Positions 1 through 64,000 of a stretch of 64,000 bases of DNA are shown piece after piece. The DNA lies in assembly GCA_017601245.1 (NCBI GenBank), contig JAFNJB010000056.1, positions 4,002 to 68,001 of the forward strand, in the 5' to 3' direction. Each line of letters starts with the position of its first letter. The stretch's first letter is position 1. The notes beneath the pieces were generated by a model, which made no database searches, had not been told where the DNA came from, and worked only from the letters and a program-made list of their open reading frames with translations. This stretch comes from Candidatus Brockarchaeota archaeon. Lineage in GTDB: Archaea > Thermoproteota > EX4484-205 > JAAOZP01. The position numbers and the translations under genes were made by a program.

Positions 1-652
1 GGGCACTAATCCCCCCTGATATGAATTGGAGAAAGCCTGCTAGCGGGTTTGAAGGTTGGAATATAGCCATTACCCACACGTAGGCAAGCTGCGGGGTGAA
101 GCAGAAAGGTAATGCTGTTAGAAAACCCGTTTCAACCTTCCTATCTTTGAAAAAGATTTTCGGAGTAAGGTAAACGAGTAGTAGGCTTAACGCAACGCTT
201 CCAAGGGTTGAGGAGAAGCTTACGTTTACGACGGGTATTAGCAAAGCCAGCCCAATCCTGACGTAAAGGCTTGACGCGGAAAGGCTTAGAAGCAGGAGCG
301 CTGCCGCCGGAAGCATCATCCAATTGGGTATTTCGCTGAAAACCCTTACTGGCACCAGGGTTTCGAAAACCTTTGGTATTTCTCCAGAAGAGGAAGGCGG
401 TATTAAGCCTGATTTCAAAGCAAGGTAGACTTTCATACCCTGTTCGCTCAGCGCATACTTCTTATCACCCTTCTGCTCGACGAGTTCTCCTAGTGCGAGA
501 AGATTATGGTAGAGGCTGCCGGTGCTTAGGCCAAGGTCTCTTTTAAGCTCTTTAATACTCATCGGACCGGCTTCGCCAAGCCTGATTATCAGCGCCCTCC
601 TCTTACCGTATGAGAGCGCCGATATCACCTTTTCCAGACCCTCTTCGTCCAC
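1..652 (-). CDS. Membrane-anchored winged-HTH (ArsR-like) transcriptional regulator, C-terminal end beyond window; start GTG 652 or ATG 562
   Basis: Own minus-strand translation. Not in ORF track because it lacks ATG and runs off the edge. Sequence ...LEKVISALSYGKRRALIIRLGEAGPMSIKELKRDLGLSTGSLYHNLLALGELVEQKGDKKYALSEQG... has a wHTH pattern. It is followed by hydrophobic helices (MMLPAAALLLLSLSASSLYVRIGLALLIPVV...). There is no stop before nt 1. Confidence 0.5.
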   Translation of the reverse strand, partial: MDEEGLEKVISALSYGKRRALIIRLGEAGPMSIKELKRDLGLSTGSLYHNLLALGELVEQKGDKKYALSEQGMKVYLALKSGLIPPSSSGEIPKVFETLVPVRVFSEIPNWMMLPAAALLLLSLSASSLYVRIGLALLIPVVNVSFSSTLGSVALSLLLVYLTPKIFFKDRKVETGFLTALPFCFTPQLAYVWVMAIFQPSNPLAGFLQFISGGISA

Positions 653-735
653 GTTGACACCTATAAAGCTTAGAGGTATAAAAATAATGCTTCTGCTTTT
701 ACGCCCGGTTTACCCTCTGATTTATTTCCCCATCT

Positions 736-1815
736 TTAAACGCTGGCATGCTTATAGGAACCCAATACTTTCAGCTCAACGGTGTTTCGTTCAAGCTCCC
801 TTAAAGCACTGGAAACACTCTTACTCCATGTCGCACCTTCAAACTCAACCAGGAATCTGTACTCCCAAGGCTTTCCCTTAACCGGTCTGGATTCTATCCT
901 AGTCAGGTTTATACCGTTTTTCGCGAAGGCTCCCAGAGCCTTGTAGAGAGACCCAGGCTTATGCTCTAGTGTCATCATTATCATAGTCCTGGCTTCGCCC
1001 TTAAACTTCTCAACGGGCTTCTTAGACAGGATTAGGAAACGCGTATAGTTCTCCTGCTCGTCTTGAATATTCCTAGCCAGTATCCTAAGCCCGTATTCCC
1101 TAGCTGCCGCCTGAGAGCATATTGCAGCACTAAACTTTGTTCTAGCAGCCATGTAGGCTGCTTGAGAAGTGCTTGAAACCTCTCTTATCTTAGCCTCTGG
1201 CAAAACCTTATCTATGAACTTTCTAACCTGGGCGAGGGCATGGGGGTTTGAGAATATTGTCTTAACGTCTTCAATCCTCCTCTCTCTCGATGATAGGTGT
1301 AGCGATATTTTAATGACCTCCTCGCCCACTATGCTTAGGCTCGAGGAGGCAAGGCAGTCGAGAGTTTCGGAAACAGAGCCTTCAAGACTGTTTTCAACAG
1401 GGACTACTCCGTATTCTGCTTCACCTTCTTCAACGCTTTTGAATACGCTCCTTATCGTAGGATATGGTTGGAGGACGCACTGTTTCGTAGCAAAGTATTT
1501 TTCAGCAGCCTCCATTGTGAAAGAACCCCTTGGACCAAGGTAGCCGACTCTGAAAAAACCCTGCATCCTCCTATCGTAGTCTATTATCGCATCGTAAACC
1601 CTCTCTACAACAACCGGGTCGAGCCCTTTTTCAATAGCCCTTTTCGAAACGTGCTCGTATACTTTTCTCTCCCTATCCTCATCCACAACCGCTAACCCCC
1701 TGCTCTTTTTAACTCTATGTATTTCTTTGACGAGCCTTATTCTCTCAGCTATTGCATCAACGATCTTCTCGTCAACCCGGTCTACCATCTTCCTCAATTC
1801 CTCTATGTTATTCAA
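736..1815 (-). CDS. pheA: Bifunctional chorismate mutase / prephenate dehydratase with C-terminal ACT domain
   Basis: N-terminal AroQ-type CM helix (LRKMVDRVDEKIVDAIAERIRL), PDT core (VGYLGPRGSFTMEAA, TRF), C-terminal ACT (TMIMMTLEHKPGSLYKALGAFAKNGINLTRIESRP). Confidence 0.85.
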   Translation of the reverse strand: MNNIEELRKMVDRVDEKIVDAIAERIRLVKEIHRVKKSRGLAVVDEDRERKVYEHVSKRAIEKGLDPVVVERVYDAIIDYDRRMQGFFRVGYLGPRGSFTMEAAEKYFATKQCVLQPYPTIRSVFKSVEEGEAEYGVVPVENSLEGSVSETLDCLASSSLSIVGEEVIKISLHLSSRERRIEDVKTIFSNPHALAQVRKFIDKVLPEAKIREVSSTSQAAYMAARTKFSAAICSQAAAREYGLRILARNIQDEQENYTRFLILSKKPVEKFKGEARTMIMMTLEHKPGSLYKALGAFAKNGINLTRIESRPVKGKPWEYRFLVEFEGATWSKSVSSALRELERNTVELKVLGSYKHASV

Positions 1816-2903
1816 TCCTCGACCCTCCTTACTATGCCGGCTCTAACATAATGGTCGAGTAAAACCATTGCTGCAACAGCCTCCACAATAGGCACAGCCC
1901 TCGGAGCAATGCAGACATCGAACCTCCCGCCCTCGAGGCTAATGTCGACATTCCTCATTTCACCAAGGTCTACAGTACGCTGCCTGATTCTTATCGAAGG
2001 CGTGGGCTTGAAGACCATTCTGAATATTATCGTATTACCGTTTGAAACACCGCCTACTATCCCGCCGTCGTTATTGCTTAGAAGCTTGACTTCCCCATTT
2101 TCAATCGTTAGAACATCGTTGAAAACACTCCCCCTCATATTAGATGCTGCAAAACCCCTGCCGAATTCAACGCCTTTAACACCCGGGATTGCCATGGCGG
2201 CTCTAGCAAGGTCAACGTCAAGGCCTTCGAATAATGGGTCTCCTATTCCCGGAGGCACTCCGTAGATTCTGCATTCCACAATGCCGCCTACACTATCCCC
2301 GTGTCTCGAAGCATTGTCTATCTCGCTCATCATACTCTCAGAACACGCTGGGTCTACGCATCTAACAGGCGAATCGTAGACTTTTTTCAAGGATTCTTCA
2401 TCGGGCTCGCCCTCGTATTCCACGCTTCCTATCTTAGTAACGTGCGCATATATTCTAACATTCTTCTTCTCTAGGATTTGCATTGCTAAAGAGCCTGCTG
2501 CAACCCATCCCGCTGTAAACCTGCCTGAAGAAAAACCACCCCCCCTGTAATCGTTGAAACCGCCGTATCTGATCCTGTACGGGTAGTCTACGTGGCTGGG
2601 CCGTGGAGTCTCCCTTATCCTCTCGTAGAAGCCGGAGTCGGCTTCCCTATTCCAGATTACTATTAGGATCGGCGCCCCGGTTGTAAATCCTTGGAAGACC
2701 CCTGTGAGTATTTCGAAAGAATCCTCCTCAACCCTGGTTGTTGAACCGTATCCAGTCCTCCTCCTAGAAAGGTTAAGCCTGATCTTATCGTAGTCTACTT
2801 TAAGGCCTGCGGGGAAGCCCTGGATCAATGCTCCGACTAGCCTACCGTGGCTCTCGCCGAAGAAGCTGAATACCACCATTCTGCCGAAAGTGTTTAAGCC
2901 CAT
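1812..2903 (-). CDS. aroC: Chorismate synthase
   Basis: FGESHG...GLIQGFPAG, RRRTGYG and GGGFSSGR signatures. Length 363 aa. Confidence 0.9.
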   Translation of the reverse strand: MGLNTFGRMVVFSFFGESHGRLVGALIQGFPAGLKVDYDKIRLNLSRRRTGYGSTTRVEEDSFEILTGVFQGFTTGAPILIVIWNREADSGFYERIRETPRPSHVDYPYRIRYGGFNDYRGGGFSSGRFTAGWVAAGSLAMQILEKKNVRIYAHVTKIGSVEYEGEPDEESLKKVYDSPVRCVDPACSESMMSEIDNASRHGDSVGGIVECRIYGVPPGIGDPLFEGLDVDLARAAMAIPGVKGVEFGRGFAASNMRGSVFNDVLTIENGEVKLLSNNDGGIVGGVSNGNTIIFRMVFKPTPSIRIRQRTVDLGEMRNVDISLEGGRFDVCIAPRAVPIVEAVAAMVLLDHYVRAGIVRRVED

Positions 2904-4183
2904 TGCAATTCTACACCAGCCTTCTCAATCCAATCGTAGAAACCAGGATTAGATTTCGAAACGGAGCCAGCGTTAACTATGGTCGTCTCCCCCTCGGCAA
3001 AGGCTCCCGCCGCTATTAACATCATTTCAATCCTATGGTCTCTCCCAGCGTCTACCACAGTGCCCTTAAGCTTACAGGGCCCTTTCACAACGAGGTCTCC
3101 CCCCCTCAGAAAGGTTTCAACACCCATTTTTGAAAGGTTTTCAACTATGAGCGTTGCCCTCGCAGACTCCTTTATCTCAATCCTACTTATGTTCTTCAAT
3201 ACGGTCTCCCCCTCTGCGGCTGTTGCGGCAAGGGCTAATGCTGGAACAAGGTCTGGAGTATTTGAACAGTCTAACACGCATGCCCTTAATTTCCCAACAC
3301 GCTCCGCTATAAGCGTATTGCCCAACCAGGATATTTTAAGCCCCATTGCCCGGAGCATTTCGACTATCTCACTATCCGGCTGCGGCTCCTCCACTAACCC
3401 GTGTACCGTAGCCTTACAGCCTGAGACGGCCACCATTGCAAGCGGGATTGCAGCAAGAGAATAGTCTCCTGGCACGTAGTGGTTGAATGCCCTCGGCCTC
3501 CCGGGCTCAACCCTAAAAACACCCTCTTGAGCCTTCACCTCTACCCCATGCATACGTAGCATGCTGACGGTGAGGTCCACGTAGGGCTTTGAGACTAGAA
3601 TATTGTTCGCTAAGACTACGGTAAAACCCTCTCCAAGCCTTGTTCCAGCAATTAGAAAGCCGGAGACGTGTTGACTGGATTCCGAAGCGTTTACGACGAC
3701 GGTGTTGGAAGAGAAGCCTCTGCTCTTCACCGTCAGCGGCGGCCTCCCATGGTTGGAATGTGTTTCAACCCCCAGTGACCTCAATGCTTCTTCAAGCATT
3801 CCCACAGGCCTCCTCAATAGGCTCTCATTCCCCGTGTAAACAGCGTAGGATTCCCTGGCGGCTACAATCGGAGCTAGCATTCTCAGGGTTGAAGCCGAGC
3901 CACCGCAGTCAATAATGTCGCTCGGGCTCTTAAAATCTAAGCCTTCTACAAGAGCCTCATTTCCATGAAGCTCGACTTTTACACCCAGATTCTTCAAAGC
4001 CCCGAGTGTTGATTCCACGTCTTCACATTTTGAGAGGTTGATTATTCTCGAAGTGCCTTCTGAAATCGCTGAAATCAACAGGCTCCTGTGAGAGTAGGAT
4101 TTAGAAGGAGGGGCAACGTAATCCAAGTCCCCTCGCCAACCACCCTTTACTCTAAGCACTCTATTCAACTCTTGCATTCTCAT
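2894..4183 (-). CDS. aroA: 3-phosphoshikimate 1-carboxyvinyltransferase (EPSP synthase). Start moved to internal ATG 4183 (MRMQEL...); the ORF-track N-terminus is the out-of-frame overlap with aroK
   Basis: LRVKGGWRGDLDYVAPPSKSYSHRSLLISAI... two-domain EPSPS pattern. ATG verified at 4181-4183 (cat on plus strand). Confidence 0.85.
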   Translation of the reverse strand: MRMQELNRVLRVKGGWRGDLDYVAPPSKSYSHRSLLISAISEGTSRIINLSKCEDVESTLGALKNLGVKVELHGNEALVEGLDFKSPSDIIDCGGSASTLRMLAPIVAARESYAVYTGNESLLRRPVGMLEEALRSLGVETHSNHGRPPLTVKSRGFSSNTVVVNASESSQHVSGFLIAGTRLGEGFTVVLANNILVSKPYVDLTVSMLRMHGVEVKAQEGVFRVEPGRPRAFNHYVPGDYSLAAIPLAMVAVSGCKATVHGLVEEPQPDSEIVEMLRAMGLKISWLGNTLIAERVGKLRACVLDCSNTPDLVPALALAATAAEGETVLKNISRIEIKESARATLIVENLSKMGVETFLRGGDLVVKGPCKLKGTVVDAGRDHRIEMMLIAAGAFAEGETTIVNAGSVSKSNPGFYDWIEKAGVELQWA

Positions 4184-5009
4184 TACACACGCTTGTTTCA
4201 ATAACCCTGCCGAATCTTGAAAGCGCTTCTTTAACTCTGCCAGCAACCTCAGGCTTAGAAACAGCTGCGACCGCAGGACCCTTTCCGGATACTCCTGCTG
4301 CAATAGCTCCAGCCCTAATAGCTTCTAAAGCGGGTTCGCTGCTTATCCCTAAGGCTGCCGAGACAGCTAGGCCGTTGAGAGTCATTGCAGTCCACTCTTC
4401 GCCTTCGAGAGCAAGCTTGTGAGCAAGCCTCATCAGTGGTTCAACGGGTTTGAAGAGCGCTGTGTCGATACTGCCACTCAACACACCGCCGGGCGGGACT
4501 AGTATCAGAACCCTTAGGGAACCGTCAACGATCCTCCTGGCAATTAGCCTCTTCTCAAAGTTGTTCGTAATGGTTATTCCGCCCAGTAAGCATGCTGAAG
4601 CATCGTCGAAAGCGCCCGTTATTGAAACACCTGCTTGAATACTCGCCTCCGCGGAATACTCTGCAGCTTTTAACAGGTCTACTTCTCCACATATTTCCTT
4701 TAAACACGCTAGTGCAACAGCCGATGATACTGCACTGCTAGATTTCAATCCTTTCTTAGCAGGTATTTCCGAGGAAACGTTTATCGTACAACCATATTGG
4801 ACGCCGTGGTCTCTGAAAATCAGGCTACATACTTTTTCAAGAAGATTGCCAGGTTTTAATAGTTTCCCATTGGAGTATATTTTGAAAACCGGTTCGTTAA
4901 CAAGCTTAAATGATGCCTCTACCTTAAGCCCCACGCCCAATGCAGCCCCCAGCCCATTTGCCATAGCATTCACGATGCTTACTGCACCATGGACAACGGC
5001 CCTGCTCAA
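4161..5009 (-). CDS. aroK: Archaeal GHMP-family shikimate kinase
   Basis: GHMP kinase motif (PAKKGLKSSSAVSSAVALA), glycine-rich N-terminus, position between aroE and aroA. Confidence 0.8.
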   Translation of the reverse strand: MSRAVVHGAVSIVNAMANGLGAALGVGLKVEASFKLVNEPVFKIYSNGKLLKPGNLLEKVCSLIFRDHGVQYGCTINVSSEIPAKKGLKSSSAVSSAVALACLKEICGEVDLLKAAEYSAEASIQAGVSITGAFDDASACLLGGITITNNFEKRLIARRIVDGSLRVLILVPPGGVLSGSIDTALFKPVEPLMRLAHKLALEGEEWTAMTLNGLAVSAALGISSEPALEAIRAGAIAAGVSGKGPAVAAVSKPEVAGRVKEALSRFGRVIETSVCNENARVE

Positions 5010-5851
5010 CCCCTCAACCTCCTGAGGGCTTCATTCCTCATTTCATCCAACGGGGGCTTAATGCCAAACCATATTTCAAAGCTTTCAGCAGCCTGATGTA
5101 CGAGCATTTCTAAACCAGGTATTGAAATAACGCCTTTTTCAGAAGCTTCTTTAACGAGCCTAGTTGGATGAGGAGTGTAAACCATGTCGAGAAGCACTTG
5201 TCCCCTTTTCAAAAATTTGGTTGGAAACGGGGCCTCCCAACTGTTCATCCCCACTGGAGTAGCATTAACCACAACGTCGGCCCTGCTCAAAAATTCAGGG
5301 GCTTCATCCAAGCTTTTAACTTCTACAGTAAACCCCTTTCCCGCAAAGTGGTTTCTTAAAGAGATTGCTCTTTCAATACTCCTATTTAAGACGACTACTC
5401 TACAACCCATTGATAGAAGCGCTAGTGCGGCTGCTCTCGCCCCTCCTCCGGCACCTATTATGACGGCTATTCCACCACCTTGGAAGCCGGTTTGCTTCAA
5501 CGGTTCTTCAACACCTTTAACGTCAGTGTTAAAGCCCTCTAAAACACCGTTGCGTATCCTAACGGTGTTGACGCACCCCGTTAGTTCGGCGGACTTGTCA
5601 AGCTTGTCTAATAGATTTGCAACCGCAACCTTGTGTGGAATTGTTACGTTAAAACCCAAGACGTTGTTAAGCCTAACGAGAGATATGAAAGAATTAAGCA
5701 TATCGCTTGTTACTCTAAGAGCCAAGTATACTGCGTCTAAACCAAGGCTCCTTATCACCTTATTGTGCATTGGCGGGCTCAATGAGTGTGAGACAGGGTC
5801 GCCTATGACAAATAGAATCTTAGTGCTTGAGCTCGGCAGCCACTCTACCAT
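5006..5851 (-). CDS. aroE: Shikimate 5-dehydrogenase
   Basis: ILFVIGDPVSHSLSPPMHN substrate motif and Rossmann GAGGGARAAALAL. Confidence 0.85.
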   Translation of the reverse strand: MVEWLPSSSTKILFVIGDPVSHSLSPPMHNKVIRSLGLDAVYLALRVTSDMLNSFISLVRLNNVLGFNVTIPHKVAVANLLDKLDKSAELTGCVNTVRIRNGVLEGFNTDVKGVEEPLKQTGFQGGGIAVIIGAGGGARAAALALLSMGCRVVVLNRSIERAISLRNHFAGKGFTVEVKSLDEAPEFLSRADVVVNATPVGMNSWEAPFPTKFLKRGQVLLDMVYTPHPTRLVKEASEKGVISIPGLEMLVHQAAESFEIWFGIKPPLDEMRNEALRRLRG

Positions 5852-6525
5852 ATGCCCATCCTCCTGTATATTGAAACCATTTCCCCGAGGGTAACCTGGC
5901 CGGGTGCAAGGGCTTCATCGTATGAAGCATAAGTCATGAAGCCCCCGAGTAGGGGGGAGAGTATTCTAGTGGCGAAGCCCTTCTCACCCATTCCGAAGCA
6001 TATGAGCCTAAACCCCTTAGAACTCTCCAAGAAGAAAAGTAGCGTTGCCTCTTCCACTGGGTTGGTGACCGTAGTAACTATCTTGAAGACGTCAGCACCC
6101 CTCTCCTTCATTTTTGAGAGGATTCTCCTTAAGGTATTTAACCCCGGGGTCTTATTCCAATCGTGGTATGAGAGGATAACTCCTATATCCTTCTTACGGG
6201 CAAGCCTTATTACGCTACGCCATATCCTAGACTTGTATTCGACATCAACGTATTTGAAAGGGGTTTCCAGTGCTTTTTCGAAAAGCCTTAGCCTCTCCCC
6301 TTCACCACCCTTGTAAGCTCCACCATCGTAGAAGGGCCTGATCGTTGCTACTGCCCCTATTCTAGACTTCTCAACTATCCCCATTATTTTCTCGAAGTCT
6401 TCTTCTCTAGCATGGTCTAGCCTAAGCTCAACTAGGCTTGCACCGAGTTTTCGCGAAGAGTAAAACGCCCTCTGAATCCTGTTTAAATCATCTGCCTTAA
6501 CGGAGACGCATATTCTCGGTTTCAA
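5845..6525 (-). CDS. aroD: 3-dehydroquinate dehydratase, type I
   Basis: ICVSVKADDL...ASLVELRLDH TIM-barrel type I DHQase pattern. Confidence 0.8.
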   Translation of the reverse strand: MKPRICVSVKADDLNRIQRAFYSSRKLGASLVELRLDHAREEDFEKIMGIVEKSRIGAVATIRPFYDGGAYKGGEGERLRLFEKALETPFKYVDVEYKSRIWRSVIRLARKKDIGVILSYHDWNKTPGLNTLRRILSKMKERGADVFKIVTTVTNPVEEATLLFFLESSKGFRLICFGMGEKGFATRILSPLLGGFMTYASYDEALAPGQVTLGEMVSIYRRMGIW

Positions 6526-7511
6526 AACTCGAGCATCAGCTCTCCTTCAACAGGTGTCCCAAAGTGTCTACCAACCTTCTTAGGCGCATATGCGATAACC
6601 CTGTCTCCAGGCTTAAGGTCTCTAACGCTAATGGAGCCGTCGGGAGTTACTATCCTTATCGTCTCAGCATCCTGTAGGAAGACTTTTCCACTGTTTTCGT
6701 TTAAACGGACCTCGACCATTCTCAAAGGCCTCTTTTCAACCTTCATCCTGCAGATTGTCAACGGCCTAGCCTCCCCTGATTTCGACACTGCGAGAACGCT
6801 GTCGCCTGATCTCAAGTCGCTCAAATAGGGAGTGGCCCCGTTAATACCCATGATGTACTGCGAAATTGCTCCAGCGTTAACCCTGAAGGGCCTGGGCTTA
6901 GTAAAACCGGATTCAAGCACCTCGGCTTCGACGAGTGTGAAGAGGGATGAGAAAGAGCCTATTAGCATTCCTTCTCCCGGACTCATTACGTCGCAAGTGT
7001 CTATGCACGCCCTCAAGCCCATCCCCGCTTCCGAAACCTTCTCTACAACGGCTTCTCTAAGCTTCAAAACCGCCTCTATGGGTCTCAATGACTCCGCAGC
7101 CTTAGATGCTTCAGAAGGAGACATGTTTAGAGCAACCCCGTCAACGCCAAGCTCTAAGGCCCTGAGGGCCAGCTTAGCTTCTTCGATAGTGGAAACCTCT
7201 GCTATAATCATAGTCCTACCCTTCAGCTTTGCTACAAGGTTCTCCCATGGAATAACCTTCCAATCGGATGTTTTGACTAGTATTTTCCTAAAGCCCATTT
7301 CAACAGCCTTTATCGCAGTCTCCTCATCCTCAGCGCTCTTAACCTCAAGCTCTAAGACGGCTGAAGAAGCGTCAGACCCTACGAGAGAATCCCCCTTAAC
7401 GAGCCTTAGCCTCTCCCCCTTCCCCTCAACAACGCCCATACTCCTAGAAACAACCCTATCAACACCCGGGATGTTCTGAAGCGTATCGTTGAAAGCCCAG
7501 ATCTCCTTCAA
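6522..7511 (-). CDS. 3-dehydroquinate synthase II (archaeal ADH-pathway DHQ synthase)
   Basis: About 330 aa, family-level resemblance to archaeal DHQS-II. Sits between aroD and the DhnA-type aldolase exactly as in archaeal aro operons. Confidence 0.7.
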   Translation of the reverse strand: MKEIWAFNDTLQNIPGVDRVVSRSMGVVEGKGERLRLVKGDSLVGSDASSAVLELEVKSAEDEETAIKAVEMGFRKILVKTSDWKVIPWENLVAKLKGRTMIIAEVSTIEEAKLALRALELGVDGVALNMSPSEASKAAESLRPIEAVLKLREAVVEKVSEAGMGLRACIDTCDVMSPGEGMLIGSFSSLFTLVEAEVLESGFTKPRPFRVNAGAISQYIMGINGATPYLSDLRSGDSVLAVSKSGEARPLTICRMKVEKRPLRMVEVRLNENSGKVFLQDAETIRIVTPDGSISVRDLKPGDRVIAYAPKKVGRHFGTPVEGELMLEF

Positions 7512-8314
7512 CCCTCAACAACCTCCATGGCGTAGTCTACGGAAGCACCTTCATGGACTATTGCCTTCAGCGCCTCAGCCATTTTCCTGGGCTCCTCGTG
7601 TTGGAAAACGTTCCTACCAATGGAGACTCCTGCAGCACCTGCTGAAATAGCGTCTGAAACCATTTTCAGGAATTCTCTCGTCGAAGAAGTCTTCGGACCT
7701 CCGGCTATTACTACGGGTATGTGAGAGGATTCGACTACGAGTTTAAAGGACTCAGGCGAGCCGGTGTAATTCGTCTTTACAACGTCTGCACCAAGCTCTA
7801 CGCCTATTCTCGCAGCGTGGGAAACCTCTTTTGGGGAATGTTCATCCTGGATCTTAGCGCCCCGTGGATACATCATTGCTAAAAGTGGCAGTCCCAGCCT
7901 ACTGCAAGCTCTGGAAGACCTTGCTAGGAAAGATATCTGTTCGCAATCCGTTTCCGAACCAACGTTAACGTGGAGTGAGAAGCCATCTGCACCGAGCGCG
8001 AGGGCCTCTAGCGGTGTTGCGCATGCAGTCTTCCTAAGTCTATCTGGGCTCAAGTCCGTCCCAGCGGAGCCGTGTATTATGAGGCCCATGCTTGAAAAAT
8101 CGAGGAGCTTCGCCCAGCCCTTGTGTACGACAACGGCGTCAACACCACCCTTCGAAAGCTCCTCTACCAGTCTCTTCATATTTTCTAAGCCCTTTACCGG
8201 ACCTATTGAAACACCATGGTCCATTGGGATTATTACCGTCTTACCGTCTTCTCTGAATATCCTCCTAAGCCTCCTTCTCTTAGCAGGATCCGGGTAATCT
8301 AGGATATTCTTCAT
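7508..8314 (-). CDS. 2-amino-3,7-dideoxy-D-threo-hept-6-ulosonate (ADH) synthase, class I aldolase DhnA family
   Basis: DhnA-type aldolase pattern (IIPMDHGVSIGP...HKGW...). Operon context with DHQS-II, asd and ask. Confidence 0.7.
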   Translation of the reverse strand: MKNILDYPDPAKRRRLRRIFREDGKTVIIPMDHGVSIGPVKGLENMKRLVEELSKGGVDAVVVHKGWAKLLDFSSMGLIIHGSAGTDLSPDRLRKTACATPLEALALGADGFSLHVNVGSETDCEQISFLARSSRACSRLGLPLLAMMYPRGAKIQDEHSPKEVSHAARIGVELGADVVKTNYTGSPESFKLVVESSHIPVVIAGGPKTSSTREFLKMVSDAISAGAAGVSIGRNVFQHEEPRKMAEALKAIVHEGASVDYAMEVVEG

Positions 8315-9351
8315 AGAAGCCTCATCTCCCTTAAGAGCTCGGCTACCAGTATCGAGCCTCCTGCAGCACCCCTCACAGTATTATGCGTAAGCGAGACGAA
8401 TTTAACCGTTAAAACACTGCATTTCCTAACCCTGCCTACGACAACACCCATACCGTCCTTGTAATCCCTATCAAGCCTCGTCTGAGGCCTATCCTCTTCT
8501 TCCCTAACCTGTATTACTGGGTCGGGTGCGGATGGTAAGCCCATTCTCTGCGGGAGCGGTTTAAACTCCCTCATTACCTTCTTAACTTCTTCAACATCCG
8601 CATCCTTCTCGAGTTCGACGAAGACATGTAGCATATGGCCGTCTATGGTTGGAACCCTGTTAACACTGGCTGAAATCGGAATATTGAGCGGTTTACCCGG
8701 TTCACCCAATATCTTATTAGTCTCGGTCTGAAGCTTCTCCTCCTCACCCTTTATAAAAGGTATGACGTTATCTATTATGTCTAGAGACTGGACGCCGGGA
8801 TAGCCTGCTCCACTCAACGCTTGTAGAGAGACCACTACTACTTTCTTCAAGCCGAAAGAGTCTAAGAGCGGTTTCAAAGGTATTACCAGAGGCATCGTCG
8901 TGCAATTAGACTTTGTAACAAGGAATCCTTTCCAACGCTTCTCCTCTTGCTGCTTCTCGATCAAGCTAAGATGGTCTGGATTGACCTCAGGGATTATCAT
9001 CGGGACTAGCGGGTCCATCCTAAAGGCGCTCGTTGTGGAGACAACTTTAAAGCCCTCTTCAGCAAGTTTCGGTTCTATTTCGACAGCAACCTCACTGGGG
9101 AGGCTTGAGAAAACGAGGTCAACGTCTTTCAAAGACTCCAGCCTAGTCTCTTGAACCACCATATCCGATACCTGTTCCGGCGGACTACCTCCGAGCAGCC
9201 AGTGCGCAGCCTCCTTGTATTTCTTCCCGACGCTCCTTTCCGAAGCTGTCAAAACCTTTATTTCGAAGAAAGGATGGTTGGAAAGGATTTTAACGAACCT
9301 TTGGCCAACTAGCCCGGTTGCACCGAGTATTGCTACGTTAATCTTCCTCAA
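8311..9351 (-). CDS. asd: Aspartate-semialdehyde dehydrogenase
   Basis: INVAILGATGLVGQRF N-terminal NADP site. Length 346 aa. Confidence 0.85.
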   Translation of the reverse strand: MRKINVAILGATGLVGQRFVKILSNHPFFEIKVLTASERSVGKKYKEAAHWLLGGSPPEQVSDMVVQETRLESLKDVDLVFSSLPSEVAVEIEPKLAEEGFKVVSTTSAFRMDPLVPMIIPEVNPDHLSLIEKQQEEKRWKGFLVTKSNCTTMPLVIPLKPLLDSFGLKKVVVVSLQALSGAGYPGVQSLDIIDNVIPFIKGEEEKLQTETNKILGEPGKPLNIPISASVNRVPTIDGHMLHVFVELEKDADVEEVKKVMREFKPLPQRMGLPSAPDPVIQVREEEDRPQTRLDRDYKDGMGVVVGRVRKCSVLTVKFVSLTHNTVRGAAGGSILVAELLREMRLL

Positions 9352-10555
9352 TCTTAAACGCCTCCGTTAACAATTTGAAAGCCTTCTCAACATGCTCTTG
9401 TGGCAAAACTATTATGAAGTAGGATCCTAGTGTTATGATGCCATGTATGTTTACGCCCTCCTTAGCCAATGGGGCAGATATCCTGTATAATACGCCCGGT
9501 GTTTCATGCAGGTCTGTCCCACGTATTACAATACCTCTTAGGCCCTGTCTAACAGCTAGCCCCACAGAGTCCCCGTCAGCCATGAACACGTCATGCATCC
9601 TCTGAGCATATTCCTCGGGCATATCGCCTTCGAAATAGGCCAGTACCTCCTTATTGTTAGACAAAAAGCCTAGGAACCTACCGTTTTTATTAACCGATTT
9701 AATTATTTCTATTGCCCTCATTACCGAATTCGGACTCCTTCCGACAAAGACCACTGCCGACAATGGTTTTTCGACAATCTCCATGCTTAATGGTGGCATT
9801 GAAGACATTATGAGAGTGCCCTCATTCCTCAGAGTTTTAGAATCGTAACTTATCACCCTGACTTTAAAAGAAGGCGGTAGATAACGGAGCGACGCCTTAT
9901 GTATGAACTTGACGCCCACGTCAGCAAGCGCTGCGAGTTCCTCTGTAGTCAATTCATCAAGTTTCTTCGCCGATTTTATCAACTTTGGATCAGCGGACAT
10001 TATTCCAGATACGCTCGTGACAAGTATTGTATCAGCAGGGTTTAATGCAGATGCTAATATGAAAGCCGTGGAGTCGCTGCCTCCCCTCCCAAGGGTTGTG
10101 ATGTTATTATTCGAGTCCTTACCTATAAAACCTGGGAAAACGACCACATCGTATTCTTTTAAAAGATTCGATACTACCTGCCTTATTCTTCTACAGGACT
10201 CGTCTACAATTATTCTTGCATTACCGTAATTGCTATCCGTTATTATCGGCCACTCTTCGTAAGAGGGGTCTAGGAAAGTCGCCTTAACACCCTTAGCATT
10301 CAAAGTCGAAGAAAAGACTCTTGCACTCGTCCTCTCACCCATGGAAAGTATTTCATCTAACAGCTTTGCATCGTTAGCATCTTTGAAAAGCTGTATGAGA
10401 GTATCTGTTGTAGAACCCATTGCAGAAACTACTACGACAACTTTATTCCCATTCGAGACTTCTTGAGCAACGAGATCAGCAGCATGCTCAACCCTCTCTT
10501 TCGTCGAGAGGGCCGCACCACCGAACTTGACGACAAGAAGACGGTTGGAACTCAT
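9338..10555 (-). CDS. Aspartate kinase (canonical, with C-terminal ACT domains)
   Basis: LVVKFGGAALS, VVVVSAMGSTTD, TTLGRGGSDSTA and SADPKLI amino-acid-kinase motifs. GGAGG Shine-Dalgarno 10-14 nt upstream of ATG. Confidence 0.85.
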   Translation of the reverse strand: MSSNRLLVVKFGGAALSTKERVEHAADLVAQEVSNGNKVVVVVSAMGSTTDTLIQLFKDANDAKLLDEILSMGERTSARVFSSTLNAKGVKATFLDPSYEEWPIITDSNYGNARIIVDESCRRIRQVVSNLLKEYDVVVFPGFIGKDSNNNITTLGRGGSDSTAFILASALNPADTILVTSVSGIMSADPKLIKSAKKLDELTTEELAALADVGVKFIHKASLRYLPPSFKVRVISYDSKTLRNEGTLIMSSMPPLSMEIVEKPLSAVVFVGRSPNSVMRAIEIIKSVNKNGRFLGFLSNNKEVLAYFEGDMPEEYAQRMHDVFMADGDSVGLAVRQGLRGIVIRGTDLHETPGVLYRISAPLAKEGVNIHGIITLGSYFIIVLPQEHVEKAFKLLTEAFKIEED

Positions 10556-10745
10556 TACAACAACCTCCTAAAAAGCCGAGCCTAATAATAAGTCCAGAAG
10601 AAAGCCTTCCCAAGAGTCTTTAAAGAGGCTCCGGAAGGCTTCTCCACGTTGATTTCGAGATTGAGCATGGGGCACCCTTTCTAAGGTGCATTTAAAAAGT
10701 TTACTAGAGATTATTAAACGTATGATTACTGCCGTTTATAAATTC

Positions 10746-12320
10746 TTATGTATTCGAGAACTTAAGCAGGAAATACTTGTATCCTGCAACAAGAGCCTCT
10801 TCAGCCGCTTTCAGAATGTTTGTGGAAACGCCGATTGTCGTCCACCTGCTCCCATTAGATTCAAACTCTGCGAGTATCCTCACAGATGCTGCTGTCCCAG
10901 ACGGAGCATCTATTTCCCTAACCCTGAAACCTATTAGGGAAACGTATGCAATCTTAGGGTAGATTGGGCTCAACGCCTTTTTTAAAGCGTTGTCGAAAGC
11001 ATTAACCGGGCCGTTGCCTTCTGCTGAAGCTGTTACGCTTATTCCTCCGACTTTGACTTTAACGATGCATTCCACAACCTGCCTATCGCCCAGCCAGGTT
11101 ACTATAGAAGTCCAGTGTTCGAGTTCAAAGAGTTGAGGCAGACCATAGAGAGACTCGTATATTAAAAGGAAGAGGTTTCCGTCAGCATTCTCGAAAACGT
11201 AACCCTTTGCCTCCAGCTCCTTTACTTTTTTAAGAGCTTCGAAGATTCTAGGGTCTTTCTTATCGATTTCAAAACCCATTTCCTGAGCCTTAGCAGCAAG
11301 ACTGGCAGTACCGGATTGTGAAGAGACGACTATGGCCCTTGTATTGCCGAAGATGGCTGGGTCTGTAAATTCATAAGCCTCCCTGTTCTTTATAACAGCA
11401 TCGCCATGTACACCCCCCTTGTGGGAGAATGCGTATTTTCCAACGAAAGGTTGACGAGGATTTTCTTCGAGAGAAGCAATATCCCTCAAGTACTGCGAGA
11501 CTGTGGAAAGCATCCTTAGGTTAACGTTCATCTTACAATTGAACCTAGTGGCCAGCACTCCTATGACTTGTATAAGGTCGGCGTTTCCACATCTCTCACC
11601 TATACCGTTTATAGTCCCATGTACCATTACAGCCCCAGCTTTGACTGCAGCAATAGTGTTTGCAACAGCCATTCCAGTATCGTTGTGCGCATGAATACCT
11701 ACGGGGGTTTTGAAAAAGTCTACAACCTTCTTCGTTATTTCATAAACCTCCAATGGATCTGAAGCTCCGCGTGTATCAGCCAAGACTAAGAAGGATGCAC
11801 CGGCCTTCTCAGCGCTTTTTAAAACCTCCATGGCGTAGTCAGGATTATCCTTGTAACCGTCGAAGAAATGCTCTGCGTCGAATACTACTTCCTTCCCACA
11901 GTCCCTCAAGTATTTGACACTATCGTAAACCATATTTAGATTCTCTTCAAGCGTCGTGTTTAAAACATCCTTAACGTGAAGGACCCAGGCCTTTCCGAAG
12001 ATTGTTACGGTCGGTATTCCTGGTTGCACTAGGTATTTCAAATCAGCGTCTTCCTCAACCTTCACCATTGGTTTACGTGTCCTTCCGAAGGTTGAGATCC
12101 TAGCTCTAAGCCTATACTTTAAAATCCTTTGGAAAAAAGCGAGGTCTATCGGATTAGTTTCATTAGGCCAACCCCCCTCTATGTAATCCACTCCAAGGTC
12201 GTCGAGCTTAAGGGCTATCTTAATCTTATCTTCGAGCGAGAAGTTAACGCCTACGGCTTGGTTACCATCCCTAAGCGTAGTGTCGAAAACCAGTATTCTA
12301 TTCTCATCTTGACTAATCAT
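10746..12320 (-). CDS. leuA: 2-isopropylmalate synthase / (R)-citramalate synthase family
   Basis: [23 protein letters not shown] motifs, C-terminal LeuA dimerisation/regulatory domain. Length 524 aa. Confidence 0.8.
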
Positions 12321-12768
12321 CTTTGAGCCACCTAAACCTCGGATCCTTGAGTACAGCAGGATGATTAGGATCTACCATCACTACTTCGAACCACTTGTAA
12401 ACCCCATCCTCACCAACCCAATAGGAGCCGAGTACTCTCATATTGGGATACTTCTTGGCAGCTCTTTCTTCAGCCATCTTCTGCCTACTCTTCCCAGGCT
12501 TGAATAATACTACACCCATATGCTTTGGCCTTCTTCCAGACCTGGGCCTGGGCTTTCTCCTACCGCCCTTCCTAACCCTAGACCTTACGATTATGAACCC
12601 GGGCTTAGCCTTGTAACCGAGCCTCCTCGCAGCCTCTATATTAGTCGGCTTCTCAACCCTGACTACAGCCGGTTGACGCCTCCACTCTATCAGCTCTTTC
12701 CTACGAACTTCTTCAATAGCCTCCATTAGAAGCATTTTCGAATCTTTGGATAGTTTTACCCTCTTCAT
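12313..12768 (-). CDS. rpl15e: 50S ribosomal protein L15e
   Basis: Basic patch [17 protein letters not shown] and SYWV motif, 151 aa. Confidence 0.85.
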
Positions 12769-13727
12769 CTCCCTACACTCTTAATGCCGTTAAGCTGCGA
12801 TAGCATCCTTATAATCCTTCGTGCCAGCATCTTGGCTGTTTCCCTCTGGGCCTCAACTGTTTGAGCACCTATGTGCGGGGTAAAGACGACGTTAAGCCCT
12901 TCCGGTATCTTCGGCAATTTAGGCGGTTCACTACTGTATACGTCGAGCGCAACGCCCTTCAGCCTCCCACTTTTCAAAGCCTCTATCAGGGCTTCTTCAT
13001 CTACAACTTCACCCCTGGAGGTATTGACGAAGTATGCACCCGGCTTCATCATCGAGAATTCTCTAGCTCCGAACATCTTGCGAGTATTATCATTGAGAGA
13101 GACGTGTATCGTAAAGATATCGCATGTCCTGAGGGCTTCTTCAAGAGACATGTATAACAACCCCTTGGATAACACTTCGCTTTGGCTTACAAATGGGTCT
13201 ACGACAACTACTTCGCATCCGAATGCCTTTAGAAGCTTGGAGACTCTTTTTCCAACCCTCCCCCAACCGATTACTGCAACCTTCTTCCCCCAGAGCATTT
13301 CACCCTCGTGAGTACTCTTGCTCCAGACGCCGCATTTCATACATGCATCACAGAAAACAATCTTGCGTAGGAGGCAGAGTATTAGCCCGACTGTAAGCTC
13401 AGCCGTGGATTTAGCAACATAGTTTGGACAATTAACAACCTTTATTCCAAGCCTCTCAGCCTCTGCAACGTCGATATTGTCAAGTCCAGACCCAGCTCTA
13501 CCGACGAGAATAAGACGCCTACCTCTTGTTAAAACCTCTTTATCAACGCGTGTTCTACTCCTTACTATAAGCACGTGATAATCCCCTATAATTTTGAGGA
13601 GTTCCTCTCTATTTATGCCTGCCATGTTATCAACTCTAAGACCTGCATTCCGGAGTATGTTCAGCCCCTCTTCATGTATTTGATCGGCTATGAGCACTCT
13701 CATGTCATTAAGCATTGCTGAACGCAT
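12765..13727 (-). CDS. D-isomer-specific 2-hydroxyacid dehydrogenase (phosphoglycerate dehydrogenase / glyoxylate reductase-like)
   Basis: NAD-binding GWGRVGKRV and catalytic-domain pattern. TATA CTATATAAG (13755-13763) about 30 nt upstream. Confidence 0.7.
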
Positions 13728-13754
13728 TCCCAGGGGTATCCGCTAATACAACCC

Positions 13755-13763
13755 CTATATAAG
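13755..13763 (-). promoter_or_regulatory. TATA box for the dehydrogenase-rpl15e-leuA transcription unit
   Basis: CTATATAAG lies about 30 nt upstream of the ATG at 13727. Confidence 0.4.
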
Positions 13764-13869
13764 CTATTAAGAGGGGTTATGCAGATAGTACTACATGGAC
13801 TCGCCTCATGCCTCTTAATTACACGTGATTTATGCATGGAGATGTGAAAAAATACTGCGTGGAACATTG

Positions 13870-13876
13870 TTTAAAT
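13870..13876 (+). promoter_or_regulatory. TATA box for the GTPase gene (leaderless)
   Basis: TTTAAAT lies 25-31 nt upstream of the ATG at 13901. Confidence 0.4.
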
Positions 13877-13900
13877 CCCGGCAATGTTTAGATTAACTTA

Positions 13901-15109
13901 ATGGTTACAAGGCTAGTTGGCCTGACTGGTAAACCCAATGTTGGGAAAAGCACGCTCTACTCTGCCTTAACATTGAATATCGTTAAAATTGCTGACTACC
14001 CCTTCACCACATTAACTCCCAACAGGGGCGTCGGCTATTTAAGGAAGAAGTGCGTTTGCAAAAGCCTTAACGTTACTGACAATCCTGTAAATTCCAAATG
14101 TATCAACGGCTTTAGGTTCATACCCGTTGAGCTCGTTGACCTCCCGGGAATCGTCCCAGGTGCCCATGAGGGCAGGGGTCTTGGAAACCAGTTCTTATCT
14201 GAAATAAGCATTGCTGATGCTCTAATACATGTTGTCGATGCTTCCGGCAGTTTAGATGCTGAAGGCAGGCCTGTTGATCCGGACCCAGAGAACACTATAA
14301 GGGACATAAGGTTTCTTGAGGAAGAGTATGATCATTGGCTTGCTGGGATAATAGAGAGGGGGCTCCAGAAAGTGCCGAGGACTAAGCCGAGTAGGGCGAG
14401 TGTTGAAGAATCGCTCAGCCATGTCTTAAGCGGTTTAGCAATAAGTAGGAGACACGTTGAAGAAGCAATCGAGAAAGTCAATCCTCCGGATAACATTTAC
14501 CAATGGAGTAAGAATACTATACTCGAGTTGGCGAAGAATATCAGAATGATAGCTAAGCCCATGGTTATAGCTGCAAACAAGATCGATAAGAAAGGCGCTG
14601 AGGAGGGGGTTAGGAAAATGAGGGAAGCAGGTTACGATCCGATCCCGATAAGCGCCGAGGCCGAATTGGTCTTAAGAAAAGCCACTGAAGCAGGTCTAGT
14701 GGAGTACTTGCCTGGAGATAGCGATTTTAGAATAGTCAACCCAAATGCGCTCAGTAAGAAACAGCTTGAAGCCCTTGAAATGGTTAGGGACAGGGTTTTA
14801 AAGCCCTGGGGTTCAACAGGTGTGCAAGAATTGCTGAACAGAGTGTACTTCAATGTTTTAAATATGATAACCGTGTACCCCGTGGAAGATGCGAATAAGC
14901 TTACGGATAAAAAGGGGAATGTTCTGCCAGATGTCTACCTTGTGCCAAGGGGGATGAGCGTTAGAGAGTTTGCAGGTCTAATACATACGGAACTCATGGA
15001 GAATTTTCTGTACGCTATAGATGCTAAGAGTAAGATAAGGCTGGGTGAGGACTATGTTTTGAAGGATGACGATGTGGTTAGCATAATCGCAGTTGGTAGG
15101 AGAGGCTAG
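13901..15109 (+). CDS. Obg-family GTPase (DRG/YchF-like) with C-terminal TGS domain
   Basis: G1 GKPNVGKST, G2 YPFTT, G3 DLPG, G4 NKID, plus C-terminal TGS-like domain. TATA TTTAAAT at 13870-13876, leaderless. Confidence 0.7.
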   Translation: MVTRLVGLTGKPNVGKSTLYSALTLNIVKIADYPFTTLTPNRGVGYLRKKCVCKSLNVTDNPVNSKCINGFRFIPVELVDLPGIVPGAHEGRGLGNQFLSEISIADALIHVVDASGSLDAEGRPVDPDPENTIRDIRFLEEEYDHWLAGIIERGLQKVPRTKPSRASVEESLSHVLSGLAISRRHVEEAIEKVNPPDNIYQWSKNTILELAKNIRMIAKPMVIAANKIDKKGAEEGVRKMREAGYDPIPISAEAELVLRKATEAGLVEYLPGDSDFRIVNPNALSKKQLEALEMVRDRVLKPWGSTGVQELLNRVYFNVLNMITVYPVEDANKLTDKKGNVLPDVYLVPRGMSVREFAGLIHTELMENFLYAIDAKSKIRLGEDYVLKDDDVVSIIAVGRRG

Positions 15110-15441
15110 TCTTCTTCCACCATGTATTTTTCAACGTAGTAGCCAACTTCTTTTTTCGGACCGTAGAACCTGAGGCCTTTCTCAATTATCGTATTCTTAA
15201 TTACTTGAGCAACTCTCTCCGAGAGCTCGCCACGTGAAACCAGGAAGTCGATTATTTGAAACGCCTCATCAACATTCTCGCATCTCCTTATGTAGTCGAA
15301 TACGTTTGGAACATATCCTTTAAGAGACTTGGGCTCAATCTTCTCAGAATACCCTTTTAAAGCGATTTCCATTAGTTCTTCTTCACTAAGGTTCCCAGAC
15401 AATTTAAGTAGCCTCAGCCAGGCTTGCCTTAACCTCCTCAA
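15106..15441 (-). CDS. Conserved hypothetical small protein (alternative start ATG 15372 would avoid overlap with S3Ae)
   Basis: 111-aa ORF in coding-dense context. No recognised motif. Confidence 0.35.
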   Translation of the reverse strand: MRRLRQAWLRLLKLSGNLSEEELMEIALKGYSEKIEPKSLKGYVPNVFDYIRRCENVDEAFQIIDFLVSRGELSERVAQVIKNTIIEKGLRFYGPKKEVGYYVEKYMVEED

Positions 15442-16006
15442 GTCTTATTGGAGCCTCGAGCATTTTCATCTTCTTAACGCCAGCAAGCTTTATCCTATGG
15501 AATTTCTTAGCCTCATTATAGAGGTCTGATTCTATTTTTCCGAAAACCAATTCTTGCACGAATTGAGCGTAATTGAGCTTACTGCATTTGTTAAGTATTA
15601 TTTCCATCATCGCCCTCCTCATCTTCTTCTTCTGAGTCTGAGAAGCCTTGTAACGTGTTATTGCAAGCACTGTAATCCGCATCTTGTAACCGTCTTTAGT
15701 AATCGCTTCAAAAACCCTATCTACCCTAGAAGAGCCCTTTCTCAACAGGCTTCTGATGAAATCCCTATCGAGCTCATATCCCCAGAAATCGGTTAAAGCA
15801 GTCTCGCCCCTAACACCTATCACCTTGAACTTTATCTTTACAGTCGTGTGAGAAGGATCGTCAGTAAGCTCGCTTAAAAGCAGGCTGATAGTCCTACCTA
15901 TTAAGTCGCTAGCATTATGAGTAACCAATTGGCAAATGGGCTTACCCCCCAGGTAGTCTGGGGCCGTCACCGTAAGCCACTTTTTAACTCCCTTCTGCTT
16001 TACCAA
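15404..16006 (-). CDS. rps3ae: 30S ribosomal protein S3Ae (S1e). Probable leaderless TTG start at 16006 rather than the track TTG at 16030
   Basis: KKWLTVTAPDYLGG, typical S3Ae. TATA AATATATTTAAA (16029-16041) lies 29 nt upstream of TTG 16006. Confidence 0.8.
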   Translation of the reverse strand: MVKQKGVKKWLTVTAPDYLGGKPICQLVTHNASDLIGRTISLLLSELTDDPSHTTVKIKFKVIGVRGETALTDFWGYELDRDFIRSLLRKGSSRVDRVFEAITKDGYKMRITVLAITRYKASQTQKKKMRRAMMEIILNKCSKLNYAQFVQELVFGKIESDLYNEAKKFHRIKLAGVKKMKMLEAPIRLEEVKASLAEAT

Positions 16007-16008
16007 GC

Positions 16009-17628
16009 TTGGGAGAACATCCGGAGACAATATATTTAAACTATGCTCCTCAGGCTCTACGAGTGTTGGAAGGTAGAAAAGGGCATATTAGGGATATTAG
16101 GCTGAGGGTTTCGGCGGAGCTTATCCTTAGCAGGGAGCTTATCGGTGACGAGGTTGAAAGGGTTGCCGACTACGCTTTAACAAGCTTCCCCAAGATATTC
16201 TCAAAGGGCGCACCCAGCGGAGAGGCTCCTCAAATAGAGGAGTTGACGGTGAAGGGTAATGTGATAAGCATAACCGTAGCCTCTGGAAGGAGAGTAAGGG
16301 CTCATGAAGCCATTAAAAGGGCTAGAAAGGCTATGGGTGAAGAACTTGGTCCAAGAATGGGGCTTGGAGTAAGGAGCATAAACATAAAGTCTTTCGAAGT
16401 CTCGTTTATAGGCGACAATCTTAGGGAGGTTAAACTACCTCTCGTAAAGAAGGTTGATGTATTCAGGGATTGTTTAAAATACTGGTTTGAACTTAGTGAA
16501 GCAGACCTCTACAACCAAGTGCCGGATAGGATAATAACCCTGTTTATTGAGAAACAGGAGGCCCTCCGAGAAGCTAGGGAAGTGCATAAGATAGTTTGGA
16601 GAAGCATTGAGAAGCCCGTGAAATACAACGGGGACCCTGGGCCGGTTATGGAGGAGGAGGGTTGGGTTAAAAGATTCCACCCAGGGATATGGTATTATCT
16701 TCAACCGTATACAAGCCTCTTGAGGATTTTCGAAAACCTGATCGTTGAGAAGGTACTAGAACCCCTAGGCTTCCAAGAAGTCGTCTTACCAAAGTTAATA
16801 CCACTCGAGGTTATGAAGAAAAAAGGCCAGCTTACCGGTATACCGCATGAAATGCTGTATGTCTGTGAGCCGGGTTTGAGAGAACTAGGCTTTTTCGAAG
16901 AATACGTTGATTCGGTCAAGGTTTTCAATAACACACTGCCTGAACTATTAAAGCCCTTGTTGAAAGAGCCTTCTTTCTGCTTACCCTATGCTCAATGCGA
17001 GCCTTTCTACGAGCTTTTCTCCGGAGAGATCGTCAACCTTGATAACCCACCGGTTAAGCTATACGACAGGTCTGGATTCAGCTTCAGGCATGAAGCCGGG
17101 GGGCTTAGGAGCCTTGAAAGGCTTACTGCATTCACCAGGATAGAAATAGTTTACTTGGGTAGGCCTGAAGAAGTCAGCGAGATAAGAGATCGGCTGATAG
17201 ACAATTACGTCAACTTATTGGACAAGATGCTAGATTTGGAAGTGAGGACTGCTGAAGTAACGCCCGTCTGGATGGCCCATGCCGGCGTAGTCAGCGATGT
17301 GGAGAGGAAGGTCCCGGCGACCCTTGACATAGAAGCCTACTTGCCCTTCAGGGGGGATAGGGAGTCTGCGGAATGGCTTGAAATAGCGAACGCATCCGTA
17401 CACTACGACAAGTACGTGGAATGGTATAACATCAAGGAGAGGAAGAACAGAGAGGTTTGGACGGGTTGTTCCGGAAACGGGCTTGAAAGGTGGATATACG
17501 CATTCCTGGCTAGACACGGTTTTAACGTTGAGGACTGGCCTACTGAAATTAAGAGGCTGTGGAAGTCTCCAAGCACGATATTCATGGACACGTGGCCGCC
17601 TCGAGTGTTAAAACAGCCTCCTCGATAA
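16009..17628 (+). CDS. Class II aminoacyl-tRNA synthetase resembling the atypical methanogen-type seryl-tRNA synthetase. Probable start GTG 16063
   Basis: Motif 2 SGFSFRHEAGGLRSLERLTAFTRIEI, motif 3 TGCSGNGLERWIYAFL. Cys about 40 aa before the motif-2 Glu and Cys in motif 3 match the Cys/Glu/Cys zinc-site spacing of mSerRS. About 170-aa N-terminal extra domain. Confidence 0.55.
   Translation: MGEHPETIYLNYAPQALRVLEGRKGHIRDIRLRVSAELILSRELIGDEVERVADYALTSFPKIFSKGAPSGEAPQIEELTVKGNVISITVASGRRVRAHEAIKRARKAMGEELGPRMGLGVRSINIKSFEVSFIGDNLREVKLPLVKKVDVFRDCLKYWFELSEADLYNQVPDRIITLFIEKQEALREAREVHKIVWRSIEKPVKYNGDPGPVMEEEGWVKRFHPGIWYYLQPYTSLLRIFENLIVEKVLEPLGFQEVVLPKLIPLEVMKKKGQLTGIPHEMLYVCEPGLRELGFFEEYVDSVKVFNNTLPELLKPLLKEPSFCLPYAQCEPFYELFSGEIVNLDNPPVKLYDRSGFSFRHEAGGLRSLERLTAFTRIEIVYLGRPEEVSEIRDRLIDNYVNLLDKMLDLEVRTAEVTPVWMAHAGVVSDVERKVPATLDIEAYLPFRGDRESAEWLEIANASVHYDKYVEWYNIKERKNREVWTGCSGNGLERWIYAFLARHGFNVEDWPTEIKRLWKSPSTIFMDTWPPRVLKQPPR
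16029..16041. promoter_or_regulatory. Shared bidirectional TATA element for divergent leaderless rps3ae (TTG 16006) and the aaRS gene (GTG 16063)
   Basis: AATATATTTAAAC is centred about 28-29 nt from each start codon. Confidence 0.45.
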
Positions 17629-17866
17629 GCTTCAAGTTTTGCAAGTATTCGTAGAGAGTGTATGCAAGCGACATTACCCCTCTCCTACATATTACTCTAA
17701 AGACGATCTTGCTATCCTTAATCTCTGAAAACGCTTTAACACCCTTGGCTTCAACCAATTCATCAGGCTTAGTAGACAAGTACACCAGTTTTGCTAAAGA
17801 CGGTTCTCTAAATTCTACTTCAAGTATTGCGAAGCCTACTGAACTGTTCTTCCGCAATTTTTTCAA
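17582..17866 (-). CDS. pcc1: KEOPS complex subunit Pcc1
   Basis: AILEVEFREPSLAKLVYLS...MSLAYTLYEYLQNLKLIEEAV follows the Pcc1 pattern (A.IEMEFPSEDVAKVVYEA...ALRGTVNSYLRWIKAAIDV). Confidence 0.5.
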   Translation of the reverse strand: MKKLRKNSSVGFAILEVEFREPSLAKLVYLSTKPDELVEAKGVKAFSEIKDSKIVFRVICRRGVMSLAYTLYEYLQNLKLIEEAVLTLEAATCP

Positions 17867-19256
17867 CGGCCTCCATGAAGCTTTGAAACCTTCTTTTGGG
17901 TATTACCGCACCGGAGGCGACATCATGGCCGCCACCCATGCCCCCAACTCTCCTCGCCGCTGAAGAAGCCAATAATCCACCGTCAAAACCCCTTTGCACA
18001 AGGCTCTTTGGAACCCTTATAGAAACCTTTAAAACATCATTTTCAGAGGCTGTGACCACGAGTATTTTCTCGAAATCCTTCGGTAGGCTTGCGGAGATTA
18101 TTGATGCTACTGGGCTTAAGACTCGAGGATCCACGATACCATCTCCGTTGTATAGCAATACCCTCTTAGACTCAACCCTGGCTCCGGGAATGCTCAAGAT
18201 ATTGGAGAGAGATTTCGACACCACCGTCCTATACTCCTTGCTTATCTGCTGGGCTTCTTCAAACAACCTGCCCCTTTCACCCATGGCTACGGCTAACCCT
18301 ATGTTTGAAAAGCCCATTCTGGCACAGGAGTTCAACAGCGCTGAAAACTCCCTCCCGTCTCTTAGAACAGTCCCCTTGGGTTCGGGTGTGAAAACGTAGA
18401 TAGTGCCAAACATGTTTTGAACACTCTCCGGAGAGAGGCCGAGGTCAGCCATATATTGCATCAGCCCCGTTAAAAGCTTGGACTTTTCAACTTCTGAGAG
18501 GTCGTTGAAAGTCCTCCAGGTATCGTCCTCCCTAACCTCTATGCCTAAGCTCTTCAGGAAGTTTAGAGCAACATTCTCGTCTCCAGTCAAACCCGGTATG
18601 ATAAAGTTTGAAGAGGATGCGATTGAAACATGCAGGGGGAGGGTCTCCCTGCCGAAGAAGACGAAATCCTCCTCTACTGAAACATAGCCATTCTCCTCCC
18701 CCTCAAGTACTATTGTAGAATTTAGACCTGAAAGAGATCTGTTCGGACCTACATCTTGCATATCTGCCAAGGCACCTACTATCGCCAGCTCATTCATCCT
18801 GCTGAAGTCTTCAACAAGATTCTTGAAAACAAGATATGAAACCCCCGATCCCGAGATATCTGAACCTCCATTTAAACCATGTTCATTAGGGTTTAGCATG
18901 AGAATCCCTCCGCGGTCGCCTTCCGGTTCATGATGATCCAATATGACGACTCTAGAAGGGTCGAGAACACTCTTTATCTCGTCCAAATATCCTGAGCCGA
19001 TGTCTAAGAATATAACGGGCTTTGAAAAACTGGCGATTTTTTCTAACGTTTCTTTATCGATTTGCTTAATCGACATCGCGCAGAACGAAGACCCAGTGTC
19101 CCTCAATGCTATACATGCTATTGCCGCAGCCGCAGTACCATCGGCATCAGCATGGAAAACTATGAGCACATCATCCCAGTCTAATGAGCTAAGCCTACCA
19201 GCCAGCTCTCTTGCTTTTGAAATAAAACCCCTCTGCGCATCCGACTGGTTAATCAT
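17820..19256 (-). CDS. DHH-family phosphoesterase, archaeal RecJ/Cdc45-like (GAN)
   Basis: DHH motif I FHADADGTAAAAI and DHHA1-like C-terminus (GGGH). 478 aa. Confidence 0.75.
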   Translation of the reverse strand: MINQSDAQRGFISKARELAGRLSSLDWDDVLIVFHADADGTAAAAIACIALRDTGSSFCAMSIKQIDKETLEKIASFSKPVIFLDIGSGYLDEIKSVLDPSRVVILDHHEPEGDRGGILMLNPNEHGLNGGSDISGSGVSYLVFKNLVEDFSRMNELAIVGALADMQDVGPNRSLSGLNSTIVLEGEENGYVSVEEDFVFFGRETLPLHVSIASSSNFIIPGLTGDENVALNFLKSLGIEVREDDTWRTFNDLSEVEKSKLLTGLMQYMADLGLSPESVQNMFGTIYVFTPEPKGTVLRDGREFSALLNSCARMGFSNIGLAVAMGERGRLFEEAQQISKEYRTVVSKSLSNILSIPGARVESKRVLLYNGDGIVDPRVLSPVASIISASLPKDFEKILVVTASENDVLKVSIRVPKSLVQRGFDGGLLASSAARRVGGMGGGHDVASGAVIPKRRFQSFMEAVEKIAEEQFSRLRNT

Positions 19257-19693
19257 ACCTTTGCTTCAAGAACCTTGAGATCTGGCAGTGGCACTTTCTT
19301 CCTAGCGTAATATCTGGCAAGCCTCCTTATCTTAGATTCCACGAGCTGCAGGTTATGGACGTTGAAACGGTCAGATTTATGTTTAGATAAATGGGCAACC
19401 ATTCTCTCAGCCTTTGCAATAAGCCTGTCAAGGTCCTCCGTCCTAGAGAATTTCACGCCCCTTTCCAGAAGTATCTTAGATATCTTCTTGCCTGTAATAC
19501 TCTTTACAAGTGGTATTCCATAGGAGTCTCTAAGTATCCGGCCTATCTCAGAGGGCCCGTGTCCTTCTTGGGCTAGCTTGACGACTAGTTCTTCAACCTC
19601 CTCAGGCTTGTAAGGCAACCATGGAGGGGGCCCGCTGTAAGCCGGCCTGTGAGAGCCCGACTTCCCCTTTTTATGACTATGCATCCTTGCCAA
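19253..19693 (-). CDS. rps15: 30S ribosomal protein S15 (S13e)
   Basis: MARMHSHKKGKSGS...KIRRLARYYARK signature. Confidence 0.85.
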   Translation of the reverse strand: MARMHSHKKGKSGSHRPAYSGPPPWLPYKPEEVEELVVKLAQEGHGPSEIGRILRDSYGIPLVKSITGKKISKILLERGVKFSRTEDLDRLIAKAERMVAHLSKHKSDRFNVHNLQLVESKIRRLARYYARKKVPLPDLKVLEAKV

Positions 19694-19829
19694 CTCTAAA
19701 CCCGGTCACAAGATTGAGACCCCCTATTTAAGCCTTGAAAACGCTGGCATTGGAGAACCTAGCTTACACTTTATTAAAAACCCTCATTATGCCGCTTCCA
19801 GAAGGGGATTATTACTCTTCCTCCCATTC

Positions 19830-20396
19830 CTACTTGCCTACATGTTCTAGAAACCATGATGCAAACTCTCTCAGGGCTTTAGCCCTATGAGAGAAAAGAT
19901 TTTTCTCTTCAATACTCATTTCCGCAAAAGTAAGGTTTGAGCCGAGGGGTATGAAGATCGGATCATAACCAAATCCACCCGCTCCTCTTTTCTCAACCGC
20001 TATTTCTCCGTCGATTCTACCCGTGAATATTTTGATTTCTCCATTGGGCTCGCCGTATGCTAATGCAGTCATGAAGTATGCCGACCTGTCTCTTACGTCA
20101 GATAGCAATTTCAAAATACCTTCGCAACCTATTTTCTCATATACGTAAGAAGAGTAGACTCCTGGAAAACCGTTTAAAGCCTTTATGAATAATCCGGAAT
20201 CCTCGATAATAAAACTTTTCTCCAACATTTTCAACGCTTCCTTAGCGCATTTTTCTACAACTTCCTCTAGAGTTTCCGCTTGCGGCTCTACAATATCCAA
20301 GTCGGCCTGTTCAACCATTATGCCGAAGCCCTGGAGCAGACGTTGGGCTTCGAGGAACTTCCCCCTGTTACCGGTTATGAAGAGTATTGTATGCAT
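19830..20396 (-). CDS. Non-canonical purine NTP pyrophosphatase (Ham1/RdgB ITPase)
   Basis: ILFITGNRGKFLEA...FGYDPIF...EKNLFSHRAKAL. Confidence 0.85.
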   Translation of the reverse strand: MHTILFITGNRGKFLEAQRLLQGFGIMVEQADLDIVEPQAETLEEVVEKCAKEALKMLEKSFIIEDSGLFIKALNGFPGVYSSYVYEKIGCEGILKLLSDVRDRSAYFMTALAYGEPNGEIKIFTGRIDGEIAVEKRGAGGFGYDPIFIPLGSNLTFAEMSIEEKNLFSHRAKALREFASWFLEHVGK

Positions 20397-20461
20397 CGTT
20401 CGAAACCGGTTTGGGGAGTATTAAAACCTTAAAACTGCTAGATAGACGAATAGGCGGGTAA

Positions 20462-21667
20462 ATGGATGTTGAAGGCGAAGCCCTGGTATGCATAGACTGT
20501 GGTAGAGTGCATAAGCCGGGTCCGGGTGTATTGGTTTGCGAGAAGTGTAATGGCCTGCTTGAAGTATCCTATCCTAAAAGTGTTTTCGGGAATGTTTCAT
20601 TCAATGGGACGGGGGTTTGGAGGTATAGTAGCCTACTGCCTAAGGTAGATAGGATTATCACCTTGAACGAGGGTAATACCCCTCTCGTTAAGGCTGAGAA
20701 CCTGGGTAGGAAAATAGGCTTAAGAAACCTGTATGTCAAGTTTGAAGGAGCTAATCCAACAGGCTCTTTCAAAGACAGAGGCATGACTGTGGGAGTAAGC
20801 ATTGCTTTAAAATTCGGCCAAAAGAGCGTTGCATGCGCTTCAACGGGCAACACTTCCGCTTCCATGGCTGCTTATGCTGCGAGAGCAGGGTTGAAGAGCT
20901 TCGTATTCCTCCCGGACGGTTACGTTGCTGCCGGCAAGCTCCTCCAGGCAATAGCGCACGGAGCGACAATAGTTAAGGTGAGGGGAAATTTCGATGATGC
21001 CTTAAGAATCCTACTCTCACACTCTGCGGAATTGGGAGTATACGTCCTCAACTCAGTAAACCCATATAGGATAGAGGGTCAGAAGACTACTGCTTTCGAG
21101 ATATGGGAGGGGTTGGGAAAGACTCCCGAGTTTGTAGTATACCCCGTTGGAAACGCCGCTAATATTTCCTCTGGCTGGAAGGGTTTTATCGAGCTTAAGG
21201 AAGCAGGACTCGCAAATTCCCTCCCTAAGATGGTTGGTGTTCAAGCCGAAGGAGCTGCTCCAATAGTTAAGGCTTTCTTAGAGGGTAGGGGTGAGATAGA
21301 ACCTGTTGAGAAACCCGAGACCGTTGCGACGGCTATAAGGATAGGAAGGCCATTGTCCTGGAAAAAAGCACTGAGGGCAATAAGGGATTCGAAAGGAACC
21401 GCGGTGACTGTGAGCGATGAGGAGATACTCAGAGCCCAAGTCGAATTGGCGAGGACAGAGGGGATTTTTGCAGAGCCCGCTGGGGCAGCATCCATAGCCG
21501 GAGTATTAAAGCTGTCTAGAGAAGGATATTTCAAAGGCGATGACACTGTTGTTGCTGTGGTTACTGGACACGGTTTGAAAGACCCGGAGGTCAAGATAAT
21601 GCCGTATGCCGAGCTAGTGATACAGCCGGATGAAAATCCTGTGGAAGCGTTGAGGAAACTATTATGA
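20462..21667 (+). CDS. thrC: Threonine synthase (N-terminal zinc ribbon)
   Basis: PLP-site SFKDRGM, N-terminal CxxC...CxxC. 401 aa. Confidence 0.85.
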   Translation: MDVEGEALVCIDCGRVHKPGPGVLVCEKCNGLLEVSYPKSVFGNVSFNGTGVWRYSSLLPKVDRIITLNEGNTPLVKAENLGRKIGLRNLYVKFEGANPTGSFKDRGMTVGVSIALKFGQKSVACASTGNTSASMAAYAARAGLKSFVFLPDGYVAAGKLLQAIAHGATIVKVRGNFDDALRILLSHSAELGVYVLNSVNPYRIEGQKTTAFEIWEGLGKTPEFVVYPVGNAANISSGWKGFIELKEAGLANSLPKMVGVQAEGAAPIVKAFLEGRGEIEPVEKPETVATAIRIGRPLSWKKALRAIRDSKGTAVTVSDEEILRAQVELARTEGIFAEPAGAASIAGVLKLSREGYFKGDDTVVAVVTGHGLKDPEVKIMPYAELVIQPDENPVEALRKLL

Positions 21668-22674
21668 GGATACTTCTCATAGGCTTTGGAAACGTCGGCA
21701 GGGCTTTCCTACAGCTCTTAGAAGAGGAGAGGCGCAGATTCAGGAAGATCGGTGTCGACCCCAAGGTTGTTGGTGTAGTAGACAGGGGCGGTGCAGCAAT
21801 ATTCAAAGAAGGTGTTAAAACCAGTAGAATACTGGAGGTCAAGGCTGAGAAGGGTAGCGTAGCATATTCTGAAGAAGGAGGCTTCCCCCAGATGGATGCT
21901 CTAGAGGCAATTAGCATCGTTCAACCAGATTTAACGATTGAAGCAACATCTACGAGTAGAGGGGGATCCGGGCCTGCCTTGAAACATATTGTCAAAGCCC
22001 TTGAGAACGGTTCGCATGTCGTCTCAGCCAATAAGGCTCCCTTCGCATACGATTACGACACTGTTATGAGGGTAGCGCTATCCAGAGGCAGGCTTGTAAA
22101 ATACAGTGCTACAGTCGGAGGGGGGCTTCCCGTTTTGAAAACGCTCAGGACGCTTACGATCGGCGATGTTGTAGAGAGTTGTAGAGGAGTCTTGAATGCA
22201 ACCTCTAATTATATACTAACATTGATGGAGGAGGGCCGGAGTTATAGTGAAGCTTTGAAACTGGCGCAGGAAATAGGTATTGCCGAAACAGACCCGACTA
22301 TGGACGTTTCAGGAATGGATACTGCCTACAAGATAACTATAATAGCCAATACGATAGAGGGGGGACATAGTGTAAACGAGGTTGAAATAACCGGTATTGA
22401 AAACATCAGATTTGAAGACTTGCGAGAAGCCGCTTCAAGCGGGTATTCAATAAGGCTTCTGGGAGAGTTTACTGAAGAGGGTAAGCTTAGAGTAGGGCCT
22501 TCAAAGCTTAAGAGGGGGAGTACGCTCGATGTAAGCGGGACGCTGAACGCGGTGGAGTTCAAGATGAGGAGAGCTGGACCAGTATGCTTAACCGGAAAGG
22601 GCGCTGGACCCTTTGAAACCGCTGCAGCAATAATAAGAGACATATTCGAAATAGTGGAGGAGGCTATGCGTTGA
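21664..22674 (+). CDS. hom: Homoserine dehydrogenase
   Basis: ILLIGFGNVGRAF Rossmann N-terminus. Operon context with thrC. Confidence 0.8.
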   Translation: MRILLIGFGNVGRAFLQLLEEERRRFRKIGVDPKVVGVVDRGGAAIFKEGVKTSRILEVKAEKGSVAYSEEGGFPQMDALEAISIVQPDLTIEATSTSRGGSGPALKHIVKALENGSHVVSANKAPFAYDYDTVMRVALSRGRLVKYSATVGGGLPVLKTLRTLTIGDVVESCRGVLNATSNYILTLMEEGRSYSEALKLAQEIGIAETDPTMDVSGMDTAYKITIIANTIEGGHSVNEVEITGIENIRFEDLREAASSGYSIRLLGEFTEEGKLRVGPSKLKRGSTLDVSGTLNAVEFKMRRAGPVCLTGKGAGPFETAAAIIRDIFEIVEEAMR

Positions 22675-24026
22675 AAATAGTCAGTTTAAACCTTGAGAAT
22701 ACCGGTCTTGAAATAAAAGACCTTTGCAAGAAGCTTGTTGAAGAAGCTGATGAAGAGCTTATTTTAATCGTAGAGCCACGTGAAGATGCTGTTAAAATAT
22801 TGTCCGATGCAGCATTGTCCCGAATAAGTGAAGAAGAAGCCATTGAGAAACTGGCGGCTGAATTAAACAATCTTTCAAGAGGAATCGCGGAAGAAAATAA
22901 AAGAATTGTTGAAGCAGAAATCGTAGAGAGCCTTAATAAAATATCAGAGTACTTACGTGCTGAGAAGAAAGCTGGCGGGGCAACGCCTAAGGGCATATCA
23001 CTAATGTTAAACACTTTATGCAATACGATTACAATAATTGTTTCAAACCATTTTAAGTCCCTTGGGAAGGATGCTAAGTGGCTTACCGCGGGGCAGGCAG
23101 GATTCACGCTAATTGAAGACTATGAGCTCCCGTGGAGCCATTACGTAAGCCTCAGCAAGCCTGAGGAATTGAGAAAAGCCTTAACTGGAATACTCGTTTT
23201 ATCCGGTAGGGTCTGCTTCGACAAACAGGGTAATGAGACAAACCTTAGGAAAGGGATGGGCAGCGTCATCGCAATACTAGTAGCCAACGAAATCGGGGTA
23301 AAGGAGGTTTACGTGCCTAAGGCGAATGGCGGGGTCTACACCGCCGATCCGAACATTGTGGAGAATGCGAGAGTAATACCGAGCCTGTCGTATGCTGAAG
23401 CCCTTGAGCTCTCTAGGCTTGGAGAATGGTTTGTAAGCCCGCAAGCTGTTGAACTTGCTGAAGAGCTTGGAGTGAGAATACTCGTTACGAATATTAAGAG
23501 CCCCTTCAAGGAGTCTACAATAATAGGTTTTGAGAAAGCTGTTGAAAAACAGATAGTTAAGGCTGTAGCAATGATACCTGACATGAGCATCTTAACTGTT
23601 GAAGGCGCTGCCATGGCCGGTACGCCTGGAGTAGCATCGGCAATACTCGGAGAAGTTGCTAAAAGAGGAGTAAGCATATGTATGATAAGCCAAGATGCTT
23701 CAGAAGTAGGAATAACACTCGTAGTCAGAGATGCCGACTTAGAAAGGGCTTTGAAGGGGTTAAGAGAAGGGTTCAGCAGGGAGAGGATTGTTAAGAGAAT
23801 AAGGATTCAGAGAAACGTGGCAGTAATCTCAGCAGTCGGAGAAGGAATGAGAGGGACCAGAGGCGTAGCGGCGAGGATATTCTCAGCCGTTGCTGAAGCA
23901 GGCGTTAACGTCTTGGCAATAGCCCAGGGCTCCTCAGAGACAAGCATATCCTTCGTAGTACTAATGGAAGATGCTAAGAAGGCTGTTAAAGCGGTTCACG
24001 ACAAGGTTATCCTAGGTATCCAATAA
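22671..24026 (+). CDS. Aspartokinase-like paralog with two C-terminal ACT domains but degenerate catalytic motifs
   Basis: VYTADPNIV and tandem ACT domains are conserved. KFGG is replaced by SLNLEN and LGRGGSD by LRKGMGS. Confidence 0.6.
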   Translation: MKIVSLNLENTGLEIKDLCKKLVEEADEELILIVEPREDAVKILSDAALSRISEEEAIEKLAAELNNLSRGIAEENKRIVEAEIVESLNKISEYLRAEKKAGGATPKGISLMLNTLCNTITIIVSNHFKSLGKDAKWLTAGQAGFTLIEDYELPWSHYVSLSKPEELRKALTGILVLSGRVCFDKQGNETNLRKGMGSVIAILVANEIGVKEVYVPKANGGVYTADPNIVENARVIPSLSYAEALELSRLGEWFVSPQAVELAEELGVRILVTNIKSPFKESTIIGFEKAVEKQIVKAVAMIPDMSILTVEGAAMAGTPGVASAILGEVAKRGVSICMISQDASEVGITLVVRDADLERALKGLREGFSRERIVKRIRIQRNVAVISAVGEGMRGTRGVAARIFSAVAEAGVNVLAIAQGSSETSISFVVLMEDAKKAVKAVHDKVILGIQ

Positions 24027-24411
24027 GACTAAGACTAAGTATTGTCGGAATCCTTCGATTTTATTCATCAAACTCGAATAAGTATAATGTATCGATGGGT
24101 TCTGACACTTCAATATCTTATTTTAAACTCATTGAGAGAACCAAAGAAATACGTTAATGCATTGCTAACTTAGGTCTTTTAAAAGAGTAAACAGATTCAG
24201 AAGCAAGGAAAAGCATTGTCGAATAAAATAGATGGAGACCTTAAACCTAAGGATTGGACTATTGAGCCTGCTGTTCAAATATCTTTAAAGAACTACATCA
24301 ACTGGATCATTGCAAACATCAAAGCATTATTCTAAAAACCGTAATTCCTATTTTTTGTATTTTTATAATTCAATTAAAGCTAAGGGTGAGCTAGAAGTAA
24401 AAAATCTTTAT

Positions 24412-24705
24412 ATGAGAATTGGTGATATTCTATCTTCCATGGTGACCGGTGGGGAGATATATGATACTGCTGGTGGACCCACTAGGGTTTACAGAATACC
24501 CTCCTGTGCTGAAGTAAGCGTTTTGACCGAAGAAGGAGAGAGAGGAAGAGTTTTGTCAGACGTAGTAATATCACATATCGAGGTCGAGGCCCTTATTAGC
24601 GATAAACTAGCAGAAGAGTTAATGCTGTCGATAGAGAAACCAGGGGAGGGATTATGGAGGTTTAGAGGAGAGAAAATCAATTACGGCCTCTGTCTCAACG
24701 CCTAA
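24412..24705 (+). CDS. Hypothetical protein (97 aa from internal ATG; the track ORF starts in AT-rich upstream DNA)
   Basis: Open frame with protein-like composition. No recognised family. Confidence 0.3.
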   Translation: MRIGDILSSMVTGGEIYDTAGGPTRVYRIPSCAEVSVLTEEGERGRVLSDVVISHIEVEALISDKLAEELMLSIEKPGEGLWRFRGEKINYGLCLNA

Positions 24706-25351
24706 GCTCTTTCTCCACGTATCTCCCCCTCTTACTGATCTCTTTAACCCTCTCCTCGATTTTGATAGCGGATTCCCCGGTTGAGGATCTGTAACCCTCT
24801 AGGAAAAGCTTTACAAGAGTATCGTAGTTTGAGAGCGGTGCTAGGCTTGATATCAATGTGTATATGTCTTCGGCTTTTTTCTCAACTTCGTTAGAATACT
24901 CCCCCAGACCGAAGTCTATTAGGATAAGCCTATCATCAGATAAGATCACGTTTGCTGGAGTCAAGTCTCCGTGTACTATGCCGGCTGAATGAAGCCTTCC
25001 CACGATTATTCCGAGCCTATTTATGAGATTGGGGAAGATGCTTGAGTATTGCAGTCTCCTAAGGCTCTCGCCCTCGACATAGCTCATTATTATCCATCCC
25101 TCAACCGGGTTCACATGGTATATGAAGGGCGTTTCAACACCAGCCTTCTTAGCTGAGTTTAGGAGGGAGGCCTCCCTAAGCGTTCTAGACTTTCTTATAG
25201 AATCATCTAGTTCTCTGACCCTATACCCCTTCCTAATCCTCGTCTTAACTACTACCCTAGTACCCATCCATTCGCAGAGGTCTACGATTGCCTCAGCACC
25301 CTGATAGAGGTTTCTAATTCTCGTACAGCCTTGCGGGAGGGGGTTTAACAT
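24695..25351 (-). CDS. bud32: KEOPS Bud32/PRPK atypical protein kinase
   Basis: Kinase subdomains HGDLTPANVIL and IDFG. Directly downstream of kae1. Confidence 0.8.
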   Translation of the reverse strand: MLNPLPQGCTRIRNLYQGAEAIVDLCEWMGTRVVVKTRIRKGYRVRELDDSIRKSRTLREASLLNSAKKAGVETPFIYHVNPVEGWIIMSYVEGESLRRLQYSSIFPNLINRLGIIVGRLHSAGIVHGDLTPANVILSDDRLILIDFGLGEYSNEVEKKAEDIYTLISSLAPLSNYDTLVKLFLEGYRSSTGESAIKIEERVKEISKRGRYVEKELRR

Positions 25352-26315
25352 CCGTTATCCTCCACCTCGGCTTAACAATAGAATCTTCTATGCTCAGTCT
25401 TTCACCAAGCAGGTATTGCACCACTCCTTCCCAAGCTATCATAACGCCGTTGTCAGCATAATACTCCGGAGGATAGTCTTTGAAGACAGCATTCCGCTCT
25501 CTACACATTTCACCAGCCATTTGCCTCAGTCTCATATTTGCACCGACTCCCCCCGCTATAATGAATTCGTTAACGCCCAGCATCGCCATAGCCCTTTCCG
25601 AGACTTCTATCAACATGGAGAAAGCAGTCTCCTGCAATGAGAAGCAGAGATCTTCAACAGATTCCCTGCCTATGAGCCTTTCAAGCATTGTCAACATTCC
25701 CGAGAAAGAAACGTTCATGCCCTTTATGCTGTAGGGTAGTTTCACTAGCCTGTTGGATTTTGAAGCGAGTTCCATTACCCTTGGTCCACCTGGAAAGCCC
25801 AATCCCGCTTTCCTGGCGAAAACATCGATGAGATTCCCCACTGCAATATCCTCGGTTTCTCCTAGAATCACGTACTTATCACCAGATACATGCAATACTT
25901 GCGTATTACCACCTGAAACATATAGTATAACGGGGTTGATTGCCTTTGTCAACACCCTGGCTATGTTTATGTGAGATGCTGCATGGTTAACGCCGACTAG
26001 TGGTTTCTCAAGCTTCAAGGAGAGCATCCTCGCCAGCGCTGCACCCACTCTAAGACACGGCCCCAATCCAGGGCCTCTCGCAAAAGCCACTATGTCGATC
26101 TTCCTAAAGTCGACCCTAGAAGCTGCTTCCCGAAGAGCATCGACTGCTTTCTCCATATGGTGCTTAGCGGCTTCGCTTGGATGTATCCCGCCTGAGACAG
26201 GCCTGTATACTCTCCTAACGTCGCACAGTATTTGGAAGGGAGGGTATTTGACAATACCTATTCCAAAGGTATGGGCAGTTGACTCTATGCCAACGCATGT
26301 CAATTGCTCACCCAC
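25314..26315 (-). CDS. kae1: tRNA N6-adenosine threonylcarbamoyltransferase Kae1 (KEOPS)
   Basis: GIESTAHTFGIGIV...HHMEKA, ASKH/HSP70-like fold pattern. 333 aa. Confidence 0.85.
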   Translation of the reverse strand: MGEQLTCVGIESTAHTFGIGIVKYPPFQILCDVRRVYRPVSGGIHPSEAAKHHMEKAVDALREAASRVDFRKIDIVAFARGPGLGPCLRVGAALARMLSLKLEKPLVGVNHAASHINIARVLTKAINPVILYVSGGNTQVLHVSGDKYVILGETEDIAVGNLIDVFARKAGLGFPGGPRVMELASKSNRLVKLPYSIKGMNVSFSGMLTMLERLIGRESVEDLCFSLQETAFSMLIEVSERAMAMLGVNEFIIAGGVGANMRLRQMAGEMCRERNAVFKDYPPEYYADNGVMIAWEGVVQYLLGERLSIEDSIVKPRWRITDVKPPPARLYEN

Positions 26316-26322
26316 AGAGGAT

Positions 26323-26490
26323 TCACCTTACAAATTCTGTGTAATTGCAAGAGCCACAATGCCACCTTGGCTTAACCTCCTTGTGAAAAGCCATTATCTT
26401 GCCGCATCTCGGACACTTCCTATTCTTCAGTTTTACAGTGCCCTTGCTGGCATCAACTTCGTAATACCTTATCAAGTCCAAGTCTTTCAT
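26323..26490 (-). CDS. rps27ae: 30S ribosomal protein S27ae (zinc ribbon)
   Basis: Own translation (under 60 aa, absent from track): [59 protein letters not shown] overlap with rps24e stop. Confidence 0.75.
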
Positions 26491-26846
26491 TTCTTACCAC
26501 CAACAGCCTTGGCTTTCATCTCCATCCTCTTCTTCTTAATCTCCTCTTTTGCCTTCTTCTTCTCTTCCGGAGGAAGATTCGCAACCTTGACGTGTGTCGG
26601 CTCTATTTTAGCGTATTCAGGAGAGTAGTAAACGTGTGCCTCGCCTCGCGAAGACTGTCTCCCGGCCATGCTTTTTAAGACTACTACGTATACAGAGTCT
26701 AGTGGAGCCCCTTTCATAGCTGAAATCATTTGCCTGACTTCGGCAATGCTTGGAGTAGGCTTCTCCGGATGCGGTACTTCGAACAGTATTTCCCTCCTCT
26801 TCAACAGGGGGTTGTCCGATTCCTTCACTATCCTTACCTCCACCAC
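26487..26846 (-). CDS. rps24e: 30S ribosomal protein S24e
   Basis: [13 protein letters not shown]...[18 protein letters not shown]. Confidence 0.85.
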
Positions 26847-26871
26847 GGACTCAAGGCGTTTACGTCAGGCT

Positions 26872-27375
26872 TTAAACATTACTAGTCATCGTCCCAAGTA
26901 TCTCTGAAACCATTTTACGAGAGGATTCGTCCACTCTTATGGCTACGACACCCTCCCCAGGCTGGCCGTATAAGACCAGGGATCCCTCTGGAGCAGACTG
27001 GACAGCGACAAGCGTTAGCAAGTCCTCCTCACCGTCGACAATAATCGTAGAGTTAGGTGATGAAACAGCCTCCTTTACCACATTCCAAGAGTCTTTGGAA
27101 ATTGTCCCAGGAGGATTCGTCAGTAAGAATATCCTACGTCCACTTTTCAAGCATTCAGCAACAATTATCGGTTTTCTCATCGTCTTACCGTCAACTATAC
27201 AGAGGCGTGGTTCAAAACCCATTTGAACAAGGCTCTCTGAAACTATATCTCCAACAGTTATCAAGGGTCCATTGAACCCTTTCAAGAAGCTTCTTATCTC
27301 AGATTCTCCTCTAAGCAGGATCCCCAAGGGCTTCTTAACTATTCTCCTGGTTTCTTCCGTTGCTTTTAAAGACAC
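26872..27375 (-). CDS. GTP-dependent dephospho-CoA kinase (DUF359 family)
   Basis: ITVGDIV...GEEDLLTLVAV...YGQPGEGVV. Conserved position beside rps24e. Confidence 0.6.
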   Translation of the reverse strand: MSLKATEETRRIVKKPLGILLRGESEIRSFLKGFNGPLITVGDIVSESLVQMGFEPRLCIVDGKTMRKPIIVAECLKSGRRIFLLTNPPGTISKDSWNVVKEAVSSPNSTIIVDGEEDLLTLVAVQSAPEGSLVLYGQPGEGVVAIRVDESSRKMVSEILGTMTSNV

Positions 27376-27560
27376 TACTTAAGCCTCACCGCATACCTCC
27401 CCGGAACCTTAGCCCCTATGAGCTTGGCTATGGAAGATGCCTCCGGGTTGAATATCAATACTTCCCCAACCCATTCCTGCGTGAACTCCTCGCTTCCGCA
27501 ATTCGGACACTTAGAAGATTCACTTATCAACCTACAGTTTAAACATGCTCGCAGTGGCAT
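27375..27560 (-). CDS. spt4: Transcription elongation factor Spt4 / RNAP subunit E''
   Basis: ACLNCRLI...CPNCGS...W.GEVLIFNPEASSIAK zinc ribbon. Confidence 0.8.
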   Translation of the reverse strand: MPLRACLNCRLISESSKCPNCGSEEFTQEWVGEVLIFNPEASSIAKLIGAKVPGRYAVRLK

Positions 27561-28114
27561 TAGGCCTTAGCCTCCTGCTTAGGCCTCTCGCCGGCAAGTT
27601 TCTTAATATCCTCTTCGATCCATTCAGGCTTCCCTAGGAAGGGTTGTCTAGCTGTCAGGCCTATCTTATCTGTCATTGCCCCCTTGCCTATCGAGACCGC
27701 TGCTATCCTCGCCCTAATCCAATCGTTCTTCTGCACTATACGCTTAGTCTGCCTTCCGATGAGAATCCCCTGAGAACTATTATAATCCATATAGTCGTCC
27801 GTTATCTGGGAGACGTGCATCAACGCATCCGTCGTCACCAGCCTGACGAAAACCCCGAATTCCTCAACTTCTACAACCCTACCTTCAACAACCTCGTTAA
27901 CCTCTGGACAGTAAGTCAACACCTTAGCCCTAACCCTGTGGTAACTATGCCCATCTCCGGGAGAGATTTGGCCTACGGGGTCGAAGGAATAGTCTACGAG
28001 TAGGATGATATAGCCAATTCCCTCCATAACCATGCCTTCATACCTGTCTTTCAAAACGCTTTTGAAAACCTCCCTAACAGGGTCACCTAACCTAGATGGC
28101 GGGATCTTAACCAC
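27560..28114 (-). CDS. rpoE: DNA-directed RNA polymerase subunit E' (Rpo7)
   Basis: N-terminal RNP-like domain plus S1 domain (GRVVEVEEFGVFVRL). Confidence 0.85.
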   Translation of the reverse strand: MVKIPPSRLGDPVREVFKSVLKDRYEGMVMEGIGYIILLVDYSFDPVGQISPGDGHSYHRVRAKVLTYCPEVNEVVEGRVVEVEEFGVFVRLVTTDALMHVSQITDDYMDYNSSQGILIGRQTKRIVQKNDWIRARIAAVSIGKGAMTDKIGLTARQPFLGKPEWIEEDIKKLAGERPKQEAKA

Positions 28115-28133
28115 GTCTTCAATCTCTATTATC

Positions 28134-28532
28134 TTAAATAATTCTCATCACCTCCCCGAATCCTGCTTCCATAATCCTACCCTCCCCCGCAGGGTAAAAA
28201 ACAGGTATTCCAAGAGCCCTAAGCCTCCTACGCAACACGCTGTCGGCTGTCGCAACAGCCGCTTTATAAGTTTTTGCGAGGAAAACCAGGGAATCGTCGC
28301 AATCCATCCCGGTTGGGGGAAGCACCCTAATGTCTTTAACGGTCTCTAACGCTAACCTAGCCATGCCAGCAACTTTATGCCTGCTCGCACTAAGTCTCCT
28401 AAGCTCAACGATTGTTTCAAAGGGCAGTAGCAGTTTCACATTGCCCCCGGTCAGTTCGAAAATCCCCCTCACGAAGTCAATACCCATTTCAAAGGGGGCG
28501 AGGAGAGCACTAGAATCCAGGAGGACAATCAA
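28134..28532 (-). CDS. PIN-domain protein (conserved neighbour of aIF2gamma)
   Basis: VLLDSSALLAP...D...D acidic PIN pattern, 132 aa. Confidence 0.55.
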   Translation of the reverse strand: MIVLLDSSALLAPFEMGIDFVRGIFELTGGNVKLLLPFETIVELRRLSASRHKVAGMARLALETVKDIRVLPPTGMDCDDSLVFLAKTYKAAVATADSVLRRRLRALGIPVFYPAGEGRIMEAGFGEVMRII

Positions 28533-29797
28533 TCTATGATTACACCGTGTCCGATTAGCCTCCAGCGTCTTTCAAAAAGCCTGCTTACCGCAACCCTTTG
28601 ACCCTTCTCTGCGCACACTGGTATTTTAAGGTCAAGCCTAACCCTGTTTTCGCGCACATCCTTAACAGTTGCCTGAGTAAGGGCTGAGCCTACGTTCACG
28701 TTTAAAACCTCCCCTACTCTAAGAGGTTCGTTCTTCACCATGTCTCTTACACCAACAACTCTTTCAAACATGCTATACTCTAGAGTTATGCTTCTGGTAA
28801 CTGGCGGCAAAGTTCCGGGTTTACCGGCAATATTGCCGACTAGCATATCGTTCTTAGTTAGAGAAGGATCTAGCGTTGTACCTATCCCAACTAACCCGCC
28901 GCTCCTAACCTTTTCTACGAAGACATTGTCAAACCCCACTGAGACAACCTCGGCTGTTAACGGGATTGTTTCAACAGTATCATCCTTCTTAACCCTTAAA
29001 CCTGGAAGTATTTCCAACTCATCGCCTACTTTTATCTCACCCCTCACAACGGAGCCGCCTATGACCCCACCGCGCATTTCCGTAGCTTTAGTTCCAGGCC
29101 TATTAACGTCGAAAGACCTTATTACTATCATCCTAGCTGGAGAACTCAAATCGAAGGTTGGCGTTGGAACCTCTTTCTGAATGACATAGAGCAGGATATC
29201 TATGTTAACCTTGTGTTGTGCAGACACAGGCACTATAGTAGCATCAGCATAGCTCGTCTTTGAAAGAAACTGTTTTATTTCCTCCAAGTTTTTTAAAGCC
29301 CTTTCTCTAGAAACAATATCTATCTTATTCTGTACTACAATCAGTTTCTTAATACCCATTATCTCAGCGGCTAGGAGGTGTTCGTATGTTTGAGGCTGAG
29401 GACAGATCTCATCTGCACCTATTACAAGTATCGCAGCATCCATTACAGCTGCTCCGCTCAGCATAGTCGTCATTAGAATCTCGTGGCCAGGAGAATCGAC
29501 GAAGCTTATCTTCCTCTGGAAAACGGCTTCAGAACCACATGAGCATTTTGGAGCCGTAGTATAGTTATACGGCGGTGGGCACTTAGGGCATTGGAAAACA
29601 CTGAAGTTAGCATAGCCAAGTTTTATCGTTATTCCTCTCTTCAACTCATCACTGTGCTTAGCAGTCCAAACTCCAGTAATAGCCTGGACGAGCGTTGTTT
29701 TACCGTGATCTACATGACCAAGCGTTCCAAGATTTAGACAAGGCTGTATATATTTATAGTCCTCGATTTTTAAACCCCCTCCGTAACTATCTTCATA
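28529..29797 (-). CDS. eif2g: Translation initiation factor 2 subunit gamma. True N-terminus (P-loop GHVDHGKTT) lies upstream of the track TTG start; no canonical start codon in frame
   Basis: Own translation upstream of 29644: ...GLKIEDYKYIQPCLNLGTLGHVDHGKTTLVQAITGVWTAKHSDELKRGITIKLGYA..., then zinc ribbon and EF-Tu-like domains. Confidence 0.8.
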   Translation of the reverse strand, partial: YEDSYGGGLKIEDYKYIQPCLNLGTLGHVDHGKTTLVQAITGVWTAKHSDELKRGITIKLGYANFSVFQCPKCPPPYNYTTAPKCSCGSEAVFQRKISFVDSPGHEILMTTMLSGAAVMDAAILVIGADEICPQPQTYEHLLAAEIMGIKKLIVVQNKIDIVSRERALKNLEEIKQFLSKTSYADATIVPVSAQHKVNIDILLYVIQKEVPTPTFDLSSPARMIVIRSFDVNRPGTKATEMRGGVIGGSVVRGEIKVGDELEILPGLRVKKDDTVETIPLTAEVVSVGFDNVFVEKVRSGGLVGIGTTLDPSLTKNDMLVGNIAGKPGTLPPVTRSITLEYSMFERVVGVRDMVKNEPLRVGEVLNVNVGSALTQATVKDVRENRVRLDLKIPVCAEKGQRVAVSRLFERRWRLIGHGVIID

Positions 29798-30114
29798 TTA
29801 ACCTGGTATATGTCTTCAGATATCTGATTGCCCCTTACGAGCATCTTCACCCTTGTCTTACCGGCGTGCGTCTTCTTATTCACCAGTATATACTTCTTAA
29901 CCCCACCCTGTACTGAGGGGACCATCGGTGTCCCAGACCTATCCGAGCCTCCCGTTATCATCAGCTTAACCCCGGGCTTGCCCACTATGGAACCGTCTAT
30001 AATGCTTCCTATTTTCAAGCCTAGGAGGGGGATTGCATTACTCCCCTCAAGCTTTACAGACTCTGTCTTACCGGTTCTCGGATCTGCAATGCACAGCTTA
30101 AACTCAGGCGGCAT
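29770..30114 (-). CDS. rps6e: 30S ribosomal protein S6e
   Basis: RTGKTESVKLEG...GGSDRSGTPM pattern. Confidence 0.85.
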   Translation of the reverse strand: MPPEFKLCIADPRTGKTESVKLEGSNAIPLLGLKIGSIIDGSIVGKPGVKLMITGGSDRSGTPMVPSVQGGVKKYILVNKKTHAGKTRVKMLVRGNQISEDIYQVNMKIVTEGV

Positions 30115-30156
30115 GCTGAGTATTCTTCATAGCCCCCGTATTAAAACATTAAGTTG

Positions 30157-31926
30157 CTACAACCCGTAGAATGGATTCTCCTTCCTCTTAAGGCCTGAAA
30201 TCTCTTCAAGAGCCTCTAAGTAATGGGGGGCAAGCTGGTTTTTGAAAACCTTGTTTATCAGAGAGGCATCCTTGGCTGGGACGTCGACTAGAAGCACATC
30301 ATCCTCCTTTAGGCTCCTGCCGACGACTGCTTCGGGTATTGATATTGCAACCTCCTCCCCGGCCTCAGCCTTTGGAACTGGTTTCCCCTCTTTCTGTATC
30401 TGCTGTATTACGCCTATTTTCTCACCCTTTAAGTTCATCAGTGGAAAGCCTGGCTTTATCCCGCCGGACTCAACCCTGACCCCGACTATTGCAGGCTTGC
30501 TCCTCCTAAAGATGTAATTCGGTAAGACCCTTATCTTCCCAGGTAGGACGAGTTGTTCAAGCTGTGTTTGAATCTCTCTCTGCTTTTCCCTCTTACGCCA
30601 TTCTGCGAATTCTTCGACAAGCTGGTAGATTATCCTGTTTTCGAAAATCGGCACCCCCCTCTTCCTAGCCTCCTCCATGGCTTCAGGCATTATCTTAACG
30701 TTGAATACGAGGAGAGCTCTGAGAGTAGGGTCCTTTGAGGAGATGGATGCTTCTATTACGTCGCGCTCTGAAACTGGACCTATGTCTCCAATCCTTACCG
30801 GAATACCCTTCTTCTCAAGCTCGCTTACTATAGCTTCAAGAGAGCCCAACGTATCTGCCTTAACCACTATACCATCTTCGCCACTCCTAATCCTTATAGA
30901 CTCGACCTCAGCCATGATTTTCTGAATAGCATCTTCAACATTCCCCGTAGCCACAAGTATCGGTGAACCGGGCAATGCACCCTCTAAATCTGGTGCGACT
31001 ATCTTAACCCCTGCCGAGGGCCTTACTTCATCAACATGGTTAAACCTGTCTCTAGGGTCCCTCATCTCATCCAATGGCTTAGGCATCAACAGTGCCCTAA
31101 TCTTCGTGACGATAGGCTTGTTGAACCCCATTAAAACTATAGTATCATCCTTCCTCAATACTCCGTCGAAAATTACCGCGTTGACCGTAGTGCCCATTCC
31201 GGTTTCCTCAACAACTTCCAACACGACCCCTCTACCCGGACCTTCGCTGTATTCGAGCGAGGTTATGAGGAATTGTTGGATAAGGCCTATTAATACTGCT
31301 ATGACTTCTGAAACGCCCTCGCCAGTTACCGCACTCACTGGGACTATGGCGACATTCCTCCTAAAATCGGTTATACGATCAAACCTGTCGGATCTGAATC
31401 CCAGCATTGAAAGGTCTCCTATTATCTTGTAGAGATGATCATCCAATACTCGCTTAACTCTCTCCTCCTGTTTCGCAAAAGATTGCATAAAACTCAACGT
31501 CTTCTGTGGTTTCCAACCGGGTATGAGGTCAAGCTTATTCGCTGCAACTATGAAAGGCGTTTTCCTAACCCTCAATATTTCAAGAGACTCGACAGTCTGC
31601 GGCTCGACGCTCCTCAGAATATCTATTACGAGTATTGCAAAATCAGCAATCGACCCTCCCCTCTTCCTCAGGTTTACGAAAGCCTCGTGGCCAGGGGTAT
31701 CTATGAAAAGTATCCCAGGAACCTTGAGCTTCTCCTCCAGCCTTATGTTAAGAGTCTTAGCCACATCCACTATCACTTGAGAAGGGATGAGGCTGGCGCC
31801 CACGTGTTGAGTAATACCTCCGGCTTCCCTCATTGCTACGAATGTTCCACGTATCTTATCTAATAGAGAAGTTTTGCCACTATCCACATGTCCCAATACT
31901 ACCACTATGGGTTCCCTAACGCCCAT
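30157..31926 (-). CDS. infB: Translation initiation factor aIF5B (IF2 homologue)
   Basis: G1 GHVDSGKTSLLD, DTPGHEAF, NKLD. 589 aa, no intein. Confidence 0.9.
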   Translation of the reverse strand: MGVREPIVVVLGHVDSGKTSLLDKIRGTFVAMREAGGITQHVGASLIPSQVIVDVAKTLNIRLEEKLKVPGILFIDTPGHEAFVNLRKRGGSIADFAILVIDILRSVEPQTVESLEILRVRKTPFIVAANKLDLIPGWKPQKTLSFMQSFAKQEERVKRVLDDHLYKIIGDLSMLGFRSDRFDRITDFRRNVAIVPVSAVTGEGVSEVIAVLIGLIQQFLITSLEYSEGPGRGVVLEVVEETGMGTTVNAVIFDGVLRKDDTIVLMGFNKPIVTKIRALLMPKPLDEMRDPRDRFNHVDEVRPSAGVKIVAPDLEGALPGSPILVATGNVEDAIQKIMAEVESIRIRSGEDGIVVKADTLGSLEAIVSELEKKGIPVRIGDIGPVSERDVIEASISSKDPTLRALLVFNVKIMPEAMEEARKRGVPIFENRIIYQLVEEFAEWRKREKQREIQTQLEQLVLPGKIRVLPNYIFRRSKPAIVGVRVESGGIKPGFPLMNLKGEKIGVIQQIQKEGKPVPKAEAGEEVAISIPEAVVGRSLKEDDVLLVDVPAKDASLINKVFKNQLAPHYLEALEEISGLKRKENPFYGL

Positions 31927-32118
31927 TATCCCACAGAGACCTCCGAGTTTACTGTCCTGTAGCGATATTAATCTCTATCTCATAAAACCAAACCGATTCA
32001 CCACCTGATGGAGAGGATGTTAAAAAGACGTTAAGACGAGTTTTATCCCATGTCATAATTAATAAATGCGACATCAGCCCACCCCCTTATAAAACCGTAG
32101 GTTTCGAAAAATCAGTAG

Positions 32119-32778
32119 TCAATTAGAGAATTCTTTTAATGCTTCAATTATCATCTCTACAGCCTTATCCGGCGAAATATCCTCCCCAGATTTGCTGGAT
32201 TCATAGAAGAAGTCTAGGACAATCCCCTTCTTACGATAATATTCCAATAGTGGTGCAACCTCCTTCTTGTATATCCCTATCCTCTCTCTGATTATCTCGG
32301 GCCTATCATCTTCTCTCTGATAGAGTTCTCCACCGCATTTGTCGCATACACCATCAACCTTCGGTGGAAGTGTAATCCTATTGTATATTGCGCCACAATT
32401 CCTGCAAATCAGCCTTGACGATAATCTTCTAACTATTACTTCATCTGGCACGTTCAGGTTTATTACGACGTCGATTTTTGAAATCCTATCCAAGAATTCT
32501 GCCTGATTCACCGTCCTGGGATACCCGTCCAGTATGAAGCCATTCTTACAGTCTTCCTTGGAAAGCCTCTTCTCCATCACCGCGTTCACAACATCGTCTG
32601 GAACGAGTTTACCGCTTGAAACATAGCTGGAAATACTGTTTCCAAGTTCACTACCGCTTTTAATCTCTTCTCTAAATATGTCTCCTGTAGAGATGTGTGG
32701 TATCCCTAGCCTCGATGCCAGCCTAGATGAGTATGTCCCCTTCCCAGAACCCGGTGGACCGAGTATAACGATCTTCAT
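32119..32778 (-). CDS. adk: Adenylate kinase, long bacterial/eukaryal type with zinc LID (CRNCG...CDKCG)
   Basis: P-loop ILGPPGSGKGT, LID Cys4. Confidence 0.85.
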   Translation of the reverse strand: MKIVILGPPGSGKGTYSSRLASRLGIPHISTGDIFREEIKSGSELGNSISSYVSSGKLVPDDVVNAVMEKRLSKEDCKNGFILDGYPRTVNQAEFLDRISKIDVVINLNVPDEVIVRRLSSRLICRNCGAIYNRITLPPKVDGVCDKCGGELYQREDDRPEIIRERIGIYKKEVAPLLEYYRKKGIVLDFFYESSKSGEDISPDKAVEMIIEALKEFSN

Positions 32779-32966
32779 TTTCCAGACTCCTGCTTAGCTT
32801 TAATCACCCACTTTACCTTCCTCGGATTCCTGCCTAGCTTAAAGTTCTTGAAGCATTTCGAGCTACAGAACCTGAATATGCTCCCGTCTTTCTTAACGTA
32901 TATTATGCCCTCTCCGCTGGGGAAGGTCTCGTTGCAGAAGCTACATTGGAAGAATGTTGGCGTGGC
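32775..32966 (-). CDS. rpl24e: 50S ribosomal protein L24e (no canonical start codon in frame)
   Basis: Own translation: (ATPTFFQ)CSFCNETFPSGEGIIYVKKDGSIFRFCSSKCFKNFKLGRNPRKVKWV... TGA overlaps the adk ATG (ATGA). Confidence 0.65.
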   Translation of the reverse strand, partial: ATPTFFQCSFCNETFPSGEGIIYVKKDGSIFRFCSSKCFKNFKLGRNPRKVKWVIKAKQESGK

Positions 32967-32969
32967 TCA

Positions 32970-33176
32970 TCACCCTGAGAATCTTCTAGCTTCTCTTTCA
33001 GTCTCCCTTAGCATGAGTATGTCTCCAACTCTAACGGGACCACGAACGTTCCTAAGTATCACTCTACCCCTGTCTCTGCCTGCCAGTATCCTTACTCTAA
33101 CCTGGGTAACCTCACCAGAAGCCCCTGACCTAGCCACTAGTTCGACGACTTCCGCTGGAGTAGCTTCTTCGCTCAA
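32970..33176 (-). CDS. rps28e: 30S ribosomal protein S28e
   Basis: [47 protein letters not shown]. Confidence 0.85.
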
Positions 33177-33565
33177 GATGAGCCTCCACCCGATGATCGC
33201 AGAGCCTCTATCTTCTTAACAACGCTTTCAAGCATTGAGGAGGCTTCACCAGGGTCGATTATCGCTACCGCTGCGGCAGATACATTCGCCAACCCAGCGG
33301 CTTCGCCCAATTGCTTCTTATCCGGTACGACAATATAGGGGATCTTCCTATCCCTACTTAGTAAAGGTATGTGCAAGACTATCTCTACCGGATCCGTATT
33401 GTCAGCTATATAGGCAAGTTTCGCAATACCTCTTTCAAGAGCTTTCGTGGTTTCATTGGTGCCCCTTTTCACCTTACCCGTCTTGGCTGCCAGCCTAAGG
33501 AGCTCTAGAGCCTCTTCCACCAGCTCCTTAGTAGGCTCGTAATCGGCCGTTGTAATCCTAGCCAT
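33173..33565 (-). CDS. rpl7ae: 50S ribosomal protein L7Ae (K-turn binding)
   Basis: [14 protein letters not shown]...IADN..P.EIV.HIPLL. Confidence 0.9.
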
Positions 33566-33631
33566 TTTCGTTTAAGCACCTCTACCCGCTCCAAACCGGT
33601 AGAGAGGGGGTATAAAAACTTACTTGGGAGG

Positions 33632-35377
33632 CTAAGGGTGGGAGAAAATCAGCTCAACCGCGTCTGTAGATGTTTTCTCCACCATGCAGAAACCGAATCT
33701 TACTAGCTGGATCATCTTCCCTGGGGAGAGCCTTGTCAAGTGGGATTCTCCAAAGCCCTCGACGTAGCTTGCATCAGGCATTAACACGCGTGTTTTAACA
33801 GCATCATTCAGCATGACCCATTGTATTAATTTCACGCCAGCCGATTTTTCAGGAACCTCCACACCTTTGAAGAATGCTGTTAACGATTTTGCTTCAGGAT
33901 CGACTTTTTCAATCTCTACGTTGAATAGCGAGATTAGTCTAATTCTCGAACCTGGTTTAAGGCTTATTACGTCTTCCGCTGGGACGAGTAACTCAACTCT
34001 TCCCTGGGTAGGGTCGATAACGATTGTTCTGAAACCAAGCTCAGGCCTACTCGGGTGACGGTATAGTCTTGCTTCAATCCTTCCAGGGGTATTTTCAACA
34101 ACAAGCCTGAAAGGATCTTTAACGAAGTAGTAGCGCTCCGAATCGTAGTCTACAACCTCCCTATTGTAAGCGTAGAGGTTTTCCCATTTGACCATTGCCT
34201 CGGTTATGTTAAGCCCCATGTCGAGTATTACCCTTCTTATAACCTCCGGCCTGAAGCCTCTCCTCCTTAAGGACCTTAATGTGCCGAGCCTGGGATCGTC
34301 TAAGCTCTTGTAAAGACCCTGCATCCAGCCTTTCATTATCTTAGACTTGCTCAAGACGCTCTTCTCTAAGCCTACTCTCCCTATGTGTATTGAAACTGGT
34401 TGTGGAGCATTCAAATACTGGAAGACATATGACTGGCGGACCTCGTTAGTCATGTGTTCTTTCCCCCTTATTACGTGTGAGACCTGCATTTCATAATCGT
34501 CTATTGCGCAAGACCAGTTGTAGAGAGGCCAGACTCTAAACCCCTTTACCCTAGGGTGCTCGGCCAAGTCTATTCTTAAAGCAGGCCAGTCCCTTACTGC
34601 GGGATTGGGATGCTGCATATCCGTCTTAACTCTTACAACAGCCTCACCTGGATTAAGACCTCCGTTCAACATCTTGTCCCAGAGGCTTAGGCTTACGGAA
34701 GGATCCTGTTCTCTATGTGGACATGGCTTGCCCTCACGTTCGAAAACTCTGAATTCTTCAGGCTTGCAGAGACATACGTATGCAAAGCCTTTCTCCAAAA
34801 AACTTTCAGCATGCTCGTAGTATATGGGGAGTCTGTCAGATTGGTAATGTATCTCATCCGGCTCTATTCCCAGCCATTTCAAATCCTCAACTACCCATTC
34901 GTAAGCATCCTTCAATGGTGGTTTGACAGACGGAGAAGTATCTTCAAACCTCAGTATGAATTTTCCATTCATCTTCTTAGCGTAATAGTCGCAGAGTACA
35001 GCTGGCCTAGCGTTCCCAAGGGTCAAAGGCCCGTCTGGATTTGGCGCGAACCTCAAAACAACCTTAGCAAACCCTTCTGCTCTAGGAAGAGGAGGAAGTT
35101 CTTGTTTAACAACTTTTTCAACTCTTTGAATGCCGCCGAGTTTCTTTAGCAAATCGGTCTGTTCGCTCAGAGACATCTTGTTAACCCTCTCAGTTATCTC
35201 TCGAACTATTGGAATAATTTCTTTAACACGAGTCCTCAAGCCAGGATTTGTGCCGAGTAGTTTTCCAAGAACTGCCTCAGGCTTAGCAACTCCGTTGAAG
35301 GAGACTGCGTTTTCTAAAGCAATCCTCTCTATAAGGCTCTTAACATCATCAAGACTCATGGGAAAGCCTCCTTCCAT
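33632..35377 (-). CDS. gltX: Glutamyl-tRNA synthetase (archaeal type) with HIGH motif variant TLGN
   Basis: LRFAPNPDGPLTLGNARPA...LRFEDT...YVCLC, KMSKS-like VLSKSK, archaeal-type N-terminal helical domain. Confidence 0.8.
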   Translation of the reverse strand: MEGGFPMSLDDVKSLIERIALENAVSFNGVAKPEAVLGKLLGTNPGLRTRVKEIIPIVREITERVNKMSLSEQTDLLKKLGGIQRVEKVVKQELPPLPRAEGFAKVVLRFAPNPDGPLTLGNARPAVLCDYYAKKMNGKFILRFEDTSPSVKPPLKDAYEWVVEDLKWLGIEPDEIHYQSDRLPIYYEHAESFLEKGFAYVCLCKPEEFRVFEREGKPCPHREQDPSVSLSLWDKMLNGGLNPGEAVVRVKTDMQHPNPAVRDWPALRIDLAEHPRVKGFRVWPLYNWSCAIDDYEMQVSHVIRGKEHMTNEVRQSYVFQYLNAPQPVSIHIGRVGLEKSVLSKSKIMKGWMQGLYKSLDDPRLGTLRSLRRRGFRPEVIRRVILDMGLNITEAMVKWENLYAYNREVVDYDSERYYFVKDPFRLVVENTPGRIEARLYRHPSRPELGFRTIVIDPTQGRVELLVPAEDVISLKPGSRIRLISLFNVEIEKVDPEAKSLTAFFKGVEVPEKSAGVKLIQWVMLNDAVKTRVLMPDASYVEGFGESHLTRLSPGKMIQLVRFGFCMVEKTSTDAVELIFSHP

Positions 35378-36452
35378 CGAGAAGCTTATTGAGCAACCCC
35401 CTCTGCTCCAACCATTCCATGGTCTTACCCCTCACTACAATGGGCACTTTACTAAGTTCATCCAGGTTCCTTGCACCCGTGAGGAACATAGCGAACTTGA
35501 GTGCGAGTTCGAATGATTTTACTAGCCTACGAGCCTCCTCAACACCGCCTTTTGAAAAAGCTTTCAAGAAGGGCAGGGCCATGCCAGTACAGTCAGCACC
35601 TAATGCAATTGCTTTCGCAGCATCGATCCCAGTCCTTATTCCGCCACTAGCAATTACCCTGAGCCCCGTACATGTTTTAGCTTCAACTATGCTTACAGCC
35701 GTTGGAACACCCCAATCCCAAAAGGCTTCGCCCAGTAATCTCGCCTTATCAGCACCCTTCTTTTTAGCACGGTAATATTCAACGGCATACCAACTTGTAC
35801 CGCCCACGCCAGCAGTATCTATCCATTTAACACCCCACGATTCTATGATTCTAGCCGCTTCTCCGCTGAAGCCTGCTCCAGTCTCCTTTAAGCATAGTTT
35901 TTCCCCAAGCCTTTTAGAGAGTTCAGCAATATATTTCCCGTATCCCTTAAAACAAGTCTCCCCCTCTGGCATGACAAGTTCTTGAAGCTTATTGAAATGT
36001 ATGGCCAAAGAATCTGCATCAACAACTTGCATAGCCCTTAAAGCATAGTCTAAACCATGTCTAGCAACCTGGACTGCACCGATGTTGGAAATCACAAGGG
36101 TATTTGGAGCCCTCTCTCTAACTATAGAGTAGGTATCGATTAATCTTGGATTTTCCAAGGCTGCTCTAACGCTTCCGACACCTATTCCTATGCCTTCTGA
36201 TTCAGCTACTTCTGCAAGACCCATGTTTATTCTCTTGGCTTCTGGAGTACCCCCGGTGAGGGCCTCTATTATCAGGGGTAGTCTAAGCCTCTTACCCATT
36301 ACTACGGCACTAGTATCCACCTCCTCTAGATCTATCTCGCATACAGCATTGTGAATAAGCTCTACATCTTCAAGCCCCGTGCTAATTCTTGAAGAGACTT
36401 TTTCAGTAAGAGCTATGCGAATATGCTCCGCCTTCCTATCTTCTATAGTCAC
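35349..36452 (-). CDS. fni: Isopentenyl-diphosphate delta-isomerase type 2 (FMN-dependent)
   Basis: TIM-barrel IDI-2 pattern (ASGGIRTG, GAD..G). Confidence 0.85.
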   Translation of the reverse strand: MTIEDRKAEHIRIALTEKVSSRISTGLEDVELIHNAVCEIDLEEVDTSAVVMGKRLRLPLIIEALTGGTPEAKRINMGLAEVAESEGIGIGVGSVRAALENPRLIDTYSIVRERAPNTLVISNIGAVQVARHGLDYALRAMQVVDADSLAIHFNKLQELVMPEGETCFKGYGKYIAELSKRLGEKLCLKETGAGFSGEAARIIESWGVKWIDTAGVGGTSWYAVEYYRAKKKGADKARLLGEAFWDWGVPTAVSIVEAKTCTGLRVIASGGIRTGIDAAKAIALGADCTGMALPFLKAFSKGGVEEARRLVKSFELALKFAMFLTGARNLDELSKVPIVVRGKTMEWLEQRGLLNKLLDGRRLSHES

Positions 36453-36526
36453 AACTCATATTCCGTCACTAGCGTTTTTAAACTCTTGTTAACTTTCAAC
36501 GAGTCTGAGAACATGTTTCAGCGTTT

Positions 36527-37483
36527 TCAGTCCAGCTCTTCCAGGCGGACCCCAGTCTCAACAGTTTTAAGAACCCTCGATTTAACGTTAATACTCTTCA
36601 GGGCCTCTTCAACTTGGCTAAGGGACTTCTCATCAACCAAGATTAAAACGCATCCTCCTCCACCGGCGCCCGTGAGCTTCGCGCCGTAGGCTCCTGAAGA
36701 TATGCTTGTCCAAACTATCGAATCAAGCCTACTATTAGAAACGCCTAGTAGTGAAAGCAGGAGATGGTTGAGGGTCATAAGCTTTCCTGCTTCAATCATG
36801 TCGCTCTGCAATACTCTGCTAATCTTCACCGTAATATCGCTTATAGACCTCATCGTTATATTGAACAAGTCGGGTTCTTTCTCCTTAAGGGAAGCAACTT
36901 TTAACACCATTTCCCTAGTATTACGCTCCATACCAGAATCGGCGAGTAGGAATATGCCACTCCCGGCCTCAAGTTTTTCAAAACCCTTGTCCTTAACGAA
37001 GAGTATTAAGCCTCCTTTAATTGCCGCAATCACGTCGACTCCACTGGGGTTAGCATGAGCAACCCTTTCCCCCTCCATCGCAAGCTTGAAAACCTTTTCT
37101 TCGGGGGGGTCATCATACACTATTTTCAATAGGGCATATGCGAGAGCTACCGATATCGAAGCTGATGAACCCATGCCGGATGCTGGGGGTATGTCAGAAC
37201 TCACACGGACCTTAAGCTTCCCCCTGAAAGATTCAGACTCATTGAAGACGTTGATTATTTTAGCGAGAGGTTTCAATGCCGATGGGCCGGATAATGCTCC
37301 ACCAATCACCTTGCCGATTCCGTATTTTTCAGAGCATATTTCGTGAGGACCGAATTCATCAATCGTCTCCACGATAACCCTAGAGTAAACGTCTACAGCA
37401 GCGACTAGTGCTGGATAACCGTATACAACTGAGTGCTCCCCTGAGATGATAACTTTCGCAGGGGCTTTGCAAGATATTCGCAA
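36527..37483 (-). CDS. mvk: Mevalonate kinase (GHMP family)
   Basis: KAPAKVIISGEHSVVYGYPAL, GMGSSAS GHMP motif. Confidence 0.75.
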   Translation of the reverse strand: MRISCKAPAKVIISGEHSVVYGYPALVAAVDVYSRVIVETIDEFGPHEICSEKYGIGKVIGGALSGPSALKPLAKIINVFNESESFRGKLKVRVSSDIPPASGMGSSASISVALAYALLKIVYDDPPEEKVFKLAMEGERVAHANPSGVDVIAAIKGGLILFVKDKGFEKLEAGSGIFLLADSGMERNTREMVLKVASLKEKEPDLFNITMRSISDITVKISRVLQSDMIEAGKLMTLNHLLLSLLGVSNSRLDSIVWTSISSGAYGAKLTGAGGGGCVLILVDEKSLSQVEEALKSINVKSRVLKTVETGVRLEELD

Positions 37484-37489
37484 GTCCCG

Positions 37490-38335
37490 TCACTTGTAAA
37501 ATGCTATGGACGCGTATCCGACTACCCCGCCGTAATCCCCCGATATTTCCCCACTATGATAGTATTTCAATAGGGATGCTTTTGAACAACCCATTTCCTT
37601 CATGCATGAAACCAATGCAACCACTGGTCCAAGGCCGCAGAGCGATTCGTAAGACGAGGCTATTGAATGCACTCGCTTCTCGTCAAGCGATTCTATAGCC
37701 CTTATTGTCGCCATATCTTTCTCTTCAGCCTCGCTTGCAGGGACATAATGGCTCATATCCGAGCTTGCAATGACTAAGGATTTCCTATTCTCCAATGCTT
37801 TTGCTAGGGCCTTGCCAAGTTCCACGTTCCTCTTCAATTCGAAGTCGTGTATTATTATTGGAACCAGCTTGAATGAGCCTCCGTATATCAACTGTAAGAA
37901 TGGAAGCTGCAGTTCAATAGAGTGTTCAAAAGAATGTGCGTAGGGGTTGTCCTCGACGAAAGGCGCATAGCTGAGGAGTAGGCTCGCCACCTGCTTATCA
38001 ATCTCAACATCGCCTAGTGGAGTCCTCCAGGACCCCTCGCTCATCGTAGCAAATCCTATTGAAGCCATGTGGTGGTCAGGCCCCATGATAACTACTATAT
38101 CTCTCGGGCCGTGCTTTGCAGCTTCACCATAAGCCCAGGTTGCAGCCATACCGGAGTACACGTAGCCAGCGTGTGGGACCATGAGCCCTATGAGGCTCGG
38201 GTTGTACTCGCCTAATTCGGGTTTCTTCCCGAATCCAAGCCTACCTTTGAAAAGAGATTCGAGTTGCTCTAACAAGCCCTCTTTAGTGCCTTCATACCAG
38301 CTTCCCGCGTAGGCTGGCTTCCTAACTCTGACCAT
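37490..38335 (-). CDS. MEMO1-family protein
   Basis: PHAGYVYSG and GPDHH motifs. Confidence 0.7.
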   Translation of the reverse strand: MVRVRKPAYAGSWYEGTKEGLLEQLESLFKGRLGFGKKPELGEYNPSLIGLMVPHAGYVYSGMAATWAYGEAAKHGPRDIVVIMGPDHHMASIGFATMSEGSWRTPLGDVEIDKQVASLLLSYAPFVEDNPYAHSFEHSIELQLPFLQLIYGGSFKLVPIIIHDFELKRNVELGKALAKALENRKSLVIASSDMSHYVPASEAEEKDMATIRAIESLDEKRVHSIASSYESLCGLGPVVALVSCMKEMGCSKASLLKYYHSGEISGDYGGVVGYASIAFYK

Positions 38336-38338
38336 TCT

Positions 38339-38977
38339 CTAAACCGTCTCCTCAATCTCCTCAAGCTTTGTTTCAAAAGCATGAAAGTTCTCGCTAAGGC
38401 TTTCAGTAGGTGAGATTACTCCTCTATTCCTAAGTACTTCCCTCGTCAAAAGCCAGTATACTAGGGCTAGGGAGCTACGTCCCTTGTTATTAGCAGGTAT
38501 TATGAGGTCTATGAAGGAGCATGAGTCATCGGTATCGCATATTCCTATTACTGGTATTCCTATTAGAGTCGCTTCCCTAATTGCCTTTTCATCAACCTTA
38601 GGGTCTGAGATTATCAGTATCTTAGGAGAAATATAGCCGTCATACTTCGGATTCGAGAATATCCCCGGCGGGAACCTTTCGACAATCGGTTTAAAGCCTG
38701 TGTATTCACACATTTTCAAAACAGGGGTCTTACCGTAGTCCTTACCAGATACTGCAACTACTTCGCCCGGCTCGTATCTCGCCAGGGCCTTGCCTGCGAC
38801 CCTTATCTTCTCATCAGTCTGGGATATTTCGATGAGGTTAAGGCCGTCTGGTCTTGTAAACCTGACGAAGCGTCTCATACAGGTAGTGCAGACTTTAGTG
38901 CCTATGTGAACACCCGCAGCAATATACTCCGTCCTAAGGACGAGCAGTCCTTCTCCACTTTTTCCAGCTGTACTCAT
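38339..38977 (-). CDS. rps2: 30S ribosomal protein S2
   Basis: uS2 pattern. Confidence 0.85.
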   Translation of the reverse strand: MSTAGKSGEGLLVLRTEYIAAGVHIGTKVCTTCMRRFVRFTRPDGLNLIEISQTDEKIRVAGKALARYEPGEVVAVSGKDYGKTPVLKMCEYTGFKPIVERFPPGIFSNPKYDGYISPKILIISDPKVDEKAIREATLIGIPVIGICDTDDSCSFIDLIIPANNKGRSSLALVYWLLTREVLRNRGVISPTESLSENFHAFETKLEEIEETV

Positions 38978-39198
38978 CTTCTATACTCCTCCCCAAGCGA
39001 TACTCCTCCGGAGTAAGACAGGAGTTCGTCGATATAGTCAACGTGGGAGATAAATATTCTCCTACAGCATATTCTAGTAATATTCATGGAATCCAATACT
39101 TTCTTTGGATCCTCTCCTGAAGAAACCCTCCTACGATACTCCTCCCAGAGATGCCCTATAACCTTGCCGCACGTGAAACATCTTATTGGAAACATCAT
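38974..39198 (-). CDS. rpoN: DNA-directed RNA polymerase subunit N (Rpo10)
   Basis: PIRCFTCGKVIG...ITRICCRRIF zinc motif. Confidence 0.85.
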   Translation of the reverse strand: MMFPIRCFTCGKVIGHLWEEYRRRVSSGEDPKKVLDSMNITRICCRRIFISHVDYIDELLSYSGGVSLGEEYRR

Positions 39199-39209
39199 AT
39201 CCTAACCAC

Positions 39210-39623
39210 CTACCTGTAGCTCTTTTGGAATCTTCTCCTGGCACCTATTCCGCCGAATTTCTTAGGCTCCTTCCTACGCGGGTCTCCCGATAGCAAGTGT
39301 CTGTCGAATTCTTTGAAAAGGTTCCTAATGCTGGCACTCCTAGTCCAGCTTGTTATCGCCCTCGCCAGAGCCTGCATAACTGCCCTAGCTTGAGAAGCAT
39401 GACCCCCACCCTTTACATTAATTTCGATATCAACATCTTTAAACTGCTCCGGCGCCAGCGTGACCGGTGTTAGGGCGAGCATTCTGTAAGGGTTGTAAAG
39501 CCAGTTCTCAGCTGGGAAGCCGTTTATCGTTATCCTACCCGATCCGGGTTTTACCACAGCTCTTGCGACAGACGTCTTTACGGAACCGGTTATTATAAGT
39601 GGCATCTTCCTAGGAGCAGGCAT
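39210..39623 (-). CDS. rps9: 30S ribosomal protein S9
   Basis: uS9 C-terminal signature GGGHASQA...KKFGGIGARRRFQKSYR. Confidence 0.9.
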   Translation of the reverse strand: MPAPRKMPLIITGSVKTSVARAVVKPGSGRITINGFPAENWLYNPYRMLALTPVTLAPEQFKDVDIEINVKGGGHASQARAVMQALARAITSWTRSASIRNLFKEFDRHLLSGDPRRKEPKKFGGIGARRRFQKSYR

Positions 39624-39625
39624 TT

Positions 39626-40066
39626 CTAACCAGCCTCCGGAACCTTGAAAATATCTTTAAGCTCTGAGAGCATGAAAGACCTTCTCCCGAGCCTACTGGC
39701 ATCCGCCTCTTCGAATCTCACCGGCTGACCTTTCAGATTACCGGGGTTTCCGATGTAAACCCTCAGCCTCCTGAAAGCATCCATACCCTTCTTCTTATCC
39801 ATTGGAAGCATCCCCCTTATGACCCTCCTAACGTACGTAGCTGGATTCCTCGGGTGGATTGGAGTATGCTTAGGGTTCCTCACGCTTTTTATTTCTAAGA
39901 ATTTAACATACTCCCTGATGAAACTATGCTTATCCCCAGATATTCTCACCTTTTCAACATTAACCACATGAACCCTATAACCCTCCAGTAGCTTCTTAGC
40001 TATGATAGAGCACATTCTGCCGAGTATTTGGTTTGTTGCGTCAACTACTAGAGTCTTCTCAGACAA
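39626..40066 (-). CDS. rpl13: 50S ribosomal protein L13
   Basis: uL13 pattern (GRMCSIIAKKLLEG). Confidence 0.9.
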   Translation of the reverse strand: MSEKTLVVDATNQILGRMCSIIAKKLLEGYRVHVVNVEKVRISGDKHSFIREYVKFLEIKSVRNPKHTPIHPRNPATYVRRVIRGMLPMDKKKGMDAFRRLRVYIGNPGNLKGQPVRFEEADASRLGRRSFMLSELKDIFKVPEAG

Positions 40067-40400
40067 TTATCTTCACCCCAGAGCCCTTCGGCTCAATCTT
40101 TGTGAACTCGTCTATCCTCATTATGGTGCACCCCGCAGCTTTAAGCTTGTTCAAGGCTGCGGAGGAGAACGAGAGGGCAGCGATAGTCACATTATGCTTT
40201 ATGTTCCCCCCGCCCAAGACCTTCCCGGGCACGACTACCCTATCACCCGGTTTCGTTAAACGAGCTATCTTGCCAATGTTTACCTCAACCCTCCTACTCC
40301 TAGGCCTTGAAAGTATCTCTTCCACTCTCTTCCAGAACCTGGATTCTTTAGCTGAGTTCTCCACCGCCAGCAACACCCTTCTCGCCACCTTGCTCCTCAA
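40059..40400 (-). CDS. rpl18e: 50S ribosomal protein L18e
   Basis: L18e pattern. 113 aa. Confidence 0.8.
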   Translation of the reverse strand: MRSKVARRVLLAVENSAKESRFWKRVEEILSRPRSRRVEVNIGKIARLTKPGDRVVVPGKVLGGGNIKHNVTIAALSFSSAALNKLKAAGCTIMRIDEFTKIEPKGSGVKIIV

Positions 40401-41028
40401 CTCCAGGGAGCGTGACAGAATCCATAAGCGTTTTAAACTTATCTCTCAGTATTCTAACGGCCTGTTTAAGGATCTCCAGGGCGGGTAGGGAGCCTGTAGA
40501 TTCTAGTTTGAAAATGAAGACATCCGGCTGATCTGTAAAGCTGTAGGTCGCAAGTGACGCAGGCTGCCACTTGGCATGCATCCTCCCCCTCCCCATTCTT
40601 GCTATAGCCTCTAATCTAAGCCTGCTCTTCGGGGGGATCTTGGTTATGGGGATGTTACCGTATACGGGGTATACTTCAGAATCCTTACAGACAAGGTCCT
40701 TAGAATAGACTGTAAGAGGCTCTTCCCCGGCTGAAACATCTAGGCTAAGCGTTGTGAAACATCTTTCCCCAGAGCCCCCGGCGCATTCCGGGGAATCCAT
40801 TGGGAGGTACTTGCCTATTGGAGTCTTCAAGGGTATTAGGCCGAGCCTGTGAGAAAGTATCTCATCGAACATCGGACCAGGGTTCTCAAATATGAATACT
40901 TCATGTATCGCGAGTATAGGAACTTCCTCCAGTATTGCTCTCCTTATCGCATTAACCATAGCCTCTGAACATCCGCTTATCTTAGCTTCCAGGTACTCTT
41001 CGCTCAGCTTCAGTATCTCAACTTTCAA
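40348..41028 (-). CDS. rpoD: DNA-directed RNA polymerase subunit D (Rpo3)
   Basis: Rpo3 fold pattern. TATA (minus) CTTAAATAC at 41053-41061, 29 nt upstream. Confidence 0.85.
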   Translation of the reverse strand: MKVEILKLSEEYLEAKISGCSEAMVNAIRRAILEEVPILAIHEVFIFENPGPMFDEILSHRLGLIPLKTPIGKYLPMDSPECAGGSGERCFTTLSLDVSAGEEPLTVYSKDLVCKDSEVYPVYGNIPITKIPPKSRLRLEAIARMGRGRMHAKWQPASLATYSFTDQPDVFIFKLESTGSLPALEILKQAVRILRDKFKTLMDSVTLPGVEEQGGEKGVAGGGELS

Positions 41029-41112
41029 CTTAGCTGAGAATCCTCCGGTAAAGTATTTAAGGGTTAGCGAGGTGGAGAACGCTTATTAACCTCCCCGATA
41101 ATAGAGCTATGC
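41029..41112. promoter_or_regulatory. Divergent promoter region between rpoD (minus) and inverted rps11 (plus). TATA-like boxes at 41053-41061 and 41083-41090
   Basis: GTATTTAAG is about 29 nt from the rpoD ATG. TTATTAAC is about 27 nt from the rps11 ATG. Confidence 0.4.
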
Positions 41113-41508
41113 GTGAGCACAGAGCCCGAGAAATACGCTGTTGTAAGAATATACTCCTCCAGTAACAATACTATAGTCCACGCTACTGATCCAAGTGGAG
41201 CCTATACCTTAGCGGTCTCCGCGGCGGGTCAACATGTTAAAGCAGATAGGCTAGGTGGCAGTCCATACGGCGCCATGATGGCAGCAACTGCAGTAGCAGA
41301 GGCTTTGAAAAAACAAGGTATTGAAATCATTAAGATAAGAGTTAGGGCTCCAGGCGGGATCAAGTCAAGGACACCGGGGCAAGGTGCTCAGGCGGCAATA
41401 AGGGCATTGACCAGGGCCAAGCTTAGGATAATATCTATCGAAGATGTGACTCCCATTCCAACCGATGGAACCAGGAAGCCCGGCGGTAGGAGAGGAAGAA
41501 GATTCTAA
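41113..41508 (+). CDS. rps11: 30S ribosomal protein S11 (inverted relative to the rest of the operon)
   Basis: SPYGAMMAA...[27 protein letters not shown]...[19 protein letters not shown]. Confidence 0.85.
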
Positions 41509-41996
41509 GCCGCTTTTGTTTCTTCAACAGTGCGTAGTCTTATCAGGGGTTCCTCATCTTTCTTAACGAAGTAACCAGGAGACCTCACAACTTGGTCGCC
41601 GATCATTATTTTCCCATGGACTATCGCTTGCCTAGCTGCATGGATCGATTTAGCCAAACCCTTCCTGTAAACGATTGTTTGAAGCCTCCTTTCTAAAATG
41701 TTGGAAAGGTTTAGGGAGAGAACATCATCCAACTTCGCGTCTTTTTCAACAAGGCCAAGCCTATGGAGCCTTGCTATGAGTTCAGACTCTCTCTTAATCC
41801 TCTCCTCACCAGTTAGGCTCAGGTACGAGCGTGCAGATGCTCTTATACCCCTCAGGAATGATGCAGCTCTCCAAAGCTCCCTCTTGTTTCTCAAACCGTA
41901 TTCTCCAACCAGTATTAACTCCTCAGCCAGCCTCTCCCTAACCCAGGGATGCTTAGGGTGGAGGATTTTACTCCTTATCCTACGCGGGTCCCCCAT
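41505..41996 (-). CDS. rps4: 30S ribosomal protein S4
   Basis: uS4 pattern with C-terminal S4 RNA-binding domain. Confidence 0.85.
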
Positions 41997-42003
41997 TTCT
42001 CAA

Positions 42004-42471
42004 TCACTTGCCTCCAGTTTTAGCAGCACTCCTCGTAAAGCCAACCGGCGGGCCCGTCCTACCGGTCGTCCTAGTCTTCTGACCTCTTACTTTCAAACCT
42101 AGCGAATGCCTAACACCCTTCCAGCACTTCATCTTAATCATCCTTTCGATATCCATTTTCTGAGTTAACTCGAGCTCTGAAGTTATCAAGTGTTTATCCT
42201 CACCCGTTACGAGGTCTTTCCTCCTATTGAACATCCATACCGGGATATTCAAAGACTTCGGATTGTTTAAAGCAGCCTCTATCTTGGCAACCTCCTCCTC
42301 AGTCAAGTACCCCAGCCTAGTATCCATCGGTATGTTAAGGGCTATGCACAACGCCCTAGCAAAAGACCATCCTACTCCTTTAATCATTGATAGACCGTCC
42401 AATACCTTCCTCTTACCATCGCAGTCCGTACCTGCTATCCTAACTATCTCCCTGAACTCCCTGCTGCTCAT
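42004..42471 (-). CDS. rps13: 30S ribosomal protein S13
   Basis: uS13 pattern (IAGTD..G.KKV..L..I.G.G). Confidence 0.85.
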   Translation of the reverse strand: MSSREFREIVRIAGTDCDGKRKVLDGLSMIKGVGWSFARALCIALNIPMDTRLGYLTEEEVAKIEAALNNPKSLNIPVWMFNRRKDLVTGEDKHLITSELELTQKMDIERMIKMKCWKGVRHSLGLKVRGQKTRTTGRTGPPVGFTRSAAKTGGK

Positions 42472-42570
42472 CCGGTAGGCCTCAGAAACCTAAGAGGAGA
42501 GGTTATAAATATTATTATCCCTAGCTTGAACCCCTACCGTTAAAAAGCGTATACAATTATTTTTCCAACA

Positions 42571-42672
42571 CGCTGGGGAGGGGATTTGAACCCCTACGGC
42601 GCGTAAGCGCCACAAGCTTACTGAAAACAGGTTCTCCAGGCTTGCGCCTTAGCCAGGTTCGGCCACCCCAGC
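42571..42672 (-). tRNA. tRNA-Ser (anticodon GGA) with long variable arm and about 15-nt intron in the anticodon loop; no encoded CCA
   Basis: Hand-folded: acceptor GCUGGGG/CCCCAGC, G73, T-arm AGGGG-UUCAAAU-CCCCU, variable hairpin GGCGC-UUAC-GCGCC, anticodon stem CAAGC/GCUUG enclosing 22 nt (7-nt loop CUGGA.. plus intron). Confidence 0.6.
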
Positions 42673-43021
42673 CCGGTTTATTTTCAATTACCTAATGTTC
42701 TTAAAAGTTTTTTCCCATGCTCATTATTGAACCGACTGCAACATTAGCGCTATCTTCGGGCAATATCTATCTCCGTCAAACCAATTTTAAGTTTCAAATA
42801 AACACGTTTCAACAGCATGTTCTTACGCTTTTTAAAACTTTTAAAGAAAAACGGCAGGTTTGCTGAAAATGCAAATTATTCATGATCCTCTGAGGATGAA
42901 GTCATGCCGCAAATACGACTGTCTTAAACTCTTAAACTCGGATTTATACGCCGGGTGTCACCTTCCCAAGAGAGAGTATCGTCTTAAAAGTTTTAAAAAC
43001 GAGACTATAATAAAGCCTTTC

Positions 43022-44018
43022 TCAACCCCAAGTTTTTGGATATAGATTCCTGTCCATGACGACTCTTTCAACCGTTGCAACTATTCCGCTTTTAGCATGA
43101 ATGACCTCATCAGAATCCATTGTTAAAACTCCGAAGCCTACACACTCTCCCTTCAGAGTCTTTATACATACAGTGTCGCCCTTGGCAAGAGGATGATCTA
43201 TTTTAGAAACACCTTTTGCTGCAAGTGGTGCACCGTGCGCCACTGCAGCCACAGCACTATCCTTGATGTATATCGAGGGAAAGCCTTTTAGGGCCTCTTC
43301 TACAGGCCTGACCACCCTTCTTAGAAGCTTGTCGTCACCTTCCCTAGAGTATAAATACCACGCAGCGTACAGCTCGAGTAGTGTAGATGAAGAATCTTCA
43401 TTAAGGAATCCATCTCTCGTCCTTCTCAATTCAACCATGTGAGCACCCACACCCACTAAGAGCCCCAGGTCGTGGAGAAGCTTTCTTATGTAAGTACCCG
43501 GCTCCGTAACTACTCTGAATACGAATCTCCTTTCGACAATGTCCTCTATCGTAAACCTGAGTATAGTCCTCCTTCTTAAAGCCCTCTTTACAGAAGATTT
43601 AACCGGAGGCCTTTGATATATTACTCCGGTTAGTTTCTCAACCCATTTTCTCAAATCCTTCTCTTCGAACTCGCCATGCATCTCGCAGACTCCCACGTAC
43701 TCCTTGCTCATCATATGCAAATACTCAACAGCCTTCGTAGCGTCGTTAAGGCAAATAGGTAACACACCGGAAACGCCGGGATCTCCCCATTTCTTCAAGG
43801 GTCCCGGCGTGGCCGGCCTTCTCTACTCCAAGTATCTTCTTCACAGTCGACGATACGTCATGGCTCGACGGCCCAGGAGGCTTATCAAGATTTATAATGC
43901 CTAGTTTGAGAAGCCTTTCTACACTCCTCTTCTCAGGATACTCTCCGTAATTCGGGTCTGTCTCATACTCCTCCTTTACAATGGTCCTGAATTTAAGAAC
44001 GTCAACGAGGTTTCTCAA
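43022..44018 (-). CDS. cbf5: tRNA pseudouridine synthase Cbf5 (H/ACA RNP), split into two overlapping frames (43746-44018 and 43022-43798) by an apparent frameshift inside TruB motif II
   Basis: N-terminal frame ends ...ILGVEKAGHAGTL|EEMGRSRRF. Second frame begins KKWG|DPGVSGVLPICLNDATKAV and carries the PUA domain. Confidence 0.6.
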
Positions 44019-44295
44019 TCCTAACCAGCTCCACCATAAACTCTTTCAAGCCGCTTTTCTCTATAGCTGATAGCACAGTCTCGTCTTTAGCGTTTGCCCT
44101 TATCCTAATAGTCTCGTTAAGCGGGTAAAGGTGTATGATGTTCTTCTTACCCCTCTTGACCCCGTTCAGCTCCTTTGGGCCTGTTATAAGCACGTTAGAA
44201 TCGTCGACAAGCCCTACTATTACGCATTTCTTACCCTTATCTCTACCCCTCGTTATCACGCATATTCTCCCTGGACGTAAAACGTCCCTAGGCAT
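44002..44295 (-). CDS. rpl14e: 50S ribosomal protein L14e
   Basis: RPGRICVITRGRDKGKKCVIV KOW-like motif. Confidence 0.85.
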   Translation of the reverse strand: MPRDVLRPGRICVITRGRDKGKKCVIVGLVDDSNVLITGPKELNGVKRGKKNIIHLYPLNETIRIRANAKDETVLSAIEKSGLKEFMVELVRIEKPR

Positions 44296-44866
44296 TCTTC
44301 ACCACCCACTTCTCTTCCAGATAAGCTGAGACAGCTGTCTTAAGTATTCTACTCACGGAATCCTGGGATAAAAACCCTGTGTCTAAAACCATATCGTAGA
44401 AGCCTAAATCCTCTATGTTAAACCCGTAATATTCCATGAATCTCTTTTTCTCAGAATTCTCCCTGGCTATCGTCTCGGAGATAACCTCTTCTAAAGGCCT
44501 GTTTTCCCTGGAGGCGATTCTCTTACACCTGATTTCAAAAGGAGCTTTTAAGAATATTTTGAACGATTCAACATCCCTGGCGAACCATCCTGCCAGTAGG
44601 CTATCTAAAACGACGCCGCCTGATTCAAGCAGTGAGAGAGTCAAGCTATCTATCTCCCTGTCGAACTCGGGAGTCTTCATACATATTTCCGACAATTGGG
44701 CAATGGTAAGACCTCTCTCGCTGGCTATCTTCCTGAAGAGCATACCCGTCGAAACATATTCCAAGTTGAATTCCTCGGCTAGGGGTTTGGCATAGGTAGA
44801 CTTGCCTACGCCGTGCATACCTGTCAGAATTATTATTGGCCTATTCGGACGTTTCAACCTCGACAT
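44288..44866 (-). CDS. cmk: Cytidylate kinase, archaeal type (start at ATG 44866; the track N-terminus overlaps the upstream gene)
   Basis: P-loop IIILTGMHGVGKST. ATGA overlap with DUF106 gene. Confidence 0.8.
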   Translation of the reverse strand: MSRLKRPNRPIIILTGMHGVGKSTYAKPLAEEFNLEYVSTGMLFRKIASERGLTIAQLSEICMKTPEFDREIDSLTLSLLESGGVVLDSLLAGWFARDVESFKIFLKAPFEIRCKRIASRENRPLEEVISETIARENSEKKRFMEYYGFNIEDLGFYDMVLDTGFLSQDSVSRILKTAVSAYLEEKWVVKNA

Positions 44867-45321
44867 TATAGAGAAACCCCCAAAATCTTTCTGAAAAGCA
44901 GCATGAAGAAAAACATGCATATCCAGCACCATGCTGCCAGCGGTACTGGAATTGCCCCTCCCTCTCGAGAAATAGACGCTGAAAAGTAGCCTGCTATTTC
45001 GCCAAGAGGTATGAAATAGCTCATAGCTGAAAAGACTATGAAAGGCAGCATGTTAAGCATCATCATTTTCCATTGGAATGAAGAGATTTCCCTTTCAATT
45101 TGAGACATGTAGAGCTTCTGCTTATCCAGCTTCTTAAGAAGCTTATGGTCTTTAAGCCTTTGCGCGGCCTCGCGCTGCATTCTAAACGCCTTTAAAGCTG
45201 CCGATTTCTCTTTAACCTTCTCCGGGTGGAGTAAGAGCTTTATGGCTAAGACGGTTGTTAACGAGGAGAGTAGGGAAATAGCGGTTACAATCATCATGTT
45301 AGATAGTGACATACTATCCAT
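44866..45321 (-). CDS. DUF106-family membrane protein (archaeal YidC/Oxa1/EMC3-like insertase homologue)
   Basis: Three hydrophobic helices plus coiled coil. Conserved position after secY. Confidence 0.6.
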   Translation of the reverse strand: MDSMSLSNMMIVTAISLLSSLTTVLAIKLLLHPEKVKEKSAALKAFRMQREAAQRLKDHKLLKKLDKQKLYMSQIEREISSFQWKMMMLNMLPFIVFSAMSYFIPLGEIAGYFSASISREGGAIPVPLAAWCWICMFFFMLLFRKILGVSL

Positions 45322-45358
45322 CCGTTTTAGAAAGGGTGGATAAAATGTTTTCCAGAGG

Positions 45359-46771
45359 TTAGCCTCCTAAGAACTTAGCCAATTCTGGATGAGTCTCCAG
45401 AGTCTCCGTAAGGATGAGCTGGTAGTATTGCTGCACTATGTCCACTGCCAACAACACCCCCATGCCGCCACCTATCACCCCCAAGACGTCCCCTATGCCA
45501 GCAATCAAGCCTATTAACATGCCGCCGATAAAGGCCACCGTGTTTATGTATGGAGCTATCCTGCTTTCTATAACGCTCGGTGTAGACCTAAAGCCCCTTA
45601 GGAAAACATCCGACTCCACTAGCTGCGTTGAGATAGAACGGGCATCCATGCCAGAGACTGAAAGCCAGACCATGGAGAGCCCCAGGCTGAACAGTGTGAG
45701 TATTAATACGTATCCTATTGCGTGCAACGGCTCTTCTGCAGCACGTATAATACCCCTAGGTGCCGAAACAAGTTTAGCCAGGCCTGAAACAGGGACATAG
45801 GTATTGTTAACAACCTGCACCCTCCCTATTATGTCTCCTAAGGGTGTTTCAGCAAGCGGCGTATTGCTTAGGAAAGTCGCGATCATTACTATGTTGGTGA
45901 ATATTGCCGCAGTAAGTATCACGGGAATGTTTGAAACATAAAGCAGCTTGATTGGAAGGCCTCTGGTAAAGCCTCTGAAACGCCCATGAGAAATCGGGAT
46001 ATTTATGCTAACGCTCTCCAAGTATACCAATGCCAATATGAAGATTATAGTGAGAATAAGCTGGAAAAGCGTTGGGACAGTGGGCGCGCCACGGTAGAAG
46101 AAGCCGGTGAGAGGATTGCTCAACGTGAATATTTTTTGGAATAGGAATATTATCACGCCCCACATATAGCCGTCTGGCGCGTGCGCCAACGGGCTTAAAC
46201 ATTCCAACCATATCTCTTTAGCAACCCCTGCCAGTATGAATAGGCTTATTCCGCTCCCGAGGCCCCAACCCTTCTGGAGGATCTCATCCATCATTAGCAG
46301 TAACAGGGAAGATAGGAAGAGCTGTATCGTCGCTATCAACCTAGCCTTCAAGTTTTCCTCTATCAGTGCTCCACTGAAAACAGTTGAAACGGCTGAGAAG
46401 AGGATAATAGCTATAGTGAACAGTTTCGTCGCAACTTGCAACATCCTCCTATCATACTCTGAGCCCGGGTCGAACCTTATCAGCCCGGAGCCTGCAAGAA
46501 GCTGCACAAGCAGGCTACCGGTGACTATTGGGCCTATGCCGAGGTGGAGGAGAGAACCCTGTTGCCCCCCTATTATTATCCTCATCGCAGCCCAGGGGTC
46601 AGCACCCTGCTCCCTGGCTATTCCGTATAGGGGAATATAGCCCATGATTAAGTATAGCACTAATACAAGGCCAGTCCAAACCAGCCTAGTTGTAAAACCG
46701 ACTTTTCTAGTAGGCGCCTCTATCTGGAATACGTAGGGCTCGATCTTCTCCATCGCCTCGAGGAAGCCCAT
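45359..46771 (-). CDS. secY: Preprotein translocase subunit SecY
   Basis: 10-TM SecY pattern. 470 aa. Confidence 0.9.
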   Translation of the reverse strand: MGFLEAMEKIEPYVFQIEAPTRKVGFTTRLVWTGLVLVLYLIMGYIPLYGIAREQGADPWAAMRIIIGGQQGSLLHLGIGPIVTGSLLVQLLAGSGLIRFDPGSEYDRRMLQVATKLFTIAIILFSAVSTVFSGALIEENLKARLIATIQLFLSSLLLLMMDEILQKGWGLGSGISLFILAGVAKEIWLECLSPLAHAPDGYMWGVIIFLFQKIFTLSNPLTGFFYRGAPTVPTLFQLILTIIFILALVYLESVSINIPISHGRFRGFTRGLPIKLLYVSNIPVILTAAIFTNIVMIATFLSNTPLAETPLGDIIGRVQVVNNTYVPVSGLAKLVSAPRGIIRAAEEPLHAIGYVLILTLFSLGLSMVWLSVSGMDARSISTQLVESDVFLRGFRSTPSVIESRIAPYINTVAFIGGMLIGLIAGIGDVLGVIGGGMGVLLAVDIVQQYYQLILTETLETHPELAKFLGG

Positions 46772-47190
46772 TAAGCTTCACCCGGCTTAACTATCCTTCC
46801 TCCAGCAGCCTCAATCTTCAAACGTGCTTTCTCACTACACTGTGCAACTTTGACGACGTAGGGTGATGAAACCTCACCCGAGCCCAGGAGCTTAGAATAT
46901 CCATATGCATTAAGGTCTATGAGCATATCTCCCTCCGGTGTTCTAACGCCTATTTTACTATAAAGCTCATCTAATTCGCCGACGTTTACCTCCTTACCCA
47001 CGACCATGGGGACTTTTCTGACAAAGCCCTTATCCTTCTCCTCCTTGTAGAAGCTTAGAAACTTGTGGCCCATGCTCCCCGCCCTTCCAACGCCTCCCCT
47101 AGAACCGGACTTCCTGTGTTGTCCAACCTGTCCCCAACCGTGAGTCCGGCTTCCACGTAGCTTCCTTGTTTTCCTCAGCCTAGTTGGCAA
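46771..47190 (-). CDS. rpl15: 50S ribosomal protein L15
   Basis: uL15 glycine/basic N-terminus. Confidence 0.9.
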   Translation of the reverse strand: MPTRLRKTRKLRGSRTHGWGQVGQHRKSGSRGGVGRAGSMGHKFLSFYKEEKDKGFVRKVPMVVGKEVNVGELDELYSKIGVRTPEGDMLIDLNAYGYSKLLGSGEVSSPYVVKVAQCSEKARLKIEAAGGRIVKPGEA

Positions 47191-47237
47191 TTCTCGACAC
47201 CTGGAGAAAACGGAGTTTTTAAACGTTCTGTATTATT

Positions 47238-47690
47238 TCAGATCATCCTCTTCAATATTGTGTTTATCCTCTCACCCCAGTCTCCGAGGATACCTCCTTT
47301 CTTAACAGGCTTCTTAACGCTCCTTTTGAACCCTCCCTTTGGAGGAGTTAGCCTAAAAACAGGCTTAACCGGCTTGAGTGCTTGGCTTGGAGAATCGCTC
47401 ATCCACACCGCCTCCACAAGCTCGTCTAACGACTTGTAACGTGTGAATTTTGCAATGTTTTCATCGCTTAAACGCCTGTTCCCAGGTAGCCTACCTCTTT
47501 TCAACAAGAGTAGTCGAAGAGTATTCTTATCTATCCTGCCCCACATCAAGTAGTCCTTAGCCTTCTTCAACATCCCCTCTATTGACGGGGTTAGTCTAAC
47601 AAGCGTCGACGAGTTGACTCTCAATAGCCTCAGCTTACTGAGAGTAGTTGCCACTTCCCTGGTTACATTTACCGTACCCCTCACTCTCAC
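47238..47690 (-). CDS. rpl30: 50S ribosomal protein L30
   Basis: uL30 pattern. Confidence 0.85.
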   Translation of the reverse strand: MRVRGTVNVTREVATTLSKLRLLRVNSSTLVRLTPSIEGMLKKAKDYLMWGRIDKNTLRLLLLKRGRLPGNRRLSDENIAKFTRYKSLDELVEAVWMSDSPSQALKPVKPVFRLTPPKGGFKRSVKKPVKKGGILGDWGERINTILKRMI

Positions 47691-47715
47691 TACGGCGATT
47701 AGTGGAGAATTTTCC

Positions 47716-48378
47716 TTAGAATCCAGCTTTACTCGCCTCCGTCATCAAGAAGTTTGTTATAAACAGCCTTTTCAATGCAAAGTATGTAGCTGCGATGAAG
47801 GAATGGCTTGTAGAAGTTGAACCCTTTGTCTTAGACCAAACATCCCGGATGCCGGCGAGTCTTAAGAGCGGTTTAATAGCATCACCGACTACGAGGCCGA
47901 GGCCCTTGGGACCCGGATAGAGCATGACAGTTACGCTCCCCGTCTTCCCGATAGTTTTTGCTGGAATAGAATGCGGCTCTCCACATTTACACTCCCAGGA
48001 TCCGCATCCCCGTGGCACTGGAATCATGTTGAGCCTGGCTCTTCTAGCAGCTTTTTCTATCGCATCCCTAACCTGTTTGGCTTTTGCAGAGCCTATTCCA
48101 ACATGCCCGTCTTCATCGCCGACTACGACGAGTGCTCTGAAACGTGTTTTCTCCCCGGCATCGCTCTGCTTTTGGACTGGACTCACTGAAATGACTTCCT
48201 CCCTTATTTTCCGGAGCAAAAGGTCGACTGCCTCTGGCTCTCTTATCTTAAGACCCATGTTGAAAACTTCTTCTAGCGTAGAAACCCTGCCTTCTTTTAT
48301 CATTCGAATAAGCGGAGTTTCTACGATAGCTTCTTGAATTACTTCAGATTCTTCAGAATCGTCTTCAGCCATGTTCAA
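47716..48378 (-). CDS. rps5: 30S ribosomal protein S5
   Basis: uS5 dsRBD-like plus C-terminal domain. Confidence 0.9.
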   Translation of the reverse strand: MNMAEDDSEESEVIQEAIVETPLIRMIKEGRVSTLEEVFNMGLKIREPEAVDLLLRKIREEVISVSPVQKQSDAGEKTRFRALVVVGDEDGHVGIGSAKAKQVRDAIEKAARRARLNMIPVPRGCGSWECKCGEPHSIPAKTIGKTGSVTVMLYPGPKGLGLVVGDAIKPLLRLAGIRDVWSKTKGSTSTSHSFIAATYFALKRLFITNFLMTEASKAGF

Positions 48379-48940
48379 CAGCCTCCCTTATTCTATTCTT
48401 AACTTCTTCGAATATCCTAGGCATATCCTCAACCTTCAAGCCTTCTTTCACGTATCTAGAGAAGCCCCTACCTCCGGAAGCCTTAAAATAGTTAACTATA
48501 TGCTCGCCGAGTATCCTACTCTTATCCGGGAGCATTTCCTCGCTAACTCTCACTTTGAAACCTGCATCTAATAGACCACTGCAGGCAGCGTATATCCTAC
48601 CCCCCCTAACAGGCTTATGCAAGCCGACATCTAGAATACCCTCTGAAACACCATTCTTCAAACACCTTAAGCCGGCTAGGTAAGCCGTCAGGTATGTGGC
48701 AGGGGTATTGTTAAAACTGAAAGGCCAGCCGAATTTTCTCAGTTCTTGCGAGAAGGCTGAAGCCAGAGTCATGTCTCCAATGGGCTTGCTAGAAACTATC
48801 AATACTCTAACATGCTTGTTTGAAATCCTCACAACCACTCTCGGCAAGCCTGATTTGAGCAGTTTAGTCCTAAGGTAATAGTCTGTAAGGCCCTCCCGCC
48901 GTCTTCTGAACTTGACCTTGTAAGACGCGGTTTTTGCCAT
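48365..48940 (-). CDS. rpl18: 50S ribosomal protein L18
   Basis: uL18 pattern. Confidence 0.85.
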   Translation of the reverse strand: MAKTASYKVKFRRRREGLTDYYLRTKLLKSGLPRVVVRISNKHVRVLIVSSKPIGDMTLASAFSQELRKFGWPFSFNNTPATYLTAYLAGLRCLKNGVSEGILDVGLHKPVRGGRIYAACSGLLDAGFKVRVSEEMLPDKSRILGEHIVNYFKASGGRGFSRYVKEGLKVEDMPRIFEEVKNRIREAVEHG

Positions 48941-49371
48941 TAAGCAGCCTCACCCCTTTCTTTTAATGATAGAACGTAGTTCATCAAGGCCCTTTTACTT
49001 GCGAATGCGCCTCCCTTAACCATTAGGTATAGCCGCCTGTATACTCTCCTGGATATAATCTTCTTGTCACGTAGCTCCCTCAGAAGCTTCCTCTGCGCCC
49101 TAACCTTTTCAACCCATGTGACAGATATTCTAGCGCCCTTCGCCCCCTTCTTGCTTCCCGGACCCCTCCTACCGCTCTTAGCCCTGACCCTACCCCTACT
49201 CGGCGTAGAAGCCGGTCTTTTCCTAATCACGCCACTTTTAATTAGCCTCCTTACGTCAGCCCTTGTTACAGCATTCTCAACCTCTTCAAGCCTCTCTGGA
49301 TCTATCCATATTCTCGACTCTCCTACTTTGAGAATGTCGGCGGCAAGCCTCCTGACTGTTTTCACACCCAA
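48940..49371 (-). CDS. rpl19e: 50S ribosomal protein L19e
   Basis: L19e pattern. Confidence 0.85.
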   Translation of the reverse strand: MGVKTVRRLAADILKVGESRIWIDPERLEEVENAVTRADVRRLIKSGVIRKRPASTPSRGRVRAKSGRRGPGSKKGAKGARISVTWVEKVRAQRKLLRELRDKKIISRRVYRRLYLMVKGGAFASKRALMNYVLSLKERGEAA

Positions 49372-49375
49372 TTCG

Positions 49376-49801
49376 CTAAGCCTCCTCCGTCTTAACAGTC
49401 TTAGCCTCGTAATTAGCTATAACGAATCCTTTTGCCAATGCTTCTTTCGCAAGAGCCTCCCTCAGCCTCCTACCTAGTCTTGAAGAAAAGATCAGAATCT
49501 TCCCCTCTGGCGAGCCTGCTTCCTCAAGGTCTCGTCTACAGGAAATTAAGACAGGCTTCAAGCCGGAAGAATGGAGCCCCCTAGTCCTCTTCGGAGAGCC
49601 GTATCCTACTTTAACCACCTTAGGCCACCCCTTGACTCTGAGTCGCATCTTACTGTCCTTACCCCTCGGCCTACGCCAGCTCTCATCCAGCCTCACGTAT
49701 CTCCAACTCTCCTGCCTTACGAATTCAGGCTTATTCTCTTTGTGCCTCCTCCTCAATGCAAGTAGCTTTTTAGCCTCAGTGCTCAACCCTACCGCCTCCA
49801 T
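49376..49801 (-). CDS. rpl32e: 50S ribosomal protein L32e
   Basis: L32e pattern. Confidence 0.85.
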   Translation of the reverse strand: MEAVGLSTEAKKLLALRRRHKENKPEFVRQESWRYVRLDESWRRPRGKDSKMRLRVKGWPKVVKVGYGSPKRTRGLHSSGLKPVLISCRRDLEEAGSPEGKILIFSSRLGRRLREALAKEALAKGFVIANYEAKTVKTEEA

Positions 49802-50355
49802 AACCCTTTCTCAACAACGTATATCCCATCTATGTAAATCCTTGGATCCTTATCCTTAATCTTCGTCGCTAATTCAAACATTGCAGCCACTTGAGTAACC
49901 TCATTCTTATCTAAGCCAGTGACGATTATGTCTTGTCCAGAAACGTTAATGTCAACGTTTTTAAAAGGAACCTTAAAGCATCTAGGCGATTTCTCACCCA
50001 TAAAGTTGTGTATAGAAACCATGTTATGAGACTTATCGTATTTAACGGTCACTGGGAAATGGGAATAGACTATCTTCAGCTTAACCATGTAGCCATGAAC
50101 GACTCCTTCCATCATGTTTCTGACAAGCTTGGCGACTGTTCCAACCAGGGCTTTAAACTTCTTGCCCTTCTTGGTTGAGATTATTCTAAGCGTATTACCT
50201 TCGAGTGTCAGTTTTAAACCAGTATGTGAGAAGTCTTTAGATAATTTCCCAAGGGGGCCTTCGACGATAACGGTAGAACCGTTTAAGCCAATGTTCACTC
50301 CCTCAAGCGCTTCAACGTTTTCACTATAGACAACTTCCATCATGCTAATAGACAT
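49789..50355 (-). CDS. rpl6: 50S ribosomal protein L6
   Basis: uL6 two-domain pattern. Confidence 0.85.
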
Positions 50356-50746
50356 ATGCGATCAACCTCCCCCCGATTTTCTTATTCTTAGCTTCCACAT
50401 GCGTCATTAATCCCTGTGGAGTAGATATAATCAGTAGCCCGATATTGTAAGCGGGGAGAAACATCTTCTCAAATTTCTCAATATCTCGATATGATGTTGG
50501 AAACCTTGGTTTAATTGCTCTACATTTGTTTATCCTTCCTATTAATTGTACTCTAAAAAAGCCTGATTTACCGTCGTCAACGAATTCGAATTCACCAATA
50601 TAGCCGTGTTGTTGCAGTATTTTAAGAACATGTCCTATAAGGTTTGAGGCTGGTGAAATTATACACTCTTTCTTCCTCCTAAGATCGCAGTTTTGAAGCG
50701 TCGTCAACGCATTTGCAAGAGGGTCGTTGAGAGTCAAAGTTAACAC
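50345..50746 (-). CDS. rps8: 30S ribosomal protein S8
   Basis: uS8 pattern. Confidence 0.85.
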
Positions 50747-50747
50747 C

Positions 50748-50930
50748 TCAGCTATACTTCCTGAATCCGAGTAGTGGGGCGACTTCTCTAAAACAGTGCC
50801 TACAATAGTTCAAGCCATACTGTCTTATTATCGGACCGTAAGAGCCGCATCTAATACAGGGTCTAGAACCCTTTCCGAATGTCCTCTTCTTTGGCATTTG
50901 GCGAGCCATGTTAAACAACCTCCACTCCAA
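50748..50930 (-). CDS. rps14: 30S ribosomal protein S14 (zinc type)
   Basis: [25 protein letters not shown]. Confidence 0.8.
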
Positions 50931-51453
50931 ACTTTCCCCTTATGAAGTTTATTGCCTCTTCCTTCGTAATTCTGTGAGATGGACCAACCTTGTTTCTACG
51001 ACGCCTCCTGTACATGATGCGAAAACCGGGTCTGTAGAGTTTTACACAAATATCCATTCCGAAAACACCTATCTTAGGATCGTATTTAACACCGGGGAAT
51101 TGAATATGCTCCTTAATACCGAAGCTGAATACTCCATCTTGGAAGCTTGAAGCCTTTATTTTCCTCCCTATGGCGCTGAAGGCCCTGGATAAGAATTCCT
51201 CTGCATTCTTGCCCCTAAGCGTCACTATGGCAGCGATTGCCTCACGTTTCCTGATTCCGAATTCCTTTATAGTCTTCTTAGCCCTCCTCTCAGCGGGTTT
51301 CATACCAGTTAATAGTGTTAAAACCTGCTTAGCCCTCTCCAAAGGGTCCCCAGGCTTACCTGGACAAATGTTTACAACAACCTTCTCTATTCTTATTTCT
51401 CTCATAGGATTTTCATGTTTCTGCTCTCTCCTTTCTAAAACAGCTTCAGCCAA
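50911..51453 (-). CDS. rpl5: 50S ribosomal protein L5
   Basis: uL5 pattern. Confidence 0.85.
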
Positions 51454-52154
51454 GGCCTATCCCTCCCAATAGCCATGACATAATCCCTTATCGTACTAAC
51501 CTCATCTTCGTTGGTTTTTAGTGTAACAATACTGTCGCGAAGCATGCTTGAACTCGAAATCGATTTCACAATCCCTGTGCTACCGGCATGCTTACCCATG
51601 AACACGTATGCGACGCAACCCTCTGAAAGCGGAGTTTTATCTATTATAGTGCATTCCGGAATCTTCACGAGAAGGGAACCACCCACGTTAAGAGAATAAT
51701 CATCTGTTTCAAAGGTCCTACCGTCCTCAGTTGCAAGCATCAATTTCCCGCGGTAAAGATATTTCTTATTAATCCTACATATCTTCATAGAAGATTCTTC
51801 AGGGGGGATTTCAACTGGTATTAACCTACTCTTATTGTCAACGAGCATTCGATAATGTTTGTTAAGCTCCTTAATGCTTATGACATCCATTAAACCCACT
51901 GGGAATTTATGGGATGTCCTAACAACACCATCTACGAGAATCAATGAGCGTTTTATAATATTCCTCGCCTCCTTACCAGTCTCTGCTAATTTTAAAACAT
52001 CCCTTACAACAACCTGAAGCGGTAGCGAGAGTTTAAGCCGATGGGGTCCGGGTTCAGGTCTTGTGATAAACTTCTTCTCCTTAACGCTAACAACCTGCAT
52101 TGAGACGGGGGCAGCGTATCTCTTTAGGCTCTTAGATCCGCCTTTACGCGCCAC
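51435..52154 (-). CDS. rps4e: 30S ribosomal protein S4e
   Basis: S4e pattern. Confidence 0.85.
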   Translation of the reverse strand: MARKGGSKSLKRYAAPVSMQVVSVKEKKFITRPEPGPHRLKLSLPLQVVVRDVLKLAETGKEARNIIKRSLILVDGVVRTSHKFPVGLMDVISIKELNKHYRMLVDNKSRLIPVEIPPEESSMKICRINKKYLYRGKLMLATEDGRTFETDDYSLNVGGSLLVKIPECTIIDKTPLSEGCVAYVFMGKHAGSTGIVKSISSSSMLRDSIVTLKTNEDEVSTIRDYVMAIGRDRPWLKLF

Positions 52155-52491
52155 CTTCAGAAACCTCCTTGACAGTCTTACGTTTCCTCTCTATGATGCG
52201 TTGCCTCCACTTATCCTTCTCATCGATTTTGATTAGTATAACCGAGTTTATGGGTATTGGAACCAGCCTCTGCTCTCCGCGTGCATTCTCCCTGTAAACA
52301 CCTGAAATGTAAATACGGCCCCTGTTTCTATCTACTCTACTCACATCCCCCTCAATGCCCTTGTAGTCCCCCCTTATTATAAGAACCCTGTCCCCAGTCC
52401 TCACTGGCAGACTTCTAAAACCGTACTTAGCCCTCAACTCGCGACTAAGATGGACAGAAGAAGCCTTGTAGGCTAAGTGTCTCTCATTCAT
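52144..52491 (-). CDS. rpl24: 50S ribosomal protein L24
   Basis: uL24 KOW domain. Confidence 0.8.
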   Translation of the reverse strand: MNERHLAYKASSVHLSRELRAKYGFRSLPVRTGDRVLIIRGDYKGIEGDVSRVDRNRGRIYISGVYRENARGEQRLVPIPINSVILIKIDEKDKWRQRIIERKRKTVKEVSEGGA

Positions 52492-52496
52492 ATTTA

Positions 52497-52934
52497 TTAC
52501 ACCACCATTGAGGCAAGTGCTGAGAGCTTAGGCCAGAGGTCAACAGCCTCCTTCGCCACAGGCCCTTTTATCTCAGTGCCCTTGATATCACCCTCTGGAG
52601 TTACTAGTACTGCAGCATTGTCTTCGAAAACAACCCTCAGCCCATCCCTCCTTCTAACGGGGTATCGTTGCCTTATTATTATCGCCTTCATCATCTTATT
52701 CTTAAGGTCTGGCGTACCCTTCTTAACAGCAACCGTCACCAAGTCGCCTACTTTCGCAGATGGTCTTCGCCTCAGCCTGCTACCAGTCCTATAGACCTGT
52801 ATTATTCTCAAAACCTTCGCTCCAGAATTGTCCGCACACACCAGATTAGCGCCAACCGGAAGGCCACGGGAACCATGCAGCCTATACTCTAATATTCCCT
52901 TTGCGGATACTGCCCTAGACTTCTTCATCGCCAT
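52497..52934 (-). CDS. rpl14: 50S ribosomal protein L14
   Basis: uL14 pattern. Confidence 0.9.
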   Translation of the reverse strand: MAMKKSRAVSAKGILEYRLHGSRGLPVGANLVCADNSGAKVLRIIQVYRTGSRLRRRPSAKVGDLVTVAVKKGTPDLKNKMMKAIIIRQRYPVRRRDGLRVVFEDNAAVLVTPEGDIKGTEIKGPVAKEAVDLWPKLSALASMVV

Positions 52935-52937
52935 TTT

Positions 52938-53261
52938 TTAGCTCACCTTCCCCAACACTACGAAATGAACAGTCTTGCTCAATGGTCTTGTTTCCCCTAT
53001 TATAACTCTATCCCCGGTTCTAGCGGCGATACAGGGAGGGTTATGAGATGGGATTCTACTCCTCTTCCTCATGTAACGCTTATACTTCGGGACGTAATGC
53101 AAGTATTCCCTCATTACTATCACGGTGTTCTTCATCTTATCGGAGACTACAATACCCTCGAATACGCTTCCCCTTACCCTAACGTTCCCGTGGAAGGGAC
53201 ACTTCTTGTCGTCACACTTGTTCTCTGGAGGCTTTAGCCCGAGGTCTTTAAGGAAGCTCAT
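52938..53261 (-). CDS. rps17: 30S ribosomal protein S17
   Basis: uS17 OB fold. Confidence 0.85.
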   Translation of the reverse strand: MSFLKDLGLKPPENKCDDKKCPFHGNVRVRGSVFEGIVVSDKMKNTVIVMREYLHYVPKYKRYMRKRSRIPSHNPPCIAARTGDRVIIGETRPLSKTVHFVVLGKVS

Positions 53262-53527
53262 GGGTCAATCCTCCCAGTCCTATCCTCTGGCCTAAACGCT
53301 ATCGACTCTCCTTTTAAAACAACCTCTTTATCTCCGAGTTTGAATACGAAAACCCTGTGGTGCTTTGGGATGGTAAGGCGCCGTCCTTTCTCAGAGATTA
53401 TGATTAGAGTATTCTTCGTTTCCCAAACCACTTTCCCGGAAAAGACCGTAGTGTTGTCTTTAGGGTCGATAACCCTGACGGGAAGCCCTATCAGCTCGTG
53501 GTAAGCAAGGTTACTGGGCGTCCTCAT
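53258..53527 (-). CDS. rnp1: Ribonuclease P protein component 1 (Rpp29/Pop4)
   Basis: Sm-like 89-aa protein at the conserved L29-S17 position. Confidence 0.7.
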   Translation of the reverse strand: MRTPSNLAYHELIGLPVRVIDPKDNTTVFSGKVVWETKNTLIIISEKGRRLTIPKHHRVFVFKLGDKEVVLKGESIAFRPEDRTGRIDP

Positions 53528-53724
53528 TTCAGTGCCTCCTCCCTTTCTACGGTTAGTATCCTAGCTATAGCTCGTTTCAACTCTCTAACAGCCTTAGTAT
53601 TCTCCTCAAGGCCGGAGGCTGCTCTCATCCTCGCTATCATCAACTCGTTGCGAAGCTCTTGGAGCTTCTTAAGCCTCTCCTCCTTACTCATTTTCCTTAT
53701 CTCACTGGCCTTCAGCCTTGCCAA
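53524..53724 (-). CDS. rpl29: 50S ribosomal protein L29
   Basis: uL29 helical pattern. Confidence 0.8.
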   Translation of the reverse strand: MARLKASEIRKMSKEERLKKLQELRNELMIARMRAASGLEENTKAVRELKRAIARILTVEREEALK

Positions 53725-54352
53725 CTTCCACAGCCTCCTGCGGCGCCTCTACTAACTGCACTTCATCCGGAGGAACAGCCTCTTTCAATATTTTGACCTT
53801 GACACCCATGACTCCCTGCGGCAGTAGTACACTTGCCTTACCTACTTTGACATACTTCATCGCAGGGTCTCCGGCTGCAGGCATATAGCCGAAGCTAAAC
53901 TTCTCAAACCTGGCCCTATCCGTGGTAAGCTTACCAGCTATCCTTATCTCGCAGCCTATCGCACCCGCGGCAGCTACCCTACGTAGAGCAACCCTAGCAG
54001 CCCTACGGTATTTAACACCTTTCTCAAGAGCCCTACATATCATTTGAGCAACAAGCTGGGGCTCTAAATCGGGATTCTCAACCTCCGCCACGTTTACCTG
54101 CGGGTTCTCAAGATTGAACTTCTCCTTGAGGATGTCTTGAATCTCCCTAATCCTCCTACCATCCGGGCCTATGACGAACCCAGGTTTGCTCGTGTATATT
54201 GTTACTACAAGACCCATTGGGACATTAAGAACCTTACAGCCAACATACCCCCCGTCTTTCAAATATTCTTTCAAGAAATCGTCGATCTGCTGATGGAGCT
54301 TACACAGGTTGAGAACTCTCTTGTAAAATATTAGCTTCTTCTTACTCGACAA
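53702..54352 (-). CDS. rps3: 30S ribosomal protein S3
   Basis: KH domain plus uS3 C-terminus. Confidence 0.9.
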   Translation of the reverse strand: MSSKKKLIFYKRVLNLCKLHQQIDDFLKEYLKDGGYVGCKVLNVPMGLVVTIYTSKPGFVIGPDGRRIREIQDILKEKFNLENPQVNVAEVENPDLEPQLVAQMICRALEKGVKYRRAARVALRRVAAAGAIGCEIRIAGKLTTDRARFEKFSFGYMPAAGDPAMKYVKVGKASVLLPQGVMGVKVKILKEAVPPDEVQLVEAPQEAVEVGKAEGQ

Positions 54353-54353
54353 T

Positions 54354-54869
54354 TCAACCAGCCTCCTCTACAGCCAGGACCTCTACGTGCGTGAGCGTTT
54401 CAAACCTGGGCGTGGCTCTCCCAAAAGCCCTGGGCATGTATCTTTTCAACTTCCTACCCCTGTGGACAACAACTCCCTTTATCCTCATCCTATCCGGGGA
54501 GAGGCCCTTGTACTCAGCATTAGCCTCAAGCTGGGATATTAGCCTAAGGAAGAAACGGGCCGTTTTAACAGGATATCTCCCCGAGTCGAATCCTTCAATC
54601 CCCCTCCTATGTGGAACCTTCTTCCTATACCTCCGGAAGGGGACGGGGGTCTCCATTCTCACCACGGCCTCAAGCCTCCTCCTAGCCTCTGGAATCTTAA
54701 GACCCTTGATGAACCTAGCCACTTCTACGGCATGCTTAGGGGATATCCTAACCTCTCTGAGACTAGCCTTAGCCGAACGCGACTTATCCACTTCCACCAA
54801 ACTATACTTGAAACTCGGCAAACCCAACACCGGTTTAGCTCGCGGAGGCGAGACAGAAATAGACACCAA
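54354..54869 (-). CDS. rpl22: 50S ribosomal protein L22
   Basis: uL22 pattern. Confidence 0.85.
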   Translation of the reverse strand: MVSISVSPPRAKPVLGLPSFKYSLVEVDKSRSAKASLREVRISPKHAVEVARFIKGLKIPEARRRLEAVVRMETPVPFRRYRKKVPHRRGIEGFDSGRYPVKTARFFLRLISQLEANAEYKGLSPDRMRIKGVVVHRGRKLKRYMPRAFGRATPRFETLTHVEVLAVEEAG

Positions 54870-54938
54870 TTATTAAATATTTTGTCATCCTATAAGGAAG
54901 GCTTAAATCCCCATATGTAGCCATTTGAACGATGAAAA

Positions 54939-55160
54939 ATGAGTAAGGAAGCTGAGGCTGAGCCCAGCATACGTAGAGCTGTTAACGTCGACAAGCTTGA
55001 GAAAACCCCGGACGGTTATGTTGCACATGTAAAGTCGCTCGAAGGGTTGAGGAAGATCGCCACCATACTGAAGAAGCCCATGGTCTCCGTTAAGGAGAGT
55101 GGGGAATACCTAGTCATCGACGATAGGATAACCTACATCTGGAAGGAAACCAGCAAGTAA
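54939..55160 (+). CDS. Hypothetical 73-aa protein encoded antisense within the S19-L22 spacer
   Basis: Clean ORF with balanced composition. AT-rich upstream, T-rich tract downstream (55170-55190). Confidence 0.35.
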   Translation: MSKEAEAEPSIRRAVNVDKLEKTPDGYVAHVKSLEGLRKIATILKKPMVSVKESGEYLVIDDRITYIWKETSK

Positions 55161-55188
55161 TACGTTTTAGAACCCTTTCTATTTTTTC

Positions 55189-55599
55189 TTATTTCAAAGG
55201 CACATAAGTAGACGACTTGCTAGCGCCAACACCCGGCTTACCGTGAACAACCCTCTTGTTCGTTATCGCAAACTCGCCAAGGTAGTGCCCAACCTTGTCT
55301 AGGGTTATCTCAACCGGTATGAAGTCCTTACCGTTATGAACCTCTATCGTTAAGCCAACCATCTCAGGTAGAATAGGCATATCCCTCCTATGAGTCCTTA
55401 TCCTCTTCGTCTGAGTACCCGTCTTAGCCATCTCCGCCTTAATCTTCCTAATCTTCTCCAGAAGCTTCCTGTTCTCAGGATGCAAACCCCTCCTCAGAGT
55501 CCTCCTAATACGGGCTGGGAGGAGCCTCATCAACTCGTTCATCGAAAGACTATTCAGCTCCTCGAGCGTCTTACCCCTATACGTTGGAATGAGAGACAT
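55189..55599 (-). CDS. rps19: 30S ribosomal protein S19
   Basis: uS19 signature ...[34 protein letters not shown]. Confidence 0.85.
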
Positions 55600-55774
55600 C
55601 CACTACTTTTCCTAACCTCGGGGTATAATAACCTTTCCCTTGAATAAGCCGGTTATTTAGCAATATTAGGACAAGGACTTAGTATATAGCGAGTATTACT
55701 ATCAATGGTACAAAGCACTTTTACATAAGCATAATACGGTCGATTGCCTTAGACACTTGTGTATTAAGACTTAA

Positions 55775-56488
55775 ATGTTAGGCTTCTTCAGGGAGGAGAA
55801 GCAGATGCCTCATAAAAATGCAGTTGCATATGGCACAGCATCGTGTATAATGGGAATCATGATACTTTTTGCAAGCATCTTTTTGTTTTCACAATACATT
55901 TCTAAAACGGCGAATCAGTACTTAGCAATAACAGTAATAATAATAATGCTAACAGCATCTTCTTTAGTGATTCTATCTGGAGCATATTTAAGGCACTTAG
56001 GCAAGACTTGGCCAGTTACAGTCCCTATAAAGACAGCAGGAGGAACTAGTCCGAAAAAGCAGTTTCAAAAAACCCCTTCTTTGCAAAATGTGACATATCA
56101 TGAGACAGTATCTAAAAGCCAAGAGGCTACTAAGATTTGTCCTAAATGTGGGACTGCAAACGATGCAAAATACAAGTTCTGCTTTAGATGCGGAACAATT
56201 TTATTTGAAATTCCTATGGAAACACTGCCAAGTACTGAGATTGAAGTTGAAGAATTTGTTTTCTGTCAAGTCTGTGGTAAAAAGCTAGCAAAGAATTCGA
56301 AATACTGCAGTTCTTGTGGAGCACCACTATCTGGGGCCGAAACGCTTCCTCCACCACCCCCACCACCAGACATAGAGAAAAGATTAGAAGAATTAGAAGA
56401 AAAGATTAGGAGTTTAGAGGAATCGTTAAAGAAAATCACGGAATCGAAGAGTTTTGAAAACAAAAATGAAACAAGCATATTTGAATAG
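55775..56488 (+). CDS. Membrane protein with two zinc-ribbons, poly-Pro linker and C-terminal coiled coil
   Basis: Two TM helices. CPKCG..(14)..CFRCG and CQVCG..(11)..CSSCG. PPPPPPP. EELEEKIRSLEESLKK. Confidence 0.5.
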   Translation: MLGFFREEKQMPHKNAVAYGTASCIMGIMILFASIFLFSQYISKTANQYLAITVIIIMLTASSLVILSGAYLRHLGKTWPVTVPIKTAGGTSPKKQFQKTPSLQNVTYHETVSKSQEATKICPKCGTANDAKYKFCFRCGTILFEIPMETLPSTEIEVEEFVFCQVCGKKLAKNSKYCSSCGAPLSGAETLPPPPPPPDIEKRLEELEEKIRSLEESLKKITESKSFENKNETSIFE

Positions 56489-56556
56489 AAGGATACAAAG
56501 AATACAATCATGAAAAATTGTTAAACCTGCAAGTTGGAAATAGTAGATAAGAAAGC

Positions 56557-57263
56557 TTAACATGGTAAAGAAAAACTCTCGCCTGTTAATCGAAAACAGC
56601 TTCTCAGCTTACCCGTTAATATAGGTAGCGAAAACCACAACCCTATGATGTGAAACCACATTTTAACGTTATACTGCTTATGAATATCATATGCTTTTTT
56701 AAAGAATTCACCCCATGCTTTCATAAAACTATTCATAGAATCAATGCGAGAGTTAATAAGTTGTTTAGGCTCCATCTGTTCCTCCCCAATGGCTAGACCA
56801 GTTCTTCTGATATCTTCTTCCGCTATCAGTCTATCTTCAGGATTATCCTTTGAGAACAGATTTTTAGTAAGCAATATCTCCGGCTCACTTCCTATCCCAT
56901 AAATCTCTAGGACTTCAACAGGCCGGAAAATCTTTAAGCCCAGGTCCTAAGGTCCTATGATCAACCATTATGTTGTCTCGACACTTCCTAATCATAACTT
57001 TTACCCTATTCATTAAGTAGGAGACAATTGGATTCTTCTTAGCCTCCTCAACCTCTTCTTCCCCAAGCGTAAGCAGAATCGATAATTGCAGGAATATACT
57101 TCAATCCCTTACTTTTCATGTACCGAGATCCTATTACCCTCATCCACATCTTCACTTTTTCTACTATATTCCTCGGAGTGTTAGGTGCAGGCTTAATCAC
57201 CATCCAGTATTCAATCATTCTTTCCTGCTCTCCATATTTCTCTCCACTTATAAAAACCTCCAC
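56557..57263 (-). pseudogene. Decayed paralog (two frame fragments) of the 196-aa gene at 59180-59770
   Basis: 57048-57263 matches N-terminus MIEYWMVIKPAP... and 56557-56874 matches C-terminus ...DSMNSFMKAWGEFFKKAYDIHKQYNVKMWFHIIGL. The middle is out of frame. The last 104 nt are identical to the intact copy. Confidence 0.5.
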
Positions 57264-57432
57264 TATGTCTGGTTATTGTCTCATAAGCTCAACCAGGTAG
57301 TTAAGTAATTCCTTGGTTTCGGAAGTCTGGGGAGCCTGGAGGAAGCTGTAGACCAGCATCCAGCCATTTCTTATAAAAAATGAACCATAGCCAGTAACAT
57401 TTTTAAGCAAAAATGAACAATATAACATTATA

Positions 57433-58764
57433 ATGGAGCCACTTTCCAAAAGGTTTGTGGAGGACAGGTTGAAGGTTCAGAATCCCTGGTGGGAATTGAA
57501 AACTATTCCCGCGGAACTCGCAGGCAGGAGGAGAGATGTGGATTTTGAAGAGATGTCTGAGGGAAAGGAGATTAGAATCCTGTTCGGAGTCAGGAGATGT
57601 GGGAAGTCAACCCTGCTTTTTCAAATCATGAGTCACCTGGTTGAGCAGGGTGTAGACCCGTTAAACCTGCTGATGTTAAACTTCGATTTTGAAAGGTTTA
57701 GAAAAATTCCTCTCGATGAGGTTTTCAAAGCGTATTTGGAGTTATCGGGAGCCTCGCCGAGAAACGTCAACCTGTTTCTTGATGAAGTTCATTTCCGGGA
57801 GGATTGGCCACGTTTTACGAGAAGATTGTACGACATGAAAGAGGTTAACAGGATTTTCATCACGGATTCTTCCTCAAAGCTCCTGAAAGGCGAGTATGCA
57901 AGGATTCTAACTGGAAGAACGATTAAACACGAGGTTTTTCCGCTCTCATTCAGAGAGTTCTTGAGTTTCCGCGGGATCTCAGCGGAGGTTAAGCCTCTTT
58001 CCTACAAGACTGAAGCTAAGGTTAAAAACCTGTTGCGAGAATACTTAGAGTTCGGCGGGTTCCCGGAGGTTGTTCTTAAGAATGAAGTCCTCAGGTACAG
58101 GATTCTCCAAGAGTATTTCAGCGACATAATCTACAAAGATGTGACGGAGAGGTTTAACCTTGATGCAAGCATTACGTATGAAGTTGCAAAGTTCCTAATT
58201 ACAAACGTGTCTAAATACGTTACTCTAAGGTCGTTGAGAAAAGGTTTTGGAATAGGCCTGGAGACAGCGTCTAGGATTCTGCAGGCCTTAGAGGAGGTTA
58301 GGCTGATAAATCTCTTAAGACCATTCTCGCTTTCCCTAAAATCTCAAGTTAAGGGGATAAAGAAAGCATACGTTATAGACACCGGACTGTCGAACGCAGC
58401 CGGGTTCAGGTTTAGCGAGAACTTTGGGAAACTGGTTGAAAACACAGTCTTCCTGCACTTGAGGAGAATGCAGTCTAAAAATCCTCTGCTCGAGATTTTC
58501 TACTGGAGGGACTACCAGCAGAACGAGGTTGACTTCGTTGTTAAGAACGGGGTTGAAGTTAAACGATTGATCCAAGTAACTTATGCCTCTGGCAGGGATG
58601 AGATTGAGAAAAGAGAGATAAGAGCTTTAACTAAGGCAAGCGACGAACTAGGATGCAATGAACTCTCAATAATAACCTGGGATTATGAGGATGAAATCAA
58701 AACCAACGATAAAACGATAGAATGTATCCCGTTATGGAAATGGCTGCTTTCCAAGCCTCAGTGA
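57433..58764 (+). CDS. AAA+ ATPase of the DUF4143/COG1373 family
   Basis: Walker A GVRRCGKST, Walker B LFLDEVH, C-terminal DUF4143-like module. Confidence 0.7.
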   Translation: MEPLSKRFVEDRLKVQNPWWELKTIPAELAGRRRDVDFEEMSEGKEIRILFGVRRCGKSTLLFQIMSHLVEQGVDPLNLLMLNFDFERFRKIPLDEVFKAYLELSGASPRNVNLFLDEVHFREDWPRFTRRLYDMKEVNRIFITDSSSKLLKGEYARILTGRTIKHEVFPLSFREFLSFRGISAEVKPLSYKTEAKVKNLLREYLEFGGFPEVVLKNEVLRYRILQEYFSDIIYKDVTERFNLDASITYEVAKFLITNVSKYVTLRSLRKGFGIGLETASRILQALEEVRLINLLRPFSLSLKSQVKGIKKAYVIDTGLSNAAGFRFSENFGKLVENTVFLHLRRMQSKNPLLEIFYWRDYQQNEVDFVVKNGVEVKRLIQVTYASGRDEIEKREIRALTKASDELGCNELSIITWDYEDEIKTNDKTIECIPLWKWLLSKPQ

Positions 58765-59004
58765 CAGCATGAAACAGTCCCTGTCTCTACCACGAGTTTA
58801 TTATACAGTTCTCTTACCGTCTTCTCTATTCTTTTTCCATCATTCTTAACAACGTGTGAAAACTTGTTAATAAGAGCATACGGAAAGGGGAAAAATTGGA
58901 AGGGGTTACATTATTCAGCGTAGAGCACAAACAGTTTTAAAATGATCTAAATGGATACAACAAACCGTAGGAATCGTAGAATTAAGAAAAAGTATAGAAA
59001 TATT

Positions 59005-59130
59005 TATCCAGATGCTTGTCTAACCTTCTTCCTACCAGTCTTCCTGGGAGCAATCAAACCAACCTTAGCACCAGGCGGAGCATTACGGCTAACAGAAGTA
59101 GAACCCCCTACGTGGTAGTGATAATATTCT
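59005..59130 (-). pseudogene. rpl2: Relic of the 3' end of ribosomal protein L2 (about 40 codons)
   Basis: Own translation: EYYHYHVGGSTSVSRNAPPGAKVGLIAPRKTGRKKVRQASG*. Matches the universal uL2 C-terminus (H.HGGG...STVSRNAPPG.KVG.IAARRTGR). Bounded by stop codons. Confidence 0.5.
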
Positions 59131-59179
59131 TACGAGAAAGTATGTGCTCGCATCCAAATCGCATGCTTACTTCACTCAG

Positions 59180-59770
59180 CTATAATCCTATGATGTGAAA
59201 CCACATTTTAACGTTATACTGCTTATGAATATCATATGCTTTTTTAAAGAATTCACCCCATGCTTTCATAAAACTATTCATAGAATCAATATGATGGTCG
59301 ATACGTTGATCAGAAGTCATCTGCTTCTCTTGACAAGGTATTCCGAATCTCCTAATATCCTCTTCAGCTATCATTCTGTCCTCTAGATTATCTTTAGAGA
59401 AGAAAACCTTCGTTAGCAGCATCTTTAATTCATCATCTACTTCTTTAACCTCTAAGACTTCGATTGGCCAGAAAATCTTTAAACCAGGACCATTAGTTTT
59501 TGGATCAACTCTAATATTGTCTGGGCATTTCCTGATAATAACCTTAACTTTATTCATCAAGTAAGAAACATAAGGATCCTTCTTAACTTCCTCGACTTCT
59601 TTCTCTCCATAAGCATAAGCCGAGCGAATAATAGCAGGAACATATTTCAATCTCTTTCTCTCCATAAGCCAAGAAGAACCCGTTGCAGGCATCCATATTT
59701 TCTCTAACTCCTCTTTTATTTTCCCTCGTATTTTAGGCGCAGGCTTAATCACCATCCAGTATTCGGTCAT
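59180..59770 (-). CDS. Hypothetical 196-aa protein, co-transcribed downstream partner of the giant gene
   Basis: 6-nt spacing from giant ORF stop. Has a decayed paralog 2.5 kb away. Confidence 0.5.
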   Translation of the reverse strand: MTEYWMVIKPAPKIRGKIKEELEKIWMPATGSSWLMERKRLKYVPAIIRSAYAYGEKEVEEVKKDPYVSYLMNKVKVIIRKCPDNIRVDPKTNGPGLKIFWPIEVLEVKEVDDELKMLLTKVFFSKDNLEDRMIAEEDIRRFGIPCQEKQMTSDQRIDHHIDSMNSFMKAWGEFFKKAYDIHKQYNVKMWFHIIGL

Positions 59771-59776
59771 TTTACT

Positions 59777-62700
59777 CTATCCTTCATATTTCACGCCACC
59801 TATAAAAACCTCTATAACGTCTGGATATCTCCTCATGAGCTCAACTAAATATTCAAATAGCCTCTCAGCTTCTGGCTCTTGGGGAGCGTGCAGAAAGCTG
59901 TAAATCAGCTTCCAATTATTTTCATCAGCAATTTCAAGATATTTATCAGCTTGGCCTATAAGGTTTCCTGATTCTTCATCTCCGTGTTTACATTCTACTA
60001 TTGCTATCCTTTTGTCTGGTGTTTCCGTTTTAAAATCGAAGTATACATATCTCCTATTACCTAAGTCATATAGACTCTCCTCCTCCAGAATGATATACCC
60101 TAATTTTTCTAAGAGTTCTTTTGTAAACAGCTTTGCAGCAACATGTTGAGACTCGCTTAACACTTTATCTGGAAGAGGCTTGCTTAAGCTTATTACCTTC
60201 CTATGAATCCCCTTGTTATCCTTATATTCAACAACTATTGTATCTTTAAATGCGTACTCGAAAACTTGATTATTTTCACTCAACTTAATCTTAAGCTCCC
60301 CATAGTATTTGATCGGGTTTATTTCCGGTGCTCGTGTTCTTATCGCTAAAGCCAGCTTTGAGGATACTGATTTACCGTCCCTGCCTACATCAATACGAAA
60401 CAGGATTTTTTCACTACTATGCAGAGTTACCTCGAGAATTGGACCATACCCGCTGAGCTCTCTGAAACGGGCTTCGCTTACCTTGAAACCGTTACCGTCG
60501 CTCATACCCTCGACACCGTAGAACTTCAAGTATTCCCCGGAGAGTTCTGCTCTAACACTTCCATCAGAGCTTACTGCGCTAAGCCCGTTCTTCCTTACGA
60601 TTAGTATTCCGAGAACCTCTTCAGCCTCTTTAATCTTGAACTCTGCGTCCGCGCTCTGAGTCCACGCTGAATCTACTCCACCGTCAACCCTACGGTATAC
60701 TATTCCAAGTACCGCGTCCCTATTGCTCAGCTCTTCTCCAAGCCTACGATACTCTTCGCCTATAATTCTCTTCATCATCCCGCTTACGTCAAGGTACTTC
60801 TGGCCACTCCTTATCTCTATGACGTGCTCATCATTGCTTAAGAACACTATTGGTTCTTGAGGGATCCTCCTGTTTAGAGTTATGATTCCACCATACCTGT
60901 CTGAGCCCTCCTCCCTGAGGAATAGGAGCCTTGCCACCTCGCCTCCAGCACCATCTCTCACGGTTTTCAGCTCAACCTCGCCTATCATCGTTCTCCCCCC
61001 ACCGGAGACCAGCATCAGCCTTCCTCCCTCAGTTACTCTGAGCTCGAGCTGCTCCCCGTCTGCATTCGTAACCATGAACCTGATTAGGGCTGAGCCTGCG
61101 TACTCATCCAGTCTCCCCGCGAGCCCCTCAATAATCCTGCCGGTTCTAGTATCAACTAAGTATGCATTGAAGCCGTCTGCCTTCACGAATTTCGACGGGT
61201 ATCTGGCAAGGAAATCATCTATGGTCGCCGGCTTCAAGACTGTTAAGTATGTGCAGCCACTTCTTATCCTGCCGGTTGTTTCCACGGAGGAGAAGCGCAG
61301 GCTCTCCTGCCCATTCACAATCCTCCTTATCTTGTCTACGATAATGCTGCCATCATCAGGATCGTGGACTAAAACAAGGTAAACACCCTCGGGGATATTC
61401 TTAGGAAGCAACAGCCTATCCGAATCGTGGGAGGTTGCAATGAATATTATTGCTCCGCTTTCAAGACTTGCATGCCACGTGTTGAGAAGCCCAGGATCCT
61501 TAACTATAGTATTCAAGAAGGCTTTTGCAACAGTTTCTCCGTAGCTCTCTTTGACTACCAGGTAGGTGTTTAATAGCCTAAGCCTGTTTTCAAAGCTTTC
61601 CCCAACCTTAGCCAGGGCTCTCCCAATGTTTTCAAGCTCTTCCGGGTTTAGCTCAACTGTTCTGGAGAGGAGCCTAGTAGCCTTAGGCAGAGACCACTGG
61701 TCTCCGAGCCCCAGCCAGTTTAGAAGTTCTTCTCCAAACATTCTCGACTTCCGAAATACTCTGCCTATGTCTTCGACAGCCTCGTCTCCGCAACCCGCCC
61801 AAACCGAGACGATTACTCTAACAACCCTACCGCCTTCGACTCTCAGCTCCTCCAGAGAGTATTCTTCAAAGACCAGCCCGATGACGTCCAGTATCTTCCT
61901 CGCGCTCTCCCTTCTCGGAACATTCTCTAGCACTTGCTTCGAAAGCCTTGAGGAAGCGTCAATGGTTTCCTCGAGAATGGAGGGGTCTTCTCCCACCTTC
62001 TCCAGCAGGCTTCCAATGGCTTCGCCGAACCCCCTGCTATACTTGTTTCCCAGAAGGAGGTCTACGATCCTTCCTGCGGAGCCCCTTATCCTCCCCCAGG
62101 TGAGAGTAATAGCATCCCATACGGCTGGTGTTACCCAGTTGTAGACCCCCCTTGCTATTGTTCTCAGTATCTGGCTTGTTGTTAATCTTTGACCTATTCT
62201 CTCAGCCTTCACTCTGTTAACCATTACGAAAAGCGTGACGTAGAGCATACAGGAGACTACTGCGCCTGTGACTCTTCCCCTCGCGTATCCTATCTTATAC
62301 TGCTTCTCAAGCTCGTTCTCAGCTATTGGTTCCTTTAGACCCAGTGCTATTCTTATCTCATCCAGGCTGACGCCGAAGGCGAGGTTTGAGAAGACGTTAA
62401 GCCCTATGTTGCTCATAGTTTCATTTGCTTCTCTCCTCGACGCTACTGCAAGCTCCATGCATTCGGCAGCATGCTCAACCTCGCCTCTGGCCAGGAATTC
62501 TCCAGCTCGTTTTTCAAAGGCCTCAGCGAAGGCGAGCATTTCCTCCCTAGCTTTGTAGGCTTCTTCAACATCTGAAGCCACTTCCATGAGGTTCGACAAT
62601 ACGTCAATACCCAGCATGAGATAGTAAGCATATCTCACGTATGCCTTTGGGATCAGGAAGCTTACTGCAATCATCATACCAGCGGTAATAGCTATCCCCG

Positions 62701-64000
62701 GCAGCTTTGTTAGCAGGCCATCCCAGAAGCCCTTCCAAAACACCGCCGTCTTAAGGGCGAGGGAAACCTTTACTGCCGCAACTACTCTACCATCTTTAAC
62801 GAGTTCGAAAACAGCCTCTCCAACCGCGGGCTCCCGCTGGATTAGTAAAACGGAGCCCGTAGAAGTTTTGTTTAGAGTAATGCTCCCGCTGCTCTCTCTG
62901 GTCTGAGTAAAGAAGAGGAAGTGGTTTGTAGCCGTCTTAAGCCTAAGCGAGTAGCTTACGTTAGTGTTTGCATAATTCCTCAGGGCTATGCCGTGTAGTA
63001 ACTCCCCCCTGTTAATTTTCAGAGGACTGTAGAATAGTTTGATGGATTTGCATTCGCCGATTGTCCTACTCGTTACAGTGTATCCCCAATCCACCTCGCC
63101 CGAGTCGATGAAAATGCTGTTCCCCCTCTTCCACCCGAGCCTAGCCAACTGCTCATACTCTTCGCTTGAAACCCATACCGTCTCATTGCTTACTTTTTCT
63201 CCGACGAACCTTACACTCCAACCCATAGCTCCGCTCTGGTTAAGCTTCCCGTAGAAGGGATGTTGGGAAAGAACCTTCAACTCGTCTTCGCTCAAAACCC
63301 TGCTTAGGATCGTTTTCTCAATGCCCGTGGTCTTATTGAAACACAGCAGAAACGTGTTCTTGAAGTCGTCTACGATTAATTCCACCGTTAAGCTTCCACC
63401 ATTAGTCCACTTTATCCAATGCTCCGAGACATACTCGCCCTCCCTCAAGACAAGCCAGGGTAGAACTATCCATCCGCCACCGTGCCCTATAACCAGCTTA
63501 ACCCGCTCAGTATCCTTCGTAACCTTCAGGTTCTTACGCATATGGAGCCAATAGTAGTCAACCTCCCTCCCGTTGAAATTAATCCTGTAAGCCTTATGCT
63601 CTAGAATCTCCAAGCTTAACACAATGCCGTAGAGGGGCATGTTGAAGAATAACCGTGAGGAAACAGGACTACCCAGGTCCGGGAGGTAAGCATTGATCAC
63701 ATTACCTTTAAAATCGCCATCTACGCTTAACACTGCCTTCGATAAACCACCTGTCTCGCCAGCGTAAGTTACGTTGTAGAGCTTGCGGGCATTTAGCGAA
63801 ATATTATAGTACCTTATGCAGGTCACGTTGTAAAGCTTGACTCTCTTCTTAACACCCTTAACCTCGTAGTAAGCAGAGGGTAGAGGGAAATTACAGACTA
63901 ACGGGATTTCAACAGAAACCTCCCCGTCGTCAAGATTACGTGAAACACGAAGATTGGAGTAGTCGACTAAAACACGATTGTCATTGATTTGAAGCTCCCT
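59777..64000 (-). CDS. Giant membrane protein (longer than 1400 aa, N-terminus beyond window) with sequon-rich extracellular N-domain, TM helices and cytoplasmic C-terminal PD-(D/E)xK nuclease-like domain
   Basis: Frame stays open from 63826 to 64000, so the track GTG start is internal. Hydrophobic helices GIAITAGMMIAVSFLIP, YYLMLGIDVLSNL and VTGAVVSCMLYVTLFVMV. C-terminus YVYFDF..PDKRIAIVECKHG..QADKY. Confidence 0.7.
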   Translation of the reverse strand, partial: RELQINDNRVLVDYSNLRVSRNLDDGEVSVEIPLVCNFPLPSAYYEVKGVKKRVKLYNVTCIRYYNISLNARKLYNVTYAGETGGLSKAVLSVDGDFKGNVINAYLPDLGSPVSSRLFFNMPLYGIVLSLEILEHKAYRINFNGREVDYYWLHMRKNLKVTKDTERVKLVIGHGGGWIVLPWLVLREGEYVSEHWIKWTNGGSLTVELIVDDFKNTFLLCFNKTTGIEKTILSRVLSEDELKVLSQHPFYGKLNQSGAMGWSVRFVGEKVSNETVWVSSEEYEQLARLGWKRGNSIFIDSGEVDWGYTVTSRTIGECKSIKLFYSPLKINRGELLHGIALRNYANTNVSYSLRLKTATNHFLFFTQTRESSGSITLNKTSTGSVLLIQREPAVGEAVFELVKDGRVVAAVKVSLALKTAVFWKGFWDGLLTKLPGIAITAGMMIAVSFLIPKAYVRYAYYLMLGIDVLSNLMEVASDVEEAYKAREEMLAFAEAFEKRAGEFLARGEVEHAAECMELAVASRREANETMSNIGLNVFSNLAFGVSLDEIRIALGLKEPIAENELEKQYKIGYARGRVTGAVVSCMLYVTLFVMVNRVKAERIGQRLTTSQILRTIARGVYNWVTPAVWDAITLTWGRIRGSAGRIVDLLLGNKYSRGFGEAIGSLLEKVGEDPSILEETIDASSRLSKQVLENVPRRESARKILDVIGLVFEEYSLEELRVEGGRVVRVIVSVWAGCGDEAVEDIGRVFRKSRMFGEELLNWLGLGDQWSLPKATRLLSRTVELNPEELENIGRALAKVGESFENRLRLLNTYLVVKESYGETVAKAFLNTIVKDPGLLNTWHASLESGAIIFIATSHDSDRLLLPKNIPEGVYLVLVHDPDDGSIIVDKIRRIVNGQESLRFSSVETTGRIRSGCTYLTVLKPATIDDFLARYPSKFVKADGFNAYLVDTRTGRIIEGLAGRLDEYAGSALIRFMVTNADGEQLELRVTEGGRLMLVSGGGRTMIGEVELKTVRDGAGGEVARLLFLREEGSDRYGGIITLNRRIPQEPIVFLSNDEHVIEIRSGQKYLDVSGMMKRIIGEEYRRLGEELSNRDAVLGIVYRRVDGGVDSAWTQSADAEFKIKEAEEVLGILIVRKNGLSAVSSDGSVRAELSGEYLKFYGVEGMSDGNGFKVSEARFRELSGYGPILEVTLHSSEKILFRIDVGRDGKSVSSKLALAIRTRAPEINPIKYYGELKIKLSENNQVFEYAFKDTIVVEYKDNKGIHRKVISLSKPLPDKVLSESQHVAAKLFTKELLEKLGYIILEEESLYDLGNRRYVYFDFKTETPDKRIAIVECKHGDEESGNLIGQADKYLEIADENNWKLIYSFLHAPQEPEAERLFEYLVELMRRYPDVIEVFIGGVKYEG

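Follow-up and report, generated by a model that had tools for sequence, protein, structure and literature searches.

A methanogen-type (type-2) seryl-tRNA synthetase gene at a ribosomal-protein locus of a Brockarchaeota-related archaeon

The window, that is, the whole 64-kb stretch of DNA analysed in this study, derives from a Brockarchaeota-related archaeon of the Thermoproteota (TACK; GTDB order EX4484-205). On its + strand, the window carries a maximal ORF at 16009..17628 (539 aa counted from the first TTG), which an earlier note had proposed to encode a methanogen-type seryl-tRNA synthetase (SerRS). This ORF is uninterrupted, but 16009 marks only the 5' limit of the longest possible reading frame, and the true start is almost certainly the GTG at 16063, giving a protein of 521 aa. 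The gene, its upstream region, and its neighbours are listed below.

16063..17628, + strand: coding sequence of a type-2 SerRS, GTG start, TAA stop, 521 aa (ORF, gene calls, NF002120, and PDB 2cim)
16009..16062, + strand: 5' extension of the maximal ORF from TTG; overlaps the start of the divergent S3Ae gene as well as the promoter, and contains a TATA-like box
16030..16041, + strand: TATA-box-like element ATATATTTAAAC, 22 nt 5' of the GTG, read from the sequence
15404..16030, - strand: divergent neighbour encoding ribosomal protein S3Ae (PF01015, from the identical contig; conserved cluster)
17820-19256, - strand: DHH/RecJ-like phosphoesterase gene, convergent neighbour (PF01368/PF21763/PF02272; conserved cluster)
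19253-19693, - strand: ribosomal protein S15 gene, convergent neighbour (PF00312; conserved cluster)

Gene callers predicted the 521-aa protein (P0001), 100% identical, on four independent contigs, and the orthologs P0002 and P0010 have a start equivalent to 16063. Together with the TATA-like box upstream of the GTG, these observations led us to reject the TTG at 16009 as the start, and the 5' extension is probably untranslated. A promoter role of this box would fit general archaeal promoter architecture, and its position would point to an mRNA with a short leader or none. The dN/dS values between the window gene and three orthologs were 0.05-0.07; the gene is under strong purifying selection.

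The protein matched NF002120 (serine-tRNA ligase, type 2) with E = 2.3e-144 over residues 30-530, covering model positions 3-518 of 518, and TIGR00415 (serS_MJ) with E = 4.9e-101. With 481.8 and 338.7 bits, respectively, the protein stays short of the curated cutoffs (611 and 489.55). These cutoffs are thresholds for annotation, trained on sequences from methanogens, and not structural features. The low scores are due to an identity of only ca. 35-40%, not to a missing domain. Because both equivalog cutoffs were missed, the NCBI rules do not name the protein as SerRS, and its orthologs and clade are labelled only "aminoacyl-tRNA ligase-related protein". In the PDB, the best sequence matches were the SerRSs of Methanosarcina barkeri (5e-104) and Methanopyrus kandleri (2e-76), followed by an amino acid:carrier-protein ligase (1.5e-9). 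The AF2 model of the protein (pLDDT 85.7) retrieved M. barkeri and M. kandleri SerRS as the top nine Foldseek hits (6e-49 to 2e-44; TM up to 0.78), and conventional SerRSs came next (ca. 1e-14 to 1e-13). Thus the best HMM, PDB, and fold matches all agree with the methanogen-type reading of the earlier note, and a chance similarity of this extent is out of the question.

Other families were considered and rejected. The ProRS, ThrRS, and GlyRS families, to which better hits would have spoken against this reading, reached only ca. 18 bits compared with 481.8 bits for type-2 SerRS (ProRS, 18.9 bits; ThrRS, 18.5 bits; E only 1e-3 to 1e-4). The conventional SerRS model TIGR00414 matched the core only (23.9 bits vs. 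a cutoff of 301.65; E = 1.8e-5), and the Pfam scan of the protein gave no match to PF02403, the coiled-coil N-domain. The amino acid:carrier-protein ligase model NF005479, which describes a free-standing catalytic core of ca. 320-350 aa, scored 70.2 bits (cutoff, 357), over residues 324-516 only.

The features of the protein are listed below; residue numbers refer to the 521-aa form.

16099..16560, + strand: tRNA-binding N-terminal domain (residues 13-166) of globular alpha/beta fold, a hallmark of the atypical SerRS (PF18490, tRNA_bind_4, E = 1.3e-28)
16885..16959, + strand: helix-turn-helix (HTH) insertion between motifs 1 and 2, residues ~275-299, a peculiarity of type-2 SerRS (gapless alignment with M. 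barkeri SerRS)
16996..16998, + strand: Cys312 in QCEPFYE, presumed first zinc ligand (counterpart of M. barkeri Cys306)
17071..17148, + strand: class II motif 2 SGFSFRHEAGGLRSLERLTAFTRIEI, with the ATP-binding Arg342 and Glu344, and Glu361 at its end (PF00587; string exact)
17143-17145, + strand: Glu361, presumed second zinc ligand (aligns to M. barkeri Glu355)
17266..17397, + strand: loop and pocket region with Val402-Trp403, Asn443, and Ser445 (aligned to M. barkeri Trp396, Asn435, and Ser437)
17461..17508, + strand: class II motif 3 TGCSGNGLERWIYAFL, with motif-3 Arg476 and Cys469 (string exact; alignment and conservation)
17467-17469, + strand: Cys469, presumed third zinc ligand (aligns to M. 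barkeri Cys461)

The 170-aa N-terminal domain claimed previously is present as a distinct domain, but its extent is residues 13-166. In the AF2 model, it consists of six strands (8-22, 57-64, 67-74, 103-118, 128-134, and 137-142) and four helices (30-46, 80-99, 146-150, and 153-166). The N-domain of M. kandleri SerRS, which replaces the coiled coil, is likewise a six-stranded sheet with four helices (PMC3711452). Four of the five tRNA-contact residues of M. kandleri SerRS are kept or conservatively replaced (Arg40, Arg69, Arg72, and Lys82 correspond to Lys48, Arg76, Arg79, and Lys89, respectively), while the fifth, Arg83, is Ala90 in the window protein. The tRNA-Ser identity set of the methanogen enzyme comprises G73, G1-C72, G30-C40, and the long variable arm (PMC9976931). 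ARAGORN predicted no tRNA gene for the window or for any of 22 related loci, hence these loci offer no tRNA-Ser for comparison of identity elements.

In the catalytic domain, PF00587 matched with 34.4 bits (cutoff, 29.3), and motif 2, motif 3, and QCEPFYE occur exactly as previously quoted. Relative to the Glu of TRIEIV, the Cys of AQCEPF lies 49 residues towards the N-terminus and the Cys in motif 3 lies 108 residues towards the C-terminus; the earlier estimates of about 40 and about 110 were therefore approximately right. We take the corresponding spacing in M. barkeri SerRS to be 49 and 106, and its zinc ligands to be Cys306, Glu355, and Cys461, residue numbers that reportedly go back to Bilokapic and colleagues in 2006. 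Cys312, Glu361, and Cys469 align to positions 326, 375, and 481 of the 2cim chain (native numbering + 20), a residue-for-residue match to the M. barkeri enzyme. This triad is invariant in 27/27 and 49/49 family sequences, and the motif 2 and 3 residues Arg342, Glu344, and Arg476 are likewise invariant in both sets. The position of M. barkeri Trp396 is occupied by Val402, with a Trp one residue later (Trp403), and a per-clade residue table showed the counterparts of Asn435 and Ser437 to be retained. A functional role of these three M. barkeri residues is said to have been described by Bilokapic and colleagues in 2008. The HTH insertion was modelled as helices 275-288 and 293-299 with moderate pLDDT (65-80), and a 36-residue HTH module in the catalytic domain is known as the SerRS-A insertion (PMC10810186). 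In type-2 SerRS, Cys and Glu residues together with a water molecule coordinate the zinc (PMC7373986).

By analogy with the M. barkeri and M. kandleri enzymes, the window SerRS would be a homodimer joined at the class II catalytic domains. In the active site, Cys312, Glu361, Cys469, and water would hold a Zn2+ ion; the amino group of serine would displace the water and bind Zn2+, by which serine would be selected and threonine disfavoured. ATP, bound by motif 2 (Arg342 and Glu344) and motif 3 (Arg476), would serve to form seryl-adenylate, and serine would then be moved onto A76 of the tRNA, the anticodon presumably not being read. Zinc binding, serine specificity, and charging of tRNA-Ser are thus properties that homology would predict for this protein.

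The S15/RecJ-like/SerRS/S3Ae gene cluster is conserved in several phyla according to the synteny comparison. With Ham1 at its end (Ham1-S15-RecJ-like-SerRS-S3Ae), it is common to Methanosarcinales, Bathyarchaeia, Hydrothermarchaeota, and the Brockarchaeota-related clade. All 15 species-level relatives (74-87% identity) have the SerRS gene at the same locus, and the identities of the neighbouring genes follow that of SerRS across these relatives.

The closest named orthologs (74-75% identity) belong to Candidatus Brockarchaeota hot-spring MAGs, and Brockarchaeota were published as lacking MCR. The occurrence of this SerRS in a non-methanogen host is therefore supported, the host being a TACK archaeon whose nearest named phylum was published without MCR. 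On the other hand, the premise of the earlier note that the enzyme is confined to methanogens is contradicted by the genome-contig scan, in which type-2 SerRS was found in 489 species genomes, many of them non-methanogens, including Bathyarchaeia, Asgard, Hydrothermarchaeota, and Hadesarchaea. Therefore, the occurrence in the window is one of many and is not unique. Reviews up to 2024 still call the zinc-dependent SerRS methanogen-confined, and our literature search found no report of type-2 SerRS outside methanogens, which is not proof of absence. The "methanogens only" label is out of date and reflects the sampling of the literature, not the protein family.

As to whether a conventional serS also exists, tblastn with E. 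coli SerS as a query found none in the 64-kb window or in 83 related loci, its sole matches being to the part of the type-2 genes that encodes the catalytic core (2e-4). For whole genomes, we used a published KOfam table of 15 related, incomplete Brockarchaeota MAGs, whose orthologs share 74-75% identity with the window protein. In this table, AlaRS was found in 15 MAGs, GlyRS in 14, ProRS in 12, MetRS in 11, and CysRS in 10. A strong match to conventional SerRS (K01875) was present only in the Guaymas MAG B27_G9 (438.8 bits), and two further matches were borderline (74.7 bits vs. a threshold of 71.33). None of the 13 hot-spring MAGs had a strong or convincing K01875 match, the scores of the type-2 enzyme against K01875 being uncalibrated. 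The MAGs DRTY-6.80 and GD2_1 carry the type-2 SerRS gene, and the table has no K01875 row for DRTY-6.80 or for GD2_147_42, a bin with GD2_1 scaffolds that we assumed to be the same MAG as GD2_1. Given that the 13 hot-spring MAGs show no convincing conventional SerRS, the type-2 enzyme is most likely their sole SerRS, and by extension from these related MAGs, it is probably the sole SerRS in the genome of the window as well.

Alternatively, the gene may encode a redundant second SerRS beside a conventional one elsewhere in the genome. M. barkeri carries both types (PMC9976931), the K01875 match of B27_G9 may be a conventional enzyme, and our view of the genome spans 64 kb only. However, a strong K01875 match was found in 0/13 hot-spring MAGs, while the other synthetases were detected in 10-15 of the 15 MAGs, and the gene is kept in 15/15 close species at the low dN/dS values given above. 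Such retention is more readily explained by an essential gene in single copy than by a duplicate that could be lost, and we consider a redundant second copy unlikely.

As to the origin of the gene, a recent horizontal acquisition from a methanogen, as opposed to long-standing residence, is very improbable. Horizontal transfer has been proposed in a published model to account for where the rare SerRS occurs (PMC4427996), and the SerRS tree is incongruent with organismal taxonomy, TACK lineages falling into three separate clades. However, the window clade is long-branched, with a support of 200/200 (bootstrap counted as unrooted splits), and shares no more than 36-41% identity with any other clade, those of methanogens among them. 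It is common to at least 15 species, and its sister clade (51-56% identity) has the same local gene order. Since the clade is this isolated and widely shared, and its sister shows the same order, any transfer must be ancient. Deep relationships between clades are weakly supported, the grouping of the window clade with the Hydrothermarchaeota type reaching only 111/200.

Least probable of all is a neofunctionalised paralog using another amino acid or a non-tRNA acceptor, as amino acid:[carrier protein] ligases do: the missed equivalog cutoffs, the differing residue at the Trp396 position, and the recognisable relatedness of these ligases in the catalytic core (NF005479, 1.4e-19; 3mey, 1.5e-9) could be read in its favour, but the ligases are 346-aa chains aligned to the catalytic region 319-516 only and thus have no counterpart of the tRNA-binding N-domain, which is complete in the window SerRS with conserved basic contact residues, all zinc and ATP residues and the Asn435- and Ser437-aligned positions are kept, the neighbours are ribosomal proteins with carrier-protein or biosynthetic genes absent from the flanks, and the related genomes have no convincing alternative SerRS. 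The different-substrate paralog that the earlier note had offered as an alternative is disfavoured on the same grounds, its active site and tRNA-binding domain being conserved at a dN/dS of 0.05-0.07 in a group whose genomes lack a convincing conventional SerRS for the essential job.

The data show that the protein belongs to the family in both sequence and fold, that every catalytic and presumed metal-binding residue is conserved, that the gene is under strong purifying selection at a conserved housekeeping location, and that no convincing conventional SerRS is seen in the published MAGs of relatives. We conclude that the window gene very probably encodes a functional type-2 SerRS, on which a non-methanogenic hot-spring archaeon related to Brockarchaeota most likely relies as its only SerRS. 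The enzyme itself is ordinary in kind; a known family gains a member, which is of moderate evolutionary interest.

With the clade unnamed at NCBI and K01875 absent or borderline in the hot-spring MAGs, these genomes appear to be without an essential synthetase, and naming the protein of the window clade as SerRS fills this apparent gap. The model of Fournier, Andam and Gogarten (2015), the main one for the evolution of this enzyme, was built on a methanogen-only distribution. It now has different data to account for: a type-2 enzyme that is probably the sole SerRS of a TACK lineage of non-methanogens, and hundreds of non-methanogen genomes with type-2 SerRS at a conserved ribosomal-protein locus. 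More tentatively, and with the balance of our judgement somewhat against it, the methanogen-type SerRS might be an ancient, widespread archaeal enzyme with a fixed home in the Ham1-S15-RecJ-like-SerRS-S3Ae cluster. If so, its apparent restriction to methanogens would be a sampling artefact, and the scenario in the literature, in which an extinct pre-LUCA lineage passed the enzyme to methanogens specifically, would need revision. Either the enzyme would have been present in early Archaea and later sorted against the common type, or it would have been replaced repeatedly in situ at the conserved locus. In addition, a divergent, probably thermostable SerRS that, by analogy, does not read the anticodon could be a source of orthogonal synthetase/tRNA pairs.

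Among known systems, M. barkeri SerRS (PDB 2CIM/2CJ9/2CJA/2CJB), the founding zinc-dependent methanogen-type structure, aligned over residues 62-517 of the 539-aa ORF (5e-104) and was the top fold match (6e-49). The two proteins share the Cys/Glu/Cys triad (presumably 49/106 in M. barkeri vs. 49/108 in the window protein), motifs 2 and 3, the HTH insertion, the N-terminal alpha/beta domain, and the Asn435 and Ser437 positions. They differ in that the identity is only ca. 35-37%, the Trp396 position is Val in the window protein, and the host of the latter is no methanogen. The window SerRS also has a C-terminal tail of ca. 15 aa ending in DTWPPRVLKQPPR, which the Methanosarcinales proteins lack. 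M. kandleri SerRS (PDB 3W3S, complex with tRNA-Sec) matched over its full length (2e-76) and gave the best global superposition (TM 0.78). It shares the N-domain of six strands and four helices, but the identity is ca. 32%, and it belongs to a separate subclade, the Group I methanogen type. Conventional SerRSs of bacteria, archaea, and eukaryotes (e.g., E. coli SerS and P. horikoshii 2ZR3) have the reaction and the class II core in common with the window type, with weak similarity in the catalytic domain only; they have a coiled-coil N-terminal arm and no active-site zinc, whereas the window type has a globular N-domain. Amino acid:[carrier protein] ligases (Bll0957 family, PDB 3MEY/4H2S) have a catalytic core related to type-2 SerRS, but they load a carrier protein and not tRNA and have no counterpart of the N-domain, which is complete in the window protein.

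An uninterrupted ORF was found at 16009–17628 of the + strand (539 aa counted from the first TTG), and the three strings quoted from it in an earlier note (SGFSFRHEAGGLRSLERLTAFTRIEI, TGCSGNGLERWIYAFL, and QCEPFYE) were located exactly. Translation almost certainly begins at the GTG at 16063, which yields a protein of 521 aa: on four independent assemblies, gene calling gave a 521-aa protein (P0001) with 100% identity, the orthologs P0002 and P0010 use the equivalent start position, and a TATA-like box (ATATATTTAAAC, 16030–16041) is located 22 nt 5′ of the GTG. This box lies in the 32-nt gap separating the divergent S3Ae and SerRS genes, and its position in the sequence would suggest a leaderless SerRS transcript. 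When the upstream extension of the ORF is translated, this AT-rich element mimics a "conserved" peptide, T[IT]YLNYA, in the homologs P0003 and P0007, which is false. Residues are numbered according to the 521-aa form. A 94-aa ORF (17582–17866, −) shares 47 nt with the 3′ end of the SerRS gene and also extends over the start of the DHH gene. Gene callers predicted it on identical Logan contigs; it had no Pfam match and may be a spurious call.

The gene product is very likely a type-2, zinc-dependent seryl-tRNA synthetase, and probably the sole SerRS of a non-methanogenic, Brockarchaeota-related archaeon. Its identity as a type-2 SerRS is based on the agreement of four independent lines (Pfam, NCBIfam, PDB sequences, and fold). 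Pfam searches detected tRNA_bind_4 (PF18490; residues 13–166, E = 1.3e-28) and the class II core (PF00587). The best NCBIfam model was type-2 serine-tRNA ligase (NF002120; 2.3e-144, end-to-end match), followed by serS_MJ (TIGR00415; 4.9e-101), and the ProRS and ThrRS models reached only ~18 bits. Among PDB sequences, M. barkeri SerRS (2cim, 5e-104) and M. kandleri SerRS (3w3s, 2e-76) ranked first and second, and an amino acid:[carrier protein] ligase was third (1.5e-9). An AlphaFold2 model built from a 27-sequence alignment was confident (pLDDT 85.7, pTM 0.77), and its top nine Foldseek matches in the PDB were M. barkeri and M. kandleri SerRS chains (6e-49 to 2e-44, TM ≤0.78), with conventional SerRS next at ~1e-14. 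The earlier note had named ProRS, ThrRS, or GlyRS as the families whose matches would speak against a methanogen-type SerRS; the best matches were instead type-2 SerRS models. The note's observation is confirmed, and its main reading is supported by models, structures, fold, and zinc triad alike.

Both NCBIfam scores were below the curated cutoffs (481.8 vs 611 for NF002120; 338.7 vs 489.55 for TIGR00415). Therefore, the whole clade (this gene and the orthologs P0002–P0004, P0011, and P0015) carries the non-specific NCBI name "aminoacyl--tRNA ligase-related protein". The low scores reflect divergence from the methanogen sequences used to train the models. Since every defining structural feature of type-2 SerRS is present, the protein is a divergent member of a known family and not a new kind of enzyme. 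K01875, the KOfam entry for SerRS, also fails to pick up SerRS in hot-spring Brockarchaeota MAGs, or does so only marginally. By missing this clade, current pipelines leave an essential enzyme systematically unannotated.

The nearest proteins (75–87% identity) were from MAGs labelled Thermoproteota or Nitrososphaerota. A genome scan in which each GTDB species was represented by one genome placed loci from the Chinese hot-spring bins JZ-1, JZ-2, and DRTY-6 closest (79–87%), followed by the Candidatus Brockarchaeota MAGs DRTY-6.bins.80 and GD2_1 (74–75%). The GTDB order EX4484-205 corresponds to Brockarchaeota, which were published as non-methanogenic, without MCR and the H4MPT branch. The other genes of the window are ordinary archaeal housekeeping genes, including shikimate-pathway genes and those for aIF5B, GluRS, SecY, and aIF2-gamma. 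Features located elsewhere in the window are as follows.

33632–35377, −: class I Glu/Gln-type aminoacyl-tRNA synthetase gene (PF00749 + PF03950), presumably encoding GluRS
57433–58764: AAA_14/DUF4143 ATPase gene
59777–63826, −: ORF of ~1,348 aa without hydrophobic segments or matches in Pfam, NCBIfam, and PDB sequences; its C-terminus (…RIAIVECKHGDEE…) resembles a PD-(D/E)xK nuclease motif

The ATPase gene lies inside a low-GC segment (56000–60000; ~0.40 vs ~0.47 in the rest of the window) that adjoins the ~1,348-aa unannotated ORF and may be a mobile or defence island.

A conventional serS was found neither in the window nor in any of 83 related loci, which represent a small share of each genome. 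More can be learned from the supplementary KOfam table of the Brockarchaeota paper (PMC8065059, supplementary file 9; 15 MAGs), in which AlaRS was present in 15/15 MAGs, GlyRS in 14/15, ProRS in 12/15, MetRS in 11/15, and CysRS in 10/15. K01875 was strong only in the Guaymas MAG B27_G9 (438.8 and 158 bits) and borderline in two hot-spring MAGs (74.7 bits vs a threshold of 71.33). DRTY-6.80 has the type-2 gene (L006) and no K01875 row; GD2_1 also has the type-2 gene (L013), and the K01875 row is absent for GD2_147_42, a bin from GD2_1 scaffolds assumed to be the same MAG. The text of that paper does not mention seryl- or aminoacyl-tRNA synthetases. The dN/dS values against three orthologs were 0.05–0.07, indicating strong purifying selection, and all 15 close species have kept the gene at this locus, with neighbour-gene identities tracking that of SerRS. 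Taking the lack of a nearby serS, the KOfam table, purifying selection, and retention together, the lineage most likely has the type-2 enzyme as its only SerRS, as judged from the annotation of related, incomplete MAGs. In view of the K01875 matches of B27_G9, Brockarchaeota may contain both SerRS types, like the genus Methanosarcina.

In archaea at large, the S15, RecJ-like, and S3Ae genes are probably neighbours. The order Ham1, S15, DHH/RecJ-like, SerRS, and S3Ae, on one strand throughout, was observed in Methanosarcinaceae (e.g., locus L022) and also in Bathyarchaeia/Hecatellales (L042, L052, and L075). Hydrothermarchaeum (L059) showed the same order from Ham1 to SerRS, and an S3Ae match was not found at this locus. 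The window clade and its sister clade (L001–L019) have the same cluster order, at 15404–20396 in the window, with the SerRS gene alone inverted. The flanking genes resemble their Bathyarchaeia counterparts more closely than their Methanosarcinaceae counterparts (S15, 57–61% vs 42–47% identity; DHH/RecJ-like, 37–39% vs 26–29%), and SerRS is nearly equidistant (38–41% and 36–39%, respectively). The conserved locus and these identities argue against a recent isolated acquisition of the SerRS gene; the pattern is consistent either with long residence of the gene or with its in-situ replacement at a conserved site.

This enzyme was described as "unique to methanogenic archaea" (Itoh et al. 2013; PMC3711452) and, in a 2024 review, as "confined only to methanogenic archaea". 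Korarchaeota, Thaumarchaeota, and Crenarchaeota were assigned to the common SerRS type in PMC4427996, where the rare SerRS was proposed to have been transferred from a lineage diverging before LUCA. Our scan found relatives in 489 species-level genomes, including Hecatellales and other Bathyarchaeia, Njordarchaeota and one further Asgard lineage, Hydrothermarchaeota, and MAGs labelled Thermoprotei and Desulfurococcales; Hadesarchaea and Thermoplasmata were added by protein search. The presence of the family in Bathyarchaeia, Asgard, Hydrothermarchaeota, and Hadesarchaea contradicts the confinement to methanogens that the earlier note had also assumed. In a neighbour-joining tree (495 columns, 200 bootstraps scored as unrooted splits), support was 200/200 for the window clade, the window clade plus its sister clade (51–56% identity), and the Methanosarcinales, Asgard + Thermoprotei, and Group I methanogen types, 197/200 when three unnamed metagenome proteins were joined to the window and sister clades, and 135/200 for the Bathyarchaeia + Hadesarchaea type. 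TACK lineages were spread over three different SerRS clades in this tree, which resolved groups and not the deeper branching. Therefore, the SerRS tree is incongruent with taxonomy, implying some transfer or sorting. The label "methanogen-type" no longer fits the data, of which this gene is one example, and the published evolutionary scenario could be re-tested concretely through the conserved ribosomal-protein locus.

Cys312, Glu361, and Cys469 aligned to positions 326, 375, and 481 of the 2cim chain, whose numbering is native + 20. We take these positions to be Cys306, Glu355, and Cys461 of M. barkeri SerRS (numbering of Bilokapic et al. 2006). The Cys/Glu/Cys spacing, previously noted to resemble that of mSerRS, is 49/108 here vs 49/106 in M. 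barkeri. According to a 2020 review (PMC7373986), the zinc in this family is coordinated by Cys and Glu together with a water molecule that serine displaces. The triad, Arg342 and Glu344 of motif 2, and Arg476 of motif 3 were invariant in 27 homologs and also in 49 sequences covering every family clade. The helix-turn-helix insertion typical of the SerRS-A form (PMC10810186) aligned without gaps and was modelled as helices 275–288 and 293–299. Overall identity to M. barkeri SerRS is ~35–37%; M. barkeri Trp396 aligns to Val402, with a Trp one residue on (Trp403), and a C-terminal tail of ~15 residues is absent from Methanosarcinales proteins. The N-terminal domain was modelled as six strands and four helices, exactly the composition in M. 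kandleri SerRS, whereas ordinary SerRS has a coiled coil (PMC3711452). Five side chains of M. kandleri SerRS touch the tRNA variable arm (Arg40, Arg69, Arg72, Lys82, and Arg83; PMC3711452); here, Arg83 corresponds to Ala90, and the other four are kept or conservatively substituted (Lys48, Arg76, Arg79, and Lys89).

What the first reader, a model, noticed from the sequence alone, without database searches (positions are those of the whole stretch)
22671..24026. Catalytically degenerate aspartokinase paralog (pseudo-kinase with intact ACT domains) closing the thrC-hom cluster
The protein aligns along the amino-acid-kinase fold (VYTADPNIV, AEALELSRLG) and has two clear C-terminal ACT domains. But the phosphate-binding KFGG is replaced by SLNLEN, and the catalytic LGRGGSD by LRKGMGS. 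Both the lysine and the aspartate are lost. The canonical enzyme, with all motifs, is encoded separately at 9338-10555. Candidate roles are a threonine/lysine-sensing regulatory subunit of the real aspartokinase, or an enzyme that has switched substrate. No homoserine kinase (thrB) is visible in this thr cluster.
Basis: partly seen in the sequence, partly recalled or inferred. Interest (0 to 1): 0.65.

Follow-up and report, generated by a model that had tools for sequence, protein, structure and literature searches.

The report
Dead aspartokinase paralog in threonine operon
A hot-spring archaeon (Brockarchaeota) keeps, directly behind its homoserine dehydrogenase gene, a well-conserved copy of aspartate kinase that has lost every residue known to be needed for catalysis but has kept intact amino-acid-sensing domains, so it most likely works as a feedback sensor and not as an enzyme.

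Summary
ORF 22671-24026 (+, 451 aa) has the full class-I aspartokinase fold (AlphaFold pLDDT 88.6; TM 0.86 to M. jannaschii AK). It has two strong ACT domains. Every catalytic or substrate-binding residue checked is replaced: K->S5, E->N118, R->K194, D->S198, and both glycine loops.

It is not a decaying gene. The thrC-hom-AK' operon, including a TTGA stop/start overlap, is conserved in 12/12 Brockarchaeota genomes. dN/dS is 0.06-0.15, the same as thrC and hom.

The ACT half is as similar to real AKs as they are to each other (46% vs 49%). The kinase half is not (23% vs 50%).

An exhaustive HMMER search finds one tight family restricted to this clade. I found no literature on it.

The real AK (9338-10555) heads an aromatic-amino-acid operon with asd.

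Best reading: a pseudoenzyme kept as a (probably threonine-) sensing regulatory subunit of the threonine branch. Its most likely partner is the co-translated homoserine dehydrogenase ("split ThrA with a dead kinase"). The partner and the ligand are inferred, not shown.

GHMP ThrB is absent from this clade in published KO tables. Extra apgM-family paralogs (candidate HomK) make a kinase role for AK' unnecessary.

Verdict: new variant of a known kind, moderate interest.

The parts
22671..24026 (+). AK' : aspartokinase-derived pseudoenzyme, 451 aa, TTG start
   Evidence: ORF. Best NCBIfam hit PRK06291 at 266.6 bits, below the 528 cut-off. Full AK fold: pLDDT 88.6, TM 0.86 to 2hmf_A. 20 full-length orthologues at 69-92% identity.
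22671..23540 (+). Kinase-like (amino-acid-kinase fold) domain, residues 1-290, with all catalytic and substrate motifs replaced (S5/LNLEN, EPRE, N118, K194-G-M-G-S198, PKANGG, GEW)
   Evidence: Alignments. Pfam AA_kinase only 53 bits. 23% identity to canonical AKs, against 50% among canonical AKs. dN/dS 0.07-0.18. Former active-site loops are more conserved than the rest of the domain (entropy 0.42 vs 0.84 bits, p=7e-8).
23541..24011 (+). Two tandem ACT domains (about residues 298-367 and 376-447) with intact Gly-rich ligand loops (EGAAMAGTPGVA, GEGMRGTRGVA) and ISQ(D/G)(A/S)SE motifs
   Evidence: Pfam ACT_9 137.5 bits, 2 stretches. 46% identity to canonical AKs. Searched alone, the ACT region ranks Thr-sensitive MjAK (124.8 bits) and E. 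coli ThrA ACT 6mx1 (106 bits) far above Lys-sensitive AKIII (33.6). dN/dS 0.04-0.12.
22656..22674 (+). GGAGGAGG Shine-Dalgarno-like motif (22656-22663) and TTGA overlap (AK' start TTG 22671-22673, hom stop TGA 22672-22674): a translational-coupling signal
   Evidence: Sequence. The TTGA overlap is in all 12 genomes; the upstream purine-rich motif is present in all of them with minor variation (GGAGGAGG in most, e.g. GGAGGAAG in L007).
21664..22674 (+). hom, homoserine dehydrogenase, 336 aa, without an ACT domain of its own. Proposed partner.
   Evidence: NF004912 326 bits end to end; NF004976 217.2 against a cut-off of 205. ATGA overlap with thrC. Synteny in 11/11 loci.
20462..21667 (+). thrC, threonine synthase, first gene of the operon
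   Evidence: TIGR00260 337 bits against a cut-off of 167.1.
9338..10555 (-). Canonical (LysC-type) aspartate kinase with all catalytic motifs and a weak regulatory region. First gene of the AK-asd-aro operon.
   Evidence: Sequence. TIGR00657 254.9 against 208.7; NF005159 335 bits end to end. Only one weak ACT hit.
8311..9351 (-). asd, aspartate-semialdehyde dehydrogenase, overlapping the AK gene
   Evidence: NF006416 487 bits against a cut-off of 232.

Best explanation
AK' descends from a class-I (M. jannaschii / ThrA-type, threonine-sensitive) aspartokinase. It has lost phosphoryl-transfer and aspartate-binding capacity and is retained as a non-catalytic allosteric sensor of the threonine branch.

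Its two ACT domains still dimerise and bind an amino-acid effector, most probably L-threonine. The remodelled but strongly constrained kinase-like domain passes that signal on to a partner enzyme.

The most likely partner is homoserine dehydrogenase. Hom lacks an ACT domain of its own and is made from the same mRNA through a conserved stop/start overlap. The pair would then behave like a split ThrA (AK-HSDH I) whose kinase half is dead.

Threonine would throttle the branch-point enzyme and leave the single real AK free to supply aspartate semialdehyde to the aromatic-amino-acid (DKFP) pathway.

Shown: fold, loss of catalytic residues, intact ACT modules, purifying selection on both halves, conserved operon and coupling, restriction to one clade.
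Inferred: the effector identity, that a complex forms at all, and that Hom is the partner.
For: - Catalytic K and D, aspartate-binding E and R, and both Gly loops are replaced. Residue roles are from PMC4142519.
- The full AK fold is kept.
- Domain asymmetry: the ACT half is 46% identical to canonical AKs (canonical vs canonical 49%). The kinase half is 23% (canonical vs canonical 50%).
- Searched alone, the ACT region is closest to Thr-binding MjAK and E. coli ThrA, and far from Lys-sensitive AKs.
- dN/dS is 0.06-0.15 for AK', against 0.04-0.17 for thrC and hom. The kinase-like half alone is 0.07-0.18.
- thrC-hom-AK' is conserved in 11/11 full loci. The TTGA overlap and the SD-like motif are present in 12/12.
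- Hom is 336 aa with no ACT domain.
- The second-best NCBIfam hit of AK' is the AK+ACT part of bifunctional AK-HSDH I (244 bits).
- A near-canonical class-I AK lies directly downstream of hom in another archaeal contig (L019). This gives a plausible ancestral hom-AK pair.
- The real AK and asd head a 10-gene aromatic operon that uses aspartate semialdehyde, so feedback at Hom makes more metabolic sense than feedback at AK.
- A degenerate AK-like gene coexists with a genuine thrB and thrC in one operon elsewhere (L020). At least one such protein is therefore not a ThrB substitute.
- A dead amino-acid-kinase domain used as a regulatory module has a precedent in NAGS/ArgA (PMC10464499).
Against: - There is no direct evidence of any protein-protein contact.
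- Operon membership equally fits ThrC as the partner.
- The other degenerate AK-likes (L020, L021) are next to thrB/thrC, not hom.
- The former active-site loops are the most conserved part of the kinase-like domain, and they carry new invariant motifs (EPRE, EDYExPWSHYV, KGMGS, PKANGG). This fits a partner interface but also a new ligand or catalytic site.
- ACT1 carries a family-specific change (ISQGSSE -> ISQDASE), so the effector may not be threonine.
- Standalone Hom of this type works elsewhere without AK'.
Confidence: 0.45

Rival explanations
1. AK' is a trans-acting regulatory subunit of the real aspartokinase (9338-10555). It would pair through its ACT domains as the LysC beta subunit does in alpha2beta2 AKs, and would give threonine sensitivity to an AK whose own regulatory region is weak.
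For: Pseudoenzymes often regulate their active paralogues (general knowledge). The degeneracy is complementary: the real AK has a strong kinase domain but only one weak ACT hit, and AK' is the reverse. AK oligomers assemble through ACT pairing (PMC4142519). Degenerate AK-likes elsewhere sit in thr operons without hom.
Against: The two genes are about 12 kb apart on opposite strands in different operons. They belong to different AK classes: PRK06291/ThrA type against LysC type NF005159. The LysC-type AK aligns end to end with a curated family built from other taxa, while AK' is confined to one clade, so that AK type does not need AK'. The real AK has a possible internal SD+ATG (M249) that could make its own beta subunit (speculative). 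Shutting AK down with threonine would also starve the co-transcribed aromatic pathway.
Confidence: 0.2
2. AK' is a repurposed enzyme, most provocatively the missing homoserine kinase or phosphotransferase of ThrB-less Brockarchaeota, using a new set of catalytic residues in the old cleft.
For: It occupies the slot where thrB usually sits (thrC-hom-X). In De Anda et al. 2021 Supplementary Data 6, K00872 (thrB) is found only in four genomes that lack the K00003 hom, and in none of the six genomes with the hom/AK' operon. Homoserine is nearly isosteric with aspartate. The cleft loops are highly conserved, with new charged residues (R37, K194, K217).
Against: Every element used for phosphoryl transfer in the amino-acid-kinase family is lost: the Lys, both Gly loops and the Asp. 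The TD->KA and GAK->GEW changes remove nucleotide contacts. The MjAK R241 equivalent varies freely within the family. To my knowledge (not searched here), no member of this fold is known to phosphorylate a hydroxyl. All six AK' genomes carry 2-3 apgM-family genes, against 0-1 in the ThrB genomes. This fits HomK (TIGR02535), a validated ThrB alternative. In L020 a degenerate AK coexists with a real thrB.
Confidence: 0.08
3. AK' is an amino-acid-binding protein acting on another target, such as ThrC, a transporter or gene expression. Alternatively it simply buffers or senses a metabolite as a homodimer, without Hom or AK as a partner.
For: thrC is coupled in the same operon (ATGA overlap). The degenerate AK-like in L021 is directly followed by thrC. 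The conserved flexible acidic/aromatic loop EDYExPWSHYV (pLDDT below 50 at 151-154) looks like a docking element for an unknown partner.
Against: I know of no precedent for ACT-mediated trans-regulation of archaeal ThrC (not searched here). The gene is stop/start-coupled specifically to hom.
Confidence: 0.15
4. AK' is a non-functional relic (pseudogene in progress) or an annotation or frameshift artefact.
For: Loss of all catalytic motifs.
Against: The ORF is intact at 450-452 aa in 21 sequences. dN/dS is 0.06-0.15, equal to the neighbouring housekeeping genes. The start and the coupling signal are conserved. The fold is predicted with confidence.
Confidence: 0.02

Closest known systems
Threonine-sensitive class-I aspartokinase of Methanocaldococcus jannaschii (PDB 2HMF, 3C1M, 3C1N)
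   Same: Same overall fold (TM 0.86 over the full length) and the same two-ACT regulatory module. Best sequence match (E 4e-54). The ACT region is about 46% identical to this AK type.
   Different: The catalytic Lys and Asp, the aspartate-binding Glu and Arg, both glycine loops and most nucleotide contacts are replaced. Scores fall below every curated AK cut-off.
Bifunctional aspartokinase-homoserine dehydrogenase I (E. coli ThrA; NCBIfam PRK09436; ACT region PDB 6MX1)
   Same: AK-type domain, two Thr-type ACT domains and HSDH acting together in the threonine branch. Second-best NCBIfam hit (244 bits). The ACT region matches 6MX1 at 106 bits.
   Different: Here the two parts are separate polypeptides, the gene order is reversed (hom first), and the kinase part is dead. 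Physical association is inferred only.
LysC beta subunit (ACT-only regulatory subunit of alpha2beta2 aspartokinases of Corynebacterium and Thermus; PDB 2DTJ, 2DT9)
   Same: A non-catalytic polypeptide carrying two ACT domains that supplies effector sites in trans.
   Different: The beta subunit is only the ACT pair, made from an internal start in lysC. AK' is a separate gene that keeps a full-length, constrained kinase-like domain and belongs to another AK class.
HisZ (catalytically dead histidyl-tRNA synthetase paralogue that makes short HisG histidine-sensitive)
   Same: Works-like analogue: a pseudoenzyme paralogue, encoded with the pathway, that keeps its ligand-sensing ability and regulates a biosynthetic enzyme allosterically.
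   Different: Unrelated fold and pathway. For HisZ the complex is experimentally established.
Amino-acid-kinase domain of N-acetylglutamate synthase (ArgA/NAGS)
   Same: A member of the same fold family (PF00696) that has lost kinase activity and serves as the regulatory (arginine-binding) domain (PMC10464499, section on NAGS).
   Different: In NAGS it is fused to the catalytic acetyltransferase domain, and the effector binds the kinase-like domain itself. AK' is free-standing and has separate ACT sensors.
Homoserine kinases ThrB (GHMP) and HomK (TIGR02535, apgM-like)
   Same: Genomic position: the last gene of a thr operon in a genome without a GHMP ThrB.
   Different: No fold or motif similarity. 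AK' lacks recognisable phosphoryl-transfer residues.

Membership tests
Aspartate kinase (EC 2.7.2.4), class I; NCBIfam PRK06291 / TIGR00657; Pfam PF00696 + 2 ACT | Amino-acid-kinase fold followed by two ACT domains | tested here: met
   AF2 model pLDDT 88.6, pTM 0.85. Foldseek 2hmf_A TM 0.86, E 1.6e-39. Pfam ACT_9 x2.
Aspartate kinase (EC 2.7.2.4), class I; NCBIfam PRK06291 / TIGR00657; Pfam PF00696 + 2 ACT | Score at or above the curated family cut-off | tested here: not met
   PRK06291 266.6 < 528. TIGR00656 210.5 < 402. TIGR00657 202.0 < 208.7. Pfam AA_kinase covers only profile positions 87-234.
Aspartate kinase (EC 2.7.2.4), class I; NCBIfam PRK06291 / TIGR00657; Pfam PF00696 + 2 ACT | Catalytic Lys in the N-terminal KFGG glycine loop (AKIII K8) | tested here: not met
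   VMKFGGTS aligns with IVSLNLEN. Position 5 is S/N/T in the family. Strand 2-7 in the model confirms the register.
Aspartate kinase (EC 2.7.2.4), class I; NCBIfam PRK06291 / TIGR00657; Pfam PF00696 + 2 ACT | Catalytic Asp and glycine loop of LGRGGSD (AKIII D202) | tested here: not met
   LGRGGSD aligns with LRKGMGS; D -> S198, invariant in the family.
Aspartate kinase (EC 2.7.2.4), class I; NCBIfam PRK06291 / TIGR00657; Pfam PF00696 + 2 ACT | Aspartate-binding Glu (AKIII E119) and Arg (R198) | tested here: not met
   E -> N118 (invariant), R -> K194. Roles from PMC4142519.
Aspartate kinase (EC 2.7.2.4), class I; NCBIfam PRK06291 / TIGR00657; Pfam PF00696 + 2 ACT | Nucleotide-binding Asp/Arg of the TxDPR motif (MjAK D239, R241), plus the TD of WTDVDG and the Lys of GAKVLHP | tested here: not met
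   D226 is kept. The Arg position is N/S/G/W/L within the family. TD -> KA and AK -> EW.
Aspartate kinase (EC 2.7.2.4), class I; NCBIfam PRK06291 / TIGR00657; Pfam PF00696 + 2 ACT | Aspartate-dependent ATP turnover | not testable with these tools
   Needs an enzyme assay.
Thr-type ACT effector module of class-I AK / ThrA | Two tandem ACT domains with Gly-rich beta1-alpha1 loops and the ISQGSSE motif | tested here: met
   G312, M315, G317, P319, G320, Q341, S344, E345, G390, M393, G395, G398, Q419-E423 are invariant or nearly so across AK' and canonical AKs. ACT1 reads ISQDASE in the family.
Thr-type ACT effector module of class-I AK / ThrA | Closer to threonine-binding than to lysine-binding ACT modules | tested here: met
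   ACT-only search: MjAK 124.8 bits, ThrA 6mx1 106, AKIII 33.6, AtAK 38.7.
Thr-type ACT effector module of class-I AK / ThrA | Binds L-threonine; dimerises through ACT pairing | not testable with these tools
   Needs ITC/DSF and SEC-MALS, or a multimer prediction.
Pseudoenzyme regulatory subunit (HisZ-like; NAGS AAK-domain-like) | Clear homology to an active enzyme family with loss of its catalytic residues | tested here: met
Pseudoenzyme regulatory subunit (HisZ-like; NAGS AAK-domain-like) | Maintained by purifying selection, including the dead domain | tested here: met
   dN/dS 0.06-0.15 overall and 0.07-0.18 for residues 1-290, against 0.04-0.17 for thrC and hom.
Pseudoenzyme regulatory subunit (HisZ-like; NAGS AAK-domain-like) | Forms a complex with, and modulates, a catalytic partner | not testable with these tools
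   Only indirect support: a conserved TTGA stop/start overlap with hom in 12/12 genomes.
Bifunctional AK-HSDH (ThrA, PRK09436) | AK, ACT and HSDH domains in one polypeptide, in that order | tested here: not met
   Separate genes in the order hom then AK'. 244 bits against a cut-off of 726, matching profile positions 65-459 only.
Homoserine kinase (ThrB GHMP, TIGR00191; HomK, TIGR02535) | GHMP-kinase or alkaline-phosphatase-superfamily fold and motifs | tested here: not met
   ThrB and HomK models are absent from the 25 NCBIfam families listed for AK' (28 matched at E<=1), and Pfam finds no GHMP or metalloenzyme domain. The fold is AK.
Pyrococcus paired aspartokinase subunit (TIGR02078 AspKin_pair) | Score above the family cut-off; short form lacking the central ~100 residues | tested here: not met
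   33.4 bits against a cut-off of 242.4. AK' is full length.

The most novel reading that the evidence does not exclude
AK' is the missing homoserine kinase or phosphotransferase of the ThrB-less Brockarchaeota clade. That would make it the first amino-acid-kinase-fold enzyme that phosphorylates a hydroxyl group, using a newly evolved catalytic set (for example R37/K194/K217 with E35/E38/E149/D150 as base) in the remodelled cleft, and still feedback-controlled through its ACT domains. The evidence does not exclude it: AK' sits in the thrB slot of the operon, thrB is undetected in 6/6 genomes of the clade, and the cleft is the most conserved part of the domain.
Probability: 0.07. Interest if true: 0.85.

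Novelty: new variant of a known kind. Interest (0 to 1): 0.55.

Why it matters
1. Annotation. JGI and some NCBI records name this protein 'aspartate kinase'. Pathway reconstructions for Brockarchaeota can therefore credit the threonine operon with an AK it does not have. They can also overlook the real AK, which scores below KOfam and NCBIfam equivalog cut-offs and sits in an aromatic operon.

2. Biology. It would add aspartokinase to the short list of amino-acid-pathway enzymes that gave rise to stand-alone pseudoenzyme sensors (HisZ, NAGS AAK domain). It would also show how feedback control can move from the first common step to the branch point when aspartate semialdehyde must also feed the archaeal aromatic pathway.

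3. Generality. At least two unrelated degenerate AK-like genes sit in bacterial thr operons (L020, L021). A wider, unrecognised class may exist.

4. Testability. The three genes are small and soluble-looking, so the hypotheses can be tested directly in E. coli.

Tried and rejected
- Shifted motifs. I looked for KxGG or GGSD elsewhere. The only KAGG (residues 100-103) lies in the helical insert and is not conserved. Rejected.
- Pseudogene or artefact. Rejected on dN/dS, intact length in 21 sequences and the conserved start.
- Ancestral context. The closest canonical AKs (P0027, P0023, P0024, P0022) are next to asd or unrelated genes, not thrC-hom. Uninformative.
- P0123 as a second 'KFGG-less AK after hom'. 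Rejected. Its start was mis-called, and the in-frame upstream sequence reads MRIVMKFGASSL. It is a near-canonical AK and is useful only as a possible ancestral hom-AK arrangement.
- P0140 (720 aa, degenerate AK fused to HSDH) as a Rosetta-stone fusion. Not used. Its HSDH NAD-binding domain is not detected by Pfam and looks shortened in the alignment, and the protein is a singleton.
- Modelling an AK'-linker-Hom chain with AlphaFold as a crude interaction test.
- Direct search for HomK or ThrB in the same genomes. Only per-genome counts were obtained.
- Retrieving the MjAK threonine-site residue list. The papers (Liu 2008, Faehnle 2006) are not held.
- Literature searches for pseudo- or inactive aspartokinases found nothing relevant.
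- The 4-kb insertion after AK' in L002 is a 1078-aa surface-type protein and is unrelated.
Full report
**Observation**

It is the third gene of a tightly packed thrC (20462-21667) - hom (21664-22674) - AK' unit. thrC and hom overlap by ATGA, and hom and AK' overlap by TTGA.

Pfam sees two strong ACT domains (ACT_9 137.5 bits). The amino-acid-kinase match is only partial: 53.4 bits, residues 122-274 on profile positions 87-234. Genuine AKs give 151-176 bits over the whole profile.

All NCBIfam aspartokinase models are hit, but all below their cut-offs. The best is PRK06291 at 266.6 against 528. The general TIGR00657 gives 202.0 against 208.7.

**Are the motifs really lost?**

HMMER alignment to the M. 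jannaschii enzyme (3c1m/2hmf, E 4e-54) and a MAFFT alignment with seven canonical AKs agree on these substitutions:
- VMKFGGTS -> IVSLNLEN
- VSAMxGVT -> VEPREDAV
- FGERLS -> LCNTIT
- TLGRGGSD -> NLRKGMGS
- WTDVDG -> PKANGG
- TTDPR -> TADPN
- FGAKVLHP -> LGEWFVSP

In E. coli AKIII, K8 and D202 are catalytic, and E119 and R198 hold the amino and carboxylate groups of aspartate. In MjAK, D239 and R241 bind the nucleotide (PMC4142519). The equivalents here are S5, S198, N118, K194, D226 and N229. Position 229 varies freely among orthologues (N/S/G/W/L).

An AlphaFold model (pLDDT 88.6, pTM 0.85) superposes on MjAK over its whole length (TM 0.86). Strand 2-7 stands in for the KFGG strand.

**Is it a functional gene?**

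A word-indexed search found 20 full-length relatives of 69-92% identity. After those, identity drops to 40% or less, and those hits are ordinary AKs.

An exhaustive HMMER search of 1.84 billion cluster representatives found one representative at 875 bits. The next hit scored 252 bits. The family is therefore a single tight cluster.

Genome hits come from MAGs labelled Candidatus Brockarchaeota, Thermoproteota or Nitrososphaerota. They include two MAGs from the original Brockarchaeota paper.

In all 11 loci that cover the region, the order ITPase / thrC-hom-AK' / bud32-kae1 is the same. AK' is about as conserved as its neighbours. The TTGA overlap is present in 12/12 genomes, and so is the preceding purine-rich SD-like motif, with minor variation.

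Pairwise dN/dS is 0.06-0.15 for AK', against 0.04-0.17 for thrC and hom. The dead kinase-like half alone gives 0.07-0.18 and the ACT half 0.04-0.12. A decaying relic is excluded.

**Anatomy of the divergence**

Against canonical AKs, the ACT half is 46% identical. Canonical AKs share 49% among themselves. The kinase half is 23% identical, against 50% among canonical AKs. The sensor module was kept, and the catalytic module was rebuilt and then frozen.

Within the family, the loops that used to form the active site are more conserved than the rest of the domain (mean entropy 0.42 vs 0.84 bits, p=7e-8). They carry new invariant motifs: EPRE, GQAGF...EDYExPWSHYV, KGMGS and PKANGG. Part of the EDYE loop is predicted to be flexible (pLDDT below 50 at 151-154).

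Searched alone, the ACT region ranks the threonine-sensitive MjAK (124.8 bits) and the E. coli ThrA regulatory domain (106 bits) far above lysine-sensitive AKs (33-53 bits). ACT1 has a family-specific ISQDASE in place of ISQGSSE.

**Metabolic setting**

The canonical AK (9338-10555, - strand) has all motifs and passes TIGR00657. It is a LysC-type enzyme with only one weak ACT hit. It overlaps asd and heads a co-directional run of ten genes:
- ADH synthase and dehydroquinate synthase II
- aroD and aroE
- GHMP shikimate kinase
- aroA and aroC
- chorismate mutase-prephenate dehydratase

ADH synthase and dehydroquinate synthase II mark the archaeal route to aromatic amino acids, which starts from aspartate semialdehyde (established knowledge of the DKFP pathway). 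The one active AK visible here is thus wired to aromatic biosynthesis. A citramalate synthase lies next door.

**The thrB question**

No ThrB is present in the window. Supplementary Data 6 of De Anda et al. 2021 (PMC8065059) gives the following KofamKOALA assignments:
- hom (K00003) in six genomes: GD2, JZZ.4, DRTY-6.80, QC448, QZM_A2 and QZM_A3. Two of these are loci L004 and L006.
- thrB (K00872) in four other genomes.

The two sets do not overlap.

The same table gives the six hom/AK' genomes 2-3 apgM-family genes each, and the four thrB genomes 0-1. An apgM-like protein (HomK, TIGR02535) has been validated as an alternative to ThrB (bioRxiv 10.1101/2024.10.14.618325). The extra paralogue is therefore the obvious candidate. 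I could not test this directly.

**Relatives elsewhere**

Among the weaker hits of the exhaustive search, some AK-like proteins have lost part of the catalytic set.
- P0151 has K->S, E->V and GR->QQ. It is followed by a genuine thrB (384 bits against a cut-off of 194) and thrC (L020).
- P0227 (Spirochaetales) keeps the Lys but lacks the Gly loop, the Arg and the Glu. It is followed by thrC (L021).

These are singletons and were followed only this far. They show that degenerate AKs recur in thr operons, and that one of them coexists with ThrB.

P0123 looked like another case. Its start had been mis-called, and the true N-terminus reads MRIVMKFGASSL. It is a near-canonical class-I AK lying immediately after hom, which is a plausible picture of the ancestral arrangement.

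**Interpretation**

What is shown:
- AK' is an aspartokinase-derived protein that lacks every residue known to be required for aspartate phosphorylation, so aspartokinase activity by the known mechanism is very unlikely. Activity itself was not assayed.
- It keeps an intact Thr-type ACT sensor.
- It is under selection over its whole length.
- It is co-translated with Hom.

What I infer:
- It is an allosteric sensor subunit.
- Threonine is the effector.
- Hom, which has no ACT domain (336 aa), is the target.

Under this model the pair forms a split, kinase-dead version of ThrA. Feedback at Hom would spare the aspartate-semialdehyde supply for aromatic amino acids.

Rivals, in order:
1. A beta-subunit-like regulator of the real AK. 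This is possible because of the complementary degeneracy. It is disfavoured by gene location, by the different AK class, and by the fact that the LysC-type AK exists elsewhere without AK'.
2. Another partner, such as ThrC.
3. A repurposed enzyme, including a novel homoserine kinase. This is unlikely given the loss of all phosphoryl-transfer elements and the HomK candidates.
4. A relic. This is refuted.

**Comparison with what is known**

- Closest by sequence and fold: MjAK and the AK+ACT part of ThrA.
- Closest by proposed mechanism: the LysC beta subunit, HisZ, and the dead amino-acid-kinase domain of NAGS.
- It fails the defining catalytic features of aspartokinase and should not be annotated as one.
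- Full-text searches found no description of an inactive aspartokinase paralogue.

I rate it a new variant of a known kind (pseudoenzyme sensor derived from a pathway enzyme), of moderate interest (0.55).

Noticed in passing
window 736-10555 (- strand): The canonical aspartokinase and asd head a co-directional ten-gene aromatic-amino-acid cluster: AK, asd, ADH synthase, dehydroquinate synthase II, aroD, aroE, GHMP shikimate kinase, aroA, aroC, chorismate mutase-prephenate dehydratase. The only active AK seen here is therefore wired to the aspartate-semialdehyde-dependent archaeal shikimate route.
   Followed up: partly
window about 9790-9830 (- strand), inside the canonical AK gene: GAGG..GAGGG lies 10 nt upstream of an in-frame ATG (Met249), at the kinase/regulatory boundary. 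This resembles the internal start that yields the LysC beta subunit in bacteria. Speculative.
   Followed up: no
L020 656-4393 and L021 3302-6019: Two unrelated AK-like proteins (P0151; P0227 from a Spirochaetales MAG) have partly lost the catalytic and substrate residues. They sit in thr operons: P0151-thrB-thrC and P0227-thrC. Degenerate aspartokinases in thr operons may be a wider, undescribed class. Both are singletons in the database.
   Followed up: partly
L019 4783-7383: The gene call for P0123 starts too late. The in-frame upstream sequence gives MRIVMKFGASSL right after the hom stop codon. It is a near-canonical class-I AK directly downstream of hom (with GRGGSD changed to GVGGSD).
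   Followed up: yes
De Anda et al. 2021 (PMC8065059), Supplementary Data 6: Across 15 Brockarchaeota MAGs, hom (K00003) and thrB (K00872) are called in disjoint sets of genomes. dapA appears only in non-hom genomes (three of the four thrB genomes plus DRTY-6.200), and lysC passes threshold in only one genome. The hom/AK' genomes have 2-3 apgM-family genes, which are possible HomK.
   Followed up: partly
window 22671-24026 and database names: JGI and some NCBI records call members of this family 'aspartate kinase'. Other NCBI records say 'ACT domain-containing protein'. The first name is probably a functional mis-annotation.
   Followed up: yes
window 10746-12320 (- strand): A citramalate synthase (TIGR00977, 600 bits) lies next to the AK gene. 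It suggests that isoleucine is made by the citramalate route and not from threonine.
   Followed up: no
window 56000-60000 and 59777-63826: A low-GC stretch (0.40 against about 0.47). It contains an AAA_14/DUF4143 ATPase (57433-58764) and is followed by a 1349-aa ORF with no Pfam match. Possibly foreign DNA.
   Followed up: no
window 16009-17628 (+): A 539-aa class-II aminoacyl-tRNA-synthetase-like protein with a tRNA_bind_4 N-terminal domain, the architecture of methanogen-type seryl-tRNA synthetase. It is conserved next to the operon in all loci.
   Followed up: no
L002 11423-14659: One genome has a 1078-aa secreted or surface-type protein inserted between AK' and bud32. It is absent from the other loci.
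   Followed up: partly

Follow-up and report, generated by a model that had tools for sequence, protein, structure and literature searches.

The gene for the H/ACA pseudouridine synthase Cbf5 in this Candidatus Brockarchaeota archaeon shows an apparent frameshift at the codon of the catalytic Asp, and we consider it very likely that this interruption is a 13-nt BHB intron, which would be removed from the cbf5 pre-mRNA by the tRNA splicing endonuclease. The actual cleavage, the ligation and the enzymes performing them we infer from the sequence. [quoted passage not shown] Splicing of the cbf5 intron has been demonstrated by cDNA and by EndA cleavage in Sulfolobus, Aeropyrum and a few Desulfurococcales (PMC2738675; PMC10485636). 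The published cbf5 introns are 16-44 bp in size and come from Sulfolobales and Desulfurococcales only; none was found in Thermoproteales, Nitrosopumilus, Cenarchaeum or Korarchaeum (PMC2738675). Both the mechanism and the site are already known, and what appears to be new in the present case is the host lineage, the length of 13 nt, and the one-pair inner helix with a GNRA loop. To our knowledge, the cbf5 intron is the only classical protein-coding BHB intron.

We refer to the whole stretch of DNA that was analysed, 64,000 nucleotides in length, as the window. In the window, cbf5 is located on the minus strand at 44018..43022, and its frame is broken between GHAGTL and DPGVSGVLPI by 13 nt. The two ORFs that are read directly from the DNA, and the two exons that we predict, are as follows.

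44018..43746, minus strand: ORF 1, 90 aa; 74 N-terminal Cbf5 residues to ...KAGHAGTL, then 16 codons in a dead frame, EEMGRSRRFRCVTYLP, and a stop
43798..43022, minus strand: ORF 2, 258 aa; (M)KKWGDPGVSGVLPI..., i.e. KKWG-DPGVSGVLPICLNDATK..., to the natural C-terminus
43796..44018, minus strand: predicted cbf5 exon 1, with DKCLD and the start of TruB_N, ending in ...KAGHAGTL plus G (ORF and translation, Pfam)
43022..43782, minus strand: predicted cbf5 exon 2, with AU (letters 2 and 3 of the Asp codon), PGVSGVLPI..., the rest of TruB_N, TruB_C_2, PUA and the stop (ORF and translation, Pfam, tblastn)

The start of exon 1 is assumed to be the TTG at 44018, and the last base of this exon, G 43796, would be the first letter of the catalytic Asp codon. 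In the original prediction, a Cbf5 gene split inside the catalytic TruB motif, somewhere in 43740-43810, was described as carrying about 13 extra nucleotides. This description is borne out by our results: the junction lies in that interval, the break falls between GHAGTL and DPGV, and deletion of 13 nt (43796..43784, GAAGAAATGGGGA, which is equivalent to 43795..43783, AAGAAATGGGGAG) produces a single ORF of 327 aa with the intact motif GHAGTLDPGVSGVLPI. The dead frame after GHAGTL had also been recognized correctly, but the tail in this frame has 16 codons and not the nine (EEMGRSRRF) that had been given. The restored ORF contains DKCLD, TruB_N, TruB_C_2 and PUA, the complete set of domains of archaeal Cbf5 (Pfam), and it is by these domains of the spliced product, together with the homologues named Cbf5, that the host gene is identified as cbf5.

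The RNA around the junction is predicted to fold into a splice element, the parts of which are listed here with a slash at the predicted cut.

43766..43817, minus strand: whole splice element (fold, pair counts across 23 sequences, frozen paired synonymous sites)
43817..43813 with 43770..43766, minus strand: outer helix, 5 bp (RNA fold)
43810..43802 with 43781..43773, minus strand: helix h, 9 bp, ACGCCGGGA with UCCCGGCGU (perfect inverted repeat around the junction)
43801..43798 with 43788..43785, minus strand: central helix H, 4 bp, CCCU with GGGG (RNA fold), formed by exon 1 and the 3' part of the intron
43797-43796/43795, minus strand: predicted 5' splice site, UG/A
43784-43783/43782, minus strand: predicted 3' bulge, AG/A
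43783..43795, minus strand: predicted BHB intron of 13 nt, 5'-AAGAAAUGGGGAG-3' (fold, with the boundary from relatives)

For the 61 nt around the junction, the MFE is -32.1 kcal/mol (z = -3.9), and none of 200 shuffled sequences folds as well. The MFE fold consists of the outer 5-bp helix, the 9-bp helix with CCCU/GGGG stacked on it (on the 5' strand), a 3-nt AGA bulge (on the 3' strand), and a 9-nt loop. The 5' half of the putative intron would comprise A 43795 as the third base of the 5' bulge, a lone A-U pair (43794/43789) and a GAAA tetraloop (43793..43790), and its 3' half would comprise GGGG 43788..43785, the 3' strand of the central helix, and AG 43784..43783, the first two bases of the 3' bulge. 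In each bulge of a BHB structure, the cut follows the second base and precedes the third (PMC2738675). When this rule is applied here, the result is the in-frame junction ...CUU G (13 nt) AU CCC..., and the predicted junction divides the catalytic Asp codon after its first letter, so that exon 1 would supply the G and exon 2 the AU.

A canonical hBHBh' motif is said to have two 3-nt bulges, a 4-bp helix between them, and flanking helices h and h' of at least 2 bp each. Of these parts, the cbf5 element of the window has h (9 bp), H (4 bp) and the 3' bulge, whereas its h' consists of one A-U pair at most. We thus regard the motif as relaxed (hBH) and not canonical, because the 5' site sits in the 9-nt loop of the MFE fold and turns into a 3-nt bulge only when the lone A-U pair closes a GNRA tetraloop. 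Relaxed hBH and HBh' forms reportedly occur among the BHB introns of archaeal tRNA. The fold, the pair counts and the frozen synonymous sites all agree with a relaxed BHB at this position. Most of the known cbf5 structures are unconventional BHBs that need the hetero-oligomeric endonuclease (PMC2738675).

A scan of the genome collection with the spliced protein gave 51 loci. The closest relatives are 13 loci with 74-91% amino-acid identity, which together with L015 represent 14 clade genomes; these are MAGs that carry the label Candidatus Brockarchaeota, Thermoproteota or (two of them) Nitrososphaerota, and their nucleotide identity to the window, with which they are colinear, is 71-84%. In every one of the 14, the insert is at the same codon and is exactly 13 nt long, and the differences among their inserts are limited to the tetraloop (GAAA, GCAA or GCGA, all GNRA) and the last intron base (G or A). 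The last base is A in four of the 14 (L002, L005, L006 and L010), and in 27 of the 58 intron-bearing loci among those collected, including the metagenome matches listed. Where it is A, a deletion of 13 nt or a frameshift reads AAU (Asn), and only splicing with the G of exon 1 gives Asp; thus, the boundary is fixed. When this BHB boundary was applied, GHxGTLDPxVxGxLP was intact in 23 of 23 intron-bearing genes.

More distant relatives have an insert at the same site, with 16 nt in L017, 17-20 nt in five Nitrososphaerota-type MAGs, and 22 nt in three Caldarchaeales MAGs; the intron was absent from the euryarchaeal and DPANN relatives among the loci of the genome collection. In a scan of metagenomes with a junction pattern, at least 34 true cbf5 junctions were found among the 120 matches listed. 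The invariant exon arms and GGGGAR of these 34 loci exist by construction, because the pattern fixed them, and only the lengths and the interiors are informative. The metagenome introns are 13-33 nt in size, and none is shorter than 13 nt among the matches listed, though the pattern allowed 7 nt. Contigs L112 and L138 also carry a 13-nt insert, and two further 13-nt types (ggauaacggggaa in L126 and ggguaacggggaa in L082) were found in genes with the motif GHSGTL. Introns of 14-33 nt at the identical codon position were observed in L017, L020-L022, L029, L036, L038, L040 and L042 and in metagenome loci L057-L170; the hosts are Caldarchaeales and other MAGs labelled Nitrososphaerota or Thermoproteota, and the metagenomes are from hot springs, sediments and other sources. 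The length of 13 nt is below the published range of 16-44 and is the shortest so far, as the minimum among the loci collected, including the matches listed.

A BHB-type fold was predicted independently in most of the 23 intron-bearing orthologues. It is not the MFE fold for some G-rich relatives (L052 and L040), and for L052 (RNAfold z = -0.86) the folding of a single sequence is not decisive, because the G-rich flanks permit competing folds. In a fixed-register alignment (A1) of the exon arms and intron ends of 23 sequences, standard pairs occupy 96.4% of the cells, versus 38-61% when the partners are slid by 1-3 columns. One exon-helix pair in this alignment is C-G in 13 sequences and G-C in eight. 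Since this switch is at second codon positions, it results in a coupled swap of residues, from GHAGTL...DPGV to GHGGTL...DPAV. Changes on both sides were observed in only two pairs of the exon helices, a count that is not significant against shuffles; the covariation there is modest because of the coding constraint.

A signal stronger than the exon-helix covariation comes from the paired synonymous sites, which are frozen in the intron-bearing genes only. Gly is encoded by GGG, Thr by ACC, Asp by GAT and Pro by CCY in 23/23 intron-bearing genes each, versus 1/24, 0/24, 5/24 and 1/24, respectively, in intron-less archaeal genes. The Gly and Val codons next to these sites are free to vary, with or without the intron. 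As for the intron interiors, 166 pairs were counted from the ends inward in 47 distinct introns (58 loci, including the metagenome matches listed), versus 30 +/- 6.6, with a maximum of 58, in 2000 shuffles. An inner hairpin is present in all of the longer introns (16-33 nt) among the loci collected, with quite different helix sequences, and h' has 3-10 bp in the longer relatives of 17-33 nt. In the seven distinct 13-nt introns, the lone closing pair around the tetraloop is A-U or G-C.

The original prediction offered three candidates for the split, a real disruption, a programmed frameshift and an indel error, and did not list a BHB intron. None of the three fits, whereas a BHB intron fits all of the observations. 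A programmed +1 ribosomal frameshift, or bypassing, within the 13 nt would yield the product GHAGTL-EEMG-DPGV..., with an insertion of four residues in the catalytic loop. The two ORFs do overlap and are +1 apart, the insert is a short one, and ribosomes could pause at the AGA codon that follows GGG. However, we consider such decoding very improbable. The triplet before CCC is AAU or AAC in the four clade relatives named above, in L017 and in L022 (27 of the 58 loci collected in all), and in these the shifted reading puts Asn, not Asp, at the catalytic position. The catalytic Asp is known to be required in every pseudouridine synthase family. Furthermore, neither a conserved slippery motif or pause signal nor a functional shifted product was found, and no pair of matching take-off and landing codons exists that would permit bypassing. 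The insert lengths (13-33 nt) include all three remainders on division by 3, so that no single frameshift rule can account for them, and the covariation of an RNA hairpin of free sequence suits splicing, not decoding.

The gene could instead be a pseudogene, or be in the course of loss, and the interruption a genuine disruption. The broken frame within the catalytic motif points in this direction, as does the finding that the 64-kb window, when searched for a second cbf5 or truB as had been suggested, contained none. We regard a disruption as highly unlikely, however, since both halves of cbf5 are under strong purifying selection. Against relatives, dN/dS is about 0.03-0.08 on both exons, and not near 1, with synonymous sites near saturation. 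In place of lineage-specific, non-conserved lesions, the same interruption is retained at 71-84% DNA identity (genomes 16-29% apart in nucleotides) and across deep lineages. The domains are intact after removal of the 13 nt, and the gene lies within a conserved ribosomal operon, the order around it being secY - EMC3-like - cmk - L14e - cbf5 - tRNA - S13 - S4 - S11 - rpoD - L18e - L13 - S9.

A sequencing or assembly artefact, such as an indel in a G-run or a mis-join, is extremely unlikely: although the insert has a GGGG run and the source is probably a metagenome-assembled genome, 13 nt is no homopolymer miscount, and the same length at the same codon, with substitutions within the insert, was found in 14 independent assemblies from different projects and studies, and in L112 and L138 as well. 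That the enzyme is naturally split, with polypeptides of 90 and 258 aa assembling in trans, is hardly conceivable: although both ORFs are there and the second is annotated on its own as 'Cbf5' by public pipelines, the break would cut the catalytic GTLD loop, the start of ORF 2 is a TTG inside the insert only, the second fragment of the relatives with A as the last base would have Asn for Asp (P0005 begins MKQWGNPGV), and the conserved RNA structure would be left without explanation.

The close public Cbf5 records of the clade (P0001-P0013) are all fragments of exon 2 only, 230-263 aa in size. Some of them begin within the intron and show Asn where the catalytic Asp should be; an example is P0005, which is named 'Cbf5' in NCBI and starts, with intron sequence translated, as MKQWGNPGVSG. 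These exon-2-only records are a systematic annotation error, and inference based on genomes would thus mistake an essential H/ACA enzyme for a truncated or dead one.

A protein search with a fragment of S. solfataricus Cbf5, which was derived by OCR from the 2009 supplement, returned no named Sulfolobales protein; one match, P0212, led to contig L052. This contig was recognized as Sulfolobales-like by the signatures RVGHGGTLD, IGLxxATK and VHC of the Sulfolobales rows in the 2009 alignment. The junction of L052 is GGGACCCUAG/agccccuuuaauggggcggggag/ACCCC and that of the window is GGGACCCUUG/aagaaauggggag/AUCCC, both with the pattern a...ggggag, and the junction of L029 is GGGACCCUAG/agccccgaugggugggggag/AUCCC. 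The exon arms and the GGGGAG 3' end shared by the introns of L052, L029 and the window argue for their homology. L052 also has an apparent frameshift later in exon 2 (621-1369 of the ENA contig, with gene calls at 621-929 and 926-1369), which is probably an assembly error unrelated to the intron.

In the process that we propose for the BHB intron of the window, cbf5 would be transcribed with the 13-nt insert present. At the catalytic Asp codon of the pre-mRNA, CCCU of exon 1 would pair with GGGG of the intron to form the 4-bp central helix, and with the 9-bp exon-exon helix below it, the splice sites would be displayed in the 3-nt bulge AG/A and the bulge or loop UG/A. EndA would then cut after the second base of each site (UG/A and AG/A) and release AAGAAAUGGGGAG, and an RtcB-type RNA ligase would join ...CUU G to AU CCC.... 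Ligation would create the GAU codon for Asp and an in-frame Cbf5 of 327 aa, with AGHAGTLDPGVSGVLPICLNDATK across the junction. Among the approximately 60 ORFs of the window scanned with Pfam, EndA, RtcB, Nop10 and Gar1 were not found.

The window contains another short intron, in a tRNA gene near cbf5, and also a gene for a protein partner of Cbf5.

42571..42672, minus strand: tRNA-Ser(GGA), class II (Rfam tRNA, 45.8 bits), 350 nt downstream of cbf5
42633..42619, minus strand: intron of 15 nt in the anticodon loop of tRNA-Ser, AACCUGUUUUCAGUA (sequence)
33173..33565, minus strand: L7Ae, partner of Cbf5 in the H/ACA RNP (Pfam Ribosomal_L7Ae, E = 5e-26)

Like the cbf5 element, the tRNA-Ser intron has a helix-bulge-helix-loop arrangement, here with the central helix CUGG/UCAG and the bulges AG/A and UA/A, and has no inner helix. 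This tRNA-Ser is conserved in L001-L005, in which the gene lengths imply introns of 11-16 nt. From the relaxed tRNA-Ser intron of the window and the short introns implied for L001-L005, it follows that the lineage would depend on an endonuclease able to process BHB introns that are both very short and relaxed. The intron of the window also points indirectly to a broad-specificity enzyme, which may be hetero-oligomeric (alpha-beta) or of the epsilon type. ARAGORN reported no tRNA in the window; this is a limitation of the tool, because Rfam then found the intron-bearing tRNA-Ser. No H/ACA guide or other sRNA was found in the window with Rfam at gathering thresholds. The product of the L7Ae gene is a component of both H/ACA and C/D RNPs; the gene is 10 kb away from cbf5 and is given as context only, not as part of the splice element.

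Several other features of the window were noted. The gene for S11 (Pfam E = 8e-35; 41113-41508, plus strand) is located in the otherwise minus-strand cluster S13-S4-[S11]-RpoD-L18e-L13-S9 and converges on S4 with an overlap of 4 nt. The region is colinear with L001-L005, and an inversion of the single S11 gene seems to be common to the clade. In the gene for aIF2-gamma, the P-loop (GHVDHGKTTL) is in frame upstream of the first ATG, GTG or TTG (29644-29770, minus strand; ORF 28529-29644), and the stretch from the last stop before it, where the S6e gene ends, up to the P-loop contains no canonical start codon. Translation may therefore begin at a non-canonical codon (ATC or ATA, preceded by a GGAGG-like motif) or be initiated in some other unusual way. 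We considered aIF2-gamma as a second split gene and rejected this, as the P-loop is in frame upstream and only the canonical start is missing. An ORF of 1349 aa (59777-63826, minus strand) and an adjacent ORF of 196 aa (59180-59770, minus strand) had no Pfam match at E <= 0.001.

The putative intron of the window shares the host gene and the insertion point with the cbf5 intron of Sulfolobales and Desulfurococcales (Watanabe et al. 2002; Yoshinari et al. 2006; Yokobori et al. 2009), and also the relaxed BHB in which exon 1 is paired with the 3' end of the intron and the cut follows the second bulge base. However, the host here is the Brockarchaeota clade, outside both orders, the size is 13 nt versus 16-44 bp, and h' is cut down to one A-U pair with a GNRA cap. 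It thus lies outside the range described so far (Sulfolobales and Desulfurococcales, 16-44 bp), but these limits are descriptive, so that the family is extended and membership in it is not excluded. The structural logic and the cleavage geometry of the cbf5 element are the same as those of archaeal tRNA BHB introns, which are processed by EndA and RtcB, but the cbf5 substrate is the coding region of an mRNA. Since the exon arms must also encode GHAGTL and DPGV, synonymous sites are frozen and two amino-acid positions are coupled. Another mRNA that is processed by the tRNA splicing endonuclease is that of Haloferax volcanii HVO_1309, which has a BHB intron in the 5' UTR (Schwarz et al. 2020, PMC7714728). 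In contrast to cbf5, that intron is euryarchaeal, lies in an untranslated region, is cleaved by an alpha2 enzyme, and interrupts no codon (PMC7714728). The Brockarchaeota genome paper makes no mention of introns, and our phrase searches of the literature found no other report of a cbf5 intron in Brockarchaeota, Caldarchaeales or other Nitrososphaerota-labelled lineages.

In the 2009 study, the cbf5 intron was dated to the ancestor of Sulfolobales and Desulfurococcales (PMC2738675). The presence of the intron in Brockarchaeota, Caldarchaeales and other lineages reopens the dating of its origin. In a crude NJ tree, intron-less lineages separate the intron-bearing genes into two or more deep clusters; this tree is not strong enough to tell one ancient gain from several. 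We tentatively suggest, as a possibility to which we would give somewhat less than even chances, that the cbf5 intron is much older, or has repeatedly spread, within Thermoproteati (TACK), with repeated losses, and is not an innovation of Sulfolobales and Desulfurococcales. The basis of this suggestion is that the codon position is identical, and the exon arms and the 3' end of the intron nearly so, in Brockarchaeota, Caldarchaeales (Aigarchaeota), Nitrososphaerota-labelled lineages, and sediment and hot-spring metagenomes. If it is true, the 13-nt form (1 + 1 bp + tetraloop + 4 + 2) would represent the practical lower size limit of an mRNA substrate for the archaeal splicing endonuclease, and a functional link between the synthesis of Cbf5 and the RNA-splicing capacity of the cell could be the reason why the intron has stayed at the catalytic codon of this RNA-modification enzyme.

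The misannotation seen for Cbf5 may extend to any archaeal gene with a short BHB intron. A 13-nt intron with an inner helix of one pair would also be a compact natural substrate for testing the requirements of the broad-specificity splicing endonuclease. Furthermore, the exon arms show how the structure of an RNA can constrain the sequence of a protein, in the form of the coupled A/G and G/A residues on either side of the catalytic loop.
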